NCBI GenBank assembly: GCA_041653315.1
Contig: JBAZFO010000003.1
Span: 1,180-65,179 of the forward strand
Source: Candidatus Micrarchaeia archaeon
GTDB lineage: Archaea > Micrarchaeota > Micrarchaeia > Anstonellales > JAHKLY01
Direction of reading: 5' to 3'
Length of the DNA stretch: 64,000 bases
The notes below the pieces were generated by a model. That model searched no databases. It was not told the origin of the DNA and saw only the letters and a program-made list of their open reading frames with translations. Made by a program: the position numbers and the translations under genes. Below, one piece after another: positions 1-64,000 of this stretch; the first letter of the stretch is position 1, and each line of letters opens with the position of its first letter.

Positions 1-280
1 CTGATATCTCTGTTTTTAAATCTGAAATCTTAATATTAATCCCTACAGAACGATCTTCTGTTTTTCTTTTATCATTTTGATAACCATTACTTTCAACAGA
101 AACTATTTTTATCCCTCTAGAATTATCAATTGACGAAGAGAAACTATTAGGCTCTTTTATGCCCATAAATGAGGCCTCTTGAAAACTAATTAAAACCCCA
201 GTCAATAATATAAATATAAAAATTGATATGTATATTGATTTAAAACAAAAAAACTTATTTACATCTAGTAAATTTTTCAT
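1..280 (-). CDS. Partial CDS running off the left edge. N-terminus is MKNLLDVNKFFCFKSIYISIFIFILLTGVL..., a signal-peptide or TM-like start; secreted or membrane hypothetical
   Basis: Reverse-strand ATG at 278..280 is followed by a hydrophobic N-terminal segment. The frame is open to position 1. It is absent from the ORF track because it is incomplete. Confidence 0.35.
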   Translation of the reverse strand, partial: MKNLLDVNKFFCFKSIYISIFIFILLTGVLISFQEASFMGIKEPNSFSSSIDNSRGIKIVSVESNGYQNDKRKTEDRSVGINIKISDLKTEIS

Positions 281-412
281 ATTATTCCCCCCCACAAACT
301 AATTTTTATACTATTCTTATAATAATATTACAAAATGCTTTTAAATCTAGTGGGTATTTATGTAATTAGATAAATACCAAAATATGTAAAAACACACAAA
401 ATCGGGATTAGT

Positions 413-991
413 ATGCAAATAAAAAATAATGATGACTATAAAACAGCATTAGAATTAGCATCAAATATAATACTCAATGGAGGTATTATTTTATATCCAA
501 CAGATACAGTTTATGGATTAGGATGTAATGGATTAAATTTAAAAGCTGTTGAAAAAATTAATAAAATAAAACAAATAACTGAATTTAAACCTATATCTGC
601 TTTATTTGGGCATATAGAAATAGCAAAACAATACTGTAATATAAACGAAGAACAGGAAAAAATTTTAAAAAAATATCTACCCGGGCCATATACTTTTATT
701 TTACCTTTAAAAAAAGCAATTCCCCTATCTAATAATAACACTTTGGGAATACGAATACCAAATAATAAATTTTGTATAGATTTAGGAAAATTATTAAAAA
801 TTCCTATAGCTTCAACAAGTGCGAATTTAACAGGTGAAAAACCACCAATAAACATATCAGAGGTTACTATAAAAAAGAAAGTGGATCTAATAATTGACCA
901 AGGAGAATGTAATGAAAAAGAATCTTCAACTATAGTAGATCTAATAAATAACAAAATAATAAGACAGGGAAAAGCAGAGTTTAAATTTTAA
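413..991 (+). CDS. L-threonylcarbamoyladenylate synthase, Sua5/YrdC/TsaC family (t6A biosynthesis)
   Basis: 192 aa with the YrdC-domain hallmarks ILYPTDTVYGLGCN and STSANLTGE. Size fits a stand-alone YrdC domain. Confidence 0.85.
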   Translation: MQIKNNDDYKTALELASNIILNGGIILYPTDTVYGLGCNGLNLKAVEKINKIKQITEFKPISALFGHIEIAKQYCNINEEQEKILKKYLPGPYTFILPLKKAIPLSNNNTLGIRIPNNKFCIDLGKLLKIPIASTSANLTGEKPPINISEVTIKKKVDLIIDQGECNEKESSTIVDLINNKIIRQGKAEFKF

Positions 992-1026
992 GAAAGTAAT
1001 AAAAATAATGCTTTTAAAATAAACTT

Positions 1027-1548
1027 ATGAAAAAGGTAATATTAGTAGATAAAAATAATAATGAAATAGGAGAAGAAGAAAAGCAAAAAGCACATTTAGA
1101 AGGAAAACTTCATAGAGCTTTTTCTATTTTGGTTTTTAACAGTAAAAAAGAACTATTAATCCACAAAAGAGAAAGCAGCAAATATCATTCAGGAGGATTA
1201 TGGACAAATACAGTATGCAGTCATCCAAAACCAAAAGAGAAAATAGAAGATGCAGTTCATAGAAGATTAAAAGAAGAAATGGGATTTGATACAGAACTTA
1301 AAGAGATAGGACAATTTATTTATAAAACAAAAATAAAAGACTTAACAGAACACGAATTAGATTATGTATTTTTAGGTTTTTCGGATAAAAAACCAAATCC
1401 AGATCCAAAAGAAATTGAAGATTATATGTATTTATCACTAGAAGATTTAAAAAAAGATATGAAAATTAATCCAAATAAATACACTTTTTGGTTTAAAATA
1501 ATTATAAAAGATTATGAAAAAGAAATAAATACCTTTATAAACTCATAA
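1027..1548 (+). CDS. idi: Isopentenyl-diphosphate delta-isomerase type 1 (Nudix fold)
   Basis: LHRAFSILVFNSKKELLIHKRESSKYHSGGLWTNTVCSHP matches the type 1 IDI signature (HRAFSVF ... WTNTCCSHP) and a Nudix E-rich box. Confidence 0.7.
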   Translation: MKKVILVDKNNNEIGEEEKQKAHLEGKLHRAFSILVFNSKKELLIHKRESSKYHSGGLWTNTVCSHPKPKEKIEDAVHRRLKEEMGFDTELKEIGQFIYKTKIKDLTEHELDYVFLGFSDKKPNPDPKEIEDYMYLSLEDLKKDMKINPNKYTFWFKIIIKDYEKEINTFINS

Positions 1549-1610
1549 ATGAATAATAAAATAAAGAGAAACAAAAATTAGTGAATAAATAATGCTTATT
1601 TTGTTTTAAA

Positions 1611-2837
1611 ATGGTGAAAAATATGACAATGGAATTATTGAGTAAAAAAACAGTCCATTCATTAAAAGAAATGGGTTATGAAAATTTAACAGAAGTGCAA
1701 AAAAAAGTTATTCCTAGAATTATTGAAGGAAAAGAAGTTATTTGCAGAAGTAAAACAGGCACTGGAAAAACAGCTGCTTTTGGTATTGGGCTAATTGAAA
1801 GAATAGTAGAAAAAAAATCAAAAAAAGGATTAGTTATTACTCCAACAAGAGAACTAGCAGTGCAAGTAGCAAAAGAAGTATATAAAATAGGTAAAGGAAA
1901 TAGAATAAATGTAATCACTATTTATGGTGGCGTAAGTATTGAAAATCAAATAAATGATTTAAAAAGAAGACCTGAAATTGTAGTCGCAACACCAGGTAGA
2001 TTATTAGATTTAATTAATAGGCGAGAAATTGAACCAAAAGAATTTGATGTAGTAATTTTAGATGAAGCAGATATAATGCTTGATATGGGATTTATTGATG
2101 ATATTGATAAAGTTCTGAGTAAAATTAAACCAAAACCATTAATTGAATTATTTTCAGCAACAGTAGATAAAGAAATTCTGAATATTGCAGAAAAATATAT
2201 GAAAGATTATGAATTTATAGAAATGTCAGATATGGGAAAACCAATAGAAATCACTGAAAAAATAATAGATGTTACTCAAAAGGAAAAATTTGGTGCATTA
2301 TTAGATATTATATTCGAGGATAAAAATAGAAAAACTTTGATATTTTTAAATACTAAACGCGGAGTTGAAAGAATTGCAGAAAAAATAGAACAAAAAAGAT
2401 TCAGAGTAGGAACTTTACATGGAAATATGTCTCAAAATAAAAGAGAATTTGTTTTAAGAGAATTTAAACAAAATAAAATAGATATTTTAATAGCAACAGA
2501 TGTAGCAGCAAGAGGAATACATATAGATAATGTAGATCTAGTTATTAATTTTGACTTAGCTAAAACTGCTAAGACTCACTTACATAGAATAGGAAGAACT
2601 GGAAGAATGAATCAAAAAGGTTGTGCAATATCTTTTAATACAACAAATGAAATAAGACGTGAATATATTGGATACCTGCCTCCTGTACAAAGCGAAACGT
2701 ATTCATATGAAAGCAGAGGAGAAAATAAAGAAAACAGAAAAAATAGGCCAGTTTATGATAATAAAGATAATAGAAAAAAAAATAATAAAAAAAGAGAGTT
2801 TACAAGACAATACGGCGATCCAAATTATAGAGATTAA
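1611..2837 (+). CDS. DEAD-box ATP-dependent RNA helicase
   Basis: Motif I SKTGTGKTAAF, Ia PTRELA, Ib TPGRLLD, II DEAD (VILDEADIML), III SAT, V ATDVAARGIHI and VI HRIGRTGR. Basic and acidic C-terminal tail. Confidence 0.9.
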   Translation: MVKNMTMELLSKKTVHSLKEMGYENLTEVQKKVIPRIIEGKEVICRSKTGTGKTAAFGIGLIERIVEKKSKKGLVITPTRELAVQVAKEVYKIGKGNRINVITIYGGVSIENQINDLKRRPEIVVATPGRLLDLINRREIEPKEFDVVILDEADIMLDMGFIDDIDKVLSKIKPKPLIELFSATVDKEILNIAEKYMKDYEFIEMSDMGKPIEITEKIIDVTQKEKFGALLDIIFEDKNRKTLIFLNTKRGVERIAEKIEQKRFRVGTLHGNMSQNKREFVLREFKQNKIDILIATDVAARGIHIDNVDLVINFDLAKTAKTHLHRIGRTGRMNQKGCAISFNTTNEIRREYIGYLPPVQSETYSYESRGENKENRKNRPVYDNKDNRKKNNKKREFTRQYGDPNYRD

Positions 2838-4651
2838 AAATTAAAAAAATCATCTAAATGTTTAATTATATAATCTGAAGGGAAGTATTGAAAATCCTTT
2901 GGGAAATATTGCTTATATTTTTCCCAATTAAATCTTTCATCTAATAATACGATAGCACATTTATCTGTTTCGCTTCTTATTCCCCTGCCTGCAGATTGTA
3001 AAACTTTATTTACTGCAGGAATCATATAAGTATATTCATTTCCTTTTCCTTGACCAAATTTAATATCAAAATAAGATACTAAATTCTTTTTTTCTAAAGA
3101 AGGAGGAGCTAATGGAATTCCTACTATAACAATTCCTTGAAGAGAATTATTTTCAAAATCAATACCTTCTGAAAAAGACCCTTTTTGTACACCTAACAAG
3201 GTTAAATTATTCTTTTTATGCATATTTTCTAAAACTATTTTTTTGTCCTCTTTTTTCCATTCTGAAGATTCTAAAATTAACTCTTTAGTTGAATCTATAT
3301 ATTTAGAAACATTCTCCATTAATTTATATGAAGGAAAAAAAACTGCGGTATTATGAGGTATACATTCAATTACTTCTGCAATTGCATTTCCCATTTTTTT
3401 AAATTCTTCTTCATTTCTCTTATGATATACAGTTGATAAAATATTAGAAGATAAAATAAGCCTATTCTCTTTTGGAAAAGGCGAGATATACTCTTTAAGT
3501 TCTCTATTTTCAATACCTAAAATGTCTGCATAAACTTCTGGGGGATACAAAGTTCCACTCATTAATATTGATGCATGAACAGAAGAAAAAATAGGTTGCG
3601 TAATATCTGAAGGATCAAGTGGAAATAAAGAGATTTCATCTTCTTTTATTATTCTTAATACATGTTCATTATCTTCTTTCCAAGAATAGAAAAAATTCAA
3701 CATGCTTGTTAAAGATAAAAACTCAAATTCATTTTCTTTTTTAGAACTTGCATATACTTCTGTTTGTTCAAGTCTACTTATAAAACTATTAAAATCAAAT
3801 TCAGAAACAAATGAGTTTTTAAATAACTCATTTATTTCATCCAACAACTCTTGTTTTTCTATAATTTTTTCTTGTCTACTCCCCAATAAATTAAAAATAT
3901 TCTTTAAAGAATCAAATGCCCTAGATAAAACAGGATCTGGAGCATATTCTTTTAATTCTTTTTTACAATTTGAGATTAAATTTTTAGATAAAGTAAATGT
4001 CATTAATTCTCTAGCTCTTTCTGGAAGATTATGCGCTTCATCAACAATTAAAATTATATCTTCCAAACCAATATTCATTTTAGACAAAACAATATTTTTT
4101 ATCATTGAATCAAAAATATAATTATAATCACAAACTAATACATCTGCATCTGCAATTAATTTTGATTCTGCTGAATGTGGACATGCAGAAAATTGTTTAC
4201 AAATTTGTTTTGCTTCTTCTACATGATAAATATCTTCCTTTAATGCCATTAAAGCAAAACCTTTTACATATGCATAAGGACATTTTTTAGATTTTATTTG
4301 ATGATAACAAAAAGAATCAAAATCATTTCTTTTCATATCTTTTGATTCTTGCAATAAACACATCTGTTGTTTATTTATTATATCTGCAACAACTAATTCA
4401 ACATTGTGTTTTTCTTTTATTAATTTTAAAGTATTTATTGCTATGGTATGTTGAGAATGTCTTGAAGTTGTAAAAATAACTTTTTTATTAAATTCTTTTG
4501 CATATTCTAAAACTGCACTTAAAACAGCTGCTGTTTTTCCTATACCAGTTGGCGCATATGCCAATAAATTAGTTCCTTTATAACACGCTTCTTTACAGTC
4601 TTCATAAAATTGTTTTTGAACTGGTCTTATCTCATCAAAAGGAAAAAACAT
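2834..4651 (-). CDS. XPD/Rad3-family (DinG-like) 5'-3' DNA helicase with an Fe-S cluster
   Basis: Walker A AYAPTGIGKT, DEAH box VDEAHNL, four Cys in the FeS region (CYHQ..C..C..C) and C-terminal motif GRGIRSETDKCAIVLLDERF. Confidence 0.8.
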   Translation of the reverse strand: MFFPFDEIRPVQKQFYEDCKEACYKGTNLLAYAPTGIGKTAAVLSAVLEYAKEFNKKVIFTTSRHSQHTIAINTLKLIKEKHNVELVVADIINKQQMCLLQESKDMKRNDFDSFCYHQIKSKKCPYAYVKGFALMALKEDIYHVEEAKQICKQFSACPHSAESKLIADADVLVCDYNYIFDSMIKNIVLSKMNIGLEDIILIVDEAHNLPERARELMTFTLSKNLISNCKKELKEYAPDPVLSRAFDSLKNIFNLLGSRQEKIIEKQELLDEINELFKNSFVSEFDFNSFISRLEQTEVYASSKKENEFEFLSLTSMLNFFYSWKEDNEHVLRIIKEDEISLFPLDPSDITQPIFSSVHASILMSGTLYPPEVYADILGIENRELKEYISPFPKENRLILSSNILSTVYHKRNEEEFKKMGNAIAEVIECIPHNTAVFFPSYKLMENVSKYIDSTKELILESSEWKKEDKKIVLENMHKKNNLTLLGVQKGSFSEGIDFENNSLQGIVIVGIPLAPPSLEKKNLVSYFDIKFGQGKGNEYTYMIPAVNKVLQSAGRGIRSETDKCAIVLLDERFNWEKYKQYFPKDFQYFPSDYIIKHLDDFFNF

Positions 4652-4663
4652 ATCTACACCATT

Positions 4664-5557
4664 TTATAATATTTCTAATAATTCATCTATTCTACTTAGA
4701 TTAATAATCGGTTTTTGAAATCTTTCGTAATCTTCTATTAATCTAGGGCATGCTGTATTTATATATGCATCAAAAATATTAAAATTCTGTAAAGCAATTG
4801 AATTAATTTCATTACATATTAGAATTACTGCTTGTTTTCCTTTTTCTTCTAATTTCTTTTTAGCTTCTTCTGCGCCTTGTAAATTAAATTGCCCTATTTT
4901 TGTTGAAACTAAAATACCAAAGGTTTTAGCTTCACTTGATTTTAATAAAGCACCTTGTAATTTTTTATTATATACTTGTATTTCATCATTTACTTTTTTG
5001 AACTCTCCATTTATTGGATTTATAATAAAAACAGGAATTTCATAATTTAAAGTTAAATAATGAAATTTTCCTCCTCCAATATATAAAACACACTCTATTT
5101 TATCTAATATTTCACCTACTGCTCCAGTATCACATCCTAAAATTTGTCCTTTATAAAAACATTTTGGTCCTTTTCCCATAAAAACTTCCTTATGATTTTT
5201 TTTTAATAATTGTTTTATTTCATCTAATTGGTGAATATGCTGAACAGTTGTTATTAAACCTATTTTTTTGAAATTTTTTATTCTACCTAAATGTTTTTTT
5301 ATAATTTCTAAATCTATATCTTGGTGATACTCTTTATATTCAACTTGTATCTTTGTTTTTATACCTACAAAAGGCGCATGGCCATAATGAATTATTTTAT
5401 CTGCTTTTACTTTTTCAGCTTCTTCAATAGCTAAATCACAAGCACCATAACAGCTTGCACTGGATATAAATACTTCATTACCTTGATTTTCTAATATTTT
5501 CTGCTCCTCAAGCGCTTTTGATTTAAGCCCTTCTGGAAACTGTAATAATATGCGCAT
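4664..5557 (-). CDS. dph2: Diphthamide biosynthesis protein Dph2 (2-(3-amino-3-carboxypropyl)histidine synthase)
   Basis: N-terminus MRILLQFPEGL...SCYGACD and conserved Cys pattern typical of archaeal Dph2. Confidence 0.8.
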   Translation of the reverse strand: MRILLQFPEGLKSKALEEQKILENQGNEVFISSASCYGACDLAIEEAEKVKADKIIHYGHAPFVGIKTKIQVEYKEYHQDIDLEIIKKHLGRIKNFKKIGLITTVQHIHQLDEIKQLLKKNHKEVFMGKGPKCFYKGQILGCDTGAVGEILDKIECVLYIGGGKFHYLTLNYEIPVFIINPINGEFKKVNDEIQVYNKKLQGALLKSSEAKTFGILVSTKIGQFNLQGAEEAKKKLEEKGKQAVILICNEINSIALQNFNIFDAYINTACPRLIEDYERFQKPIINLSRIDELLEIL

Positions 5558-5578
5558 GTTAAGAATTTAGAGGGTTTT

Positions 5579-5611
5579 ATTTAAAAAGGCTTTTAGAGAG
5601 TACATTTCCGG
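5579..5611. repeat. 33-bp element ATTTAAAAAGGCTTTTAGAGAGTACATTTCCGG, copy 1 (downstream of the R gene)
   Basis: Perfect direct-repeat copy at 7956..7988. Core AGAGAGTACATTTCCGG also at 8820..8836 and AGAGAGTACATTT at 14262..14274. Confidence 0.8.
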
Positions 5612-6547
5612 TTAAATATCTTTAAATAATCTTTTTAATCCTACGGTGTTTACAAAAAAATTATTTTTATTATTTAAATGGGATTTAATATCCTCTTTTT
5701 GTCTTGAAATTTTATTATTAAATGAATCTTCAATAAAATAATTAAAATAAATTCCATCTATAAAAGAAACATAATGAACACATTTATTTTTTTCAGAATT
5801 TTTAATAAATGAGATTAATTCACTTATTTGTTTATCTTGAGCACCACCACCTTCTTTTATGTGTTTTGCTTCAATTATAAAGAAGTGACTCTTTATTTTA
5901 AGAACCATGTCCGGTTCTTTAGATTGTTTTCCTTTTCCAAATTTATAACATATTTTATATTTTTTACAAAATTCATTAAATAATTTTTTATCTCCTTTAT
6001 CTGGTAAAAAATAACTAATTTTATTTTCTTCAAATTTTTTAATATTTCGTGAATATTCAACTTTCATTTGTTTATTTAAAATTTCTTTAATCTTTTTTAT
6101 ACCTAAAACACTATTTTTACGTGAAGAACCAGAATCATAAAGTGCTTGAATAGTAATATTCGAATAACCTAATGAATCATAAATTTTCCTTCTTTTTTGA
6201 CAATATTCATTAAGAATTTTTTCTAAAATTTCCCTCTTATTAGAAAGTTTTAAAAAAATAGAGTAAGAAATATCTAAAACCTTCCAAAAAGCAACAAATT
6301 CTGTATATTGTACTTTATTCATTGAAAGAATTATTTTATATATCTCATCAGATATTTTAATGGCGGCTTTTTTGTCTTTTTCACACACCACACAATAACT
6401 TATTATTAATTCTCTTAATCTTTCAACTTTAATTAAAAACTCTCTATCCTCAACAATTAATTTATCTTGACAATAAAATTCATCAATAACTGGTTCTGTA
6501 TTTTTTAAAGATAAATTCCAATAAAATAAATTGTTTTTTAAAACCAT
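5612..6547 (-). CDS. Candidate type II restriction endonuclease (PD-(D/E)XK fold), partner of the adjacent methyltransferase
   Basis: PD-x12-EAK motif (EPDMVLKIKSHFFIIEAKH). Overlaps the MTase gene end by 10 nt on the same strand. No other recognisable domain. Confidence 0.45.
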   Translation of the reverse strand: MVLKNNLFYWNLSLKNTEPVIDEFYCQDKLIVEDREFLIKVERLRELIISYCVVCEKDKKAAIKISDEIYKIILSMNKVQYTEFVAFWKVLDISYSIFLKLSNKREILEKILNEYCQKRRKIYDSLGYSNITIQALYDSGSSRKNSVLGIKKIKEILNKQMKVEYSRNIKKFEENKISYFLPDKGDKKLFNEFCKKYKICYKFGKGKQSKEPDMVLKIKSHFFIIEAKHIKEGGGAQDKQISELISFIKNSEKNKCVHYVSFIDGIYFNYFIEDSFNNKISRQKEDIKSHLNNKNNFFVNTVGLKRLFKDI

Positions 6548-7935
6548 TGTTCAAGACCTCTTTTTATTTGTGGCTCTTCGATTGTTGCATATTCTTCTAT
6601 TTGTGTAGAATCTTCTATATATGTAGAAAGATCAGATAATGAAAAAGTTTGCATAAGGTTTTTAACTTGAGAAAGACCTAAATATTTTCTTATATAAGTT
6701 CCATTAGAATATTTATAGGTTGTCATAAATTCACTATCTGTGTTTTCTCTTAATTTATTAAGTAAATTATTAAATTCTTTGATTAGTTTTTTAGAATTGA
6801 CGTCTGTTAAAGTTGGAGTTAAAAACATTTGAATAGGACAAGTTCTATAAGTAGCACCACTTATAAAAATACCATCAACTCCAAATACCTCTTGAATATT
6901 ATAAATTCCTGCTTTTCCATCTATTGAACCTGTATCAACCGTTCTAATAAAAAAAGGATTAGATAAAATCTTTTTATATAAATAATCATTTACAAAAAAC
7001 TCCTTTTTTAAATAACCTCTAGATGTGTATTTCTTTGAATCTAACAAAACAACTTTATTTTTTCCTAAATTTTCATTTATCTCATTTTCAGTAAGATAAA
7101 ATGATATTGAAAAAGAATTGGTTTTTTTTATTTTTTTAGTATATTCATAAAATTCGAATCCTGCTCTAAAATGATTTTTATTTGAAAGTTTATAATGTCT
7201 TTTTTTAGTCTCACAATTAATTTTTATTGCATCAAATTCTAATTTGGTATTAATCTTATCAGTTTTTTCAAAAAAACAAATTATTACATTTGTTCCTGTA
7301 AAATCAAATATTTTTTTTTCAAAAATTACTGCTTCATTTATATTATATCTACTAAGAAAATCATCCCTTATTTTATTTGAAACAACAGCACCAAATAAAA
7401 AATTAGACGGGATAATATAAATCATATTTTTTAAATTATTTCTAAGATCATTAATTAATGCAATTTGATATAAATCTTGATATCCTTTATTTACACCTGT
7501 GAAAAGTTTTTGCTGTTCTTTATTTTTTTCATGTTTAGAAATATAACCTAAATATAAATAAGGCGGATTAGTAATATGAAACACTGGTTTTTTGGAATTA
7601 AGCAAAAATTTTGGATAATTTTTAAGTGTATCTAATTGTAGAATGTTTTTTTCAGCAATTTCTTTAGGTATCCCGTAAGAAACTGCATTTTGGATTGATT
7701 TATCCACCATTTCCGATTGAATATCAAAAAGATATATATTTGCTTTAAAAAATTCAATTCTTTTATCTTTTTCAATTTGTTCAAGAATTGGAAGAATTAA
7801 ATTACCTTCACCTGCAAAAAGATCAACCCAAATATAATCATTTAATTTATTTTTAATTTTAGGAAAAATAAATTTTTTGAAAATATTTACTGAAGTTAAA
7901 TGTACTCCAAGATCCCTTCTCTTTCCTTTATCCAT
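6538..7935 (-). CDS. N6-adenine-specific DNA methyltransferase (gamma-type, type II R-M)
   Basis: AdoMet motif I VDLFAGEGNL and catalytic motif IV ITNPPY. Confidence 0.75.
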   Translation of the reverse strand: MDKGKRRDLGVHLTSVNIFKKFIFPKIKNKLNDYIWVDLFAGEGNLILPILEQIEKDKRIEFFKANIYLFDIQSEMVDKSIQNAVSYGIPKEIAEKNILQLDTLKNYPKFLLNSKKPVFHITNPPYLYLGYISKHEKNKEQQKLFTGVNKGYQDLYQIALINDLRNNLKNMIYIIPSNFLFGAVVSNKIRDDFLSRYNINEAVIFEKKIFDFTGTNVIICFFEKTDKINTKLEFDAIKINCETKKRHYKLSNKNHFRAGFEFYEYTKKIKKTNSFSISFYLTENEINENLGKNKVVLLDSKKYTSRGYLKKEFFVNDYLYKKILSNPFFIRTVDTGSIDGKAGIYNIQEVFGVDGIFISGATYRTCPIQMFLTPTLTDVNSKKLIKEFNNLLNKLRENTDSEFMTTYKYSNGTYIRKYLGLSQVKNLMQTFSLSDLSTYIEDSTQIEEYATIEEPQIKRGLEQWF

Positions 7936-7955
7936 ATATTTATTAAAAAGTTTAA

Positions 7956-7988
7956 ATTTAAAAAGGCTTTTAGAGAGTACATTTCCGG
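7956..7988. repeat. 33-bp element, copy 2 (upstream of the M gene)
   Basis: Identical to 5579..5611. Confidence 0.8.
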
Positions 7989-7993
7989 GTGTT

Positions 7994-8471
7994 TATACTT
8001 GTTTATATTTTGTATTAAAAAAATCTTTAGGATTTAATAATTTATTTTTTAATTTTTGAAAATATTTTTTATTCCAAGTTATAAAATAATCTGCTTCACT
8101 TTTAATAAAAGCATAATATTGCACCGAATCTTCATAATTAAAATTCATATCTTTAAGTGCTAATAATATCTCTTCAGTATTTAAGGAAATAACTTTCCAA
8201 TTTGTATTTTTAAAAATAGTAAGACAAAATTCTCTGGATTTTTTATCTGCTTCTTTTTCAGATAATTCTTGTCCATGTTTATATACCGGTCTTTGTAATT
8301 TAAAAGATAAATAATTAGATAAAGAAAAAATAGTTCCTTCATGTATAATTATTTCAATTTATTTCTTTTTATTAAGTCTACTAATTTAACTGAATCACTT
8401 AATGTTTTTTCATTAAATAAGGTATAATTAACATAATCAAAAAAAATATTTTTATCTATATATAAACTCAT
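7994..8471 (-). pseudogene. VapC-like PIN-domain toxin gene interrupted by a frameshift
   Basis: ATG at 8469..8471 opens a 41-aa frame MSLYIDKNIFFDYVN... (PIN N-terminal DxN motif) that stops. A second frame shifted by one nucleotide continues as ...EILLALKDMNFNYEDSVQYYAFIKSEADYFITWNKKYF, a PIN C-terminal D..T.N motif, up to a stop at 7994..7996. The shift lies in an A-rich run. Confidence 0.5.
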
Positions 8472-8725
8472 ATAAAATCTGCCTCAGAAACTATTTTATT
8501 TTCTATTAATTCTTTATGTGTTTTTGCTCTTTTTTTATCAATATACTCAACATAATCATCTTCCCATTTATCTTCTTTGTTTTCAATTAAAATATTTTGA
8601 TTATTCTTATAATATTCCATTGCCATTACCCGTATTGCTTCTGCTTTTGAATTAACAATTCCTTTTTTTAACATTTTATTAACAACTTTTTCAACCATAC
8701 CTTTAAACGTAGCATTTATCAACAT
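8468..8725 (-). CDS. Ribbon-helix-helix (CopG/Arc-like) antitoxin-type DNA-binding protein
   Basis: 85 aa. N-terminal beta strand MLINATFKG followed by helices (SKAEAIRVMAMEYY). Its stop overlaps the PIN start in an ATGA arrangement. Confidence 0.4.
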   Translation of the reverse strand: MLINATFKGMVEKVVNKMLKKGIVNSKAEAIRVMAMEYYKNNQNILIENKEDKWEDDYVEYIDKKRAKTHKELIENKIVSEADFI

Positions 8726-9200
8726 TTTTACTACCCCCTATGTAGTTTTTATGTAGTAAATATTTATAAATGTACTGTTTTAATTCTATTTTGTAAATAA
8801 AGTTTATAAATAACATTAAAGAGAGTACATTTCCGGACTAATTATTGTAAATCAATTATCTAATGTTTAAAACTTTATTTTAAATTTATAAAATGCAGTT
8901 GATTTATGAAAAAACAAATATAAATATAAAATCAAATAAGATTATTAAAACTATTTCTATTTAACTCTAATAAAAAGTTAAAAAAATAAATATGTTTTTT
9001 ATTTTAAAATAAGTTATTAATTATTTTATTAGAGCTACTATAATATTTACTATTAATAAGAATATAGTAATAATATTAATTACTCTAGTTTCTTTTCTCA
9101 TATCAAATAGTTCTAAAAAAATTCTTTGACCATCTATTGGATTCATTTAATCACCTTTTTTATATTAATGTTTCTCCTTTATTTTAATATGAAATTTTAT

Positions 9201-9515
9201 TTATCTATTTTTAATACGTTTTAGTAGATCTTCTTTCCTTTTGTTAAACTCTGTTATATCTTCATCTTTTATATAAATTTCTAAATTCTCTTGATTTTTT
9301 TCAGCGGCAATGCCAAAAATTCTTTTTTTAGATGACAACATTATTTTAAATAAATATATAAACTGTTTATAAACTTCTGGAGTTTGAATTAAATCTAATT
9401 TACATGTTTTTTCTATTTGTTTACCCTTCTCTTTTGTATCTAAAATTTTAAATGTAATTTTTCCTAAATCTCCACTTAAAAATGAAATTGATTTTATTAT
9501 TATATCTATCACCAA
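9201..9515 (-). CDS. Hypothetical protein (104 aa)
   Basis: ORF only. Downstream partner of 9586..10245 on the same strand. Confidence 0.3.
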   Translation of the reverse strand: MVIDIIIKSISFLSGDLGKITFKILDTKEKGKQIEKTCKLDLIQTPEVYKQFIYLFKIMLSSKKRIFGIAAEKNQENLEIYIKDEDITEFNKRKEDLLKRIKNR

Positions 9516-9585
9516 TACTATTATATATAGAAATATTTAAATGAATTTGTTGATTTTTTATGATGTAATGTTTAATTTTGTGCTT

Positions 9586-10245
9586 TTATTGTAAATCTTG
9601 CCCAAAAATGTTTGGTTTTCCCCTTTCTTCTGGTTCTATTACAGTTTCAAATGTTCCTTTATTATATGTCATAATTCTAACTCTATCTGTATATTTATTC
9701 CCATCTATAATTAAAGAGAGATTTATATTTTTTGATGAAAAAAATGAAAGTTTATCTATTGGAATAATTATAATATACTCAAAATAATTATACTTATATT
9801 TATCTCTATACTGAATGGCTTGTTTAATCTTGTTTTTTAATGCAACCATTGTTGCAGTAGTCTGTATCTCCACCCAATAATCCTTATCTTCATCTGTTAT
9901 AAAAAATAAATCTGGTCTTGGACCTTTTGATCTAAGTCTTGGGCGTTTTTCTATAAATAATTTATTTATATTATGTGTTTTATTGAAATATTTAATAAAC
10001 TCATTTTTAATCTCCCAATGTAAAAAATTTGGGATTGGTGTGTCAAAGGCACAAATATAATTCTCTTCTTGTCCTCTTTTTAATCTATTTAAAATATCTT
10101 GAATTTTTAAGATAGTTGTTTCATGTTTTTGATCTTCTCCTTCTACCTCAAAATCAAAGGTTTTCTTAGAATTATTTTTTAATAAATCATTTAACTCCCA
10201 AAGTGAAGTTATTATCTTCTTTATGCTTTCATCAATTTCTTGCAT
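9586..10245 (-). CDS. Hypothetical protein (219 aa) with a possible PD...E nuclease-like motif
   Basis: RPDLFFITDEDKDYWVEIQT segment. No firm domain call. Confidence 0.3.
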   Translation of the reverse strand: MQEIDESIKKIITSLWELNDLLKNNSKKTFDFEVEGEDQKHETTILKIQDILNRLKRGQEENYICAFDTPIPNFLHWEIKNEFIKYFNKTHNINKLFIEKRPRLRSKGPRPDLFFITDEDKDYWVEIQTTATMVALKNKIKQAIQYRDKYKYNYFEYIIIIPIDKLSFFSSKNINLSLIIDGNKYTDRVRIMTYNKGTFETVIEPEERGKPNIFGQDLQ

Positions 10246-10279
10246 TTAATCCCTTTTGATTATATTCAATACTATTATT

Positions 10280-13200
10280 TTAGGCTTCATCTAGCCAGTC
10301 GTCTTCATCGCGCATTAAATTCATACGCGCATTTTGTAATAAAAGCGCTTTTTCAGCGCTTGCTACAATTCTTCTTGTGCGCTCAATTGCATCTGGATTA
10401 ACAGACATTGATGTAAATCCATATTCAACTAAGCGCCTTGCAAAATCTGGATACACAGAAGGCGCTTGACCACATACTGAACATGTAATTCCTTTTTTAT
10501 TACAAGTTTTACCTATATATTTCAAGGATTTTAACACAGCACTGTTTCTTTCATCAAAATCATGCGCTAATTTAGCATTATCTCTGTCAACACCCAAAGT
10601 TAATTGAGTTAAATCATTTGTACCTACAGATACTCCATCTATTCCTACATCTATAAATTCATTTAATAAAATAACATTGGAAGGAACTTCTACCATCATC
10701 CAAAGTTTAAAATCTTTAGTTCTGTACAACCCTACTTCATGAAGTATTGTTTTAACTTGTTTAAGCTCTCCAACTCTCCTTACAAAAGGAATCATTAACC
10801 AAAGATTTTTAAGATTAAATTCATTACGAACTTTTTTTATTGCTTCTAATTCCATTTTGAAAACATTTGGATCTGAAATATATCTTGAAGCTCCTCTAAA
10901 ACCCATCATTGGATTTTCTTCTTCATGCTCATATTTTTCTCCGCCTTTTAATGATTTATATTCATTTGTTTTGAAATCAGTTGCTCTATAAACAACAGGC
11001 CTTGGATAAAAAGCAGAAGCAAATTTTCTTAATTCATTTGATAATTTATTTATAAATTCTTCTTTTCTATTTTCATCAACAAAAACTCTTGGGTGTTCTC
11101 CAATTTCAGCAATAATAAACTCTGCTCTTAATAATCCGATACCATCTACATCCATATCTGCTATTTCTTCAACTCTTGAAGAACTAGCTAAATTAACATA
11201 AATTTTAGTTCCAGTTATAGGAGAATATTTTTCTGTTTGAGAAATTTGTTTAGTTTCTTTATTTTTCATTTTAATTATTCCTTCATATACCACTCCCCTA
11301 ACTGCATCAACAGTTACATTCATCCCAGTAGATAATTTTTTAGTAGCATCGTTAGTACCAACAATACATGGTATGCCTAATTCTCTAGAAACTATGGCCG
11401 CATGTGAAGTTGAACCCCCATAATCAGTTACAATTGCACCTGCTTTTTTCATTGCTGGAACAAAATCTGGAGAAGTCATAGAGGTAACTAAAATTTCGCC
11501 TTTTTGTATTTTATCAATTTCATTTTTTGTAGGGATAATTCTTACTCTGCCAGAAACAACTCCTGGTGATGCACCTAATCCTTTTAATAAAACTTCTCCT
11601 TGTTCTTCATCAGAAGAATAATATGAAGGAGAATCTTCTTCATAAGATAAAGAATATCTTTCATTAATGTCTTTTTTTTCTGCTAATGAATCAAGTAAAT
11701 TATTAACTTCATCTTTTTCTTCTGTATTCTCTTGATCTAAAGTAGTAATAGGTCTAGATTGTACTATATACATTTTTCCATTTTCATAAGCCCATTCTAT
11801 ATCTTGAGGAACACCATAATGTTTTTCTATTTTTCTGCATATTTTTGCGAGTTCTACTATCTTATCATCAGATAATTTTTGTAGATTTTGAGAACTTAAT
11901 GAAATATCAATATGTTCATTTTTACCTTCAGATAAAATCAATTTCCAAGTCTGTGTAGAAATAAATTTATTTATTATTTGTAAATCATCTTTTTTAACTG
12001 AATATCTATCTGGAGTCAACGCACCAGACACTACAACTTCTCCTAATCCATATGCACCTTCAATTTCTATTCTATTTTTATCTTGGGTAATAGGATCAAC
12101 AGTAAAAGCTACACCTGCTGTTTCTGATTGAACCATTTTTTGGACTACAGCTGAAAGTCCGACTTTTAAATGATCAAATCCATTTTCAGTTCTATAAAAA
12201 ATAGCCCTGGATTCAAATAAAGAAGCCCAACATTCTTTAACAGATTGAACTACGTTTTCAGGTCCTTGAATATTAAGAAATGTTGACTGCTGCCCAGCAA
12301 ATGAAAATGTGTTATGGGTAATTATTCCCCCAGTTCCAGCAACAAAATTTTCAATTCCTGGAACAGTAAAATCATAAACCCACCCTTCATAATCTAATGG
12401 CTTTACTTCTTTTATTTTTTCCCAATTCACATCACCATCAAAAATAGATGAAAGATCTTCTGAATTATACTCTTTCATTAATTCTTTGAATCTTTTTTGT
12501 GTATATTCTCCATTTAATACTCCTTTATTCCAAGGAGTTGATTCTCTTTTAAATTTCCCAAATTCATCATAATAAACATATGCTTCTTCCTTTTCTTTAA
12601 TTACATCTTTATCATAAAAAGACTTTTTACAATTTGGACAATAATATCTTGTTTTTGTTTTATATTTGCTTGATTTATTTATTTTTTCTTTACAAATAGG
12701 ACATTTATTTATTTCAATGATGTCTTTTGATAATTTTGCATCTACTTTGTTTTTTATAATATCTGATAATTTTTTTGAAATTTTTATATTCGCTATATAT
12801 CTTGGAGAATTATTTTTTATTTTTATTAATTTATTTAATCTTTCTTGCTTCTTTGGATGTTCAAATCCTATCTCTTTTTTAAATAAATCAACATCTCCCC
12901 CCCAAATACTAAGCACCCTATATTTTTTCTTTTTATTAAAAGTAATACCAAAACCAAAAAGTTCTAATAATTTTGCTAAACCACTTATAAGTAAGTATGA
13001 AGAAGAGGTACAACTTATTGTATCTTTACTTACATATCCATCTCCATCAAAATAACCTTTTAAAAATTCAGATATAAATTGCTTTTCTAAACTAAAAATA
13101 AAATCTGGTATCCGTTTTATTTCACAGGATTTGCCTTTACCTTTCATATCTAAAGGTTTACCAGTTAATTCATGCAATAATTTAACGAGTGTTTTACAAT

Positions 13201-14251
13201 ATATCCTTAACGAATACTTATTTATTTTTTGATTATTATATAAACCAAGCGAATCAACAAATTTTATTACTCTATTCATGATTTCTTTTGTTGATGAAGT
13301 TATGATAACATTATTATCTTCATATGTTGAACCTTCAGCAACATAAACACCTAAAAAATACATAAAATCCTTTGTTAATGGAATTTTTGAAGGTAAAGAA
13401 TTTTGGATATTCCAATTATTAGAATTATTTTTAATCATAAGGTATCCATTTTCTTCAACAACATTTTTTCCTTTTATATAATCTGTTACCTCTAAATATT
13501 CCATTTTTTTATTTACAAATGGAAGTGTACCAACAGTAGGAACCATTTCTCCTCCTTTTAAATTATCAATTGTTTCTGTTTTCCATTCTAAAGTATCTTC
13601 ATCTAAAACTATTAAAGAATGATTTTTAGATACAGTAATCTCTTTTCCTGAAGCAGTTTTTATTTTATATACTCTTTCATTTGCGGGGTGTCTATATATT
13701 GAACTAGCGCTAGTCCATATTAATTTATTGTTTTTCATAGAAGGAACTTCTAAATTCACATTTTGTCCATCCCCAATTAATTTATATAATTCCCCCATTG
13801 TACAAAATTTGGTATTATTATTTATCTTTACTAAAACATGATCTTCTTCTGATATACTTGGCAAATCTTCTGCTGTGGCTGAAGATCTTACTGCAACATA
13901 GGTTTGATCACCATATTTTTGACATAATTTATTATACGCATCCATTATTTCATTTTTTAAATAATCTGGAATTTTACCTGCTAAAATTGCATTTTTAATA
14001 AATAAAGAAGCTTCATTTAAATTTTTAATATTATGAACATCTAAATCACTGGAATATTCTTTTATTAAAGAAGTAATATTATTTAATCTAATAAAATCAT
14101 AATAAGCTCCACTTGAAACACAAAAACCATCTGGAATTGGAAAATCTGAATTAATCATTTCACCTAGATTAGCCCCTTTTCCCCCAACTTCTGCTAAATT
14201 ATTTTTACTCAATTCTTTAAACCAATAGATATTTTTCATTATAAACACCAA
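10280..14251 (-). CDS. ppsA: Phosphoenolpyruvate synthase (PEP/pyruvate-binding, PEP-utilising and PEP-synthase domains), interrupted by an intein
   Basis: N-terminus GGKGANLGEM. Extein junction VAVRSSATAEDLP / TFSFAGQQSTFLN matches the conserved AEDLP..SFAGQQ block. The conserved PEP-utilising domain and C-terminal Cys block are present. Called start is TTG; the in-frame ATG at Met5 is an alternative. Confidence 0.9.
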   Translation of the reverse strand: MVFIMKNIYWFKELSKNNLAEVGGKGANLGEMINSDFPIPDGFCVSSGAYYDFIRLNNITSLIKEYSSDLDVHNIKNLNEASLFIKNAILAGKIPDYLKNEIMDAYNKLCQKYGDQTYVAVRSSATAEDLPSISEEDHVLVKINNNTKFCTMGELYKLIGDGQNVNLEVPSMKNNKLIWTSASSIYRHPANERVYKIKTASGKEITVSKNHSLIVLDEDTLEWKTETIDNLKGGEMVPTVGTLPFVNKKMEYLEVTDYIKGKNVVEENGYLMIKNNSNNWNIQNSLPSKIPLTKDFMYFLGVYVAEGSTYEDNNVIITSSTKEIMNRVIKFVDSLGLYNNQKINKYSLRIYCKTLVKLLHELTGKPLDMKGKGKSCEIKRIPDFIFSLEKQFISEFLKGYFDGDGYVSKDTISCTSSSYLLISGLAKLLELFGFGITFNKKKKYRVLSIWGGDVDLFKKEIGFEHPKKQERLNKLIKIKNNSPRYIANIKISKKLSDIIKNKVDAKLSKDIIEINKCPICKEKINKSSKYKTKTRYYCPNCKKSFYDKDVIKEKEEAYVYYDEFGKFKRESTPWNKGVLNGEYTQKRFKELMKEYNSEDLSSIFDGDVNWEKIKEVKPLDYEGWVYDFTVPGIENFVAGTGGIITHNTFSFAGQQSTFLNIQGPENVVQSVKECWASLFESRAIFYRTENGFDHLKVGLSAVVQKMVQSETAGVAFTVDPITQDKNRIEIEGAYGLGEVVVSGALTPDRYSVKKDDLQIINKFISTQTWKLILSEGKNEHIDISLSSQNLQKLSDDKIVELAKICRKIEKHYGVPQDIEWAYENGKMYIVQSRPITTLDQENTEEKDEVNNLLDSLAEKKDINERYSLSYEEDSPSYYSSDEEQGEVLLKGLGASPGVVSGRVRIIPTKNEIDKIQKGEILVTSMTSPDFVPAMKKAGAIVTDYGGSTSHAAIVSRELGIPCIVGTNDATKKLSTGMNVTVDAVRGVVYEGIIKMKNKETKQISQTEKYSPITGTKIYVNLASSSRVEEIADMDVDGIGLLRAEFIIAEIGEHPRVFVDENRKEEFINKLSNELRKFASAFYPRPVVYRATDFKTNEYKSLKGGEKYEHEEENPMMGFRGASRYISDPNVFKMELEAIKKVRNEFNLKNLWLMIPFVRRVGELKQVKTILHEVGLYRTKDFKLWMMVEVPSNVILLNEFIDVGIDGVSVGTNDLTQLTLGVDRDNAKLAHDFDERNSAVLKSLKYIGKTCNKKGITCSVCGQAPSVYPDFARRLVEYGFTSMSVNPDAIERTRRIVASAEKALLLQNARMNLMRDEDDWLDEA
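12311..13858 (-). mobile_element. Intein (516 aa) with a LAGLIDADG homing-endonuclease domain inside ppsA
   Basis: Begins SISEEDHVLV (Ser1) straight after DLP and ends ...GGIITHN followed by Thr+1. LAGLIDADG blocks LGVYVAEGS and LKGYFDGDGYVS. Removing it restores an 807-aa PpsA. Confidence 0.8.
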
Positions 14252-14364
14252 ACATTATAACAGAGAGTACATTTAAAATATTAATGCTTAATAAATACTT
14301 ATGAAATTGATAGTTAGGATAACCTTTAAATAAGTAATCCTATCTTAATATTTTATAATTTTTA

Positions 14365-14502
14365 GGGCTCGTAACTCAGCTTGGTAGAGTGGCTGGCTTT
14401 TAACCAGTAAGCCAAGGGTTCAATAACCTTTTTCTTTCTTGCAAGAAAGTAAAAGCTTAACCAAAAAGAAAGAAACTGGAAGAATAAATCCCTTCGGGCC
14501 CG
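14365..14502 (+). tRNA. tRNA-Lys (anticodon UUU) with a roughly 61-nt intron inside the T-loop (between TTCAA and AT, position 58/59)
   Basis: Acceptor GGGCTCG/CGGGCCC, D arm ACTC...GAGT, anticodon stem-loop GCTGG CTTTTAA CCAGT. T stem AAGGG...CCCTT is split by an intron that carries the hairpin TTTCTTTCTTGCAAGAAAG. Poly-T follows. Confidence 0.7.
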
Positions 14503-14550
14503 TTTTTTACTTATAGGAATTGTTATAAAACTCTTTGGAGAGACTAATAT

Positions 14551-15150
14551 ATGGAAATAGAATTCAAAAATAAAGAAATACATCTTAAAAGAGATACCTC
14601 CGAATTAGATAAATTTGTATTTGAAACAGTAAAAATAGTAAAAAAACATACAAAATATGTAATAATTAGTGGATATATTGCAATTCTTTTTGGTCGAGCA
14701 AGAGGAACAGAGGATATAGATATGTTTATTGAAAGAATTGATTTCAAAACTTTTGAAAAGATGTTTGATGATTTACTTGAAAATAATATGTGGTGTATAA
14801 ACGGAAGTAATAAAAGAAAAATGTTTGATTTATTAGAAGATAATCTAGCAATAAGATTTGCAAAAAAAGATACAGTTATCCCGAATTTTGAAATAAAATT
14901 TATAAAAGATATATATTCAAAATACTCTTTGGATAATAAAATAAAAGTAATACTTAATAAAGAAGAATTATATACTTCTTTACTAGAAATGCAAATACCT
15001 TATAAATTAAAATTAGGTTCTGAAAAAGATTTAGAAGATGCAACACATTTATATGTTTTATTTGAAAAATATTTAGATATGCAAAAAATGAAGGAAATAG
15101 CAAAAATGCTAAAAGTGGATTTGGGTGTATTAAATGAGAGATTACAATGA
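14551..15150 (+). CDS. Nucleotidyltransferase-fold protein (Pol beta-like minimal NTase, toxin-type)
   Basis: ISGYIAILFGRARGTEDIDMFIE matches the G[SG]-x9-13-[DE]h[DE]h NTase signature. Confidence 0.5.
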   Translation: MEIEFKNKEIHLKRDTSELDKFVFETVKIVKKHTKYVIISGYIAILFGRARGTEDIDMFIERIDFKTFEKMFDDLLENNMWCINGSNKRKMFDLLEDNLAIRFAKKDTVIPNFEIKFIKDIYSKYSLDNKIKVILNKEELYTSLLEMQIPYKLKLGSEKDLEDATHLYVLFEKYLDMQKMKEIAKMLKVDLGVLNERLQ

Positions 15151-15330
15151 AAAAAAACAAAGAATAGAATTTGTCAAAACTTGGGCAGAATATATTAAAA
15201 ACACCCCAAACTCTATTTGGTCAAAACAATATGTGATGTTTATTAATAGCATAATGAAATCTACTCTTCAAGATAAAGAAATTTATTTTAAAACACATAA
15301 AATAAATACTCAAAATTAATTGGTGTAATT

Positions 15331-15996
15331 ATGAATAAAAAAATAATAAAAATATTCCCAGGAGTATTTGAAATTGAAAGAAGAATTGCTACAAAGAATT
15401 TAATTAAAGGTAATCCTGTTTATGGAGAAATTATAAAAAAAATAGATAATGATGAATATAGGTTTTGGGACCCTCATAGAAGTAAATTATGTGCTGCAAT
15501 TAAAAGAGGAATAAAAGATATTTATATTAAAGAAGGAGATAAAGTATTATATTTAGGGGCAGCAACTGGAACAACATCTTCTCATGTTGCAGATATTATA
15601 GGCCCTAAAGGAGTAGCTTACTGTGTTGAATTTGCACCTATTTCATTTAGGAAACTTATTCATGTATGCGAAAATAGAACAAATATGATCCCAATAATGG
15701 GAGATGCAAGGAAACCAGATATGTATACTGAAGTTGGAGAAGTAGATATTGTTTATGAGGATGTAGCACAACCAGATTTAGCAGAAATACTATTAACAAA
15801 TTGCAGATATTTCTTAAAAAAAGGAGGATATGCAATGCTTGCTGTTAAATCACAAAGTATTGATGTTACTAAAGATCCAAAACAAACATATGAAGAAACT
15901 ATAAAAAAATTAGAAAAAGAACTAAAAATTGTTGAAACAATTATCTTAGATCCATATGAAAAAGACCACCTGTTTATTGTAGCTCAAAAAATTTAA
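15331..15996 (+). CDS. flpA: Fibrillarin-like rRNA/tRNA 2'-O-methyltransferase
   Basis: FWDPHRSKLCAAI, AdoMet motif YLGAATGTTSSHVADI; 221 aa. Confidence 0.9.
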   Translation: MNKKIIKIFPGVFEIERRIATKNLIKGNPVYGEIIKKIDNDEYRFWDPHRSKLCAAIKRGIKDIYIKEGDKVLYLGAATGTTSSHVADIIGPKGVAYCVEFAPISFRKLIHVCENRTNMIPIMGDARKPDMYTEVGEVDIVYEDVAQPDLAEILLTNCRYFLKKGGYAMLAVKSQSIDVTKDPKQTYEETIKKLEKELKIVETIILDPYEKDHLFIVAQKI

Positions 15997-16745
15997 TGAC
16001 CAAAATATAATTTTACTGCATACATAAAACCTATTCCTATTAAAAACATTAAAAATACTAATATAGAACGTTTCGTATCTTTTTGTTTATGTAATTCTGG
16101 AATTAAATCTGAAGATGCGATATAAATAAAACCTCCTGCTGCAAATGGAAGTAAAAAGGAAGTAAAATTTGGAATATAAATATAAGTTAAGGCACCGATT
16201 AATGCACCTAACACTGCGGTTAATCCAGAAGCAAAATTAAATAATAATGCTTTTTTCTTTTTCCATCCCCCATATAATAAAATAGCAAAATCTCCTATTT
16301 CTTGAGGTATTTCATGCGCTATAATCGCTATTGTTGTTGTTATACCAAAAGGAACGCTTACAATAAATCCAGCAACTATTATTAAACCATCAATAAAATT
16401 ATGAACTCCGTCTCCTATTAAACTCATATATGTAAATGAATGAACTTCACATTCATGTTCATGACAATGGTGCCAAAATAAAAATTTCTCAATTAAAAAA
16501 AATAATGAAAAACCAATTAATACACAAAAAAATGGATCACAAGAAGATACTTCTAACGCTTCTGGTAATAAATGTAAAAAAGCTCCGCCCATTAAAGCGC
16601 CTGCTGAAAAAGCAACTAATAAAATAAGAATTTTTTTTAATTTATCTTCATTTAAACTTAAAGTAATTACTCCTATAAAAGAAAGTAAACTTACAATAAA
16701 TGCAGCACTTATTGAATATATTAAAACTTCATTCATTTTTATCAC
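15993..16745 (-). CDS. ZIP-family divalent metal transporter (ZupT-like)
   Basis: Multi-TM, HNFIDGLII and HEIPQEIGDFAIL signatures. His-rich loop HHCHEHECEVH. Confidence 0.8.
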   Translation of the reverse strand: MIKMNEVLIYSISAAFIVSLLSFIGVITLSLNEDKLKKILILLVAFSAGALMGGAFLHLLPEALEVSSCDPFFCVLIGFSLFFLIEKFLFWHHCHEHECEVHSFTYMSLIGDGVHNFIDGLIIVAGFIVSVPFGITTTIAIIAHEIPQEIGDFAILLYGGWKKKKALLFNFASGLTAVLGALIGALTYIYIPNFTSFLLPFAAGGFIYIASSDLIPELHKQKDTKRSILVFLMFLIGIGFMYAVKLYFGH

Positions 16746-16974
16746 ATTAAAATTTAATATAAAATTATCTCAGAATAAATTTATAAAACATAGCTTTATA
16801 AACGAAAAACACGTATAATATTATAGGCAATGAAGTCACCGTCCCAGTATGAGATTAACGATGATTACCGGAGTAGCTACTGAGCCCATTATTATATTTT
16901 TTAATATTTTATACTCCATTACTTTTTTTACCAAAGTTATACTTTTATATAACTTTCGTAATATAATATCTTCT

Positions 16975-17619
16975 ATGGAATTACCAATTGAGAAAAAATT
17001 AAAAAAACAAGTACATTTAGAAACTGCTATTTTACAAGATATAATAATGGAAAAACTCGTTTATTCCTTAGACTTAGTTCTTCATGGAGGAACTTCTATA
17101 TGGCGAGTATATAAAGGAAATCGGTTTTCTGAAGATTTAGATTTTTATATGGAAAAATGGGAACCTGATAAAATAAAAGAAACTTTAAAAGAATTAGAAA
17201 TTTTTGAAATGAAACTCAAAAAATTTAAAAAAACAAAAAATACTGTTTTTTCAGTAATTGAAAAAAACAATGTAATTGTAAAAGTAGAAGCTTCTAAAAA
17301 ACACTGGAAATTTAAAGAAATGTTAGGAGAATATGAAAAAACAAATGGAAGTTATCTTCCTATTAGTACATTATCAGCAGAAGATTTATTCAAAGAAAAA
17401 ACAAAAACATATTTAAATAGAAGATTGATAAGAGATATTTATGATATATATTTCTTATTCCATCAGTGCGATTTTAAAAAAATAGAAAAAACAGGTAAAG
17501 AATTTATAAAAAATATCCCTTTCCCAAAAGATGAAGATGTTTTAAAATCATTAATTTTAACAGGAAAAGTTCCAACATTTAATGAAATAAAACTAAAATT
17601 ATTAAATTGGTTTAAATAG
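16975..17619 (+). CDS. AbiEii-type nucleotidyltransferase (DUF1814-like toxin of a type IV TA/Abi module)
   Basis: GGTSIWRVYKGNRFSEDLDFY matches the AbiEii GGTAL...RFSEDIDF signature. The track ORF begins at 16849, but the first 42 codons are hydrophobic low-complexity, so ATG at 16975 (MELPIEKK) is preferred. Confidence 0.6.
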   Translation: MELPIEKKLKKQVHLETAILQDIIMEKLVYSLDLVLHGGTSIWRVYKGNRFSEDLDFYMEKWEPDKIKETLKELEIFEMKLKKFKKTKNTVFSVIEKNNVIVKVEASKKHWKFKEMLGEYEKTNGSYLPISTLSAEDLFKEKTKTYLNRRLIRDIYDIYFLFHQCDFKKIEKTGKEFIKNIPFPKDEDVLKSLILTGKVPTFNEIKLKLLNWFK

Positions 17620-17627
17620 GTGAAATT

Positions 17628-18137
17628 ATGAAATATTCGTTAGAAATATTCAAATCAAAAAAATATCCTGTTTTTACGTTTAAAGATATTAAACAATTAA
17701 AAATACCTAAAAACTATGCAAAACAACTTATGTATAATAAAATAAAAAGAGGAGAAGTAAAAAGAATTAAAAAAGGGTATTATACTTTTCACGAAGATCC
17801 AATGATTGTAGTATTTGCATATGAACCAGCATATCTAGGATTAGAATCAGCATTAAGTATACATAAGGTTTGGGATCAAAAAACTGTTCCTGTGATTATA
17901 ACACAAAAAAACGTTAGACAGGGAATAAGAAAATTTAATAATACAAATTATGTTGTTAAAAGAATAGCACCCTCTTTATTTACAGATTACACAACCATTA
18001 ATTATTATGGGTTTTGGCTTCCTGTTTCAACTTTAGAAAAAACTTATGAAGATATCAAATATTTTAATGAAAAAATAGATCCAAAAACTATGAGGAAATT
18101 AAAAAAACTAATTAAAAAAAATAAACTTAAAAAATAA
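17628..18137 (+). CDS. AbiEi-like putative antitoxin/transcriptional regulator (wHTH N-terminus)
   Basis: N-terminal YPVFTFKDIKQL...KRGEVKRIKKGYYTF resembles the AbiEi N-terminal domain. Start is 9 nt after the AbiEii stop. Confidence 0.4.
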   Translation: MKYSLEIFKSKKYPVFTFKDIKQLKIPKNYAKQLMYNKIKRGEVKRIKKGYYTFHEDPMIVVFAYEPAYLGLESALSIHKVWDQKTVPVIITQKNVRQGIRKFNNTNYVVKRIAPSLFTDYTTINYYGFWLPVSTLEKTYEDIKYFNEKIDPKTMRKLKKLIKKNKLKK

Positions 18138-18149
18138 GAAAAAAGAAGT

Positions 18150-18686
18150 TCAATCTTGTTGTTTCTTAATACCATCTAACAACGCAACCAACTGGTTCTT
18201 TATTACCAAATCTAATAATTCTCTTTGACTTGCATGTGCCACCACCATAACATGTTCATCAGATCCCGGCATTGGATATAACGAAATTAAAAATTCTAAC
18301 ACTTCTTTTTTATTTCTAGAACTTAGTTTTTTGACTAAATATTTTAATAAATTATTTACATTAATATCTTTTTTTTCAATATATGTTGAGTTTAAATCAC
18401 TTATTTCATTTAAATCTATATGTATATCAAATGGGCGACCTTTGATTTTAATAACAAAATCTGGTGAGTTGTTTTCTAAAAATTTTGAAATTATAAATTC
18501 CACTGCTTTTTTTCTTTTATTATAATCCATGTCTTGAATTGAATCTAGAAATGTACCTAACAACGTTATTTTTGGAGTTTTTTCAGATAAACCTGAAATT
18601 GGAAAGTTTCTTCCTATGCTGTCGCTTCCTCCTTTAGCTTCTGTATTAGAATCTCCTTTAATTATATGTTCTTTAAATTTTAACAT
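18150..18686 (-). CDS. Hypothetical protein (178 aa)
   Basis: ORF only. Confidence 0.3.
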   Translation of the reverse strand: MLKFKEHIIKGDSNTEAKGGSDSIGRNFPISGLSEKTPKITLLGTFLDSIQDMDYNKRKKAVEFIISKFLENNSPDFVIKIKGRPFDIHIDLNEISDLNSTYIEKKDINVNNLLKYLVKKLSSRNKKEVLEFLISLYPMPGSDEHVMVVAHASQRELLDLVIKNQLVALLDGIKKQQD

Positions 18687-18797
18687 TATACCTCTCCTCC
18701 CCTTTATTTTATATATTATTTTATGTGTTTTTTCTTTATAAATGTTTCTATTAATGTATGACTATGTTAATACTACTATATTATTTTAACTGCCTTT

Positions 18798-18884
18798 TTA
18801 AATCTTTAACTGTTTTAGCGCTATTTATTATATCCTTATCCTGCGCCCAGCCTTTTCGCGCTGTTCCTATTCCTAATTCAATAT
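18798..18884. repeat. About 85-bp direct repeat, copy 1 (intergenic, upstream of gdhA). It is a displaced copy of the polX 3' end
   Basis: Identical to 20250..20335. Its reverse complement encodes IELGIGTARKGWAQDKDIINSAKTVKDL, the PolX C-terminus. Confidence 0.85.
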
Positions 18885-19015
18885 AACTACTAAACTTACA
18901 AATAATACATACATTGCTTCTAAAAACATAGGTGTATAAATCTTTTGTGTGTAATAATATCCTTCTTTATTAATTATCCCCTAAAAAATTCTATTAAAAT
19001 CTGAAAGGTGATTAA

Positions 19016-20233
19016 ATGAGTGTTTTTGAAAATAATATAAAAAGATTAGAAAATTTAAAAGATATAATACCAATAACAAAAAAAGAAATGGAAATTTTAA
19101 CTAATCCTAAAAAAGTGCTTAAAGGAAAGATAAAAATAAAGGACAAAGAATACGAAGCGTATAGAATAATATTTAATGATTCATTAGGTCCTGGAAAAGG
19201 TGGAATAAGGTTTCATCCAAAAGTAAATGAAGATGAGGTAAACTCATTGGCTTTTTGGATGGCTTTAAAAAACTCATTAGTTGGATTACCTTATGGCGGA
19301 GCTAAAGGAGGAGTAAATATTGATCCTAAACAATTAACACAAAAAGAATTAGAAGAAGTAAGCAGACAATATATGCAATTATTTTATGAAAACTTTGGAC
19401 AAAATAAAGATATTCCTGCACCAGATGTTAATACTAATTCTCAAATAATGGCTTGGATGCTTGATGAATATGAAAAAATTAAAAATAAACATGAATTCTC
19501 AATGATAACTGGAAAACCTATTGAATTAGGTGGGTGTGAATTAAGAGCAGGAGCAACAGGACAAGGAGGAGCAATTGTTTTAGATAATATAATAAAAAAA
19601 TTGGGAAAAAATCCAGATGAAACTACCGTTGCTATTCAAGGCTTTGGAAATGTTGGATTATATCTAGCTAAATTTTTATTTGAACGAGAGTATAAGATAA
19701 TTGCAATTAGTGATATTTCTGGAATGGTCTATGATAAAGAAGGTTTAAACATAAATAATTTAATCAATGATATGAAAGGAAAAGAATATCTAAAAGACTG
19801 CGGAATGGAAATAAAAGATAAAGAAGAATTATTATATTTAGAATGCGATGTTTTAGCGCCTTCTGCTTTAGAAAATCAAATAACAAAAGAAAACGCAGAT
19901 AAAGTAAAGGCAAAGATAATTTTGGAAATGGCAAATGGCCCAATAACTTCAGAAGCAGATGAAATTTTAAATAAAAATGATATTTTAATTATACCTGATA
20001 TTTTAGCAAATTCAGGAGGGGTTATTGTAAGTTATTTTGAATGGGTTCAAAATAAATTAGGTAATTTCTTTGAAATGGAAGATTTAGAAAGAAAATTAGA
20101 ATGTATATTAAACAAAACAACAGATAAAGTATTTAATCAAGAATTAAAAGACAAATATAATTTAAGAACAGTTGCTTATGCGCTTGCTATAAAAAGAATT
20201 TTAGATGCAGAAAAACTAAGAGGCAACTGCTAA
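19016..20233 (+). CDS. gdhA: NAD(P)-dependent glutamate dehydrogenase
   Basis: Catalytic LPYGGAKGGVNIDP and Rossmann GFGNVGL. AGGTGA Shine-Dalgarno-like motif 7 nt upstream. Confidence 0.9.
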   Translation: MSVFENNIKRLENLKDIIPITKKEMEILTNPKKVLKGKIKIKDKEYEAYRIIFNDSLGPGKGGIRFHPKVNEDEVNSLAFWMALKNSLVGLPYGGAKGGVNIDPKQLTQKELEEVSRQYMQLFYENFGQNKDIPAPDVNTNSQIMAWMLDEYEKIKNKHEFSMITGKPIELGGCELRAGATGQGGAIVLDNIIKKLGKNPDETTVAIQGFGNVGLYLAKFLFEREYKIIAISDISGMVYDKEGLNINNLINDMKGKEYLKDCGMEIKDKEELLYLECDVLAPSALENQITKENADKVKAKIILEMANGPITSEADEILNKNDILIIPDILANSGGVIVSYFEWVQNKLGNFFEMEDLERKLECILNKTTDKVFNQELKDKYNLRTVAYALAIKRILDAEKLRGNC

Positions 20234-21936
20234 TTTTTTATTTTTTTTATTAAATCTTTAACTGTTTTAGCGCTATTTATTATATCCTTATCCTGCGCCC
20301 AGCCTTTTCGCGCTGTTCCTATTCCTAATTCAATAAATCTTAGATGATCAATTGAATGTGAATCTGTTCCTATTGATAATTGTACTCCTTTTTGTATTGC
20401 GCGCCTTATATTATCTGCGCTTAAATCTAATCTATCCATATAACAATCTATTTCTAATGTGGTATTTGTTTGTTTTGCTTTTTCAAATATCTCATCTAAA
20501 TTTAAATTATATCCATCTCTTTTACCTATAACTCTTCCTGTTGGATGTGCTATTATATCAACATTTTCATTTTCCATAGCATTCATTATTCTTTTAGTCA
20601 TGTCTTTTTCAGACATTTTAAAATTGGAGTGAACTGCACCTAAAACAATATCTAATTCTTTTAAAATATTATCAGGAACATCAATTGAACCATCTTTTCT
20701 TATGTTTGCTTCAACTCCTTTTAATACTGTTATTCCATTTACTTCTTTATTTACTTTATCTATTTCTTTTGCTTGTTTTTCAAAATCAATTTCTTTTAAT
20801 CCTTGAGCAATTACTAAATCAGCTAATGAATGGTCTGTTATAAGAATATATTTATGGCCTAATTTTTTAGCTGCTAGAGCCATTTCTTTAATTGAATTTG
20901 AACCATCACTCCAAGTAGAATGCATTTGTAAATCTCCATATACTTTTGAAATTAAATTAGGTATTTTATTTTTTTCAGCTAATTCAATTTCTCCATTATT
21001 TTCTCTTAATTCTGGGGGAACATATTGTAAATTTAATTTTGAATAAACTTCTTTTTCTGTTTTTCCTGCTTCTTGTTTTTTATCTTTAAAAAGTCCGTAT
21101 TCATTTAATTTCAATTTATTTTTCATTGCTATTCTTCTTAAAGCAATATTATGTTCTTTTGAACCCGTAAAATACATCATTGCTGAACCAAATTCATTTT
21201 CATTAAATATTCTAAAATCACAATCAATTCCTATATTCAAAAAAGCAGTGCTTTTTAATTTTCCTTTTGATTTTATTTTTTCAATATATTTTAAAGATGT
21301 AAATTTATCCATTGCTTTTTGTGGATTATCTGAAACAACCAAAATATCTATATCTCCAATAGTTTCTTTCATTCTTCTTAATGAACCTACAAGTTCTATT
21401 TGTTTTATTGATTTTTCTTTTTTTAACTCACTTTTTATTTCATTTGCTATAGGTAAAACATAACCTAATAACTGCCTTCCTTTTATTCTTGAAAGCATTT
21501 GTATCCCATTTAATATTTCTTCTTCTGATTTTTCTCCAAAACCATCTAATTCTTTTATTTTATTATTTTTAACTGCTTTTTCTAATTCATTTAAATTTGT
21601 TATATTTAATTTTTCATATAAAATCTTTATTTTTTTAGGACCTAATGAAGGAATTCTTTTTAAAGAATCAAAATCAACAGGAATTTCTTTTTTTAATCTT
21701 TCATATGTTCCTATTTTTCCTGTTTCTAAATATTCTATTATTTTCTCTTTTGTTGATTTTCCAACTCCTGAAATTGAATCTAATCTTTTTTCTTTATATA
21801 ATATTTCAATATCTTCTTGGAGCATTTCTATTGAAGTTGCAGCATTTCTATATGCTCTTGGGCTCCAATCAACTCCTTTTAATTCTAATAAATCAGCAAT
21901 TTTATAAAATATATTAGCTATTTCTTGATTTTTCAT
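20230..21936 (-). CDS. polX: Family X DNA polymerase with C-terminal PHP phosphoesterase domain (PolX)
   Basis: HhH GVGKSTKEKI, pol beta NTase GSLRRMKETIGDIDILV, PHP motifs LQMHSTWSDGS and HS..DH. Confidence 0.85.
   Translation of the reverse strand: MKNQEIANIFYKIADLLELKGVDWSPRAYRNAATSIEMLQEDIEILYKEKRLDSISGVGKSTKEKIIEYLETGKIGTYERLKKEIPVDFDSLKRIPSLGPKKIKILYEKLNITNLNELEKAVKNNKIKELDGFGEKSEEEILNGIQMLSRIKGRQLLGYVLPIANEIKSELKKEKSIKQIELVGSLRRMKETIGDIDILVVSDNPQKAMDKFTSLKYIEKIKSKGKLKSTAFLNIGIDCDFRIFNENEFGSAMMYFTGSKEHNIALRRIAMKNKLKLNEYGLFKDKKQEAGKTEKEVYSKLNLQYVPPELRENNGEIELAEKNKIPNLISKVYGDLQMHSTWSDGSNSIKEMALAAKKLGHKYILITDHSLADLVIAQGLKEIDFEKQAKEIDKVNKEVNGITVLKGVEANIRKDGSIDVPDNILKELDIVLGAVHSNFKMSEKDMTKRIMNAMENENVDIIAHPTGRVIGKRDGYNLNLDEIFEKAKQTNTTLEIDCYMDRLDLSADNIRRAIQKGVQLSIGTDSHSIDHLRFIELGIGTARKGWAQDKDIINSAKTVKDLIKKIKN
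20250..20335. repeat. About 85-bp direct repeat, copy 2 (native polX 3' end)
   Basis: Identical to 18798..18884. Confidence 0.85.
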
Positions 21937-22026
21937 ATAAAACTAACATACGTAATGTTTAAATTAATTTTATAAATATTTCAAATCTATAGAAAGCTAT
22001 ATAAACATATAGAATAATATAACATT

Positions 22027-22242
22027 ATGACAAATACAACAATTATGATTGATTTAGAAATAAAATCTGCATTGGATTCTCTTAAAATACATCATAGAGA
22101 ATCATATAAAGAAATTATTGAAAAACTTATTAATTTTTATTTAGATGAAAAAAAATTGAAAAATTTTGTAGATGAAGCACAAAAAGAAAAAATAAAGGAG
22201 CTTTGGGATAATGAATGGGATGAAATCTGGAACACAGCTTAA
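22027..22242 (+). CDS. Small antitoxin-like protein (MazE/RHH-like), putative partner of the downstream PemK/MazF-like gene
   Basis: 71 aa, acidic C-terminus, overlaps the next gene by 32 nt. Assignment is by context. Confidence 0.35.
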   Translation: MTNTTIMIDLEIKSALDSLKIHHRESYKEIIEKLINFYLDEKKLKNFVDEAQKEKIKELWDNEWDEIWNTA

Positions 22243-22537
22243 ATTTGGAGATATAATATTAGCTGAAATACCTTTTGTTGAAATTAATGAAGTTAAAAAA
22301 AGACCTGCTTTGGTCCTATTCGAAGAACATAATAATGTAATTTTAATGGGCATAACAAGCAATCCACTAATGAAAGGAATTCAAATAACTAAAAAAGAGG
22401 GTGCTTTAACAAACAGCATTATTAAATTAAATTATATATTTACAATTGATAAAAATAAAATTATTAAAAAACTCTTTTCTTTATCTAAAAATAAAAAAGA
22501 TTTAATTTCTAGAGAATTTATTAAAAAAATAAAATAA
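22211..22537 (+). CDS. MazF/PemK-family toxin-like endoribonuclease
   Basis: GDIILAEIPF...KKRPALVL...VILMGITSN matches the PemK/MazF core pattern (GDIV..fP...K.RPalVl....v.v..iTs). Confidence 0.5.
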   Translation: MNGMKSGTQLKFGDIILAEIPFVEINEVKKRPALVLFEEHNNVILMGITSNPLMKGIQITKKEGALTNSIIKLNYIFTIDKNKIIKKLFSLSKNKKDLISREFIKKIK

Positions 22538-22546
22538 AAGAGGATG

Positions 22547-24661
22547 TTATTCCTCTTGTGTTTCATTTTGTGTTTCTTCTTCTATTGTTTCATTTTCTGC
22601 TTCTGTTTCATTTGTGTTTTCTCCTATTGCGTCTTCTAGTATTTCTTCTGCAGTTATTTCAATGAGTTTTAATTTTGCCTGCCTATCTGTAATTACACAA
22701 GTGTATAATGCATCATCAGAAGTTTCACCATTTATTTCTAAGATTTTGATTGTATATTGTCCTATTGTAAATGTTTCTCCTTCTTCTACTGCTCTTGTTG
22801 TTTCACTGCCGCCTTCCTCAAAAAATAATTCTGCTTCTTTGTCTGAAATTTCACATTTGTCATTTGCTTCTTGTGTTTTGAAGGTTATTGTGTTTAAACC
22901 TAATTTTAAATCACCAAAATCTTCATCTTCTCCTTCTTCAAATGTAAATTCTTCAGATATAGGTTCCATTATTTTTAATTCTGCTTTTTTATTTGATATA
23001 TCACATCCATCTTCATCGTCATTTAATTCAACATCTGCTATAATATCTTCTAATTCTATTTCTATATTATCAACTTTTATTGAATCTCCTAACAAAACAT
23101 CAGATTTAGATTTGCCATATTTTAAAGTTGCATCTTCTTTAATTAAGAAACAAGCTGCTTCAACTTCAACATCTAATGAAACTTTTTCACTATTGATTAC
23201 ACATTTTTCTTGATCTTCATCATATTCAACATCAATATCAAATTCTTTTACTAAGATAATGATATTATCTTTTCTTCCTGTTGTTTCACTATCTTCATCA
23301 CCTAAAGTTAATTTATAATCGTCCTCTCCATCCTCGATTTCTAAAACTACTTTCATATTTGAGGCAGTACAATCACTTGAAGGTAAAGTTAATTTTAAAG
23401 TCACTTCTTCATTATCTATTTCACACGTTCCATTAACTGAATCTTCCATATCTTCAGTTATTTCCATAACTTTTACTCTTTCTCCAGTTATGAAAACTTT
23501 TTCATCACCATAACCTAAAGTAAATGTTTCTGTTGTTAAATCTGGGAATAATAATTGTAAATCAACTTCTCTGTTTGTTATTGTACATTCTTCATCATAA
23601 GTAGTTATTCTTAAAGTTACATTTTCATTTGTAATTTCACATTCTTCTTCAATACATTCAATTTCTTGGCTTATGTCTGTTACTTGAACTCTTACTCTAT
23701 TACTTACAAAACTTGAAGCTCCTTCATTTAATTCAAATGTATCTGTTCCAGAACCTTCTGGACTAACTTTTAATATCACAGATTCTGAAATAATTTCACA
23801 ATCTTCAGTGCAATTTTCAGTTTCAGTATCTATTCTATATATTTCTATTTCAGTATCTTCATCTAAAGTTATATCTTCTCCTTCTTCAAATGTTTGAGTT
23901 TCAACATCAGTATCTGGAGCACCAATTTCTTGAGTAACATCTGTTATTCTAATTGTATAATCTCCGGTTAATGAAGCTTGTTCCCCTTCATCTTTCGTTA
24001 TTGTTACATCTGCCATATCTCCGATAGATACATCTTCTGTTATTGATTTTACTTTTATTTTAATATCATTTTCTAATTCCTTAGTTTCTTGTTCATCATA
24101 AATATCTGAATTAGAAAATGCTTCAACAAATTCTGTTGTTGCTCCTATTGTTTCAACTTCAACATCTGTTCCTGTTGATAAAGTAGTTGAATCAGTAACT
24201 GGAACTACTACTTTCTTTGATGAAACATCTGAAGATTGAACATTAAGTTTTATTTCCTTATTTTTTACTTCACATCCTTTTTTCTCAACACTAAAAATTT
24301 GATTTATATCTTCAATAAATAAAGCTAAATTATCAGATAGAACTTCTTGTCCTTGTTCTATTAAAGTAAATGTTTTGGATTCATTATCTTTAACTGCTTC
24401 TATTTTTATTTTTTCATCTGATATAATACATGTTCCATTATCATATTCTGCATCTTCAGATATGCTTTTTACTAATAAATTCCACCCTTCTAAAGTTGTA
24501 TTTTCTCCTTCTTTTAAACTTGTTGAAGTATCAATTGGAACACAAGTACAATCTTCTTGTTGAATAAATCCTTCTGGACATTCACTTGGACAACCTTCCG
24601 GTCCTAAACATCCAAAAAACAGCATTGATATTAATAATAATCCTAGAATATATTGTTTCAT
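22547..24661 (-). CDS. Secreted or surface-anchored, extremely acidic protein. N-terminal signal and lipobox-like Cys cluster, then about 11 repeats of a C-x-I-[ST]-[DN]-x-x-[AV]-x-L-K motif
   Basis: MKQYILGLLLISMLFFGCLGPEGCPSECPEGF. Repeat examples: GTCIISDEKIKIEAV, CEITNENVTLRIT, GTCEIDNEEVTLKLT, DKCEISDKEAELFF. C-terminal D/E/T-rich tail. Confidence 0.5.
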   Translation of the reverse strand: MKQYILGLLLISMLFFGCLGPEGCPSECPEGFIQQEDCTCVPIDTSTSLKEGENTTLEGWNLLVKSISEDAEYDNGTCIISDEKIKIEAVKDNESKTFTLIEQGQEVLSDNLALFIEDINQIFSVEKKGCEVKNKEIKLNVQSSDVSSKKVVVPVTDSTTLSTGTDVEVETIGATTEFVEAFSNSDIYDEQETKELENDIKIKVKSITEDVSIGDMADVTITKDEGEQASLTGDYTIRITDVTQEIGAPDTDVETQTFEEGEDITLDEDTEIEIYRIDTETENCTEDCEIISESVILKVSPEGSGTDTFELNEGASSFVSNRVRVQVTDISQEIECIEEECEITNENVTLRITTYDEECTITNREVDLQLLFPDLTTETFTLGYGDEKVFITGERVKVMEITEDMEDSVNGTCEIDNEEVTLKLTLPSSDCTASNMKVVLEIEDGEDDYKLTLGDEDSETTGRKDNIIILVKEFDIDVEYDEDQEKCVINSEKVSLDVEVEAACFLIKEDATLKYGKSKSDVLLGDSIKVDNIEIELEDIIADVELNDDEDGCDISNKKAELKIMEPISEEFTFEEGEDEDFGDLKLGLNTITFKTQEANDKCEISDKEAELFFEEGGSETTRAVEEGETFTIGQYTIKILEINGETSDDALYTCVITDRQAKLKLIEITAEEILEDAIGENTNETEAENETIEEETQNETQEE

Positions 24662-24709
24662 ATAAAATCACCAATTTAAATATTATACTAAAATATTTAA
24701 ATATAGTGT

Positions 24710-25588
24710 TTACTCTTTTTTAATGAAACATAATACAAAAATCATTATTCCAGTATATATAATTAATATATAATTCTTGTATGTCTCAGGTAAATAAATT
24801 AATAAAAGAAGGAATAATAATAAGAAAATTAAACCATAAAAATATTTTTTAGGAACTAATTTAAAAAGAATTTCAACTTTATCTAAATAAGAATTTTTAT
24901 GTGCTTCTTCAAAATTTAAAGAGATATTAGTTAAACCTTGAAAATTCTCTGCAAATATAGTTTTTTCTAATTTATCAAAATATTCAAATATTTCCTCTTT
25001 ATTATCCATAGTTATTGCTTTTAACTGCAATATCTCTTCTAATGAAAAAATAACAGATTTTATTTCGGCCATTAAAGATGGATTTAAATCAGGCATATTT
25101 GCATCATTTAAAGTATTTTTTATTTTAATAAATTCTAATTTTAATTCTTTAACTGATTTTTTAACTTCATCAAGATAAACTCCCCTATTTAAAGGATCAT
25201 CTAACTTCTTTTTTGTTTTGATTATTAAATATTTTAAATAATCACTATATGAAAATCCATAATTCTTTTTAAAATAAGAAAGAAATAGTTTTAATGAAGG
25301 TCTTCCTATTTGGATATTTAAAAAGGCTAAAAATTTTTCTAAAATAAAACAAAATAAAAGTATTGAAAAAGTAAATAAAAATAATAAAAATACTGCACTC
25401 ACTAAAGAAGTTAACACTATTAATATAACATTTTCTTCTAAAGTAAAATTAACTAAATAATAAAGAATAAATACAAAACTTATTAAATATACAATACCAT
25501 GCCACCATCTTCTAAAAGAAACTGCTGCTGAAATATCATCAAAAACTATATCTCCATTATTTTTTGTTTTCATATTTAAACGCCCCAA
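24710..25588 (-). CDS. Integral membrane protein, hypothetical
   Basis: Several hydrophobic segments at both ends and a charged central region. Confidence 0.4.
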   Translation of the reverse strand: MGRLNMKTKNNGDIVFDDISAAVSFRRWWHGIVYLISFVFILYYLVNFTLEENVILIVLTSLVSAVFLLFLFTFSILLFCFILEKFLAFLNIQIGRPSLKLFLSYFKKNYGFSYSDYLKYLIIKTKKKLDDPLNRGVYLDEVKKSVKELKLEFIKIKNTLNDANMPDLNPSLMAEIKSVIFSLEEILQLKAITMDNKEEIFEYFDKLEKTIFAENFQGLTNISLNFEEAHKNSYLDKVEILFKLVPKKYFYGLIFLLLFLLLLIYLPETYKNYILIIYTGIMIFVLCFIKKE

Positions 25589-25652
25589 ACCTTATTTGAT
25601 ATTTTTATTTTATATCTTCTTCTTTATAAATGTTTTGCTTTGTGTAAAAAAA

Positions 25653-25678
25653 AGTAAATAGCCTGCCTCAGACTCTGT
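25653..25678. repeat. 26-bp direct repeat AGTAAATAGCCTGCCTCAGACTCTGT, copy 1
   Basis: Identical copy at 27321..27346 spanning the AbiEii stop codon. Confidence 0.8.
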
Positions 25679-25836
25679 TTGAATTATGTGTGAATAGACT
25701 AACCTACATTGTTTATTTAACTTAATTTTGTAATAATATCTTTTCCTTCATAAAATTAGTTCAAAAAGTGTCATTTAATGACACTTTTTAAAAAGAAATA
25801 GAAAGGTTTTTATATTAGTAAGTAATAAACATATCT

Positions 25837-26433
25837 ATGAAAAATATAATTAAAATTTATGAAGCACTGATTAATCGAAAATCAAAAATATGTCATAGAA
25901 AAGAAATTATTGATATAATCAAAGAATATAATAAAAAATTTGGGAAAGTAAACATTAAAAACACGCTAAAATATCTTTCAAGACATAAATATACTATACG
26001 AGTATTCAAAAAGTTCTATTATATAAATTCATTAGATGAAAAGGAGCGTAAATTTTGTTTATTTGAAGATAGAGAATTATTATTTTCTGTATTAAACAAA
26101 CTCGATATTAAATGGTATGTTGGACTTAACTCTGCTTTATACATTTCTGGAGAAATTTGGCAAATACCAAACATATTGACAATAGTAAACAACAAAATAA
26201 GTGGAAAAAAATCAATACTTGGAATTACTGTTAGATTCTTCAAAATAAAAGAATCTTTAATTTTCGGCCTTAAGACAAAAAAAACTAAAAATAAAATTAA
26301 ATTTTATTACTCTAATCCCTCAAAAACTTATTTAGATTTAGTATATTTCAAACAATCTAAAAAAATTATTTTAAAGGAAAAAACTAAAAATTATCTTAAG
26401 AGGTATCCAAAATGGCTCAAAAAATTAATATAA
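25837..26433 (+). CDS. AbiEi-like antitoxin/regulator
   Basis: N-terminal wHTH-like LKYLSRHKYTIRVFKKFYYI. Overlaps the downstream AbiEii gene by 22 nt. Confidence 0.5.
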   Translation: MKNIIKIYEALINRKSKICHRKEIIDIIKEYNKKFGKVNIKNTLKYLSRHKYTIRVFKKFYYINSLDEKERKFCLFEDRELLFSVLNKLDIKWYVGLNSALYISGEIWQIPNILTIVNNKISGKKSILGITVRFFKIKESLIFGLKTKKTKNKIKFYYSNPSKTYLDLVYFKQSKKIILKEKTKNYLKRYPKWLKKLI

Positions 26434-27329
26434 ATAAATACATTGCAGAGGTCAAAAGGAATCTTGGAATAAAAGTTTCAGATGAAATAATTGAAAAAGA
26501 CCTGCTTCTGACTATTATTTTAGGGGAGTTTGAAAAGCTCGGGCTTGGAAAAGAACTTATTTTTAAAGGAGGAACTCTTTTATCGAGAAATTATTTGAAT
26601 TACCATCGATTTTCTGAAGATTTGGATTTTGTTCATCATAAATCCAATAAATTAAGAAAAATGAAAAGAAGAACAAGAGAAAAGGAAATTAAAAAATTCA
26701 TAGATTCATTTGTTCCAAAAATATATACATTAGCTGAAAACCTTGAACTTATATTTAGTAAAAATAGAAGTGATACAAAATTCTGTACTATTCTTCATGG
26801 AAGGACAGTATATATTTTCAGAATGTATTATTCTAACTCTAGATTTATAAAAATTGAGATTAATTTTATAGAAAAAATTATTCACAAACCAGTAAAAATT
26901 TCAATAAAAACAATAACTGATCTTTTTGATTCAAAAGAACTTGTGTTCAGTCTTGGGCTTGATATTCAAAACTTTAATATAAAAAGCTATTCTATAAATG
27001 AAATACTCATTGAAAAATACAGGGCAATTTTAACAAGAAAAGACTTAAAAGAAAGGGATTTGTTTGATTTATTTTTTATTCCAAATTCTCTTTCAATAAA
27101 AAAATCTGAAATAATACAAAAAATAAGTGCTTCATCATTAATAAAACGGGATCTTAATAAACTAATAGAAAAAAAACTTACTTTACTTGAAAAAAACAAT
27201 TTTTTTGAGAGTGATGAAAATATGGAATACCTAGCAATCGCTAATTATGATAAAAAGAAATTTGAAAAATTTAAGGAAAAAATAAAACCAAAACTAATAG
27301 AAATTTGCAAGACATTTTTAAGTAAATAG
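26412..27329 (+). CDS. AbiEii-type nucleotidyltransferase toxin (DUF1814-like)
   Basis: KGGTLLSRNYLNYHRFSEDLDFVH signature. Confidence 0.7.
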   Translation: MAQKININKYIAEVKRNLGIKVSDEIIEKDLLLTIILGEFEKLGLGKELIFKGGTLLSRNYLNYHRFSEDLDFVHHKSNKLRKMKRRTREKEIKKFIDSFVPKIYTLAENLELIFSKNRSDTKFCTILHGRTVYIFRMYYSNSRFIKIEINFIEKIIHKPVKISIKTITDLFDSKELVFSLGLDIQNFNIKSYSINEILIEKYRAILTRKDLKERDLFDLFFIPNSLSIKKSEIIQKISASSLIKRDLNKLIEKKLTLLEKNNFFESDENMEYLAIANYDKKKFEKFKEKIKPKLIEICKTFLSK

Positions 27330-27346
27330 CCTGCCTCAGACTCTGT
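27321..27346. repeat. 26-bp direct repeat, copy 2
   Basis: Identical to 25653..25678. Confidence 0.8.
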
Positions 27347-27476
27347 CAGCCTTCTCATCGCATTTCTGCTAAACGGTTGTTCATGTCATCATCGGCTTTG
27401 TCTATAATATACGAACATTTCTGCGCATAATATCATAGACAATTATATTTATGCTTTTTCCCTTTATAAATATTAC

Positions 27477-28379
27477 CTATTGATTTAATTTTATTTCTCT
27501 TAAAACTTCTTTTGTTTTTTCTATTAAATTCTGTGCTTTTTCTTCTCCTTTTACTGTAAAAACTCCTACACGCTTATGGCCTCCTCCACCATATTGTTCT
27601 GCATAAGCGCCCGCATTAAAATCAGTATCAACATCTTTTCTAAACATATTATAAGAAACATTTATTTTTATTAAATTTGGATTTTTTTGACTTTGATAAA
27701 TTATAATCCCAAAAGGAATTTTAGAATGTAACGCATGAACTAAAAATTTTCCAATTTTTGGAGCTTGTCTCCCTCCTCTCATATCTAAAACAAAAAATTT
27801 ATTATCTTCAACTTCAGACCAAGCTTCTATTATATCTTTATAAAATTCAATATCCTTTAATATTATTTCAGCATTATCTTTAACTTCAGGAATTTCTAAA
27901 ATTTCTTCTGGTTTTTTAAAAGAAAGCCAATTAACCATTTTTAATAAATACTTATCAGTTTCCCAAGGTTTATCATAAACAATACTTGAAAATGCAATTA
28001 ATATATACCCTTTTGGTTCTAACACATCTTCAATTTCATATTCTGCACTATCAATTTTATTTGTAATCTCTATTAATTCTCTATATTTATCTAAATAAGG
28101 ATTTTCATAATAATTATAAATCACTTGGGCACAGCTTTTTTCTAGAGCAAAAGATCCTTCAAATTTTAAACTTATTCTATTTGTTGTATGGTGATCAAAC
28201 CACATCCCACATTTTTTATGATAAGGCAAATCAGAAATCACATCATATTTAGTAACGAACACTTTATTTCTAATTACTGAATTTGGAGTAGTAAAAACTA
28301 TTTTATCAATATCTTCAACATCTTTCAATAAAACAGCACATACAACCCCATCAAAATCTCTATGTGTTAATAATCTCAT
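27477..28379 (-). CDS. DHH/DHHA1-family phosphoesterase (NrnA-like nanoRNase/pAp phosphatase)
   Basis: Motif I HRDFDGVVCAV, motif III FDHHT, DHHA1 GGGGH near the C-terminus; 300 aa. Confidence 0.8.
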   Translation of the reverse strand: MRLLTHRDFDGVVCAVLLKDVEDIDKIVFTTPNSVIRNKVFVTKYDVISDLPYHKKCGMWFDHHTTNRISLKFEGSFALEKSCAQVIYNYYENPYLDKYRELIEITNKIDSAEYEIEDVLEPKGYILIAFSSIVYDKPWETDKYLLKMVNWLSFKKPEEILEIPEVKDNAEIILKDIEFYKDIIEAWSEVEDNKFFVLDMRGGRQAPKIGKFLVHALHSKIPFGIIIYQSQKNPNLIKINVSYNMFRKDVDTDFNAGAYAEQYGGGGHKRVGVFTVKGEEKAQNLIEKTKEVLREIKLNQ

Positions 28380-28567
28380 ACTTATTATTAAATAGTAGAA
28401 ATAAATAAAAAATAGCGTATTACTTTTTTGGATTAATATCTTTAAAATAAGATCTTCTTCCTAATTTTTCCTTTTTTGTATCTTGTTTTTTTTCTCCTTC
28501 AGAATCTGTTCCATCCCAAAAAATCATATTATCACCAATTAATTTATTTAACATAAAAATATAAAAA

Positions 28568-28810
28568 TGCTCCGGCCGGGATTTTCTCCCAGTTGGCTTT
28601 TTTGCGCCAGCCAAGGTTTTGAATTCTCGAGCCTACAGGGTTCTTTTCTTTCCCTGGGGTTTCTTTTCTTACAAGAAAAGAAAGGCCACCCGGGTCGCCA
28701 GGGATCTCCAAATTTTCTTTTTCTTTCCCAAGGGTTTCTTTTTCTTTTCAAAAAAGAAAAAGAAAGGCTTTGAGAGCCTGGTATCCTTGACCGGACTAGA
28801 CGACCGGAGC
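28568..28810 (-). tRNA. tRNA-Glu (anticodon CUC) interrupted by three predicted introns: in the anticodon loop, at the T-stem/T-loop junction (about 53/54) and within the T-loop (58/59)
   Basis: Exons read GCTCCGGTCGTCTAGTCCGGTCAAGGATACCAGGCTCTCA / CCCTGGCGACCCGGG / TTCAA / ATCCCGGCCGGAGCA. Joined, they give a canonical archaeal tRNA-Glu (GACCCGGGTTCAAATCCCGGCCGGAGCA). Poly-T follows. Confidence 0.6.
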
Positions 28811-28814
28811 TTTA

Positions 28815-28928
28815 CGAATGTAATGAGTAAAGCGAGGTCTTTTTGCAACAGCAAAACAGACCGGAGCAAACGAACGTTAGTGAGTTTGTGAGGTCTTTTT
28901 GACAAAGTCAAAACAGACCGGAGCAAAA
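28815..28928. repeat. Two tandem units of about 57 bp upstream of tRNA-Glu. Each ends in a copy of the tRNA 5' end (GCTCCGGTCTG) embedded in a GGTC...GACC hairpin
   Basis: CGAATGTAATGAGTAAAGCGAGGTCTTTTTGCAACAGCAAAACAGACCGGAGCAAA versus CGAACGTTAGTGAGTTTGTGAGGTCTTTTTGACAAAGTCAAAACAGACCGGAGCAAAA. Confidence 0.7.
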
Positions 28929-29077
28929 AATACAATTTTATTTAATTATATAAAGGATAATTTAAAAAAATACCTAAAAACAAAAAAAGCAAAAGTTAGA
29001 ATATTTTTATAAATGTTGTGGTTGTTTATTAAAGTATAAAATCAAATCATGAACTAATAAAAAGAGGTGAAAAACAC

Positions 29078-29758
29078 ATGACAGATTTTGTAAACGCAAT
29101 AACTAAACCCTTTTCAGATATGAAAAGTTTAGGTATAGGAATAGTATTAGGGGCAATACCTATTGTAAATATGTTAACAATAAACGGATTTGGATTAAAC
29201 TGTGCAAAACACGCAGAGAAAAAAACATTACCAAAATGGGAAAATATTGTAGATCATATAACAAAAAGTATTATGGGAGCAATAGCTAGTTTTGTATACT
29301 TACTTCCAGCAATAATAGTTGGTGCTATATTTATGGCAACAATTTTAATGAGTGTATTAACTTCAGCAACAAGTGGAGTAACTGATCCTATGGCTTTAAT
29401 AAATTCAGTTCTTACTGGCGGGATTATTGGTGTAATATTATTTGTTATCCTAGCCTTATTAGCTGTATTTTTAATTCCCTTAGCATTAACAAGATATGTA
29501 TTAAAAGATAAATTCGGTGAAGCATTTGCATTCGGAAAAATAATAAAAAGAGCTTTAACTGGAGAATATATTATTACTTGGATAGTATATATAATCTATG
29601 CAATAGTATTATCAGTAATATTATCTATAATTTCAGGAATATTAATGATGGTACCAGCAATAGGATTTATATTAGGAATGTTAATATCTGGATTAGGTAC
29701 ATATCTAATAGCAGTAAGTGGATATACAATGTTTGGACAAATAAAATGGAAAGATTAA
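29078..29758 (+). CDS. Integral membrane protein, hypothetical (archaeal DUF-type)
   Basis: Several TM helices across the 226 aa. Confidence 0.4.
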   Translation: MTDFVNAITKPFSDMKSLGIGIVLGAIPIVNMLTINGFGLNCAKHAEKKTLPKWENIVDHITKSIMGAIASFVYLLPAIIVGAIFMATILMSVLTSATSGVTDPMALINSVLTGGIIGVILFVILALLAVFLIPLALTRYVLKDKFGEAFAFGKIIKRALTGEYIITWIVYIIYAIVLSVILSIISGILMMVPAIGFILGMLISGLGTYLIAVSGYTMFGQIKWKD

Positions 29759-29774
29759 GTTCTTTCTCCTTTTT

Positions 29775-30491
29775 TTATTTTTTAAATTTAAAATAAACTC
29801 TTCTATTATTTTTTCCTTTATTTTTTAATTCAATAATCTCTATTTTTGGAATTTCCTTTAAATTTTTAACATGGCAGCCACCATCTGCTTGTGTATCAAT
29901 CTCTCCTATTTTAACGATTCGTAATTCATTGACTTCTGGAGGCAAAACACTTGTTAATTTTACCATGCCTGGTATTTTAAGCGCTTCTTCACGAAGCATA
30001 TAAAAAATACTTACTGGAATATCTGAACCAAAATAAGAATTTACTTTTTCAACTTGATTCTCTAAAATAGACCTATCAAAATTTTCCAAATCAAAATCAA
30101 AACGAGTTTTATCTAATTCAATTTGATTTCCTGTAATTAAAGCACCAGTATCTGTATTTAACGTTCCTGCCAATACATGTGCAGCAGTATGATAACTCAT
30201 TAAGAGATACCTTCTATCCCAATCTAAAATACAATTTATAGAATCTTCTTTTTTCAAACCTTCCCTATCAACATAATGAATAACTTTCCCTTCTTCTTTC
30301 ATAACTTTAATAACAATAAACTCCTCATTTCCCCTTATAATTTTTCCAATATCACAAGGAACTCCTCCTCCTTGCGGATAAAAAATAGTCTGATTTAAAA
30401 TAATTTTACAATTATCAACTTCTTCAACAATAGCTTCACATTGTTTAAGATAAGAATCATCCATATATAATAATTTAGTCATAAAAATCAC
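29775..30491 (-). CDS. alaX: AlaX-M type trans-editing protein (alanyl-tRNA synthetase editing-domain homologue)
   Basis: Zinc-binding motifs HTAAHVL (HxxxH) and DGGCHV (CxxxH). Size of 238 aa fits AlaX-M. Confidence 0.7.
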   Translation of the reverse strand: MIFMTKLLYMDDSYLKQCEAIVEEVDNCKIILNQTIFYPQGGGVPCDIGKIIRGNEEFIVIKVMKEEGKVIHYVDREGLKKEDSINCILDWDRRYLLMSYHTAAHVLAGTLNTDTGALITGNQIELDKTRFDFDLENFDRSILENQVEKVNSYFGSDIPVSIFYMLREEALKIPGMVKLTSVLPPEVNELRIVKIGEIDTQADGGCHVKNLKEIPKIEIIELKNKGKNNRRVYFKFKK

Positions 30492-30553
30492 CTAATAACA
30501 ATTTATTCAAATATACTTAAAAATGTTCTAGCATAAATACTTTTGGTGATTTA

Positions 30554-31864
30554 TTGAAAGACTTTAATTTCCCTATGGGCGTATTAGTAAAACAACAAAT
30601 AGCTAGTGCAATAGGGGGAGAAATGATAAAAGTAAAAAATAACATACAAATAAATCATCGAATAAGAGAAAACGAAAGTGTTGGGGATTTTTTACATAAA
30701 ACACAAGACGAAGCATCTAAAATAAGAATAAAAAAAGAAAAAGAATTAATTTTTGATCAAAAACAAATACAACCTGCTTCATTAGACTTAACTTTGGGAG
30801 ATACAATCTATCATATACCTTTCACTTTTTTAGATTATAGAAGAAAAGTACAAGATATTATCGAAAAATATTCAGATATTAAATTTGATATATCAAATAA
30901 TAATAAAGCACTTTTACACAAAAATCAAACTTATATTGTTCCTTTAAATGAAGAACTAGATCTAAATCATGATATATATGCGAGATGCAATCCAAAAAGT
31001 TCAACTGGAAGAATAGATTTATTTGTAAGAACTATTACTGATAAAGGTTTAGAATTTGACACGATTCCTGCTGGATATAAAGGAAAATTGTATTTAATAA
31101 TAATTCCTCAATCATTTGATGTTATGGTTACTGAAGGAATTTCATTAAATCAAATCCGTTTTTGCAAAGAAAAATTAGATGAAAATATTGTACAAGATAG
31201 AATGATAGAACAAATAAGTAGAAAAATGGGGATAGCATATGAGGGTGAGGAATTAGCAGTTGGTGAAAAACATTTTAGTAAAAAGGATGGTTCAATTAGA
31301 TTAGGTATTAATCTAAAAGGTATAAATGGATTAAAAACAATTGGATTTAAAACAAAAAAAGATATTATTGATTCAATGGATTTAACAAAAATAAATAATT
31401 ATGACCCAGAAGATTTTTTTGACCCGATATTTGAAGAGCAAATTAAAGAAAAACCTTTAGTATTGAATCAGGGAGAATTTTATTTACTTGCTTCAGATCT
31501 AAAAATAGGTATACCTCCGCAATATTGCGCTGAATTAGAAAGTTATAATGAAGGATATGGAGAACACAGAAGTCATTATGCGGGCTTTTTTGATCCTGGT
31601 TTTGGTTGGGCAATAGATGAAAATGGAAATAGAAGTATAAAAGGAAGTTATGTAGTATATGAAGTAAGAATTAATGGCCCAAGTGTTGCAGTTTTTCATG
31701 ATAAAAATGGAAATAGTCAAAGTAAATTTGTTAAACTTCATTTTTACAAAAATTCTCAAATTCCAGAAATATTATATGGATCTAATATGAATTCTAATTA
31801 TCAAAATCAAGGTTTAAAATTATCTAAATATTTCAAAAAGAATTGGGAAGAAAAATATAAATAA
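30554..31864 (+). CDS. dCTP deaminase/dUTPase-superfamily protein, unusually long (436 aa)
   Basis: Dcd-like motifs ASLDLTLGD, KSSTGRIDLFV and a distant AGFFDPGFGW, separated by a roughly 190-aa insertion. Confidence 0.5.
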   Translation: MKDFNFPMGVLVKQQIASAIGGEMIKVKNNIQINHRIRENESVGDFLHKTQDEASKIRIKKEKELIFDQKQIQPASLDLTLGDTIYHIPFTFLDYRRKVQDIIEKYSDIKFDISNNNKALLHKNQTYIVPLNEELDLNHDIYARCNPKSSTGRIDLFVRTITDKGLEFDTIPAGYKGKLYLIIIPQSFDVMVTEGISLNQIRFCKEKLDENIVQDRMIEQISRKMGIAYEGEELAVGEKHFSKKDGSIRLGINLKGINGLKTIGFKTKKDIIDSMDLTKINNYDPEDFFDPIFEEQIKEKPLVLNQGEFYLLASDLKIGIPPQYCAELESYNEGYGEHRSHYAGFFDPGFGWAIDENGNRSIKGSYVVYEVRINGPSVAVFHDKNGNSQSKFVKLHFYKNSQIPEILYGSNMNSNYQNQGLKLSKYFKKNWEEKYK

Positions 31865-31865
31865 A

Positions 31866-31977
31866 TGGGCCTGGTGAGATTGTCAGACTTTCTGGCAATA
31901 TTTTGCGCCAGTAAAATCAATTGAACTCACGATCTTTGTCGTGTGAGGACAACATCATACCACTAGACCACAGGCCC
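31866..31977 (-). tRNA. tRNA-Val (anticodon CAC) with a roughly 40-nt intron in the T-loop (58/59)
   Basis: GGGCCTG TG GTCTAGTGGTATGAT G TTGTC CTCACAC GACAA AGATC GTGAG TTCAA[intron]AT CTCAC CAGGCCC A. Intron contains the CTGGCGCAAAATATTGCCAG hairpin. Confidence 0.7.
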
Positions 31978-32081
31978 ATAGACTGTGGGCTTTTGAACAA
32001 AGTTCAAAACAAACCACAGGCTCTTAAGAATTTTTTAATCTTCTCAATATTATAAATATATAAAAACATTCGCTTATTAAA

Positions 32082-34751
32082 ATGTATATGGTTCCTACAA
32101 AAAATGAACTTAGATTACAATTTACAAAAGATTGGAAAACACATTATGACTTAAAAATCTTTAAAAAATATGGATTCGAAAGACAGCAATGTAAAAAATG
32201 CGGAAAAAACTTTTGGTCTAAATTAAAACAAGATTTTTGTGGTGATCCCTCATGTGTAGGTTATCAATTCATTGGAAATCCCTCAGGAAAAAAACATTCG
32301 TATATCGAAGCTTGGAAAACAATTGAAAAATATTTCACAAAAAATAAACATAAATCTATTTATACCTACCCCTCAGTAGCAAGATGGAGAGACGATTTAT
32401 ATTTTACAATAGCATCTATATCTGATTTCCAGCCATATGTTGTCACTGGAGAAGTTAAACCCCCTGGAAACCCCTTAGTAATACCTCAAGCTTGTATTAG
32501 ATTTGGGGATTTATCAAATGTAGGAGTGACTGGGAGACATATGACTTCATTTACTATGGTTGGACAACACGCATTTAACACTAAAAAAACAGGATTATTT
32601 TACTGGAAAGATCAAGCAATAGAACATGATATTAATTTATTAAAATCATTTGGAATTAAAGAAGAAGAAATTTCTTTTATTGAAGATGTATGGATGGGAG
32701 GAGGAAACTTTGGCCCATGTATAGAATATTTTGTAAAAGGAATGGAAATAGGAAATTGTGTTTTTATGCAGTATCAATTTCTCCCAAATGGACAAATAAA
32801 AGAATTAGATACAAAAGTAATAGATATGGGTGCTGGATTAGAAAGATTCGCTTGGATCACACAAGGTACTGCAACTATATATGAACCAACATATTCTTTT
32901 GTTCTTGATGAAATAATAAAAGATACAAATATAAAAGTGGATAATAAATTAAAATTAGAATTTTGGTCAAAGGCAGGAGGATTAGATATTGAAGAAGGAA
33001 AAGTATCAGAAGAAAAATCAAGAATAGCAAAAGAATTAGGAATGACTGAAAAAGAATTATTTAACAAAATCAAACCTTTGCAAGCTTCTTTTGCTTGCGC
33101 AGATCATTTGAAAACAATTTTATTTACCTCAACAGATGGGATGCTTCCTAGCAACACGGGTGGAGGATATAATTTACGAATGATATTAAGAAGAACATTT
33201 GGATTTAATGAAGAATTTAATTTAAATTTAAATTATGATAAAATATTTGAAAACCATGCTAAATTATTAAAACCATTATACCCTCATTACTCAGAAGGAA
33301 TTGAAACAGCACAAGAAGTCGTAAAAGAAGAATTAATAAAATATAAAATCACAAAGGAAAAGGCGTTAGGAAAATTAACTAATGTAGTTGATAAAGCTAA
33401 AAAACAGGGTGGAATTCAATTAAATGAATTAATCCAATTATATGAAAGTGATGGGATACCTATTGAATTAATACAAGAAATATCAAAAAAGAATGGAATT
33501 GAATTAAATATCCCAGATAATTTTTATGATTATATTAAAAAGAAAGATGAAGAAGTTGAAGAAAAACAAAAATATTGTGTGGATGAATTTTGTAAAACAA
33601 AAAGTGAATATTATGAAAAAACAGAATGTAAAGCTAAAATAATTGGAATCTTAGATCATTTTATAATAACAAATAAGTCTTGTTTTTATCCAGAAAGCGG
33701 GGGACAAATTGGAGATATTGGTACAATTAATAATGAAAAAGTTTTAGAAACAATAAAACAAAAAGGAGTTATAATGCATAAAGTTGAAAATATAAAAAAC
33801 TTTAAAAAAGGACAAACTGTTATTTTAAAAATAAATATGGATAGAAGAAGACAGATTTCAATGCATCATACTGGTGCTCACTTACTTAATGCAGCAGCAA
33901 GAAAAATTTTAGGAAGACATGTTTGGCAGGCAGGTTCCTACAAAGATGAATATAAAGGCCAGTTAGATTTAACACATTATAAAAAAATAACTCAAGAAGA
34001 ATTAAATCAAATAGAAAAACAAGTAAATAAATATATAAGAGAAAATTTGGATATTAAAACAGTTGAATTAGATAGAGATAAAGCAGAAGAAAAATATGGA
34101 ATGAGAATATATCAAGGAGGAGCAGTACCAGGAAATAAATTAAGAATTGTTTCGATTGGAGATATAGATCATGAAGCATGCGGTGGAACACATACTACAT
34201 TTAAAAAAACAGGGGAACTTGGGATATTCAAAATAATAAAAAGAGAAGGAATAAAAGATGGAATTGAAAGAATTTCATTTAAATGCGGTGATTCAGCAAT
34301 AGAATATATTCAAAACAAAGAAGAAATAATAAGAAAAACTGCAAATATAATTTCAATACCAGAAGAAAAATTATATGAAGGAGTTGAAAAAATATTTGAA
34401 GATTGGAAACAAAGAGGTAAAATATTAATTTCTTTAAGACAAGAATTTGCTAAAAGAGAGATAGATAGATTAGAAAAAATATATGAAAAAAATAAAAAAA
34501 TTATCATAAGACCAATAAATGCTAATATTGAAACTTTAAAACAAATAGGAGATGAAATAACAAAAAGAGAAAGCGCTATGGCAGTTATTTTAGTAAACTC
34601 ATCTAACAATATAGTATGCGCAGTTGGAAAAAAATCTGAACAAAATGCTAAGGAAATTTTAGAAAAAACATGTAAAAAATACGGCGGTTCAGGTGGCGGA
34701 AGTATAAAAATTGCATTTGGAAAAACATTAAAAATTGTCAAAAAGGATTAA
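32082..34751 (+). CDS. alaS: Alanyl-tRNA synthetase, archaeal type
   Basis: 889 aa. Archaeal N-terminal catalytic region, editing-domain motifs HTGAHLLNAA (HxxxH) and ACGGTHT (CxxxH). C-terminal DHHA1-like G-rich GGSGGGS. Confidence 0.95.
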   Translation: MYMVPTKNELRLQFTKDWKTHYDLKIFKKYGFERQQCKKCGKNFWSKLKQDFCGDPSCVGYQFIGNPSGKKHSYIEAWKTIEKYFTKNKHKSIYTYPSVARWRDDLYFTIASISDFQPYVVTGEVKPPGNPLVIPQACIRFGDLSNVGVTGRHMTSFTMVGQHAFNTKKTGLFYWKDQAIEHDINLLKSFGIKEEEISFIEDVWMGGGNFGPCIEYFVKGMEIGNCVFMQYQFLPNGQIKELDTKVIDMGAGLERFAWITQGTATIYEPTYSFVLDEIIKDTNIKVDNKLKLEFWSKAGGLDIEEGKVSEEKSRIAKELGMTEKELFNKIKPLQASFACADHLKTILFTSTDGMLPSNTGGGYNLRMILRRTFGFNEEFNLNLNYDKIFENHAKLLKPLYPHYSEGIETAQEVVKEELIKYKITKEKALGKLTNVVDKAKKQGGIQLNELIQLYESDGIPIELIQEISKKNGIELNIPDNFYDYIKKKDEEVEEKQKYCVDEFCKTKSEYYEKTECKAKIIGILDHFIITNKSCFYPESGGQIGDIGTINNEKVLETIKQKGVIMHKVENIKNFKKGQTVILKINMDRRRQISMHHTGAHLLNAAARKILGRHVWQAGSYKDEYKGQLDLTHYKKITQEELNQIEKQVNKYIRENLDIKTVELDRDKAEEKYGMRIYQGGAVPGNKLRIVSIGDIDHEACGGTHTTFKKTGELGIFKIIKREGIKDGIERISFKCGDSAIEYIQNKEEIIRKTANIISIPEEKLYEGVEKIFEDWKQRGKILISLRQEFAKREIDRLEKIYEKNKKIIIRPINANIETLKQIGDEITKRESAMAVILVNSSNNIVCAVGKKSEQNAKEILEKTCKKYGGSGGGSIKIAFGKTLKIVKKD

Positions 34752-34752
34752 A

Positions 34753-35520
34753 TTACTCAAAAACCCAAATAGATTTATATTTTTTTAAATTTTCTTCTGA
34801 TAAATCATAAGTCATATCCACTAAATCAAACTGACAACCAGTATCTCTTTGCAGCGCATATACTTTTGGCTCTTTATTTTTATCTCTTAAAAAAAATCTT
34901 TTGGGGCCTTTATATCTATCTAAAACTTCTGGATTTGGTAATCCAGTTCTAATATCAATATGGCATTCACCATATTCTTCTTCAGGAACTGGATGACATA
35001 TAATATCATTAACTTTATCCAAAGTTAAAACAAAAACATTATCTTTTTTTTCAAAATTAAAACAACAAGCATTTATTATTAAAGCCATATTAGGTAAATC
35101 TCTTTTTCCTTTAGGAACTTCTATGACAACATGAGAATCAAAATGAGGAATAAAAACTTCAAAATATTCACCTATTGTTTTTCCTATTGGAGGTATGGCA
35201 AATAGTTTAGGAATTAATATATATTTTGGGTTTGGAAAAAAATTATAATATTCTTGATTTCTAATTCTATTATCCCTACATAACTTAGGAATAAATTCTT
35301 TATCAAATACTAATGCAGTTTCTAAATCTTTTATTGGCAACGGTTTTCCTTTAAAAATTTTTGATTTTCCAATAATAGCAAATTCATTTGGAAAATTTCT
35401 ACATAACTCATGCAATTCAAAAAAATCCATTTTAGTTTCTAAGGTTCTAACTAATTTTGCATTTGGTGTTCCAGAAAATAAAACTCTTTCTTTTGAAAAT
35501 ACTAATTCTTTATGTATCAT
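34753..35520 (-). CDS. Conserved hypothetical protein with several Cys/His residues (possible metal site)
   Basis: 255 aa, no confident family assignment. Confidence 0.35.
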   Translation of the reverse strand: MIHKELVFSKERVLFSGTPNAKLVRTLETKMDFFELHELCRNFPNEFAIIGKSKIFKGKPLPIKDLETALVFDKEFIPKLCRDNRIRNQEYYNFFPNPKYILIPKLFAIPPIGKTIGEYFEVFIPHFDSHVVIEVPKGKRDLPNMALIINACCFNFEKKDNVFVLTLDKVNDIICHPVPEEEYGECHIDIRTGLPNPEVLDRYKGPKRFFLRDKNKEPKVYALQRDTGCQFDLVDMTYDLSEENLKKYKSIWVFE

Positions 35521-35561
35521 AAGATAACCTCATTAAAAGATACTATTGATATTAAATGTAT

Positions 35562-36089
35562 TTAAAAAACCATATGAAAAGCATAATTTCCTAAATAAGC
35601 AAAAAGTATAAATCTTAATATTTTACCACACATTGAAGCTAATAAAAATTTCCACATTTTCATATGCATTGCTCCTGCTGTTATTCCTGCAATATCAAAA
35701 AAGGGGTTTGGTATAAATGCAAATACAAAAATTGCAAAAGCACCATATTTATCAACTTCGTCCGTATATTTTTTAATATGTTTTTCTTTATTTAAAATTT
35801 TTGTTCCTCCTTTTCCTAAATAATATCCTGTTAATTCTCCTATTGCGCTTCCTGTACCTGCAAGTACGCCCAATAAAATTGGATCTAAGGTTTTAGCCAT
35901 CAAAAAAACTATTGCCCAAGAGGGAATAGGAACAATAATAGTAGCACTTCCAATTAATGATATTAAAAAAGCACCTATATACCCTAAAGATTCAAAATAA
36001 GTAAGATAATCCAGCATTAAAAAAGCAATACAAATTATAAGTAAAGTAATAATTACAGTTAAAATTGAACTTATTTTATTATTCAACAA
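35562..36089 (-). CDS. DedA/VTT-family (SNARE-associated-like) membrane protein
   Basis: LGYIGAFLISLIGSATIIVPIPSW...GVLAGTGSAIGELTGYYLG pattern. Confidence 0.55.
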   Translation of the reverse strand: MLNNKISSILTVIITLLIICIAFLMLDYLTYFESLGYIGAFLISLIGSATIIVPIPSWAIVFLMAKTLDPILLGVLAGTGSAIGELTGYYLGKGGTKILNKEKHIKKYTDEVDKYGAFAIFVFAFIPNPFFDIAGITAGAMHMKMWKFLLASMCGKILRFILFAYLGNYAFHMVF

Positions 36090-36098
36090 ATCACTTTT

Positions 36099-36683
36099 TT
36101 ATTTTTTAAATTCACATCCACATTCGGCGCATTTTTTAGCGCTTGCTGGATTTGTTGCACCACATTCAGGACACTTTAAATATTTATTATTATCTTCCAA
36201 TGCACGCTCTTTTCCAAATTCTTTTGGTTTTATTTTTCCATCAATCAAACCAAAGGATTTTCCTTCTAAATCATACACTAATAATTTTTCCTTTTTTAAT
36301 TTTTCTATTATTAAAGATAAAATAATCATAAATTCTTCTAAATCAACTTCATATTGAATTGAAATTTTATAAGATTTTCCCAATAATGCAATTAAATTTC
36401 TTAAAAATGCTGCATCTAATTCAACAGATTCTTCTTCTTTTTTAGATGCTTGTTTTAATTTTTCGCTTAATATTAAATTAGTTAATGATATCTCTTTATG
36501 AATTTTCCTTAATTCTTTCGATTCATCTTTAATTTTCATTTGAAATTCCATAGCTAAATTAGCTATAGTACCCCAAGATAATTCAGATAAATTCTCTTTA
36601 AAACCAGGGGGTAATTTTTCTTTGTACCTATGAAGTAATTCTTGAGTTTCAATATTTTCAACTTTATCAAAGGTTTGTTTCAT
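36099..36683 (-). CDS. Hypothetical protein with C-terminal zinc ribbon
   Basis: CPECG...CAECG at the C-terminus. Confidence 0.4.
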   Translation of the reverse strand: MKQTFDKVENIETQELLHRYKEKLPPGFKENLSELSWGTIANLAMEFQMKIKDESKELRKIHKEISLTNLILSEKLKQASKKEEESVELDAAFLRNLIALLGKSYKISIQYEVDLEEFMIILSLIIEKLKKEKLLVYDLEGKSFGLIDGKIKPKEFGKERALEDNNKYLKCPECGATNPASAKKCAECGCEFKK

Positions 36684-36716
36684 ACTTTCATATTCAACAG
36701 AGATATTTATATATGT

Positions 36717-38033
36717 TTACTTTTTTGAAATTGCTCTCTGTAATTTTTCTGCATTAAAGTCTTTTTTAACAAAAATATAAGAAATCAAAAATCCAAGTAA
36801 TACTATCAATAACCCAAAGAAAATGACTTCAATTTCTATTTGTGCTATAAGTAATAAACAAGATAATGCACCAAAAAAAGCTAAAACAGGAAACTTACCA
36901 ATATTTAAAGGGATTTTAAAATTTCTTTTTATATTAGGCATTTTATATCTCAAAACAATTGCAGAAACATTAACAATAAAAAACGGAATTAAAATTGTGA
37001 TATTAGTCATATTTGCTACAAGATTTATATTTCCTAATAATACAAATAATGAAGATAAAATAAATAATAAAATTATGGCAACCCATGGAGTTTGTCTTTT
37101 TTTATGTAATCTTCCTAGTATTTCAGGTAAAACTTTTCCTCTTGCCATTCCATAAATCATTCTTGATGCTGCTAATAAAATTAATAAAATAGTATTCGCA
37201 GTTGCAAATAATGCTATAATCCCCATTATAAAAAATGCATCATTTCCTAAAAATGAATGAGATACTACATCTGCTAAAGGAGCAGTAGATTCTCCTAAAA
37301 CCTCCCAATTCATTACACTTATTGCAGAAATAGCAACAAGAATATATAATATAGTTGAAATAACAATTGCAAATAAAGTTGCCTTTGGAACTATTTTTGT
37401 AGGATCTTTAACTTCTTCTGCCATATTTACTATTTCATCAAAACCAATATAAGCAAAAAATATTAATGCAGCAGCAGAAAATACTCCAGCCATACCAAAT
37501 TCTGCTGGAAATTCAAAATAATCAACTGAACCTAAGTAGGGAATTGCTAAAAATACAACTGCAATTAAACCTAAAATCTCTACTATAGAACATATAATAG
37601 CAAACCATGCAGATTCTTTTATCCCATAAAATAAAATAATTGATAGTACTGCTAAACTCCCAACTGCAGTTAAAATTATGGGTGTATTAAAAAATGCATT
37701 AAAATAACCAGCAAAACCTAAAGAAACTGCTGCTACTGATATAATTGGAGAAATAAGTAATAACCACCCGATAACAAATGCTAATCTTTTATTAAATGCT
37801 TTTTCAGTAAAAACAAATTCTGCACCTGCTTTAGGAAATAAAGATGCTAATTCTGCATAACTTAACCCGCTTAATGCTGCTACTCCTGCGGCAATTAAAA
37901 AAGATAACCAAACTGTATTTCCTGCTACTCCTGCTGCTTCTCCAATTAAAACATATATCCCTGCACCCAAAATAATTCCTATTCCAGTCAATGTTAATTC
38001 CCAAAATCCTAAAGCTCTCTTTAATTCAACCAT
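36717..38033 (-). CDS. APC-superfamily amino acid permease (paralog 1)
   Basis: 12-TM profile, conserved LGFWELTLTGIGIILGAGIYVLIG start. About 75% identical to the neighbouring gene. Confidence 0.8.
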   Translation of the reverse strand: MVELKRALGFWELTLTGIGIILGAGIYVLIGEAAGVAGNTVWLSFLIAAGVAALSGLSYAELASLFPKAGAEFVFTEKAFNKRLAFVIGWLLLISPIISVAAVSLGFAGYFNAFFNTPIILTAVGSLAVLSIILFYGIKESAWFAIICSIVEILGLIAVVFLAIPYLGSVDYFEFPAEFGMAGVFSAAALIFFAYIGFDEIVNMAEEVKDPTKIVPKATLFAIVISTILYILVAISAISVMNWEVLGESTAPLADVVSHSFLGNDAFFIMGIIALFATANTILLILLAASRMIYGMARGKVLPEILGRLHKKRQTPWVAIILLFILSSLFVLLGNINLVANMTNITILIPFFIVNVSAIVLRYKMPNIKRNFKIPLNIGKFPVLAFFGALSCLLLIAQIEIEVIFFGLLIVLLGFLISYIFVKKDFNAEKLQRAISKK

Positions 38034-38060
38034 AACTTCATTAAAACATAAACCTTTAAA

Positions 38061-39395
38061 TTATTTTCTTGTATTGTGAAAATGTCTTTTTTCAATTTTC
38101 TTTTGACTCTTTTTTGGCAAAATCTTATCTTTAACAAATATATAGGAAACTAAAAATCCTAAAATAATAATTGAAGAACCAAATAGGATTACTTCAAATT
38201 TCATTTGTAAAATTAATAAAACACAAGTTAAAGCACCAAAAAAAGGAATTAATGGAAATTTCCCAATATTAAACGGGGTTTTAAAACTTCTTTTTATATC
38301 TGACATTTTATATCTTAAAACAATAGCAGAAACATTAACAATAAAAAATGAAGTTAAAATTGCAATATTAGTCATATTTGCGATTATTCCTATTTTACCA
38401 ATTAAAACAAATATTGAAGATAATATACATAATAAAATTATGGCAACCCAAGGGGATCTATATTTTTCATGAATTTTTGCTAAAATAGAGGGTAATCCCT
38501 TACCTTCAGCCATACCAAAAGTCAATCTTGATGCTGCTAATAAAATCAACAAAATTGTACTTGCAGTTGCAAATAATGCTATTGCTCCTAAAATTAAATA
38601 AGCATTATTTCCTAATGAAACAGAAGCAACATCTGCTAATGGTGCTTTTGAATTTGCAAGGTCCTGCCAATTTATAACACTCACAGAAGAAATAGCTACT
38701 AAAACATATAAAATTGTTGAAACTAATAATGCAACAAGAGTTGCTTCAGGAACAACAACCTTTGGATTTTTTGTTTCTTCACCCATATTAATAATTGTAT
38801 CAAAACCTATATATGCAAAAAATACCAAAGCTGCAGCAGATAAAACTCCAGATAACCCATACTCTGGAACCATTTCAAAATAATCAATTGAATCAAAATT
38901 TGGTATACCTAAAAATATAATCATAAGTAAACCTAAAATAGTAATTATAGCACATATGATCGCAAATCTTGCTGATGCTTTTATACCAAAAAATAAGATA
39001 ATTGAAAAAACTATTAAACTTCCAATTGCAGTTAAAATTATAGGTGTATTAAAAAAAATAGCAAAATATCCAGCAAAACCTAATGCAACTGCGGCAGCAG
39101 AAATAATACAAGCAATTATTAATAACCATCCAATAACAAATGCTAATCTTTTATTAAATGCTTTTTCAGTAAAAACAAATTCTGCACCTGCTTTAGGAAA
39201 TAAAGATGCTAATTCTGCATAACTTAAACCAGTCAATGCTGCAACTATTCCTGCTATAACAAAAGATAACCAAACCATATTTCCAGATAATCCTGCAGCC
39301 TGGCCTATTAAAACATAGATACCTGCACCTAGAATAATTCCTATTCCAGTCAATGTTAATTCCCAAAATCCTAAAGCTCTTTTTAATCTTTTCAT
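38061..39395 (-). CDS. APC-superfamily amino acid permease (paralog 2)
   Basis: Tandem duplicate of 36717..38033. Confidence 0.8.
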   Translation of the reverse strand: MKRLKRALGFWELTLTGIGIILGAGIYVLIGQAAGLSGNMVWLSFVIAGIVAALTGLSYAELASLFPKAGAEFVFTEKAFNKRLAFVIGWLLIIACIISAAAVALGFAGYFAIFFNTPIILTAIGSLIVFSIILFFGIKASARFAIICAIITILGLLMIIFLGIPNFDSIDYFEMVPEYGLSGVLSAAALVFFAYIGFDTIINMGEETKNPKVVVPEATLVALLVSTILYVLVAISSVSVINWQDLANSKAPLADVASVSLGNNAYLILGAIALFATASTILLILLAASRLTFGMAEGKGLPSILAKIHEKYRSPWVAIILLCILSSIFVLIGKIGIIANMTNIAILTSFFIVNVSAIVLRYKMSDIKRSFKTPFNIGKFPLIPFFGALTCVLLILQMKFEVILFGSSIIILGFLVSYIFVKDKILPKKSQKKIEKRHFHNTRK

Positions 39396-39428
39396 ATTTT
39401 CAATGTTATAAAAGATAAGTTTTTAAAA

Positions 39429-40154
39429 ATGCGCTTTAAAATTAAACATATGGAGGTGTATTTAATGAAAAAAATACCAATAGTATTTGTTTTAGTAATT
39501 GGATTGCTATTACTTATGGGGTGCACTCAAACAGAAACTGAAACAAATGGAAATTTAAAAGAAGATAATAAAGAAGAAATTGAAATACCAACAGCTGAAG
39601 AAAAAACAGTAGATAATTCATTTCAAGGATTTATGAATTGGAAAGAAGGAATGTGGGCAGATATAAGATCTATTGAAGGAGAAAGTACTGTCATGTCAAT
39701 TGTAGAAATCAAAAATAACATTATCAAATTTCAAACAGAAAGTATAATAGAAAACCAAGAATCTATTTCTCAAATTTGGTATGATGAAAGTTCTATGAAA
39801 GTAATCAAATTTATATCTAAAACTGACGATATGGTTATTTGTTTTGATATGATTGAAGAAGAACAAGTAGAACTTCCAAAAGAAGACGAAGCATATCTTG
39901 GAAAAACTCCAGAAATGGGATATGGATTATATACCACTCCAACAAATAAAAAAGTAAATTCAGCTAAATTTAAAGCAGAAAATGGAGAATATTGGGTTTC
40001 AAATGAAGTTCCTTTTGGCATAGTAAAAATTACAGACAGCCAAACAGATTTAATATCATTATATGATTTTGGAACTTCTGGAGCAATAAATAAAATTAGT
40101 GAAACAGATATAGCTAATTGCCAAGATTTAAGTTCATTAATATCTACCAACTAA
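39429..40154 (+). CDS. Secreted lipoprotein-like hypothetical protein
   Basis: Signal peptide with lipobox LLLMGC. Confidence 0.4.
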   Translation: MRFKIKHMEVYLMKKIPIVFVLVIGLLLLMGCTQTETETNGNLKEDNKEEIEIPTAEEKTVDNSFQGFMNWKEGMWADIRSIEGESTVMSIVEIKNNIIKFQTESIIENQESISQIWYDESSMKVIKFISKTDDMVICFDMIEEEQVELPKEDEAYLGKTPEMGYGLYTTPTNKKVNSAKFKAENGEYWVSNEVPFGIVKITDSQTDLISLYDFGTSGAINKISETDIANCQDLSSLISTN

Positions 40155-40185
40155 TTTCTTTCTTTTTTTTATTTTAATTAGAATA

Positions 40186-40293
40186 TGGGCCCAGTGAGAT
40201 TTGAACTCACGGCCTCTCGATTATCAGTCGAGCGCTCCAACCATTTTAGGCTTATTTAAATCTTACTAAATAAACTGACTAAGCTATGGGCCC
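40186..40293 (-). tRNA. tRNA-Ile (anticodon GAU) with a roughly 31-nt intron in the D-loop
   Basis: GGGCCCA TA GCTT AGTCAG[TTTATTTAGTAAGATTTAAATAAGCCTAAAA]TGGTTGGAGC G CTCGA CTGATAA TCGAG AG GCC GTGAG TTCAAAT CTCAC TGGGCCC A. T-loop is intact. Confidence 0.65.
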
Positions 40294-40353
40294 ATTAAAA
40301 TCAGAGAAATATGGTATAAAAGAATATAAAAAAGTTTTGTTTAATTTAAAAAC

Positions 40354-41286
40354 TCAAATCTGGCTCATTAATTTAGTTAAATCTTCATTTTTTAATTTTT
40401 GCATTTCAATTTTAGGTGTATAATACTCACTTTGCCCTTGAACCAATCTTTCTCTTATTTCTAAACATATTAAATACTCTTCCTGTAATTTATCAAATCT
40501 ATGTTCTTCTTCCGGATCAAATGATTTAACTTGTCTTTTTGCAGTCATTGCTTGAATACTTCTTGTAACATCATTTAATTTGTCTTCATTTTCATCAAAT
40601 TTTTCAAGTAATAAATTTGAAACCCAAATATTTTTGTTATTAATCTTCCTTAATGTTTCTGGATTCCAATTAATAATTTTTTCTCCTTTTTGATTTCCAC
40701 TAATTAATCTACTATTTTTAATACAGCAAGAAAATCCAATTCTATTAAGAAGTTGAATTAATTTTTTTTGTTTTTCAATTTTTATTGAAGAAATATCAAC
40801 TGACCAATCATTTGAAACTGAAAATGATTCTATTGCATCTTTTATTTCATCTGCATCAGATTGTGGCATAGAATTAAGAAGTAAGGTTAATTCTGCTAAT
40901 TCCTCTCTTTTTTCGTAATTTTCTTTTGTTAATCTTCCTCTTTGTTTCATGTTTTCATATAATTTTCCTTGTTTTGATTTTGCTGCGTACATCATTTCTC
41001 CAATAGTATGGGAATTAATTTCATCTGATAATTCATCAACAATTGATCTATGAAGAATTACTGTTAAAATACCTGCAGATTTTATCTTCATTTCTAAAGG
41101 AACAAGATTTACTTTTGTTTCATCTATAAAATTATTTAATGCAGAAATATGAATATCTTTTTGTTCTGCCCCATTTTGAAGTAAATAATCTCTTTTAAAA
41201 GTAAGCTCTCCTAATCTCCTTGACAAGGAGCTATAATCAACCAAATCCGCATGTGTAATTGTCATTTCTACCAACTTAATCACCAT
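40354..41286 (-). CDS. Hypothetical protein (about 311 aa)
   Basis: The track ORF extends to 41457 through a GC-rich structured region encoding an implausible basic N-terminus (MLYTLARRPKRRFNLHFYF...). An internal start at MVIKLVEMTITHADL is preferred. Confidence 0.4.
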   Translation of the reverse strand: MVIKLVEMTITHADLVDYSSLSRRLGELTFKRDYLLQNGAEQKDIHISALNNFIDETKVNLVPLEMKIKSAGILTVILHRSIVDELSDEINSHTIGEMMYAAKSKQGKLYENMKQRGRLTKENYEKREELAELTLLLNSMPQSDADEIKDAIESFSVSNDWSVDISSIKIEKQKKLIQLLNRIGFSCCIKNSRLISGNQKGEKIINWNPETLRKINNKNIWVSNLLLEKFDENEDKLNDVTRSIQAMTAKRQVKSFDPEEEHRFDKLQEEYLICLEIRERLVQGQSEYYTPKIEMQKLKNEDLTKLMSQI

Positions 41287-41289
41287 TAT

Positions 41290-41460
41290 TCTTTTATTTG
41301 GAGAAAAAAAGGCAGAAACACAAAAAGAGAATAGTGTTTTTGGTGTGTTGTGGGAGGTGAAAACTGCCTTTTTCCCCTTTGCTCTTTTTGCCGCACGGCA
41401 AAAATAAAAATGGAGATTAAATCTCCGTTTGGGTCGCCTTGCCAGCGTGTATAGCAAGTA
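41290..41460 (-). ncRNA. GC-enriched structured leader or candidate small RNA upstream of 40354..41286
   Basis: Hairpins GGAGATTTAATCTCC, GCCGTGCGGC and a GGCAG...CTGCC-closed element containing TCACCTCC. Base composition is anomalous for this genome. Confidence 0.3.
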
Positions 41461-41483
41461 TGATTTTTGATTTTATATGAAAT

Positions 41484-41909
41484 TTATTTCAATTTGAAAT
41501 AAACTGTTCTGCCTACTTGTTGTTTAACAAGTAAACCTGTTGAACAAAGCTTGTTTAATCTTGCACTTGCTGCATTTACTCCTTTATATTTAAAGTAAAC
41601 TTTTACATCATTAGCACATACTGCATTTTTTTGCCTAATAAAATCAACAATTTTTTGATCTACCATAGGCAATAATTGCTGGTTCTCTTCTTCATCTATT
41701 ATTAATCCATTTTCTATTCTATCAAGCTTTTCTACGATTGTTTTTAACATTCTATTTGAATTTTCTCTCTCTTCAACTAACAACTGTAATAATCCAGCCA
41801 AAACAACCGGATCTTTGAATTTTGGCATTTCCTTTTCAATTTGTTCAATGATATTCTGCATAGCCGAACTTTCGGCGATAGGTTTATAAATTTCCTCTTT
41901 CTTTATCAT
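41484..41909 (-). CDS. Winged-helix transcriptional regulator
   Basis: C-terminal wHTH pattern ANDVKVYFKYKGVNAASARLNKLCSTGLLVKQQVGRTVYFKL. Confidence 0.55.
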   Translation of the reverse strand: MIKKEEIYKPIAESSAMQNIIEQIEKEMPKFKDPVVLAGLLQLLVEERENSNRMLKTIVEKLDRIENGLIIDEEENQQLLPMVDQKIVDFIRQKNAVCANDVKVYFKYKGVNAASARLNKLCSTGLLVKQQVGRTVYFKLK

Positions 41910-41925
41910 ATCAAAACCTATTTTA

Positions 41926-41992
41926 TTCCGGTAAATCCCGGAAAAGTGATATCATAATAATATCACATAACTATCATGATATAATCATGATA
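41926..41992. promoter_or_regulatory. Cluster of operator-like repeats in the divergent intergenic region
   Basis: TTCCGG-TAAATC-CCGGAA at 41926..41943, GTGATAT-CATAATA-ATATCAC at 41947..41967, and direct repeat ATCATGAT-ATA-ATCATGAT at 41973..41991. Confidence 0.4.
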
Positions 41993-42115
41993 CATTTTTA
42001 AACCTTATAGTTTCTCTCTCGTATGATTTATCAAAAATATCAACTCAAAAATATTTTTTCAAACACAAAATAGAAAAAAGGAAACTATATATATTTTGCG
42101 TTATTATTTTATTAT

Positions 42116-42664
42116 ATGTATAAAAAATTTATTTTGGATAAAACAAAACAAATAAAAAATGCATTAATACAAAGAAAAATTTCTTCTCTTAAAAAAGTAC
42201 AATATGAATGTATTGAACATATGGCTGTTGAATTTAATCAAAATATATTTAATTTAGCAATTATTTGTTATATGCTTTCAAAAATGATTGCAAAACCTAG
42301 ATATTGGAAAACAAAAGGATTAAACGTATATTCAAAAAAAATAGAAAAATCTTTGGATACAATATTAAATTTAAACTATGAAGAGGGAAACATCTCTAAA
42401 ATATTACAAGAAATAATTGAAACAGTTCATTCATTAGATATTCAAGATAAAAAATATATTCATGAATTAATCGAAGGTGGAAAAATAAAAATAGGATCTT
42501 CATTATATTCAAAAGGAATTACTTTGGGTGTCGCATCTGATTTATCTGGTGCTGAAAGAATAGATATAATGGAATATATCGGGAAAACAACAATACATGA
42601 AAATAATAGAGAACCAGTAGAAATTAATGACAGGATTAAAAAAGTAAGGGAGATATTTGGGTGA
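42116..42664 (+). CDS. Hypothetical protein (182 aa)
   Basis: First gene of the plus-strand operon. Confidence 0.35.
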   Translation: MYKKFILDKTKQIKNALIQRKISSLKKVQYECIEHMAVEFNQNIFNLAIICYMLSKMIAKPRYWKTKGLNVYSKKIEKSLDTILNLNYEEGNISKILQEIIETVHSLDIQDKKYIHELIEGGKIKIGSSLYSKGITLGVASDLSGAERIDIMEYIGKTTIHENNREPVEINDRIKKVREIFG

Positions 42665-43355
42665 TTTTATGGATAAAAAAGCGATATTATGTGATGCAAG
42701 TTCATTGATTGCATTAACGGATACTGGGTTTTTATGGGTTTTATATTCTCTTAAAAAAAGATATAATATATTTTTAATGATGCCTCAAAAAGTTAAATAT
42801 GAATGCATAACAAGACCTCTTGGAATTAAAAAATATGCGATAAATGGGATAAGATTAATGGATGCAATTAATGATGGTATTATTGATTTAGTAGATATTG
42901 ATGTTGAAAAAGAAAGTATAGAAATAATGGAAATCGCTAATAATATGTTTTTTGCAAGAGGAAATCCAATTCATTTAGTTGATGCAGGAGAAGCAGAAAT
43001 GATCGCTTTAACTAAAAAATTAGGAATTTATAATGTTTTAATAGATGAAAGAAATACAAGAATGCTTATAGAAAATTCAAACGACTTGAAAAAACATCAA
43101 GAAAGAGAACTAAGAATTAATATCACCCCAAATCAAAAAAATATTCAAATATTTAAAGATATGACAAAAAATATTTTTCCTTTTAGAAGCAGTGAGATAT
43201 TAGCTATTGCTTATGAAAAAGGACTATTTAATAAATTTCAAGGATTAGAACAGCAAGCATTAGAATCTGGATTAAATAGTTTAAAATTTAATGGATGTTC
43301 AATTAGTTTTGAAGAAATAGGAAGATTGATAAGTATAGTTCAAAAACCTAAATAG
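42657..43355 (+). CDS. PIN-like domain protein (putative nuclease)
   Basis: Acidic residues arranged as in PIN folds: ILCDASSLIAL, VDAGEAEMIAL, LIDERNTRM. Confidence 0.4.
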   Translation: MGDFMDKKAILCDASSLIALTDTGFLWVLYSLKKRYNIFLMMPQKVKYECITRPLGIKKYAINGIRLMDAINDGIIDLVDIDVEKESIEIMEIANNMFFARGNPIHLVDAGEAEMIALTKKLGIYNVLIDERNTRMLIENSNDLKKHQERELRINITPNQKNIQIFKDMTKNIFPFRSSEILAIAYEKGLFNKFQGLEQQALESGLNSLKFNGCSISFEEIGRLISIVQKPK

Positions 43356-43363
43356 GTGAGTTC

Positions 43364-43999
43364 TTGCCAATAAAAATTTTTATGGACATAAGAGAAGACG
43401 AATTTATAAAAGATTTACTTATAAATAAGGAATTAGAAATTGAAATTCAAACTTTAAGTATTGGAGATTTTATTTGCTCAGAAAAAACAGTTATTGAAAG
43501 AAAAACAAAACAGGATTTAGAAGCATCTATAATTGATGGAAGATTATTTGAACAATTAAAAAGATTAAAAGAAACTTTTGAATGTGTTATTTTATTGGTT
43601 GAAGGATACGGTAATGCTGAAAGAATTAATAATAATGCTTTGAAAGGCGCGCAAGTATCAATAATGACTGACTATGGTGCTTCATTATTATTTACACATG
43701 ATAAAAATGAAACTGCTGAAATGATTTATGCAATTGCTAAACATGAACAAATTGCCAGAAAACAAAAAAATCGTATTAAAGCACATAAAAAAGCGCATAC
43801 ATTAGGAGAAAAACAAAGAGCTGTTATTGAGGCACTTCCTTTAGTTGGTCCTCAATTAGCAATTGATTTATTAGAAACTTTTGGAACAATTGAAAATATT
43901 ATTAGTGCAGATGAAGATGAATTAGCAGAAGTTAATAATTTAGGTAAGAAAAAAGCACAGCTTTTAAAAAATATTTTTGAATCTGTTTATGTTGAATAA
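43364..43999 (+). CDS. xpf: XPF/ERCC4-family structure-specific endonuclease, short archaeal form (nuclease plus HhH2)
   Basis: ERCC4 motif GDFICSEKTVIERKTKQDLEASIIDGRLFEQ and HhH2 LPLVGPQLAIDLLETFGTIENI. Track start is TTG; the ATG 18 nt downstream is an alternative. Confidence 0.8.
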   Translation: MPIKIFMDIREDEFIKDLLINKELEIEIQTLSIGDFICSEKTVIERKTKQDLEASIIDGRLFEQLKRLKETFECVILLVEGYGNAERINNNALKGAQVSIMTDYGASLLFTHDKNETAEMIYAIAKHEQIARKQKNRIKAHKKAHTLGEKQRAVIEALPLVGPQLAIDLLETFGTIENIISADEDELAEVNNLGKKKAQLLKNIFESVYVE

Positions 44000-44012
44000 A
44001 TTTATTATTTAA

Positions 44013-44633
44013 TTATCTAGATAAGATATTTAGAATTTCTTTTTTCCATTTTTTAAATTCTGTAAAATCCATTCCTGTATATGTATGATCATCAAAAGTT
44101 TTAATTAATTTAATCAAATGATCAAAATATTCATTTAATTTATATTCTTTTAATAATTGCTTGTATTTCTTAAAGTCTATTCCTCCATATCTTAATAAAG
44201 TTATAATATCTATTGAATCTTTCTTTCCTTTAATTGAATCTTTTCTATCTAAATATGCGCACTGTTTTAATATTAATAAAATTTCTGGTTGAACAATTTT
44301 TATTCCTTGTATTCTAGGATTTTTCATTTTAAGAATATCCTCTACGGGTATAGGAAGTTCTGAAAAATAAGGAACATAAATATCAATATCAAATCCTTTA
44401 TCTTCTATCTCATATTTTTTAAGATTAACATTCTTTTTTAAGTCATAATTATTTTTAATTGTATATAAAGTATCCATATCAATTAAAATGTCTATATCTT
44501 TCGACTTATTAATTTTTGTATATAAAAATAAACTCCATCCCCCTATTAAAACAAAATCAAATTCTTTTGTTAATCCTTGTAGTCTTTCCCAGCTTTGTTT
44601 TGTTATATTATCAGACCAAAATTCTCTCACCAT
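44013..44633 (-). CDS. Nucleotidyltransferase-fold protein (minimal NTase, toxin-type)
   Basis: LIGGWSLFLYTKINKSKDIDILID matches the GG-x10-DIDhh NTase signature. Confidence 0.5.
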   Translation of the reverse strand: MVREFWSDNITKQSWERLQGLTKEFDFVLIGGWSLFLYTKINKSKDIDILIDMDTLYTIKNNYDLKKNVNLKKYEIEDKGFDIDIYVPYFSELPIPVEDILKMKNPRIQGIKIVQPEILLILKQCAYLDRKDSIKGKKDSIDIITLLRYGGIDFKKYKQLLKEYKLNEYFDHLIKLIKTFDDHTYTGMDFTEFKKWKKEILNILSR

Positions 44634-44700
44634 TTAAATTTCACCTCTGTTCTTCTCCTGGAAATTTAAATAATTGAAAACTTATATTTTTCAATACCAT

Positions 44701-45282
44701 TTAAATCACCTTTTTCTTTATATCATTTAGAAAATCCTTTGCATACCATTCAGGAAGATTCCATAAGTCAACAAATATTAATGGAAGGGGAACAACATTA
44801 TTTTTTGAGAATTTGTTTAATAAATTTTCTTCTTTTAAAACAATAATATTTTTTGGGCCTTCTCTTAAAGGAAATCTTTCTTTTATTTCTTTAATATTAT
44901 TTGAGTATAAATAAATTTCTCCATAATCAGCAGGAGCATTTTTCTCAATTAATTTATACCCAGAATATGCAGTGAAATATACTTCATTTGGCATCAATGC
45001 TTCAATATTTTCAGGTTTATCTGGATAAAAAGTTGAATATACAATATCTTTTTGTATATCTCTTAAAGTAGCCCAATATACAAGAATTTTTTCAAAATCC
45101 CTTAAAATAAATTCTCTTGATTTAATTTCAATTGCATGCATTTTTTCCAAAGGTTTTAATGCATTGTTTACTGTACTTAAAGAAATTCCTAAGAAGTCTG
45201 ATATTTCCTTCTGTGTAAACTTAGTTCTATTCTTGAAATAAGAGTCTAAGATGAATAAATACACAAATTCCTTCTTTAACAT
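44701..45282 (-). CDS. HTH transcriptional regulator or antitoxin partner of the downstream NTase
   Basis: TQKEISDFLGISLSTVNNALKPL helix-turn-helix. Co-directional and adjacent to 44013..44633. Confidence 0.5.
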   Translation of the reverse strand: MLKKEFVYLFILDSYFKNRTKFTQKEISDFLGISLSTVNNALKPLEKMHAIEIKSREFILRDFEKILVYWATLRDIQKDIVYSTFYPDKPENIEALMPNEVYFTAYSGYKLIEKNAPADYGEIYLYSNNIKEIKERFPLREGPKNIIVLKEENLLNKFSKNNVVPLPLIFVDLWNLPEWYAKDFLNDIKKKVI

Positions 45283-45443
45283 GTTTCTATTTAGCGCATT
45301 CTTTATTTATAAATCTTTCGATGTTTATCGAAACACATAAATTTACTTGACTTTAAATAATTTTTTAAATAAATAATTATTTTTATACTGTCTATTTTAG
45401 CTTACTTAAAAAATTGCCAAAAAAATTATCAAAAAAACAGAGT

Positions 45444-46448
45444 TCAAAATCGTATGAACATTGCATCTCCAAATGAATAAAATCTATAATGCTGTTCTAT
45501 AGCTTCATTATAAAGCTCATGCCATTTATCTCCTATTAAACTTGCTATTAATAAAAGTAAACTAGTGCGTGGAAGATGGAAATTAGTTATTAAACCATCA
45601 AATTTTAAATTAAATTTATAACCTGGATAAATAAATAAATTAGTTTCTTTAGCGCAAGCCTTAACTTTTCCATTTTTTAATGTAGCACTTTCTAAAGTTC
45701 TTAAAGAAGTTGTACCAACAACATACAAAGCGCCTTTTCTTTTATTAATTACTTCTGCTGCCTTTTTATCAATTTCAAACCATTCAAAATGCATTTTATG
45801 TTTTTTATAATCTTCTTCTCTAATCTCAGCAAAGGTCCCTAATCCTACATGAAGACAAATTTTAACTATCTCAATCCCTTTAGCTTCTAAACGTTCAATT
45901 AATTTACTACTAAAATGCAATCCTGCAGTGGGTGCTGCAACAGAGCCTTCTTTTAATGCAAAAACAGTTTGATATTTTTTTCTATCATAATTTTCATTAT
46001 GTATATATCCAGGTAAAGTAAAATCTCCTTTTTGTTTAATTATTTTTTCAATAGGTTGATTAAATTTTAATAAAAAATGAAAATCAATTTGAGATGCAAT
46101 CTCAGCAATTACTCCATCTTGAAATAATAATTTATTCCCAATTTGTGGATTTTTACATTTAACAAATGCTTCATATTCTTTATTATTTTTCTTTTTTATA
46201 AGGGTTATTGAAGCCTGCCCCCCAGTTTCTTTTTGTCCAATCAATTTTGTATTTACAACTTTGGTTTCATTAACAACTAAAATGTCTCCTTTTTTTAGAT
46301 AATCAACAAGTTCAAAAAAATGTCTGTGTTCTATTGAATCTTCTTTTTTATTATAAATTAACAAACGCGATTCATGTCTTTTATCTAATGGTTTTTGCGC
46401 AATTAATTCTGTAGGTAAATTATAATAATAATTATTTATTGATTCCAT
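45444..46448 (-). CDS. queA: S-adenosylmethionine:tRNA ribosyltransferase-isomerase (bacterial-type queuosine pathway)
   Basis: YNLPTELIAQKP...SRLL, VAAPTAGLHF, LHVGLGTF, VGTTSLRTLESA, IYPGY, ITNFHLPRTSLLLLIASL and YRFYSFGDAMFI all match the QueA conserved blocks. Confidence 0.85.
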   Translation of the reverse strand: MESINNYYYNLPTELIAQKPLDKRHESRLLIYNKKEDSIEHRHFFELVDYLKKGDILVVNETKVVNTKLIGQKETGGQASITLIKKKNNKEYEAFVKCKNPQIGNKLLFQDGVIAEIASQIDFHFLLKFNQPIEKIIKQKGDFTLPGYIHNENYDRKKYQTVFALKEGSVAAPTAGLHFSSKLIERLEAKGIEIVKICLHVGLGTFAEIREEDYKKHKMHFEWFEIDKKAAEVINKRKGALYVVGTTSLRTLESATLKNGKVKACAKETNLFIYPGYKFNLKFDGLITNFHLPRTSLLLLIASLIGDKWHELYNEAIEQHYRFYSFGDAMFIRF

Positions 46449-46491
46449 AAACTCACTTTAAAAACGTATATATAAATTGGGCTCTTGGGGT

Positions 46492-47139
46492 TTAAAAAGG
46501 TATATCTAATTTATTTATTTCTTTTATTACTTTATCTGCCACTATTAATTTTTCTTTAGGGTTAGTGGTTTCTACTGCAATACAATAAGCACCAGAAGCT
46601 TTAGCAGCTTTAATTCCATTTATTGAATCTTCAATAATAACTGTTTCATTAGGTTTAACATTTAATTTATTCATTGTTTTTAGATAAATCTCAGGATCTG
46701 GTTTTCCGTTTTTAACATCTTCAGCAGAATATAAAATATCAAAATATTCTCTGATTTCAAATTTATCAACAACTAAATCCATTAATGATTTAAAAGAAGA
46801 AGTTGCTATTGCCAATTTATATCCTTTATTTTTTAATTCAATAATTTTTTCTTTTGCTCCTTTAAACAGTTCTAATCTTTTTTCCGCTTTTTTCATAAAC
46901 AATTCTCTTCTTTCTTTTATTGCTTTTTTATTTATTTCTTCTAACTCTTTTCCTGAAAAACCTTTTTCTTCAAAAAAAGGGCCAAAAACTTCTTCTTCAA
47001 CTCTACCTATAACTTTTTCATAAATTTTATCATTCATAAAAATTTCATATTTTTTATAAATCTCAAAATTTACAATTTTCCAAAGAGGTTCAGAATTAAC
47101 AATAACTCCATCCATATCAAAAATAATTGCTTTTATCAT
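46492..47139 (-). CDS. HAD-superfamily hydrolase (beta-phosphoglucomutase/phosphatase-like)
   Basis: Motif I FDMDGVIV, motif II IATSS, motif IV EDSINGIKAA. Confidence 0.85.
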   Translation of the reverse strand: MIKAIIFDMDGVIVNSEPLWKIVNFEIYKKYEIFMNDKIYEKVIGRVEEEVFGPFFEEKGFSGKELEEINKKAIKERRELFMKKAEKRLELFKGAKEKIIELKNKGYKLAIATSSFKSLMDLVVDKFEIREYFDILYSAEDVKNGKPDPEIYLKTMNKLNVKPNETVIIEDSINGIKAAKASGAYCIAVETTNPKEKLIVADKVIKEINKLDIPF

Positions 47140-47143
47140 TCAT

Positions 47144-47671
47144 TCACCAAGGTACATTTTTTAATTTAAGAATATAAGCTAATACATTAGCTATTTTATG
47201 AAGCACAAAAGTAATTATAATTAAAATAAGTATATCTATAAAATTAATTTTAAATATTAAATCATAAAAAATTAAACTTCCAAATAAAAGTGCTATTAAA
47301 AGGAAAACAATTTCATCAATAAAAAACAAAGATTCCCCTCTTTTTTTATTAAACCTTCTTTTAAGAAAACTTCCGCAAAGATCCCCAAAAATAGCTCCAA
47401 AACCTAATAAAATACCAGAATAAACATAACTCATTTGAAAATTAAATATATTATAAGGTGTATTAAATACTAGCAAACCAAGAACACTTCCAATAAAAAA
47501 TCCTCCAACAACAGCTGCAATAAATCCGCGTATTGTTTTACCAGGACCAAATATTCTTTTACCGTCAAAAAAATTCTTTCCAAAATCAATAGGTGAACCA
47601 TGCCCTAGTATAACAGGTAAAGAATTAGCTACGTACGCAGGCAAAATAAATATAAATAATTGAATAAGCAT
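47144..47671 (-). CDS. carS: CDP-archaeol synthase (CDP-2,3-di-O-geranylgeranylglycerol synthase)
   Basis: LPAYVANSLPVILGHGSPIDFGKNFFDGKRIFGPGKTIRGF matches the CarS/DUF46 signature; 175-aa membrane protein. Confidence 0.7.
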   Translation of the reverse strand: MLIQLFIFILPAYVANSLPVILGHGSPIDFGKNFFDGKRIFGPGKTIRGFIAAVVGGFFIGSVLGLLVFNTPYNIFNFQMSYVYSGILLGFGAIFGDLCGSFLKRRFNKKRGESLFFIDEIVFLLIALLFGSLIFYDLIFKINFIDILILIIITFVLHKIANVLAYILKLKNVPW

Positions 47672-48061
47672 AATATTATAATAATAAAAAGTATTAAATT
47701 AGTTATGAAAACAATAAAATCAATGAATTTATATGAAATACTGTTTATTTTAGTAATATCCGTTTCTATTCTTTTTGTAATATTTATAGGAATTCAAAAA
47801 ACAGAAACAATAAAACAAAATAAAGAAATAGACAATCTTACTATTAATAATATTGAATGTTTTGAGAATGAAACTAAAGACTGTATAACTATAAATAATT
47901 GTGATGGGGTTATATATTGTAGAAATGGAAAATGGACAAATTGTTATAAAAATAAAGTAATTTGTGTTCCTAATTCTTCAACTACTTGTGCTTTAACTCC
48001 TTGCAGTGCCGGAATTAAAATATGTAATGAATGCGGTACAGAATGGGGAGAATGTGAATAA
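47660..48061 (+). CDS. Small Cys-rich secreted or membrane-anchored protein
   Basis: N-terminal TM helix and 12 Cys in the C-terminal 70 aa. Confidence 0.35.
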   Translation: MNKHNIIIIKSIKLVMKTIKSMNLYEILFILVISVSILFVIFIGIQKTETIKQNKEIDNLTINNIECFENETKDCITINNCDGVIYCRNGKWTNCYKNKVICVPNSSTTCALTPCSAGIKICNECGTEWGECE

Positions 48062-48062
48062 A

Positions 48063-48521
48063 TTAAACAGCTTTTCCTGAAAGCATCCCTGTTTCAACAT
48101 GAACTGCAGTCCCCTCAGAAACAACATAATAAATTTTTAAAGGTATATTTTTGAATGAATCCCCTTCATTTAAAGAATAATTAATATCTCCTTTTATAAC
48201 CACTTGTTCACCTGGAGAGATAGAATATGGATATGCAATATTACCTAAATTTTCATTATTAAATTGAATATTTTGAATTTGTAAAGTTAAATCTGCAGTA
48301 TTTGACAAAACTAAAATTAATTCTTGATCCTCACCTAAAACTTCAAATTTATCTACCTCAATTATACTAAATCCTGTTGCTGTGTTCTCAGAATTTAAAA
48401 TAAAATTCAACATCCCTGAAAAAAATAAAACTGAAATAATAATCAAAACTAGTAAGATTGTCCAACCATAAACCATTATATATTCTATTGCACTTTGCGC
48501 TTTTTTTGTATCAGATTCCAT
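48063..48521 (-). CDS. Archaeal type IV pilin-like protein (class III signal peptide)
   Basis: KKAQSAIEYIMVYGWTILLVLIII, the canonical KxxQ-SAIEY prepilin-like N-terminus. Confidence 0.6.
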   Translation of the reverse strand: MESDTKKAQSAIEYIMVYGWTILLVLIIISVLFFSGMLNFILNSENTATGFSIIEVDKFEVLGEDQELILVLSNTADLTLQIQNIQFNNENLGNIAYPYSISPGEQVVIKGDINYSLNEGDSFKNIPLKIYYVVSEGTAVHVETGMLSGKAV

Positions 48522-48525
48522 TTTA

Positions 48526-49488
48526 TCACTCTATCTTTTGGATGTCTCCTTCTTTTGAAATATTATAATTAACCTCTTTAACTTTTAATCTTAATGGTAA
48601 ATTTATGGTGTAATCATAAGATTCAAATTCTATTTTATTTTCTAGATCAAAATCTATTTCACATTCTAAATTAGGATTATTCGGAGCATGGCTTCTTATT
48701 TCATACACTCTATAATTATCTCTATCCCAAGCAGTTCCTCCTAATTGAATATAAATCCAACAGGGCGATGATTTAATTCTTAATGAACTTGTTTTTGTTA
48801 AATCATAAGCCCCATCATTACAGACCGGACCTGGACAAGAATAAACTTGCCCTATCCCATCAGTTATATACAATTCAAATTCCATACAATTGGTTTGCCC
48901 AGAACATGAATTTCTTAAATGATCTGGGGCCCATTTATAATCATTTTTATTTTGTGGAATTGGGGCATAATCAAAAACATTATTTGTAGTAATATTTAGA
49001 ATATATTTTGTTATCTTTGAACAATTTTGAGTTGGACAAGAAAGAATAAGAACTCTTTTACCCCAGTCTTCATACTCATATTTAATATTCCAAGGTTCAA
49101 CAGTTATCCAAGGATCTAAATCTCCAAAAGAAAATTCATCTCCTTGTGTATTTAAAAATAAAATTTCTATATCTGAAGTATTATAATTCTCCTCAATAAA
49201 TTCTGCAGATTCTTCTAAATTTCCTAATATATCAAATTCAGCAGGCAATTTATCTTTAATAGTTAAGTTTGTTTCATTTTGTATAATTTCCAAATCAAAA
49301 CTTTCTAATGTAATCTCTTCTGATATATCTTCAAAAACATATAAAACTTTTTTTCCTGCAACCATATTATTTAAAACTGAAATATCATTTAAAGACTCCT
49401 TTTGAATATAAGAAGAAAAACTAATTAAAATTAAAAAAAGAAGACTTATAGACAATGAAAATAAAAATCCTTTTTTCATTTTTTCCAA
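48526..49488 (-). CDS. Secreted hypothetical protein in the pilus locus
   Basis: Signal peptide and Cys-rich C-terminal half. Confidence 0.4.
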   Translation of the reverse strand: MEKMKKGFLFSLSISLLFLILISFSSYIQKESLNDISVLNNMVAGKKVLYVFEDISEEITLESFDLEIIQNETNLTIKDKLPAEFDILGNLEESAEFIEENYNTSDIEILFLNTQGDEFSFGDLDPWITVEPWNIKYEYEDWGKRVLILSCPTQNCSKITKYILNITTNNVFDYAPIPQNKNDYKWAPDHLRNSCSGQTNCMEFELYITDGIGQVYSCPGPVCNDGAYDLTKTSSLRIKSSPCWIYIQLGGTAWDRDNYRVYEIRSHAPNNPNLECEIDFDLENKIEFESYDYTINLPLRLKVKEVNYNISKEGDIQKIE

Positions 49489-49901
49489 ACCTCAACCTCA
49501 AGATATCCTCTTTTTATTACATTATAGTCATTTGTATCAAAAAAAACTCTTCTTGAAGAGACAACAATCTCACCAGGTACATTATAATCAGTAGAATACG
49601 CAGTTGTATCAATAATTATATTGGCATTATACTCATATTCTTCCCCAAAAAGAGAATTTAATTCAGATTCAATAAAAATTTTTCCTTGCTGTGTATTTAA
49701 CCATAAAATTTCATCTAACCTATCATTATTATCTAACATCGTTAAAGCACTATCAACGTATCTTTTCATTAATAAAATTTCAGTATTATTTTGCTCTTCT
49801 TTTAATAACTGAGGAAGTGCACCAATTATAATTATTAATATTAACAAAGAAATTAATGCATCAGTTGCAAAACTTATTCCTTTTTTGCATTTTAATTCCA
49901 T
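49476..49901 (-). CDS. Pilin-like protein (class III signal peptide)
   Basis: KKGISFATDALISLLILIIIIG N-terminus. Confidence 0.5.
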   Translation of the reverse strand: MELKCKKGISFATDALISLLILIIIIGALPQLLKEEQNNTEILLMKRYVDSALTMLDNNDRLDEILWLNTQQGKIFIESELNSLFGEEYEYNANIIIDTTAYSTDYNVPGEIVVSSRRVFFDTNDYNVIKRGYLEVEVWKK

Positions 49902-50416
49902 AATCCAACCTCAATAGTTACTTCCTCATTTTCATATGTTGCATATTCTTTAATAATACTTATTTGAGAAACATTAGAAGTATTCAAAGGTAAAAAAGTT
50001 CCTATTCTTGTTTCATTACCAGAAATATTAAGTAAAGTATCATTAAGATATCTAATATCTATAAAAACATTGAACTCTCCTGCATTAATTGAATTATATA
50101 ATTGTTCGTCACTAAGTTTAACAAATTCTTTAAGTTTTTGGCTATTTATCTCTCCCCGAATCTCACATAAACCCAATCTACTAACATTTTCACATCCCCA
50201 ATTTTTTGGATATCCTGGACTTTCAATTAAAGTATCTAAAATTGCTATTGTTTTGACCATAATATCATTATCTAGTTTTTCATTTTTCAAATCTTCATAT
50301 AAATTAAAAAAAATAAATAAAACTATAAAAAATAATGGAATAACTATAAATAATTCAAATGAAAATGTTTGTCCTTTATATTTCTTCAATATATACAACT
50401 CCTTCTTTGTTTTCAA
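49892..50416 (-). CDS. Pilin-like protein
   Basis: YKGQTFSFELFIVIPLFFIVL N-terminus. Confidence 0.5.
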   Translation of the reverse strand: MKTKKELYILKKYKGQTFSFELFIVIPLFFIVLFIFFNLYEDLKNEKLDNDIMVKTIAILDTLIESPGYPKNWGCENVSRLGLCEIRGEINSQKLKEFVKLSDEQLYNSINAGEFNVFIDIRYLNDTLLNISGNETRIGTFLPLNTSNVSQISIIKEYATYENEEVTIEVGLWN

Positions 50417-50828
50417 TTTTATACTCTCCTAAATTTAAATTAAATGGGGGCTCTATAATATTCTCCCCTTCTTTTTTAAATAAATATATATTATTAAACC
50501 CAGAAAAATATTTGTTTGAACCAATTGATGCAATAATATAATTTTTTTCTACATATATAGAATAATTTTTTTCTATAATATAAGAAGTATCAAAAAATAA
50601 TGGCATCTCAACTGAATATCCGTCAGAGTATGAAGCAAGATCTAATTGTTTTGAAAAAGAATCTAATACTTTTTTAACTTCAACTTGTTCTTTATATATT
50701 TTAGTTTCATATTCAAAATCATATATTTTAACCCATACAATTAAAAAAATTAAAATTAAAAAAATAAAAACAAATAAAAATTCTGTTGATATTGTTCCTT
50801 TTTTAATATTGAGATTAATTGGCTTCAC
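50376..50828 (-). CDS. Pilin-like protein
   Basis: KKGTISTEFLFVFIFLILIFLIV N-terminus. Confidence 0.5.
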   Translation of the reverse strand: MKPINLNIKKGTISTEFLFVFIFLILIFLIVWVKIYDFEYETKIYKEQVEVKKVLDSFSKQLDLASYSDGYSVEMPLFFDTSYIIEKNYSIYVEKNYIIASIGSNKYFSGFNNIYLFKKEGENIIEPPFNLNLGEYKIENKEGVVYIEEI

Positions 50829-51225
50829 TTATCAACACCTCGCCCCCAACATATTCTAAGGAAATAATATTTGAACCACCAGAAGTGGGAAGATATCCAG
50901 TAAGATTTCTTTTTGCAATTGAAAAAACATCTGTTCCATTAGTATAAGTTAATATCCTATAATTTATCTCTTTACCCTCTAAAAAAGAATTATTTACATC
51001 AATATTATAAGGTAATTCAATAGTTATTTTTGTTTTTGAACCTTCCCCATTCGCAGTTAAATAATCTGCAGCACTAGTTATTCTATCACAAGCAATCTCA
51101 GCTTTTGAAACAGCTAAGGTAACTTGCACCTGCATCATTGCAATATAAAAAACAGGTAAAATTATTATCAAGGAAATCATAACAATAAAAACATATTCAA
51201 TACTCACTTGTCCTTTAAATTTCAT
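50815..51225 (-). CDS. Pilin-like protein
   Basis: MKFKGQVSIEYVFIVMISLIIIL N-terminus. Confidence 0.55.
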   Translation of the reverse strand: MKFKGQVSIEYVFIVMISLIIILPVFYIAMMQVQVTLAVSKAEIACDRITSAADYLTANGEGSKTKITIELPYNIDVNNSFLEGKEINYRILTYTNGTDVFSIAKRNLTGYLPTSGGSNIISLEYVGGEVLISEAN

Positions 51226-51335
51226 AGCAATATTAAAAATGAAAATATTATAAATTATTCTTTCCTCAAAAAATATGACGAAACTATTAAAAACTAATTT
51301 GCAGAAGGATTTGTATTATATCAAAAGGTAATTAT

Positions 51336-51845
51336 ATGGAAAATGAAGACACATGTAAAATTGAAACAAAAATTGATGAAATATTAAAATGGATAGAAAA
51401 TGAGGATATAACAGTTAAAGATATAAAAAATAGATATGGATTCACAGATTCAGAGATACACAAACTTCTTGATATCCTAAAAGAAAGCGGGCTTATTGAA
51501 GTTTCTTATTCATTATTATTTTTTAACAGAACAAAACTAATCAACCCACAAAAAAAGATAAATAAAAAAGAAAAAAAAGAGGAGGATCTTCAACTTGCGT
51601 TACGTTCTGAAAGATCAATAATAAATTTAAAAGAAAGAATAAAATGCATAAAAAAAGATACAAACGCAATTTTAATTAAAAATAAAAAAAGATTAGAAAA
51701 AGCAAAAAAAGAAAAAAAACTTAATAATAAAGAGATATCAAAAATTAAACAAAATTTAGATGAGATAAATTATCAGATTAAAGAAATAGATAAAAATTTA
51801 AAAACATTTGAAAATTTTATTATTAATTTAAAAAAGGGGAAATAA
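51336..51845 (+). CDS. Coiled-coil protein with possible N-terminal wHTH; pilus-locus accessory
   Basis: K/E-rich heptad-like sequence. First gene of the plus-strand pilus operon. Confidence 0.35.
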   Translation: MENEDTCKIETKIDEILKWIENEDITVKDIKNRYGFTDSEIHKLLDILKESGLIEVSYSLLFFNRTKLINPQKKINKKEKKEEDLQLALRSERSIINLKERIKCIKKDTNAILIKNKKRLEKAKKEKKLNNKEISKIKQNLDEINYQIKEIDKNLKTFENFIINLKKGK

Positions 51846-51846
51846 A

Positions 51847-53397
51847 ATGAAAAAAAAGACTAAAACTGTTATTAAAAAAATAAAAAAAGAAGAAAAAAAG
51901 ATATCTCAAAAAGAAGAGGGAGAATTTTATTCATTAGATTACTGCGGTATTAATATACCAATTCATATAAAGAAAGACAAAGATGAAAAAATAAAAATTT
52001 ATGAAATACAAAAAAAAGAAACTGGAAAAGCAACAGAAGCAGTATTAGAATACATTAAAAAAGAAATGATTAGGGAAGTTGAAAGAAAAATTGGTGGAAA
52101 AAAAGATATCAGTGAAGAAGAAATAGAAAACGAAATTATGGATAAAATAAAAAACTTATTAAAAACAAAGATAATTGGAGTAAATGAAAAAGAAGTTGAA
52201 ATTTTGTCAGCAAAAATAAGACATGATTTATTTGGATTAGGGGAAATAGACTTATTACTAGCAGATCCAAATTTAGAAGAAATCGTAATTAATTCAAGTA
52301 AAGAATCAATTCAAGTTTTTCATAAAAAATATGGATGGTTAAAAACTAATTTAAAAATATCAAACGAACAACAAATTAAGAATTACGCAGATATTATTGC
52401 AAGGAAAGTTAATAGACAAATAACAACGTTAACTCCGATTTTAGACGCAAATTTACCAAGTGGTGAAAGAGCAAATGCAGTATTAAATCCAGTGGCTTCA
52501 AAAGGTAATTCAATAACTTTAAGAAAATTTGAAAAAAATCCTTGGTCCTTACCAAGAATGATCACAGAAGAATCTAAAACTATGAGTATTGAAGTAGCTG
52601 CATTATTATGGATGTGCATAGAATATGAAATGAATATTATTGTTGCTGGAGGAACAGCCTCAGGTAAAACTTCAGTAATAAACGCACTTCTTAACTTTAT
52701 TCCCCCAAATCAAAGAATAATCTCTATTGAAGACACAAGAGAATTATATTTACCTGATTATTTACATTGGGTTCCAATGGTTACAAGAAAACCGAATTTA
52801 GAAGGAAAAGGAGAAATCACTATGCTTGATTTGCTGGTCAATTCCCTAAGAATGAGACCAGATAGAATAATTGTTGGAGAAGTAAGAAGACAAAGAGAAG
52901 CAGAAGTTATGTTTGAAGCAATGCATACTGGACATTCTGTTTATGGAACAATTCATGCAGATAATGCAGATTTAACAAGAAAAAGATTAATTAACCCTCC
53001 AATAAGTCTACCAGAAAGTACAATAACCAGTATCCATTTAATATTAGTTCAATACAGACACAGAAAAAAAGGGATAAGAAGAACATTTGAAGTTGCAGAA
53101 ATACTTCCAATAGGAGAAGGAGAAAAATCCAAAGTCAATGTAATATATCGCTGGAATTCAAGAACTGATAAATTAGAAAAGATTGGAAAATCAGAAAGAG
53201 TAATAGATGAATTAATGCTATATAGTGGATTAGATAAAAAAGGAATTGAAAACGAATTAAAAGAAAAAGAAATGATTTTAGAATACATGATTAAAAACAA
53301 AATTTTTGATATTGATGAAATAGAAAAAATAGTCGCAAATTATTATGATAATCAAGAAGCAACTGTTAAAGAAATAAAAGAAAAAATGAAGAGGTAA
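51847..53397 (+). CDS. Type IV pilus/archaellum-family secretion ATPase (TadA/CpaF/FlaI-like)
   Basis: Walker A IIVAGGTASGKTS, DTRE box, Walker B/His box region GEVRRQREAEVMFEAMHTGH. Confidence 0.85.
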   Translation: MKKKTKTVIKKIKKEEKKISQKEEGEFYSLDYCGINIPIHIKKDKDEKIKIYEIQKKETGKATEAVLEYIKKEMIREVERKIGGKKDISEEEIENEIMDKIKNLLKTKIIGVNEKEVEILSAKIRHDLFGLGEIDLLLADPNLEEIVINSSKESIQVFHKKYGWLKTNLKISNEQQIKNYADIIARKVNRQITTLTPILDANLPSGERANAVLNPVASKGNSITLRKFEKNPWSLPRMITEESKTMSIEVAALLWMCIEYEMNIIVAGGTASGKTSVINALLNFIPPNQRIISIEDTRELYLPDYLHWVPMVTRKPNLEGKGEITMLDLLVNSLRMRPDRIIVGEVRRQREAEVMFEAMHTGHSVYGTIHADNADLTRKRLINPPISLPESTITSIHLILVQYRHRKKGIRRTFEVAEILPIGEGEKSKVNVIYRWNSRTDKLEKIGKSERVIDELMLYSGLDKKGIENELKEKEMILEYMIKNKIFDIDEIEKIVANYYDNQEATVKEIKEKMKR

Positions 53398-53401
53398 TAT
53401 A

Positions 53402-54274
53402 TTGGCAATTCCATTTAATGTTTTACCAGAAAAAACAATTTGTTCGTTAGCATCTAAACTGCCCTCCTTGGGATATTGGACTATTCAAAAATTACCATTT
53501 ATACGAAAAGATTTAGATTCAGCCAATATAGAAAATTTTACTGCAGAAGAATATGGTGCAATAATATTTATTGTATCATTTATTAATAGTTTATTAATAG
53601 GATTAATTCTTACTTTATTAAATATAGCACTTAAATTAAATATTATTTTTTTAGTTATACTCATTTCAATAACAATTTTTATTTTCAGTTTCATTTCCTT
53701 AGTACTTTATCCAAAAATAAATGCAAAAAAAAGAATTAGAGATATTGATTCAAATTTAATACCTGCATTAAGACATTTATTAATAGAAATGAAATCTGGA
53801 GTGACATTATTTCAAAGTATGAGGAGCGTTTCAAGAGAATATGGGGAAGTTTCTAAAGAATTTTTAAAAATAGTAGATTCAATTGAAACTGGTATGGATG
53901 AATCAAAAGCACTAAAAGAAGCAGGAAGGAAAGTTCCTTCTCAAAAATTTAGAAAAATATTATGGCAAATAGGTAATACTTTAGTAACTGGTGCAGATAT
54001 TGTAAAAGAATTAGATGATTTAGTTCAAGAATTACGAAGAGGCCATGTTGAAGACATCAAAAAATATACACAAGAATTAAACCCATTAACTATGTTATAT
54101 ATGGTAATTGGTATTGTTTTACCTGCACTTGGAATTAGTTTAATTAATTTATTTCTTTCATTTTTAAGTATCAATATTCCTATGATATTCATCTGGTTAG
54201 TCCCTGTGTTCCTTGCAATATTTAATATATTTTTTATTTATTCAATTAGAAGCAGAATCCCTATGATATATTAA
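53402..54274 (+). CDS. TadC/FlaJ-like pilus platform membrane protein (T2SS-F domain), part 1
   Basis: TM helices plus the cytoplasmic domain LRHLLIEMKSGVTLFQSMRSV...ETGMDESKALKEA. Confidence 0.65.
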   Translation: MAIPFNVLPEKTICSLASKLPSLGYWTIQKLPFIRKDLDSANIENFTAEEYGAIIFIVSFINSLLIGLILTLLNIALKLNIIFLVILISITIFIFSFISLVLYPKINAKKRIRDIDSNLIPALRHLLIEMKSGVTLFQSMRSVSREYGEVSKEFLKIVDSIETGMDESKALKEAGRKVPSQKFRKILWQIGNTLVTGADIVKELDDLVQELRRGHVEDIKKYTQELNPLTMLYMVIGIVLPALGISLINLFLSFLSINIPMIFIWLVPVFLAIFNIFFIYSIRSRIPMIY

Positions 54275-54283
54275 TGTGATAAT

Positions 54284-55429
54284 ATGAAAAAAAAGAAATT
54301 AAGAAACAAAAAACAAATTACAAAAGTAAAACCTAAAGAAAAAAATACAATAATTGAAAAAAAAGAAATTAAAAAAGATACTGGAATACATGTATTACAA
54401 AGAACAATATCAAAAATATTTCCATCTAGTTTTATTAAATACATAGATAAATTAATAATAGAAAGTGATGAAGATACGGATACGCGAGAGTACCTTGGAA
54501 TTCGCATTTTAAAGTCACTTGCAATAGGAATTCTTGTATTTATTATTTCCCAAGTATTTACTCAAACATTAATCTCTATCTCTTTTGGATTTATTATTTT
54601 TATATTATTTTTTATTTGGGCAATTGTACGATTAATGTTAAAAGCAAATCAAAGAGCAACAGACATAGAAAAAGATTTACCAGAGATATTGCAAATGATA
54701 TCTGCTAATATGAGAGCAGGAATGACTGTTGAAAGAGCGGTTACAGAAACAGTTTGGCCTGAATTTGGTATTTTAGGTAAAGAGATAAATAAAATCAAAA
54801 TTAGATTACATACTGGAAAATCATTTTCAGAAGCTTTTGATGAAATGAGCAGAACTATAAGATCTGAGAATTTAAAAAGATCAGTTAAACTTTTAATTGA
54901 AGGTAATAAACTTGGTGGGGAAATGGCCCAACTTCTTTATGATGTTTCCAAGAATCTAAAAGAAACAAGAGAATTAAAAGAGCAAATTAAAAGTGCAACA
55001 ACAGCATATGCAATCTTTATTTTGCTCGGTGCTGTTATAATTACTCCTGTTTTATTCTCAATAAGTGCAGAATACAGCACATTTACAGAAAAAATATCAA
55101 TGACTGAAATGGGATCTGGAGTTCAAACACAAAATGAATTTAATACTGGAGGTTCAATGGGTATTTCTGGTTTAATATCTTTAATGGGAAATAAAGAAGG
55201 AGATACAAAAAGCTCATTTAATTCAGAAACAATAGAACTTTTCTCTTTAATATGTATAGCTGTAATCTCTATTTCAAGCTCTTTTATATTAGCAACAATA
55301 AGAGCAGAAAAAACTATTTCTGGTATTAAATATATTCCTTTTGCTTTAGGAATAAGTTATTTAATTTATTTTGTAAGTAGATTTGCTTTAAGCTTTGTAA
55401 TGGGATCTTTAGTGACAGGATTTTTTTAA
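54284..55429 (+). CDS. TadC/FlaJ-like pilus platform membrane protein (T2SS-F domain), part 2
   Basis: LPEILQMISANMRAGMTVERAV...HTGKSFSEAFDEM T2SS-F-like domain plus TM helices. Confidence 0.65.
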   Translation: MKKKKLRNKKQITKVKPKEKNTIIEKKEIKKDTGIHVLQRTISKIFPSSFIKYIDKLIIESDEDTDTREYLGIRILKSLAIGILVFIISQVFTQTLISISFGFIIFILFFIWAIVRLMLKANQRATDIEKDLPEILQMISANMRAGMTVERAVTETVWPEFGILGKEINKIKIRLHTGKSFSEAFDEMSRTIRSENLKRSVKLLIEGNKLGGEMAQLLYDVSKNLKETRELKEQIKSATTAYAIFILLGAVIITPVLFSISAEYSTFTEKISMTEMGSGVQTQNEFNTGGSMGISGLISLMGNKEGDTKSSFNSETIELFSLICIAVISISSSFILATIRAEKTISGIKYIPFALGISYLIYFVSRFALSFVMGSLVTGFF

Positions 55430-55496
55430 ACAATAATATTAAAAAGAAAGCATTTCATAATATTATTTTATAATATTAAATTACACTTCTAAAACA

Positions 55497-58319
55497 TTGA
55501 AAGGTGAAAATATGAAAAAAATAAATGAAGCAGAATGGGAAATTCCAAAAGAAGGCAATATGAATGTACCAATAAAAATTATTGGAACTGAAAAATTAAT
55601 TGAACAAATGAAAAGAGACAGAACATTTAATCAAATAAAAAATGTATCAACATTACCAGGGATTATTAAACATGCATTAGTGATGCCTGACGGCCATGAA
55701 GGATATGGTTTTCCTATTGGGGGGGTTGCTGCATTTGATTTAGAAACAGGAGTTATACCTCCAGGAGGGGTCGGATATGATATTAATTGTTTAACTGGAG
55801 ATACAAAAATTCCAACACCATATGGATGGTATCTAAAAATAAAAGATTATAATTTTCTATCTGATATTTCATTAGTAACAAATGGAAATACATATCTATT
55901 CAATACTCTTCAAAATTATTTTGTTTCTTCAAAACAAGGCCAATCAAAAGTTAAAAATTTTATGTATAAAGAATATAAAGGTGAAATATATAAAATAAAA
56001 ACAACTGCTGGAATACTAAAATGTACGGAAGAACACCCTATATTTACTATAAATGGAAAAAAATCAATAGATATTTTAACAATAAAAGATATGATTTTAT
56101 GCAACCCACATTTAGGGGTAGAATATAAAAAATACAAAGGAATTGAAGAAGATAAAAAATTATCTATATTTAGTAAAATTTTTGGATATCTTCTTGGAGA
56201 CGGAACAATTTATAAAACTAAAAACAAATTTTATGCAGTAGCTTATGGAACAGAAGAAGACCTTAAAAAAATGTCAATTGATTTAAAATCAATTGGTTAT
56301 TCTTCAAAAACATATCACAGATTAAGAGACCACTGTATAAAAGGAAAAAGTTTCAAAGCAGATAATTGGGAATTACATATTTATTCAAAGGAATTTATTG
56401 AAAAACTAATTAAACTTGGAATGCCTTTAGGAAATAAAACTAAAACAAAATTTGAAATACCTAATTGGATAATAAAAGGACCTAAATGGATAAAAAAACA
56501 ATTTTTAGCCGGGTATTTTGGAGCAGAAATGTCTAAACCTAAAAGTATGAGTAAAACATGCTTATATTTACCAGATGTAACAATGACAAAAGAAACAAAA
56601 TTAATAGACAATCTCAGATTTTTTATGCTACAGATAAGCAAAATATTAGAAGAATTTGATATAGAAGTATCAAAAATCTCAATTATTGAAAATGAAAAAG
56701 ATAAAAGTAGAATACGACTACTTATTAATGGTAAACCTAAAAATTTAATAAAACTTTATTCAAAAATTGGATTTGAATATAATAATAAAAGAGACTTTTT
56801 AGCAAAATGTGCAATATTATATTTAAGAAAAAAAATTAAAAATAAAAAAGAGAGGAGTGAATTAGCAAAATGGATTAAAAATAAAAAAGAACAAGGATTT
56901 AAAGCTAAAGAAATCAAAAAAATATTAAATGAAAAAATCAACGATAGGTTCATTGAGAGAGCATTTTATGAAAATTGCACTACAAGATTAACTCTTGATT
57001 TTCCATCTTTCAAAAACTTTGTCAAAGAACAAAAAGAATATTTTGAAGTTTATGGTACATTAATAGCTGAAATCATATCTATAGAAAAAAGAAAATTTGA
57101 AGGAAGAGTTTATGATTTCACTATAGAAAAAGATCACAATTTTGTTGCTAATGGAATTATAGTTTCAAATTGCGGGGTGAGATTAGTAACAACTGGTTTA
57201 ACTGTGGATCAAGTTAAACCAAAAATTGATGTTTTGATTAAAAAATTATTTGATAATGTCCCATCTGGTGTAGGTTCAAAAAGTAAATTACGTTTAGATG
57301 AAAATCAATTAAAAGATGCTTTAATAAACGGAGTAGAATGGGCAGTTAAAAATGGATATGGAAGACAAGAAGATATTGAAAATTGTGAAGAATATGGAAA
57401 AATGGAAGGTGCAGATCCATCCGCTATATCACAACAAGCACTAAAAAGAGGAAAACCTCAATTTGGAACATTAGGTGCAGGAAATCATTTCTTAGAAGTT
57501 CAGAAAGTAGATGAAATTCTATCTCCAGAAATAGCTGAAAAATTTGGTTTGAAGAAAGACCAAGTTGTTGTAATGATTCATTGCGGTTCAAGAGGATTAG
57601 GACATCAAATATGTGGAGATTATATTGATATAATGCTTAGAGCATCTGAAAAATATGGAATAAAATTAGCTGATAAAGAATTATGTTGCGCCCCAATAAA
57701 ATCTGAAGAAGCACAAAATTATATGAAAGCAATGAAATGTGCTGTTAATTATGCTTTTACAAATAGACAAGTAATAATGCATTGGGTAAGAGAAACTTTT
57801 GATGAAGTTTTTGGAAAAGGAACAAGTAATGATATGCATCTAGTATATGATGTTGCACATAATATAGCAAAAATTGAAGAACATGAAGTAGATGGGAAAA
57901 CAATGAAAGTATGTGTACATAGAAAAGGAGCAACAAGAGCATTTGCAAAAGGAAGGAAAGAATTACCTAAAAAATATATTGATATCGGACAGCCAGTTCT
58001 AATACCTGGTAGTATGGGAACTGCATCTTATGTTTTAGTTGGAAAACAAAAAGGAATGGAAGTTTCTTTTGGTTCAACATGTCATGGGGCAGGACGTGTA
58101 ATGTCAAGATCAGAAGCAATAAGGTCTTTTACTTTTAATCAAATCAAAGAAGAAATGAATGCAAAAGGAATAAAATTATTAGCTGCAGATAGACAAGTAG
58201 CACAAGAAGAAGCTTCAGGAGCATATAAAGATGTCGACGAAGTAGTTAAAAGCGTTGCGTTAGCAGATATTAGTGAAATAGTTGTAAAATTAAAACCAAT
58301 AGGTGTTGTAAAAGGATGA
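55497..58319 (+). CDS. rtcB: RtcB-family RNA 3'-phosphate ligase (tRNA-splicing ligase) interrupted by an intein
   Basis: Exteins: ...PDGHEGYGFPIGGVAAFD...GVGYDIN / CGVRLVTTG..., with HxxGxRG-type catalytic His motifs in the C-extein (GAGNHFLE, HCGSRGLGHQ, CHGAGR). Joined extein is 479 aa. Confidence 0.9.
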   Translation: MKGENMKKINEAEWEIPKEGNMNVPIKIIGTEKLIEQMKRDRTFNQIKNVSTLPGIIKHALVMPDGHEGYGFPIGGVAAFDLETGVIPPGGVGYDINCLTGDTKIPTPYGWYLKIKDYNFLSDISLVTNGNTYLFNTLQNYFVSSKQGQSKVKNFMYKEYKGEIYKIKTTAGILKCTEEHPIFTINGKKSIDILTIKDMILCNPHLGVEYKKYKGIEEDKKLSIFSKIFGYLLGDGTIYKTKNKFYAVAYGTEEDLKKMSIDLKSIGYSSKTYHRLRDHCIKGKSFKADNWELHIYSKEFIEKLIKLGMPLGNKTKTKFEIPNWIIKGPKWIKKQFLAGYFGAEMSKPKSMSKTCLYLPDVTMTKETKLIDNLRFFMLQISKILEEFDIEVSKISIIENEKDKSRIRLLINGKPKNLIKLYSKIGFEYNNKRDFLAKCAILYLRKKIKNKKERSELAKWIKNKKEQGFKAKEIKKILNEKINDRFIERAFYENCTTRLTLDFPSFKNFVKEQKEYFEVYGTLIAEIISIEKRKFEGRVYDFTIEKDHNFVANGIIVSNCGVRLVTTGLTVDQVKPKIDVLIKKLFDNVPSGVGSKSKLRLDENQLKDALINGVEWAVKNGYGRQEDIENCEEYGKMEGADPSAISQQALKRGKPQFGTLGAGNHFLEVQKVDEILSPEIAEKFGLKKDQVVVMIHCGSRGLGHQICGDYIDIMLRASEKYGIKLADKELCCAPIKSEEAQNYMKAMKCAVNYAFTNRQVIMHWVRETFDEVFGKGTSNDMHLVYDVAHNIAKIEEHEVDGKTMKVCVHRKGATRAFAKGRKELPKKYIDIGQPVLIPGSMGTASYVLVGKQKGMEVSFGSTCHGAGRVMSRSEAIRSFTFNQIKEEMNAKGIKLLAADRQVAQEEASGAYKDVDEVVKSVALADISEIVVKLKPIGVVKG
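55788..57170 (+). mobile_element. Intein (461 aa) with LAGLIDADG homing endonuclease inserted at the GYDIN/CGVR site of RtcB
   Basis: Starts CLTGDTKI (Cys1) and ends ...GIIVSN followed by Cys+1. LAGLIDADG blocks IFGYLLGDGTIY and FLAGYFGAEMSKP. Confidence 0.8.
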
Positions 58320-58328
58320 GGTGAAAAT

Positions 58329-59096
58329 ATGGAAATATCTATTACAAAATTAGTTGATGAAGGATGGAAATTATATTTAAAAAATTATACTAAATTATTT
58401 GTCCCATTTTTATTAATATTAGTATCAACAATAGTATTACTTCTTTCAATGTTTGGGATTGGTTATTTTTCAGTTTTATCATTAACTGACTTTCAAACTA
58501 ATATTCAATCAATATTTGCTATAGGTATAATAATATTTATATTCATATTAGCAATATCAATAATCACTCAAATGCTTGAATTTTCAGTATATAAACCAAT
58601 ACAAGAGATCATAAACAAGAAAAAACCAACAGATTGGAAAAAGAATTTTAAAAATCAATTTAAAAATACAATAAAAACCATAATTGCAAGTCTAATTATC
58701 TTCATTCCTTTATTAATTGCAATTATTTCTTTCGCACTTTCCATTTTTTATTATTCTACAAGTACCCTAATTTTTGCAATAGGTATATTAATCACAATTA
58801 TCTTAGGATTAATAGGAATTGCCTTATTATTTAGTTCAATGTTTATAGAATACAATATTGTACTAAAAAATATGGGAATTATTGAATCTATTAAAAAAAG
58901 TATCAAAACAGTAAGACACAATATTGGAATCTGTTTAGTATACTTGTTTTTTTGGGGTATTCTTAGTTTTATATTATCATTCGTAGGAATGATACCAATT
59001 ATAGGTATGTTCGTTAATTTGATAATTCAGATATTTATTATAGCTCCTGTATCTATTTTTACGTATATTTTATTAGCAAACAAGCTAATAAAATAA
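58329..59096 (+). CDS. Polytopic membrane protein, hypothetical
   Basis: About 6 TM segments. Confidence 0.4.
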   Translation: MEISITKLVDEGWKLYLKNYTKLFVPFLLILVSTIVLLLSMFGIGYFSVLSLTDFQTNIQSIFAIGIIIFIFILAISIITQMLEFSVYKPIQEIINKKKPTDWKKNFKNQFKNTIKTIIASLIIFIPLLIAIISFALSIFYYSTSTLIFAIGILITIILGLIGIALLFSSMFIEYNIVLKNMGIIESIKKSIKTVRHNIGICLVYLFFWGILSFILSFVGMIPIIGMFVNLIIQIFIIAPVSIFTYILLANKLIK

Positions 59097-59144
59097 ACAT
59101 CTCCTTTTTAAATTTTTTTATTGTAATAATCTCGGCGAGATTGA

Positions 59145-59906
59145 ATGTTTAGTTGGAATAAAGAAATTGAAGAGATATTAGAAAAATATACTTCGTATAG
59201 TATAAATAATGGAAATCTTACAGAATTAGAGATTGAAAAGCTAAAATTGAACTTACTTTTAAAAACAATTGAAAATTCAAAAACTTTAATTGAAACAGAA
59301 GAAAGAAGCAAACAAATACAACAAAAAATACATGATTTAAGCTATGCATTTGCATTTGCTTCTTTAAAAGATAGAAAAAAGAGAATAAAAACTAGAATAG
59401 AAAAAACAGAAGAATTTATAGAGCGAATAAATAATACCTCAACAAAAGGGGAATTTTATGAAGAATTAGTCAAACAAGCAAAGGAAAGGATTGAACAGTA
59501 TAAAAAAATTGAGGGTATCCCAACTATTGAAAGAAATATTGTTGAATCTGTTTTAAAAAAACAAATTGAAAATAAAGTATCCCAAACTAAAAAACAAATA
59601 ATAAAAAATGCGATTACTGCTCCTTTAAGACCAGGTAAAGAAGTAAGAGTTTTATTAGATAAAAAAACATTAACTATAATAAATGAAAAAACAAAAATAC
59701 AATATGAAACTGAAAACGCAAATAAAGAAATTGAAGAAATATTTAAGATTAGAAATTTATTTGGTGTTTCATTAAACGAATTATATTCTCCTTTGGTTAT
59801 AGATATCAAAAAACAAGAGGATAATATAAAAATGGACATAACAGAAAAAATATTTGAAGGAAATAAAATAAAAACTAAAAATCATTCAGTTTTATTTGAA
59901 GCATAA
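59145..59906 (+). CDS. Coiled-coil hypothetical protein
   Basis: K/E-rich, helical. A 7-bp perfect inverted repeat AATCTCG-G-CGAGATT sits immediately upstream. Confidence 0.35.
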   Translation: MFSWNKEIEEILEKYTSYSINNGNLTELEIEKLKLNLLLKTIENSKTLIETEERSKQIQQKIHDLSYAFAFASLKDRKKRIKTRIEKTEEFIERINNTSTKGEFYEELVKQAKERIEQYKKIEGIPTIERNIVESVLKKQIENKVSQTKKQIIKNAITAPLRPGKEVRVLLDKKTLTIINEKTKIQYETENANKEIEEIFKIRNLFGVSLNELYSPLVIDIKKQEDNIKMDITEKIFEGNKIKTKNHSVLFEA

Positions 59907-59980
59907 GTTTAAAAACACCTATTTATTTAATAATAATATCGAGATGTGAGCTTTAAGCTTGAATCGACTAATTCATAGAG

Positions 59981-60517
59981 GTGAGTTCCATGGGATTATA
60001 TACCTGGATAAAGAAAAGTTTTCAAAATGAGTATAAAACAGGAAGTTTAGAATATAAACAAAGACTTCAAGATTGGAGAAAAGAAGGAGTAATTACTTAT
60101 GTTGGAAAACCAACAAATATTGCAAGAGCAAGATCCTTAGGATATAAAGCAAAAGAAGGTTTTTTTGTAGTTAGAGTAAAAACTAAAAAAGGTAGAAGAG
60201 CAAGAAGTGCACCTGTTGGGGGTAGAAAACCAAGTAAAAATTTTAAATACATTTCCCCAGGAAAATCATATCAAGCTCAGGCAGAAGAAAAAGCTGCAAG
60301 AAAATATTCAACTAGGGAAGTACTTAATTCCTATTGGGTAGGAGAAGATGGGCAACAAAAATATTTCGAAGTAATAATGTATGATTCTACTTTAAATACA
60401 ATACCAAAAGAATTAAGAAATAAAAAAGGTAGAGCATTTAGAGGATTAACAAGTATTGGCAAAAAACACAGAAGTATGAGACATAGAGGAAAAGGCATGA
60501 ATAGGCCAGTAAGATAA
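59981..60517 (+). CDS. rpl15e: Ribosomal protein L15e
   Basis: YKQRLQDWRKEGVITYVGKPTNIARARSLGYKAKEGFFVVRVKTKKGRRAR matches L15e. Confidence 0.85.
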   Translation: MSSMGLYTWIKKSFQNEYKTGSLEYKQRLQDWRKEGVITYVGKPTNIARARSLGYKAKEGFFVVRVKTKKGRRARSAPVGGRKPSKNFKYISPGKSYQAQAEEKAARKYSTREVLNSYWVGEDGQQKYFEVIMYDSTLNTIPKELRNKKGRAFRGLTSIGKKHRSMRHRGKGMNRPVR

Positions 60518-60524
60518 GATTACT

Positions 60525-60977
60525 ATGTACAATATTGTTTTAAATAAAATAAAGGAAAATTTTGATTTTGAGGAACTTTTCCTTTATACCTCTTTTTCTA
60601 TTTTTAAAACAGATAAAATAAGAATCGCATGTTCCCAATGTAAAAAAAATAAAATTATATACTTAGAAACATACGAGCCTTCAATGGAAATAATTCAAAA
60701 ACTTAAAGAAAAAAAAAGTATTTTACTTATAAATTTATTAGATATAATAAATAAAGAAGGCCCAAATAGAAGTATTTTAATAAATAGAATAAAATTATTA
60801 TTAAAATTATGTATAAAATATAAAATAGAATTTATATTTTCTTTTTTAGCTTTAAATGAAATGGAAATGAGAACTTTTAAAGAAGGTATTGCGCTTGGGG
60901 TTTTATTAGGTTTAAAACCAATTCAAGCTAAAAATGCATTTATTAATATTAAAAAATTAACTGAAAAAGAGGAATAA
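60525..60977 (+). CDS. Possible reduced RNase P protein subunit (Rpp30-like position), hypothetical
   Basis: Assigned only by its position between rpl15e and the Pop5 gene (the conserved archaeal L15e-Rpp30-Pop5 order). At 150 aa it is shorter than typical Rpp30; no motif confirmed. Confidence 0.3.
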   Translation: MYNIVLNKIKENFDFEELFLYTSFSIFKTDKIRIACSQCKKNKIIYLETYEPSMEIIQKLKEKKSILLINLLDIINKEGPNRSILINRIKLLLKLCIKYKIEFIFSFLALNEMEMRTFKEGIALGVLLGLKPIQAKNAFINIKKLTEKEE

Positions 60978-60981
60978 AAAA

Positions 60982-61308
60982 ATGGGAATAAAGCCTACTG
61001 CAAGAATGAAAAAGAGATATATTGCATTTCAAGTTATTGGAAAAGATGCAGATAAAATTAGTGATATTGAAATTAAAAATACATTTTATTCTATTCTTAA
61101 TCAGCTTTATGGAGAAATTGGTTTTTCAAATTTAGGTTTTAATTTAATTGAATATAAAGAAAAAAAAGGAATAGTTCGTTTTAGAAGACAAGAATTAGAA
61201 AAAGCAATATCTAGTTTTGCATTTATAAAAAATATAAACAACAAAGAAGCTCGTTTATCTCCTTTAAGTACTAGTGGAAGTTTAAAAAAATTAAGAGAAA
61301 AGTTATAA
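60982..61308 (+). CDS. RNase P protein component Pop5 (Rpp14 homologue)
   Basis: KRYIAFQVIG near the N-terminus and SGSLKKL near the C-terminus fit the Pop5 RYI.FE ... SGT pattern; 108 aa. Confidence 0.65.
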   Translation: MGIKPTARMKKRYIAFQVIGKDADKISDIEIKNTFYSILNQLYGEIGFSNLGFNLIEYKEKKGIVRFRRQELEKAISSFAFIKNINNKEARLSPLSTSGSLKKLREKL

Positions 61309-61893
61309 TTCTTGTTCTAATTCATTTAATACTCTTTTAAGATTATATAATTTACCTAAAACAAATGGGTCTTCTGTTTTTTCATATATTACTTGATAAT
61401 ATTCCTTTCTATTAGAAAAAGCTAAAAATAAATCTCTTTTTAAATTTAAAAAATCAATATAATTTTTATCAGAATCTAATTTATTTTGCATAAAGGGTTT
61501 TAACTCTTCAGTAATATATCTTAATTTAAATAGACAATCTAAATTCTTTCCAAGTTTCGTTAATTCTAATGCTTTTTTAGAAGCCAACAATAAATTTTTA
61601 GATGCAAATAACATTCTTTCAATATACAAGTCTTCTGAAATATCTGTATCCAAAGATAATAATTTTGAAGATTTTAAAGCAAATTTTGCTGCTTTCGCAA
61701 ACTGATTATTCTCTGCAAAATATTCTGCTAACTCCCATAGATGATTGGATAACTTATTTTTTGAAGAAATTGAATTACCACCAAATATTTTTGCACTCAA
61801 AATTTTAGTATTTAAAAAAATTTGAATTGCCCTATCTTGTAAAGGTACTGGAAAAAAATCTCTTTGTATTTTTGTATTAATTTCTGATAACAT
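61303..61893 (-). CDS. Alpha-helical hypothetical protein (paralogous to the next gene)
   Basis: HLWELAEYFAENNQFAKAAKFALKSSKLL resembles LSELAFSNHRFEVAKRKKSLLKY in 61915..62325. Confidence 0.3.
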   Translation of the reverse strand: MLSEINTKIQRDFFPVPLQDRAIQIFLNTKILSAKIFGGNSISSKNKLSNHLWELAEYFAENNQFAKAAKFALKSSKLLSLDTDISEDLYIERMLFASKNLLLASKKALELTKLGKNLDCLFKLRYITEELKPFMQNKLDSDKNYIDFLNLKRDLFLAFSNRKEYYQVIYEKTEDPFVLGKLYNLKRVLNELEQEL

Positions 61894-61914
61894 ATTTACA
61901 CTTCCATTATTAAC

Positions 61915-62325
61915 TTATATTCCATATATTCTTTTAAAACTAGTATTTCTTCCTTCTTTTATTTCCTCCTCAGTTAATTCAACATCTTCAACATAACTTA
62001 AGAATTTTTCTATTTGTTCTAATTTCTTTTCGCTATTTAAGTTTTCAAAACAATCTTTTGCACACAAAAGCATCATTTTAGCCAATTTTCTTTCTTGCTC
62101 TCCTCCTTTATTTAATAAAACCTTTGCTCTTCTTAAACAGATATCTCCTGCTGAATTATATTTTAATAAGGATTTTTTTCTTTTTGCTACTTCAAATCTA
62201 TGATTTGAAAAAGCTAATTCACTTAACATTTTTGCTTGTATCCAAACATACATTCTTTCTCTTAAAGTTAATTCAGATATAATAAACTCTTTAGGTTCTG
62301 TAAATCTACTTACCAAATTAAACAC
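61915..62325 (-). CDS. Alpha-helical hypothetical protein
   Basis: ORF only; paralog of 61303..61893. Confidence 0.3.
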   Translation of the reverse strand: MFNLVSRFTEPKEFIISELTLRERMYVWIQAKMLSELAFSNHRFEVAKRKKSLLKYNSAGDICLRRAKVLLNKGGEQERKLAKMMLLCAKDCFENLNSEKKLEQIEKFLSYVEDVELTEEEIKEGRNTSFKRIYGI

Positions 62326-62459
62326 CTCTCTAATTAATATTAGTTTTGTGTTAAAATATATATTTAGTTGTATTTAAAAAGGTTTTTATATGGGGATTTA
62401 TAAAAAAACGCTGGAGCAAATAAAATTTGCTTGGTGCATTTTTTCTACAGAAAAAATAG

Positions 62460-62676
62460 CGCCGAGGGAGGGATTTATTCAATTTCTTTCTTTTTGGTTA
62501 AGCTTTTTCTTTCTTTTTAAAGAAAGAAAAAGGTTATTGAACCCCCAAGTCCGTGAAGACACACGATTTCTTATTTTTATTTTGTTTTCTTTTCTTTGCT
62601 TAAGCTTTCTTTTCTTTTCCAAAAGAAAAGAAAGGTTATTCCAGTCGTGCGCACTACCAGATTATGCGACCTCGGC
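62460..62676 (-). tRNA. tRNA-Ser (anticodon GGA, long variable arm) with two introns: canonical 37/38 in the anticodon loop and a second in the T-loop (58/59)
   Basis: Exons GCCGAGGTCGCATAATCTGGTAGTGCGCACGACTGGAA / ATCGTGTGTCTTCACGGACTTGGGGGTTCAA / ATCCCTCCCTCGGCG. Variable-arm hairpin GTCTTCACGGAC. Poly-T follows. Confidence 0.6.
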
Positions 62677-62782
62677 ATTACTATGACGAGGGTTGTAAGC
62701 TTTGCTTACTTTACCTCGGCATGAATATAATATATGACGGAGGATTTTCATGAAATGAAAACTGACCTCGGCATAATTATTA
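62667..62782. repeat. About 2.5 tandem units of about 50 bp upstream of tRNA-Ser. Each begins with a copy of the tRNA 5' end (ATGCCGAGGT) and forms an inverted repeat with ATGACG(A/G)AGG
   Basis: ACCTCGGCAT at about 62669, 62713 and 62765, paired with TATGACGAGGG and TATGACGGAGG. Confidence 0.65.
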
Positions 62783-62896
62783 ATAAACAATAATTAACTA
62801 CAGAAATTATAATAATAAGACTTTAAAAATTAACCGGATGAAAAAATCAAGATATTTAAAAAGTAGTTAATTAAGATATCCTCTTTATTATTTTAA

Positions 62897-63772
62897 TTAT
62901 CTAAACTCTATTGATTCTGGAGTATGTACTCTGTAATATCTTCCGAGTTTACATATCAATCCATTAATCTCCATAGACATTTGATCAGATCTATCTTTAG
63001 AATATGCATAACGCGTTTTACAGAAAGAGGGAACATCAGAAAAAAAATTAGTATCTACAATCCGAGTATGTTTCAAAAATTTTGGTTGAATAAAACCATG
63101 AGAATCATAAGTTGTAATAAATTTAGATTCAATAAACATATTCAAAACTACCTCTAACCCATAACCTATTCTTTTAACTACCTCTGGTTTTTCATTTTTA
63201 TCTATTACAATTCCAGTAATTAAATAAAACCAAGGTATGATTGATTTTTTTCGTCTAAAAATTTGTTTAAATAGTTGAAACCAAGAGATTTTCTTTTTAT
63301 CATCTAAAATAGGTTCTAATGCCTTAATTCTTAAAGCTCTTTGGCCACTTAAATAAGTGATGCTCTCCTTTGTTGTTCCAATTGTCATATTTATGTTTTC
63401 ATTATTTAATATTGGATTAATAAGCATATCAATTTGTTCTTCTGAAACCTTTAGTAAATCAGCATCCAACATTAAAATTATATCTGCGCCCATTTGATAA
63501 GATGCTTTTGCTGCGCAATAAAATGCAAATGCTTTTCCCATATTTTCAGGTAAAACAATATTAATAAAACCGGGATTTTCTAAATAAGCTTCTAATTTTC
63601 TCTGTGAACTATCTTTACTTCCATCATTAATTGCTATTATGCCATCTATTTTCCCTTCATTCAACATATCATTTAAAGGATTAAGTGTTTTATGTAAATT
63701 TTTAGCTTCATTATAAACTGGCACAATTGCCATTATTTTATGTGGCTTTTTGGCTGTTTTTTGAGATTTCAT
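62897..63772 (-). CDS. Family 2 glycosyltransferase (dolichol-phosphate sugar synthase-like)
   Basis: MAIVPVYNEAKNL, INDGSKDSS, DxD in LMLDADL. Confidence 0.8.
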   Translation of the reverse strand: MKSQKTAKKPHKIMAIVPVYNEAKNLHKTLNPLNDMLNEGKIDGIIAINDGSKDSSQRKLEAYLENPGFINIVLPENMGKAFAFYCAAKASYQMGADIILMLDADLLKVSEEQIDMLINPILNNENINMTIGTTKESITYLSGQRALRIKALEPILDDKKKISWFQLFKQIFRRKKSIIPWFYLITGIVIDKNEKPEVVKRIGYGLEVVLNMFIESKFITTYDSHGFIQPKFLKHTRIVDTNFFSDVPSFCKTRYAYSKDRSDQMSMEINGLICKLGRYYRVHTPESIEFR

Positions 63773-63865
63773 ATTAAAAGATGTGTTTTTGGGTGTTTAT
63801 AAATGTAATGTTTTATATAAAAAAAGTATAATTATTTAAATAAAATAATAAAAATTAAATAGAAA

Positions 63866-63910
63866 AATAAAAAAATAGAAAAATAAAAAATAAGAAAAAT
63901 AAAAAAAGAT
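63866..63910. repeat. Low-complexity tandem repeat, three to four units of (A/T)AGAAAAATAAAAAA
   Basis: ATAGAAAAATAAAAAAATAGAAAAATAAAAAATAAGAAAAATAAAAAAAG. Confidence 0.5.
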
Positions 63911-64000
63911 TTGGCCTAGATTATTGAAAATCTTTCTTTTTTATGTTCTGTTGGTGCACCGGGACCACCTATTTTTTCTACTTTTTCTGTTTTTCTTGCT

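Follow-up and report, generated by a model that had tools for sequence, protein, structure and literature searches.

A probable QueA orthologue of long residence in a DPANN archaeal chromosome

A stretch of archaeal DNA of 64 kb (64,000 nucleotides, here termed the window) contains an open reading frame that is likely, judging from the sequence and its relatives, to encode a functional orthologue of QueA. The gene appears to be long resident in the chromosome of a DPANN archaeon (NCBI label Candidatus Micrarchaeota/Micrarchaeia) and to have a role late in queuosine synthesis. In textbooks queuosine (Q) is confined to Bacteria and Eukarya, and archaeosine is found in Archaea alone, where it is the deazaguanine modification to be expected. 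To our knowledge, archaeosine synthesis uses neither QueA nor QueH, and we know of no chemical demonstration of queuosine in archaeal tRNA. The gene is located as follows.

45444..46448, minus strand: queA coding sequence, 334 amino acids, ATG to TGA, assigned from an uninterrupted open reading frame, family models and structure alignment

An earlier note on this DNA held that archaea lack QueA. That view is outdated by Castelle et al. (2021; Front Microbiol 12:660052, PMC8204110), who described a queuosine pathway of bacterial type in DPANN and certain Euryarchaeota. Their paper reports QueA, QueH and Tgt in 34 archaeal genomes, of which 12 are DPANN, and the evidence given there is genomic only. 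It is the only paper linking queuosine genes to DPANN that was found in a literature search. A protein identical to that of the window is already in GenBank as MFA5381770.1, from an archaeal MAG and annotated as QueA. As QueA in such archaea is published and the exact sequence annotated, the present identification is a confirmation, not a discovery. What is added is another lineage, a queA gene that is old, selected, ameliorated and vertically inherited, and an archaeal QueA clade. It is also added that the associated Tgt is, by sequence, of the position-34 type and not ArcTGT, that it belongs to an unusual subfamily, and that the genes are usually dispersed. If the Tgt/QueA/QueH set works in DPANN organisms, Q would be a modification of all three domains. 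Genome-reduced symbionts would then depend on the preQ1 of their partners, a possible metabolic tie to hosts. That idea is already in print (Castelle et al. 2021; PMC8204110).

Profile searches identify the product as tRNA preQ1(34) S-adenosylmethionine ribosyltransferase-isomerase (QueA), a single-domain protein, in agreement with the assignment made in the earlier note. The match to Pfam family PF02547 (Queuosine_synth) runs from position 2 to the last, 322, of the profile (368.9 bits, E 2.7e-110). The product also clears the curated thresholds of two NCBIfam equivalogs for QueA, scoring 388.3 bits on NF001140 (cut-off 324) and 343 bits on TIGR00113 (cut-off 267.45), with matches that span residues 4-333. 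Full-length alignments are also obtained with the solved QueA structures of T. maritima (1VKY, E 4.8e-79, query residues 4-332), B. subtilis (1YY3, E 5.9e-73) and T. thermophilus (1WDI, E 6.5e-66).

The statement that every conserved QueA block is present holds for the signature blocks AAPTAGLHF, LHVG.GTF, VGTT..R.LE, TNFHLP and YRF.S.GDAM, but not for every conserved position. Among 27 phylogenetically diverse bacterial QueAs, 87 alignment columns reach 95% conservation or more; the window protein retains 73 of these near-invariant columns and departs from 14, e.g., residues 66-68 are NTK in place of PAR, and PLPPYI reads TLPGYI. Most of the changes are conservative, and they recur in much of the archaeal clade described below rather than being private to the window protein. 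Residue retention is supportive of a QueA identity and non-decisive, as the roles of single residues are poorly defined. The window protein thus resembles bacterial QueA in its length, its single domain and its signature motifs. It differs in its clade-specific PAR and PLPPYI replacements and in the archaeal chromosome in which the gene is found. There is a further difference in gene order: most of the bacterial loci examined have adjacent queA and tgt genes, whereas the window queA is not beside a tgt gene.

The archaeal nature of the neighbouring genes, which had been remarked on in the earlier note, was borne out by a Pfam and NCBIfam scan of all window open reading frames of at least 100 amino acids. 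The gene for CDP-archaeol synthase (carS; NF003114, 173.9 bits, cut-off 148) is two genes upstream of queA. Other archaeal hallmark genes, spread over the window, encode the Hef/XPF nuclease, fibrillarin, Dph2, ribosomal protein L15e, RNase P Pop5, XPD helicase and RtcB. The G + C content is ∼25% and uniform over the window; queA has a GC of 0.267 and a GC3 of 0.11, vs 0.269 and 0.114 for 14 host genes. The HAD-QueA-HTH junctions are present with 100% identity over 2,446 bp in an independent Logan assembly (L002). The 36-55 kb part of the window also aligns collinearly, with 73-81% of nucleotides identical, to a 407-kb contig of a sister genome (NPIE01001064.1, GCA_015657915.1).

Comparison of queA with its syntenic orthologue in this sister genome, to which it is 83% identical, yields a dN/dS of 0.15 at a dS of 0.81. 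Corresponding dN/dS values for neighbouring genes are 0.17 (CarS), 0.26 (Hef) and 0.33 (HAD). The gene is under purifying selection, and its composition is fully ameliorated.

Homologue searches return the identical MFA5381770.1, then relatives of 83 to 49% identity, and then many Clostridia at ∼44-48%; the bacterial QueAs retrieved are only 40-48% identical to the window protein. A scan of GTDB genomes, seeded with aligned members of the archaeal QueA cluster, supplied the named bacterial QueA and Tgt references and gave no taxonomy for the archaeal clade described below. Among the best 80 of at least 600 matches, one is archaeal and the rest are bacterial. The phylogeny proposed in the earlier note was run as a neighbour-joining tree with 200 bootstraps, whose deep nodes are weak. 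The window QueA falls in a clade of 15 members (94% bootstrap) that includes no named bacterium and is nested in a looser group of 29, likewise with no named bacterium. All six clade members with inspected genomic context are carried by archaeal contigs, among neighbours such as split RNA polymerase subunits (A′/A″/B) with S12/S7/L7Ae, eIF5A with S24e/S27e, EF-2 with EF-1alpha and S10, L35Ae, and an archaeal-type GluRS. QueAs labelled as from Hydrothermarchaeota, Thermoplasmata and a second Woesearchaeota fall elsewhere in the tree; because of this scatter more than one transfer is possible, although the deep nodes are unsupported.

The presence of QueA had been taken in the earlier note to imply horizontal gene transfer. 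A bacterial origin is a reasonable reading because the family is otherwise bacterial, but a recent transfer is at odds with the ameliorated composition, the synteny and the archaeal clade. We infer an ancient acquisition by an archaeon from a bacterium, followed by vertical descent within the archaeal clade. Two other accounts of how a bacterial-type gene came to be in this sequence have to be weighed against that history. One is bacterial contamination, which the earlier note had itself raised, or a chimeric or mis-binned contig, in which case queA would be foreign to the archaeon. It draws on the otherwise bacterial distribution of the family and on Clostridia and Blautia, whose QueAs come nearest among named bacterial sequences, at 44-48% identity. 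Nevertheless, archaeal hallmark genes are on both flanks of queA in one contig, queA has the composition of the host genes, and QueA relatives adjoin archaeal RNA polymerase and ribosomal operons. The marker genes and uniform GC, together with the junctions reproduced in L002 and the collinearity with the 407-kb contig of another assembly, therefore exclude contamination and chimerism, whose probability is negligible. The other account is a recent horizontal acquisition from Firmicutes/Clostridia by this particular archaeon, and it is very improbable. The best named bacterial matches are indeed from Clostridia, at 44-48% identity, but the likeness to low-GC Firmicutes QueA may in part be a shared amino-acid bias. 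Moreover, queA displays no compositional anomaly, and its position is syntenic in a genome that has diverged to a dS of ∼0.8. Orthologues of 52-83% identity are found on many archaeal contigs, in a clade apart from the Clostridia branch.

The earlier note also called for a search for partner genes, which gave nothing in the window and partners in sister genomes. Family scans of the 64-kb window (E up to 0.05 for unannotated proteins) detected no gene for Tgt, QueH/QueG, QueC/D/E/F, QPTR or QueT. A tblastn search with an E. coli Tgt sequence, used as a probe only, likewise found the TGT family unrepresented in the window and in the initial set of archaeal loci. On the other hand, a relative whose QueA is 61% identical to that of the window (locus L089) has QueA, QueH and a TGT-family gene of 415 amino acids within about 5.6 kb. 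This Tgt passes the Tgt(34) model TIGR00430 (441.3 bits, cut-off 306.75) and fails the TgtA model TIGR00432 (151.7 bits, cut-off 350). In the PDB this Tgt is closest to queuine tRNA-ribosyltransferases of bacteria and eukaryotes (E 5e-88), and the archaeosine enzyme ArcTGT (1IQ8) is matched at E 7.8e-20. By these family and structure matches, the Tgt associated with QueA is of the bacterial position-34 type and is not the archaeosine ArcTGT.

With the L089 Tgt as query, a Tgt gene (P0125) was located in the sister genome GCA_015657915.1. It is at 95.8 kb of the single 407-kb contig, with QueH ∼4 kb away and QueA at 155.4 kb. When projected onto the orientation of the window, Tgt and QueH would be ∼59 kb beyond queA, past the end of the window and of its 70.5-kb contig, which accounts for their absence here. 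In a third MAG, QueA (MCC7552731.1), Tgt (MCC7552769.1) and QueH (MCC7552773.1) are all on one contig of 52.8 kb. A bacterial-type TGT, on which the earlier note had made the operation of queuosine chemistry depend, is hence found in the lineage, as a Tgt(34) together with syntenic QueA and QueH on the sister 407-kb contig.

Another Tgt (P0124, MFA5382758.1) is labelled 'Candidatus Micrarchaeia archaeon', and its accession is 988 numbers after that of the window QueA, MFA5381770.1. Its identity to the sister Tgt is 84%, in line with the 83% of the QueA pair. Because of the accession gap and the matching divergence, this Tgt probably belongs to the same MAG as the window QueA, and the gap fits a single MAG of roughly 1 Mb. 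A metagenome scan for the Tgt contig of the window organism gave the 84%-identical sister as best match. A QueH (P0246) that is 83% identical to the sister QueH query was considered as that of the window MAG and rejected, as it is from assembly GCA_964635315.1. On the basis of the sister genomes and the accession proximity, the genome of the window organism would itself hold a Tgt (probably MFA5382758.1) and a QueH.

QueH (PF02677, with conserved Cys motifs) is found beside QueA or Tgt in six loci (L005, L007, L008, L089, L091 and L092). QueA and QueH are co-localised in L005, L007 and L008, and a histidyl-tRNA synthetase gene adjoins QueA-QueH in L005/L006. Among 41 loci of at least 8 kb with this Tgt subtype, QueA is within the flanks in none and QueH in two. 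Queuosine genes are usually dispersed in these genomes and clustering is the exception. The co-localisation described by Castelle et al. (2021; PMC8204110) is seen in the relatives L089, L005, L007 and L008, but the QueA/QueH-like/Tgt cluster is absent from the window, where the partners, as placed in the sister genome, would be ∼59 kb away.

The chemistry of the late queuosine pathway in bacteria is established and is the source of the reaction steps proposed here. By analogy, a bacterial-type Tgt would exchange G34 of tRNAs with GUN anticodons (Asp, Asn, His and Tyr) for preQ1. QueA would move the ribosyl moiety of SAM onto the aminomethyl group of the preQ1-tRNA and isomerise it, forming epoxyqueuosine-tRNA with release of adenine and methionine. 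QueH would then reduce the epoxide to queuosine. The window queA may be one of three dispersed genes for these late steps, and tRNA of the window organism would carry Q34. The gene set as a whole would have passed from bacteria to archaea long ago and have been inherited since within the archaeal clade. The archaeosine pathway (ArcTGT/TgtA and ArcS, position 15) has in common with this scheme the 7-deazaguanine chemistry and a base-exchange enzyme of the TGT superfamily; it differs in that the QueA-associated Tgt fails the TgtA model and passes that of Tgt(34), at the scores given above. The same pathway was proposed by Castelle et al. (2021; PMC8204110), who describe QueA, a QueH-like protein (DUF208) and Tgt in DPANN and assign to them the final three reactions leading to queuosine.

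Bacteria that salvage preQ0/preQ1 have tgt, queA and queG/H without queCDEF and use QPTR/YhhQ or QueT importers. The archaeal lineage is similar in having late-step genes and, in the loci examined, no genes for de novo preQ synthesis (QueC/D/E/F; window and loci L001-L008 and L089-L092). It differs from such bacteria in that no homologue of the importers QPTR (PF02592) or QueT (PF06177) was found in the window or in these fetched loci. The preQ1 may be scavenged from the host or community, or may be made by genes outside the examined sequence, and by analogy with these bacteria preQ1 salvage in the archaeal clade is taken as the working model. In comparative genomics the combination of Tgt, QueA and QueG/H is read as a signal of a preQ1 route, and Tgt alone signals direct queuine salvage (PMC10723273). 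By this rule the set of Tgt, QueA and QueH indicates preQ1 as the inserted base.

The partner Tgts form a distinctive and mostly archaeal subfamily, with three features common to all 120 nearest homologues; named members among these are from Micrarchaeota, Woesearchaeota, Thermoplasmatota and Thermoproteota, with one from Atribacterota. The comparison set consists of 27 bacterial Tgts encoded adjacent to queA. There is an insertion after TDSGGFQAFSLG, where the subfamily has a segment of 24-40 amino acids vs 4 in the bacterial set. A further one follows PTRxAR(N/S)G, with 18-33 amino acids vs 10. The third feature is in the pocket motif GGL(S/A)VGE, which becomes GG-S(L/F)G(K/R), one residue shorter and with Glu replaced by Lys or Arg. 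The subfamily retains the catalytic TDSGGFQ, DEC and zinc motifs. In the TGT of Z. mobilis, the Leu231-Ala232 peptide, Val233 and Glu235 of the GGL(S/A)VGE motif shape substrate recognition. In view of the two insertions and the altered pocket motif, the substrate of the partner Tgt may not be preQ1.

These features bear on what the gene does today, where two readings other than a canonical late queuosine role have to be weighed. In one, queA would be a relic: an orphan gene left by an old transfer, decaying or functionless, whose product has no substrate in this organism. The window has no partner gene, 14 of the 87 bacterial near-invariant QueA positions are changed, and DPANN genomes are reduced and often have partial pathways; the paper by Castelle et al. 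itself speaks of a 'complete and/or partial' pathway. The earlier note had likewise pointed to pseudogenisation together with absent partners as telling against its reading. What is found is an intact open reading frame with a dN/dS of 0.15, as low as or below that of essential neighbours, and a gene whose position and sequence are conserved across genomes at a dS of ∼0.8. The changed residues are common across the clade, and partner genes are present in the lineage, Tgt and QueH both occurring in all three close relatives with enough sequence. A relic is thus highly unlikely. The second reading is non-canonical activity, in which QueA would act on another 7-deazaguanine base, at another tRNA position (e.g., where an archaeal enzyme has inserted preQ-type bases) or on another nucleic acid, with a product other than queuosine-34. 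It is unlikely as well. In its favour are the remodelled pocket and two insertions in all 120 nearest Tgt homologues, the clade-specific QueA substitutions within near-universal motifs, and the preQ1 source not found in the loci examined. Nevertheless, QueA, Tgt and QueH are above curated thresholds or are full-length matches to the canonical families, and Tgt retains its catalytic and zinc motifs. The three genes also co-occur, clustered in L089, as the canonical pathway requires, and the histidyl-tRNA synthetase beside QueA-QueH in L005/L006 fits a tRNA-GUN target. There is a small chance that the remodelled Tgt and altered QueA install a different 7-deazaguanine derivative or use another precursor (preQ0 or a scavenged queuine-like base). 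If this were true, there would be an archaea-specific, Q-like wobble modification dependent on metabolites of the host or community. The substrate specificity of the Tgt subfamily is the main route to anything new and deserves biochemical attention. The canonical late queuosine role of QueA is the preferred and likely reading.

The immediate surroundings of queA were also inspected. The gene is between a HAD hydrolase gene and an HTH/nucleotidyltransferase pair; carS, the HAD hydrolase gene and queA follow one another on one strand, 4 nt and 43 nt apart. No tRNA was detected in the window by ARAGORN. Rfam models detect two, but the anticodon of neither is of the GUN type, so nothing nearby connects queA to tRNAs that could receive Q. 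Two putative signals were read from the sequence.

46467..46476, minus strand: TTTATATATA, TATA-box-like element and candidate archaeal promoter, 19-28 nt upstream of the queA ATG

45408..45437, minus strand: three oligo-T runs (T7, T7 and T6), candidate archaeal transcription terminator, the first run 7 nt past the queA stop codon

The TATA-box-like element is inside the 43-nt gap from the HAD stop codon to the queA start, and as a promoter it would yield a queA mRNA that is leaderless or has a short leader. The promoter reading is weak because such strings are common in a genome of 25% GC. The oligo-T runs are no more than suggestive of a queA terminator, as T-runs are frequent in this AT-rich genome. 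Taken together, the local signals are weakly compatible with either a leaderless transcript of queA's own or co-transcription with carS and the HAD hydrolase gene.

The bacterial-type Tgt found together with archaeal QueA is a distinct subfamily. It is encoded outside the window, in related archaeal genomes, for example at a locus whose QueA is 61% identical to that of the window (L089) and at a further locus that also carries QueH (L091). Small glutaredoxin genes lie directly 3′ of Tgt at these and two other Micrarchaeota-type loci (L096, L097).

L089:12126-13373 (+), bacterial-type Tgt gene
L091:10001-11215 (+), bacterial-type Tgt gene
L089:13467-13706, glutaredoxin gene after Tgt
L091:11250-11489, glutaredoxin gene after Tgt
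L096:11903-12139, glutaredoxin gene after Tgt
L097:2137-2373, glutaredoxin gene after Tgt

Two insertions are common to all 120 nearest homologues of the L089 protein (P0121-P0240): one comprises 24-40 amino acids compared with 4 in 27 bacterial Tgts encoded next to queA, and the other 18-33 compared with 10. The pocket motif, which is one residue shorter, reads GG-S(L/F)G(K/R) instead of GGL(S/A)VGE (120/120), and the TDSGGFQ, DEC and CxCxxC motifs are retained. From these sequence features, the subfamily may have a substrate specificity unlike that of the classical preQ1-type Tgt. It is pure speculation that the glutaredoxin is a candidate redox partner of the Fe-S enzyme QueH.

Queuosine substrates are four tRNAs, tRNA-His among them. 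In a relative with a 55%-identical QueA, the genes for QueA, QueH and histidyl-tRNA synthetase immediately adjoin one another (L005:10001-12941 and L006:3741-6681), and because tRNA-His is one of the substrates, this adjacency may be functional. The window gene itself has different neighbors, a phosphatase gene and, just downstream, a toxin-antitoxin-like pair.

46492-47139 (-), HAD-family phosphatase (HxpB/beta-phosphoglucomutase-like), adjoining queA
44013-45282 (-), HTH protein and DUF6036/AbiEii-like nucleotidyltransferase
14551-15150, 16849-18137 and 25837-27329, similar AbiEii/NTase and HTH pairs
22211-22537, MazF/PemK-like toxin

A HAD-family phosphatase also adjoins QueA in the sister genome (L001:8680-9324), and at a further locus QueA and QueH are separated by another HAD gene, a shorter one (L008:10958-11407). 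We know of no functional link between HAD phosphatases and QueA. The HTH/nucleotidyltransferase pair is missing from the sister contig, which is otherwise collinear; the two sequences thus differ next to queA by an indel that comprises this toxin-antitoxin-like pair.

Elsewhere, the window has two intein-containing genes and two tRNA genes detected by Rfam.

10280-14251 (-), PEP synthase/PPDK-type enzyme with an intein bearing a LAGLIDADG homing endonuclease
55497-58319 (+), RtcB tRNA ligase with an intein
40194-40252 (-), tRNA gene, anticodon GAU (Ile)
14372-14431 (+), tRNA gene, anticodon UUU (Lys)

Neither tRNA is a queuosine substrate, and neither gene was found by ARAGORN in the window. 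Both Rfam matches cover model positions 8/9-63 only, without the acceptor stem; the genes may have unusual ends, or may be processed or split.

The remaining features are as follows.

5612-7935 (-), N6-adenine DNA methyltransferase-like gene (PF02384, NPPY motif) and, adjoining it, a protein that weakly matches the NERD nuclease domain
22547-24661 (-), very acidic, Cys-containing repetitive protein of 704 amino acids with a hydrophobic N-terminal segment
30554-31864 (+), large two-domain dCTP deaminase (PF06559 DCD_N and PF22569 DCD_C)
36717-39395 (-), two closely similar amino-acid permease genes (PF13520) in tandem
48063-55429, type IV pilus-like cluster encoding one T2SSE ATPase and a pair of T2SSF membrane proteins, along with a series of small proteins

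The methyltransferase-like gene and its NERD-like neighbor are a candidate restriction-modification pair. A Pfam search with the acidic protein gave no hit at E up to 1e-5; the protein's hydrophobic segment is a possible signal or lipobox sequence. The small proteins of the pilus-like cluster are without Pfam matches and display hydrophobic N-terminal segments; the cluster is kept in the sister contig. The tandem permease genes look like a local duplication, and the sister locus has one copy at the corresponding position compared with two in the window.
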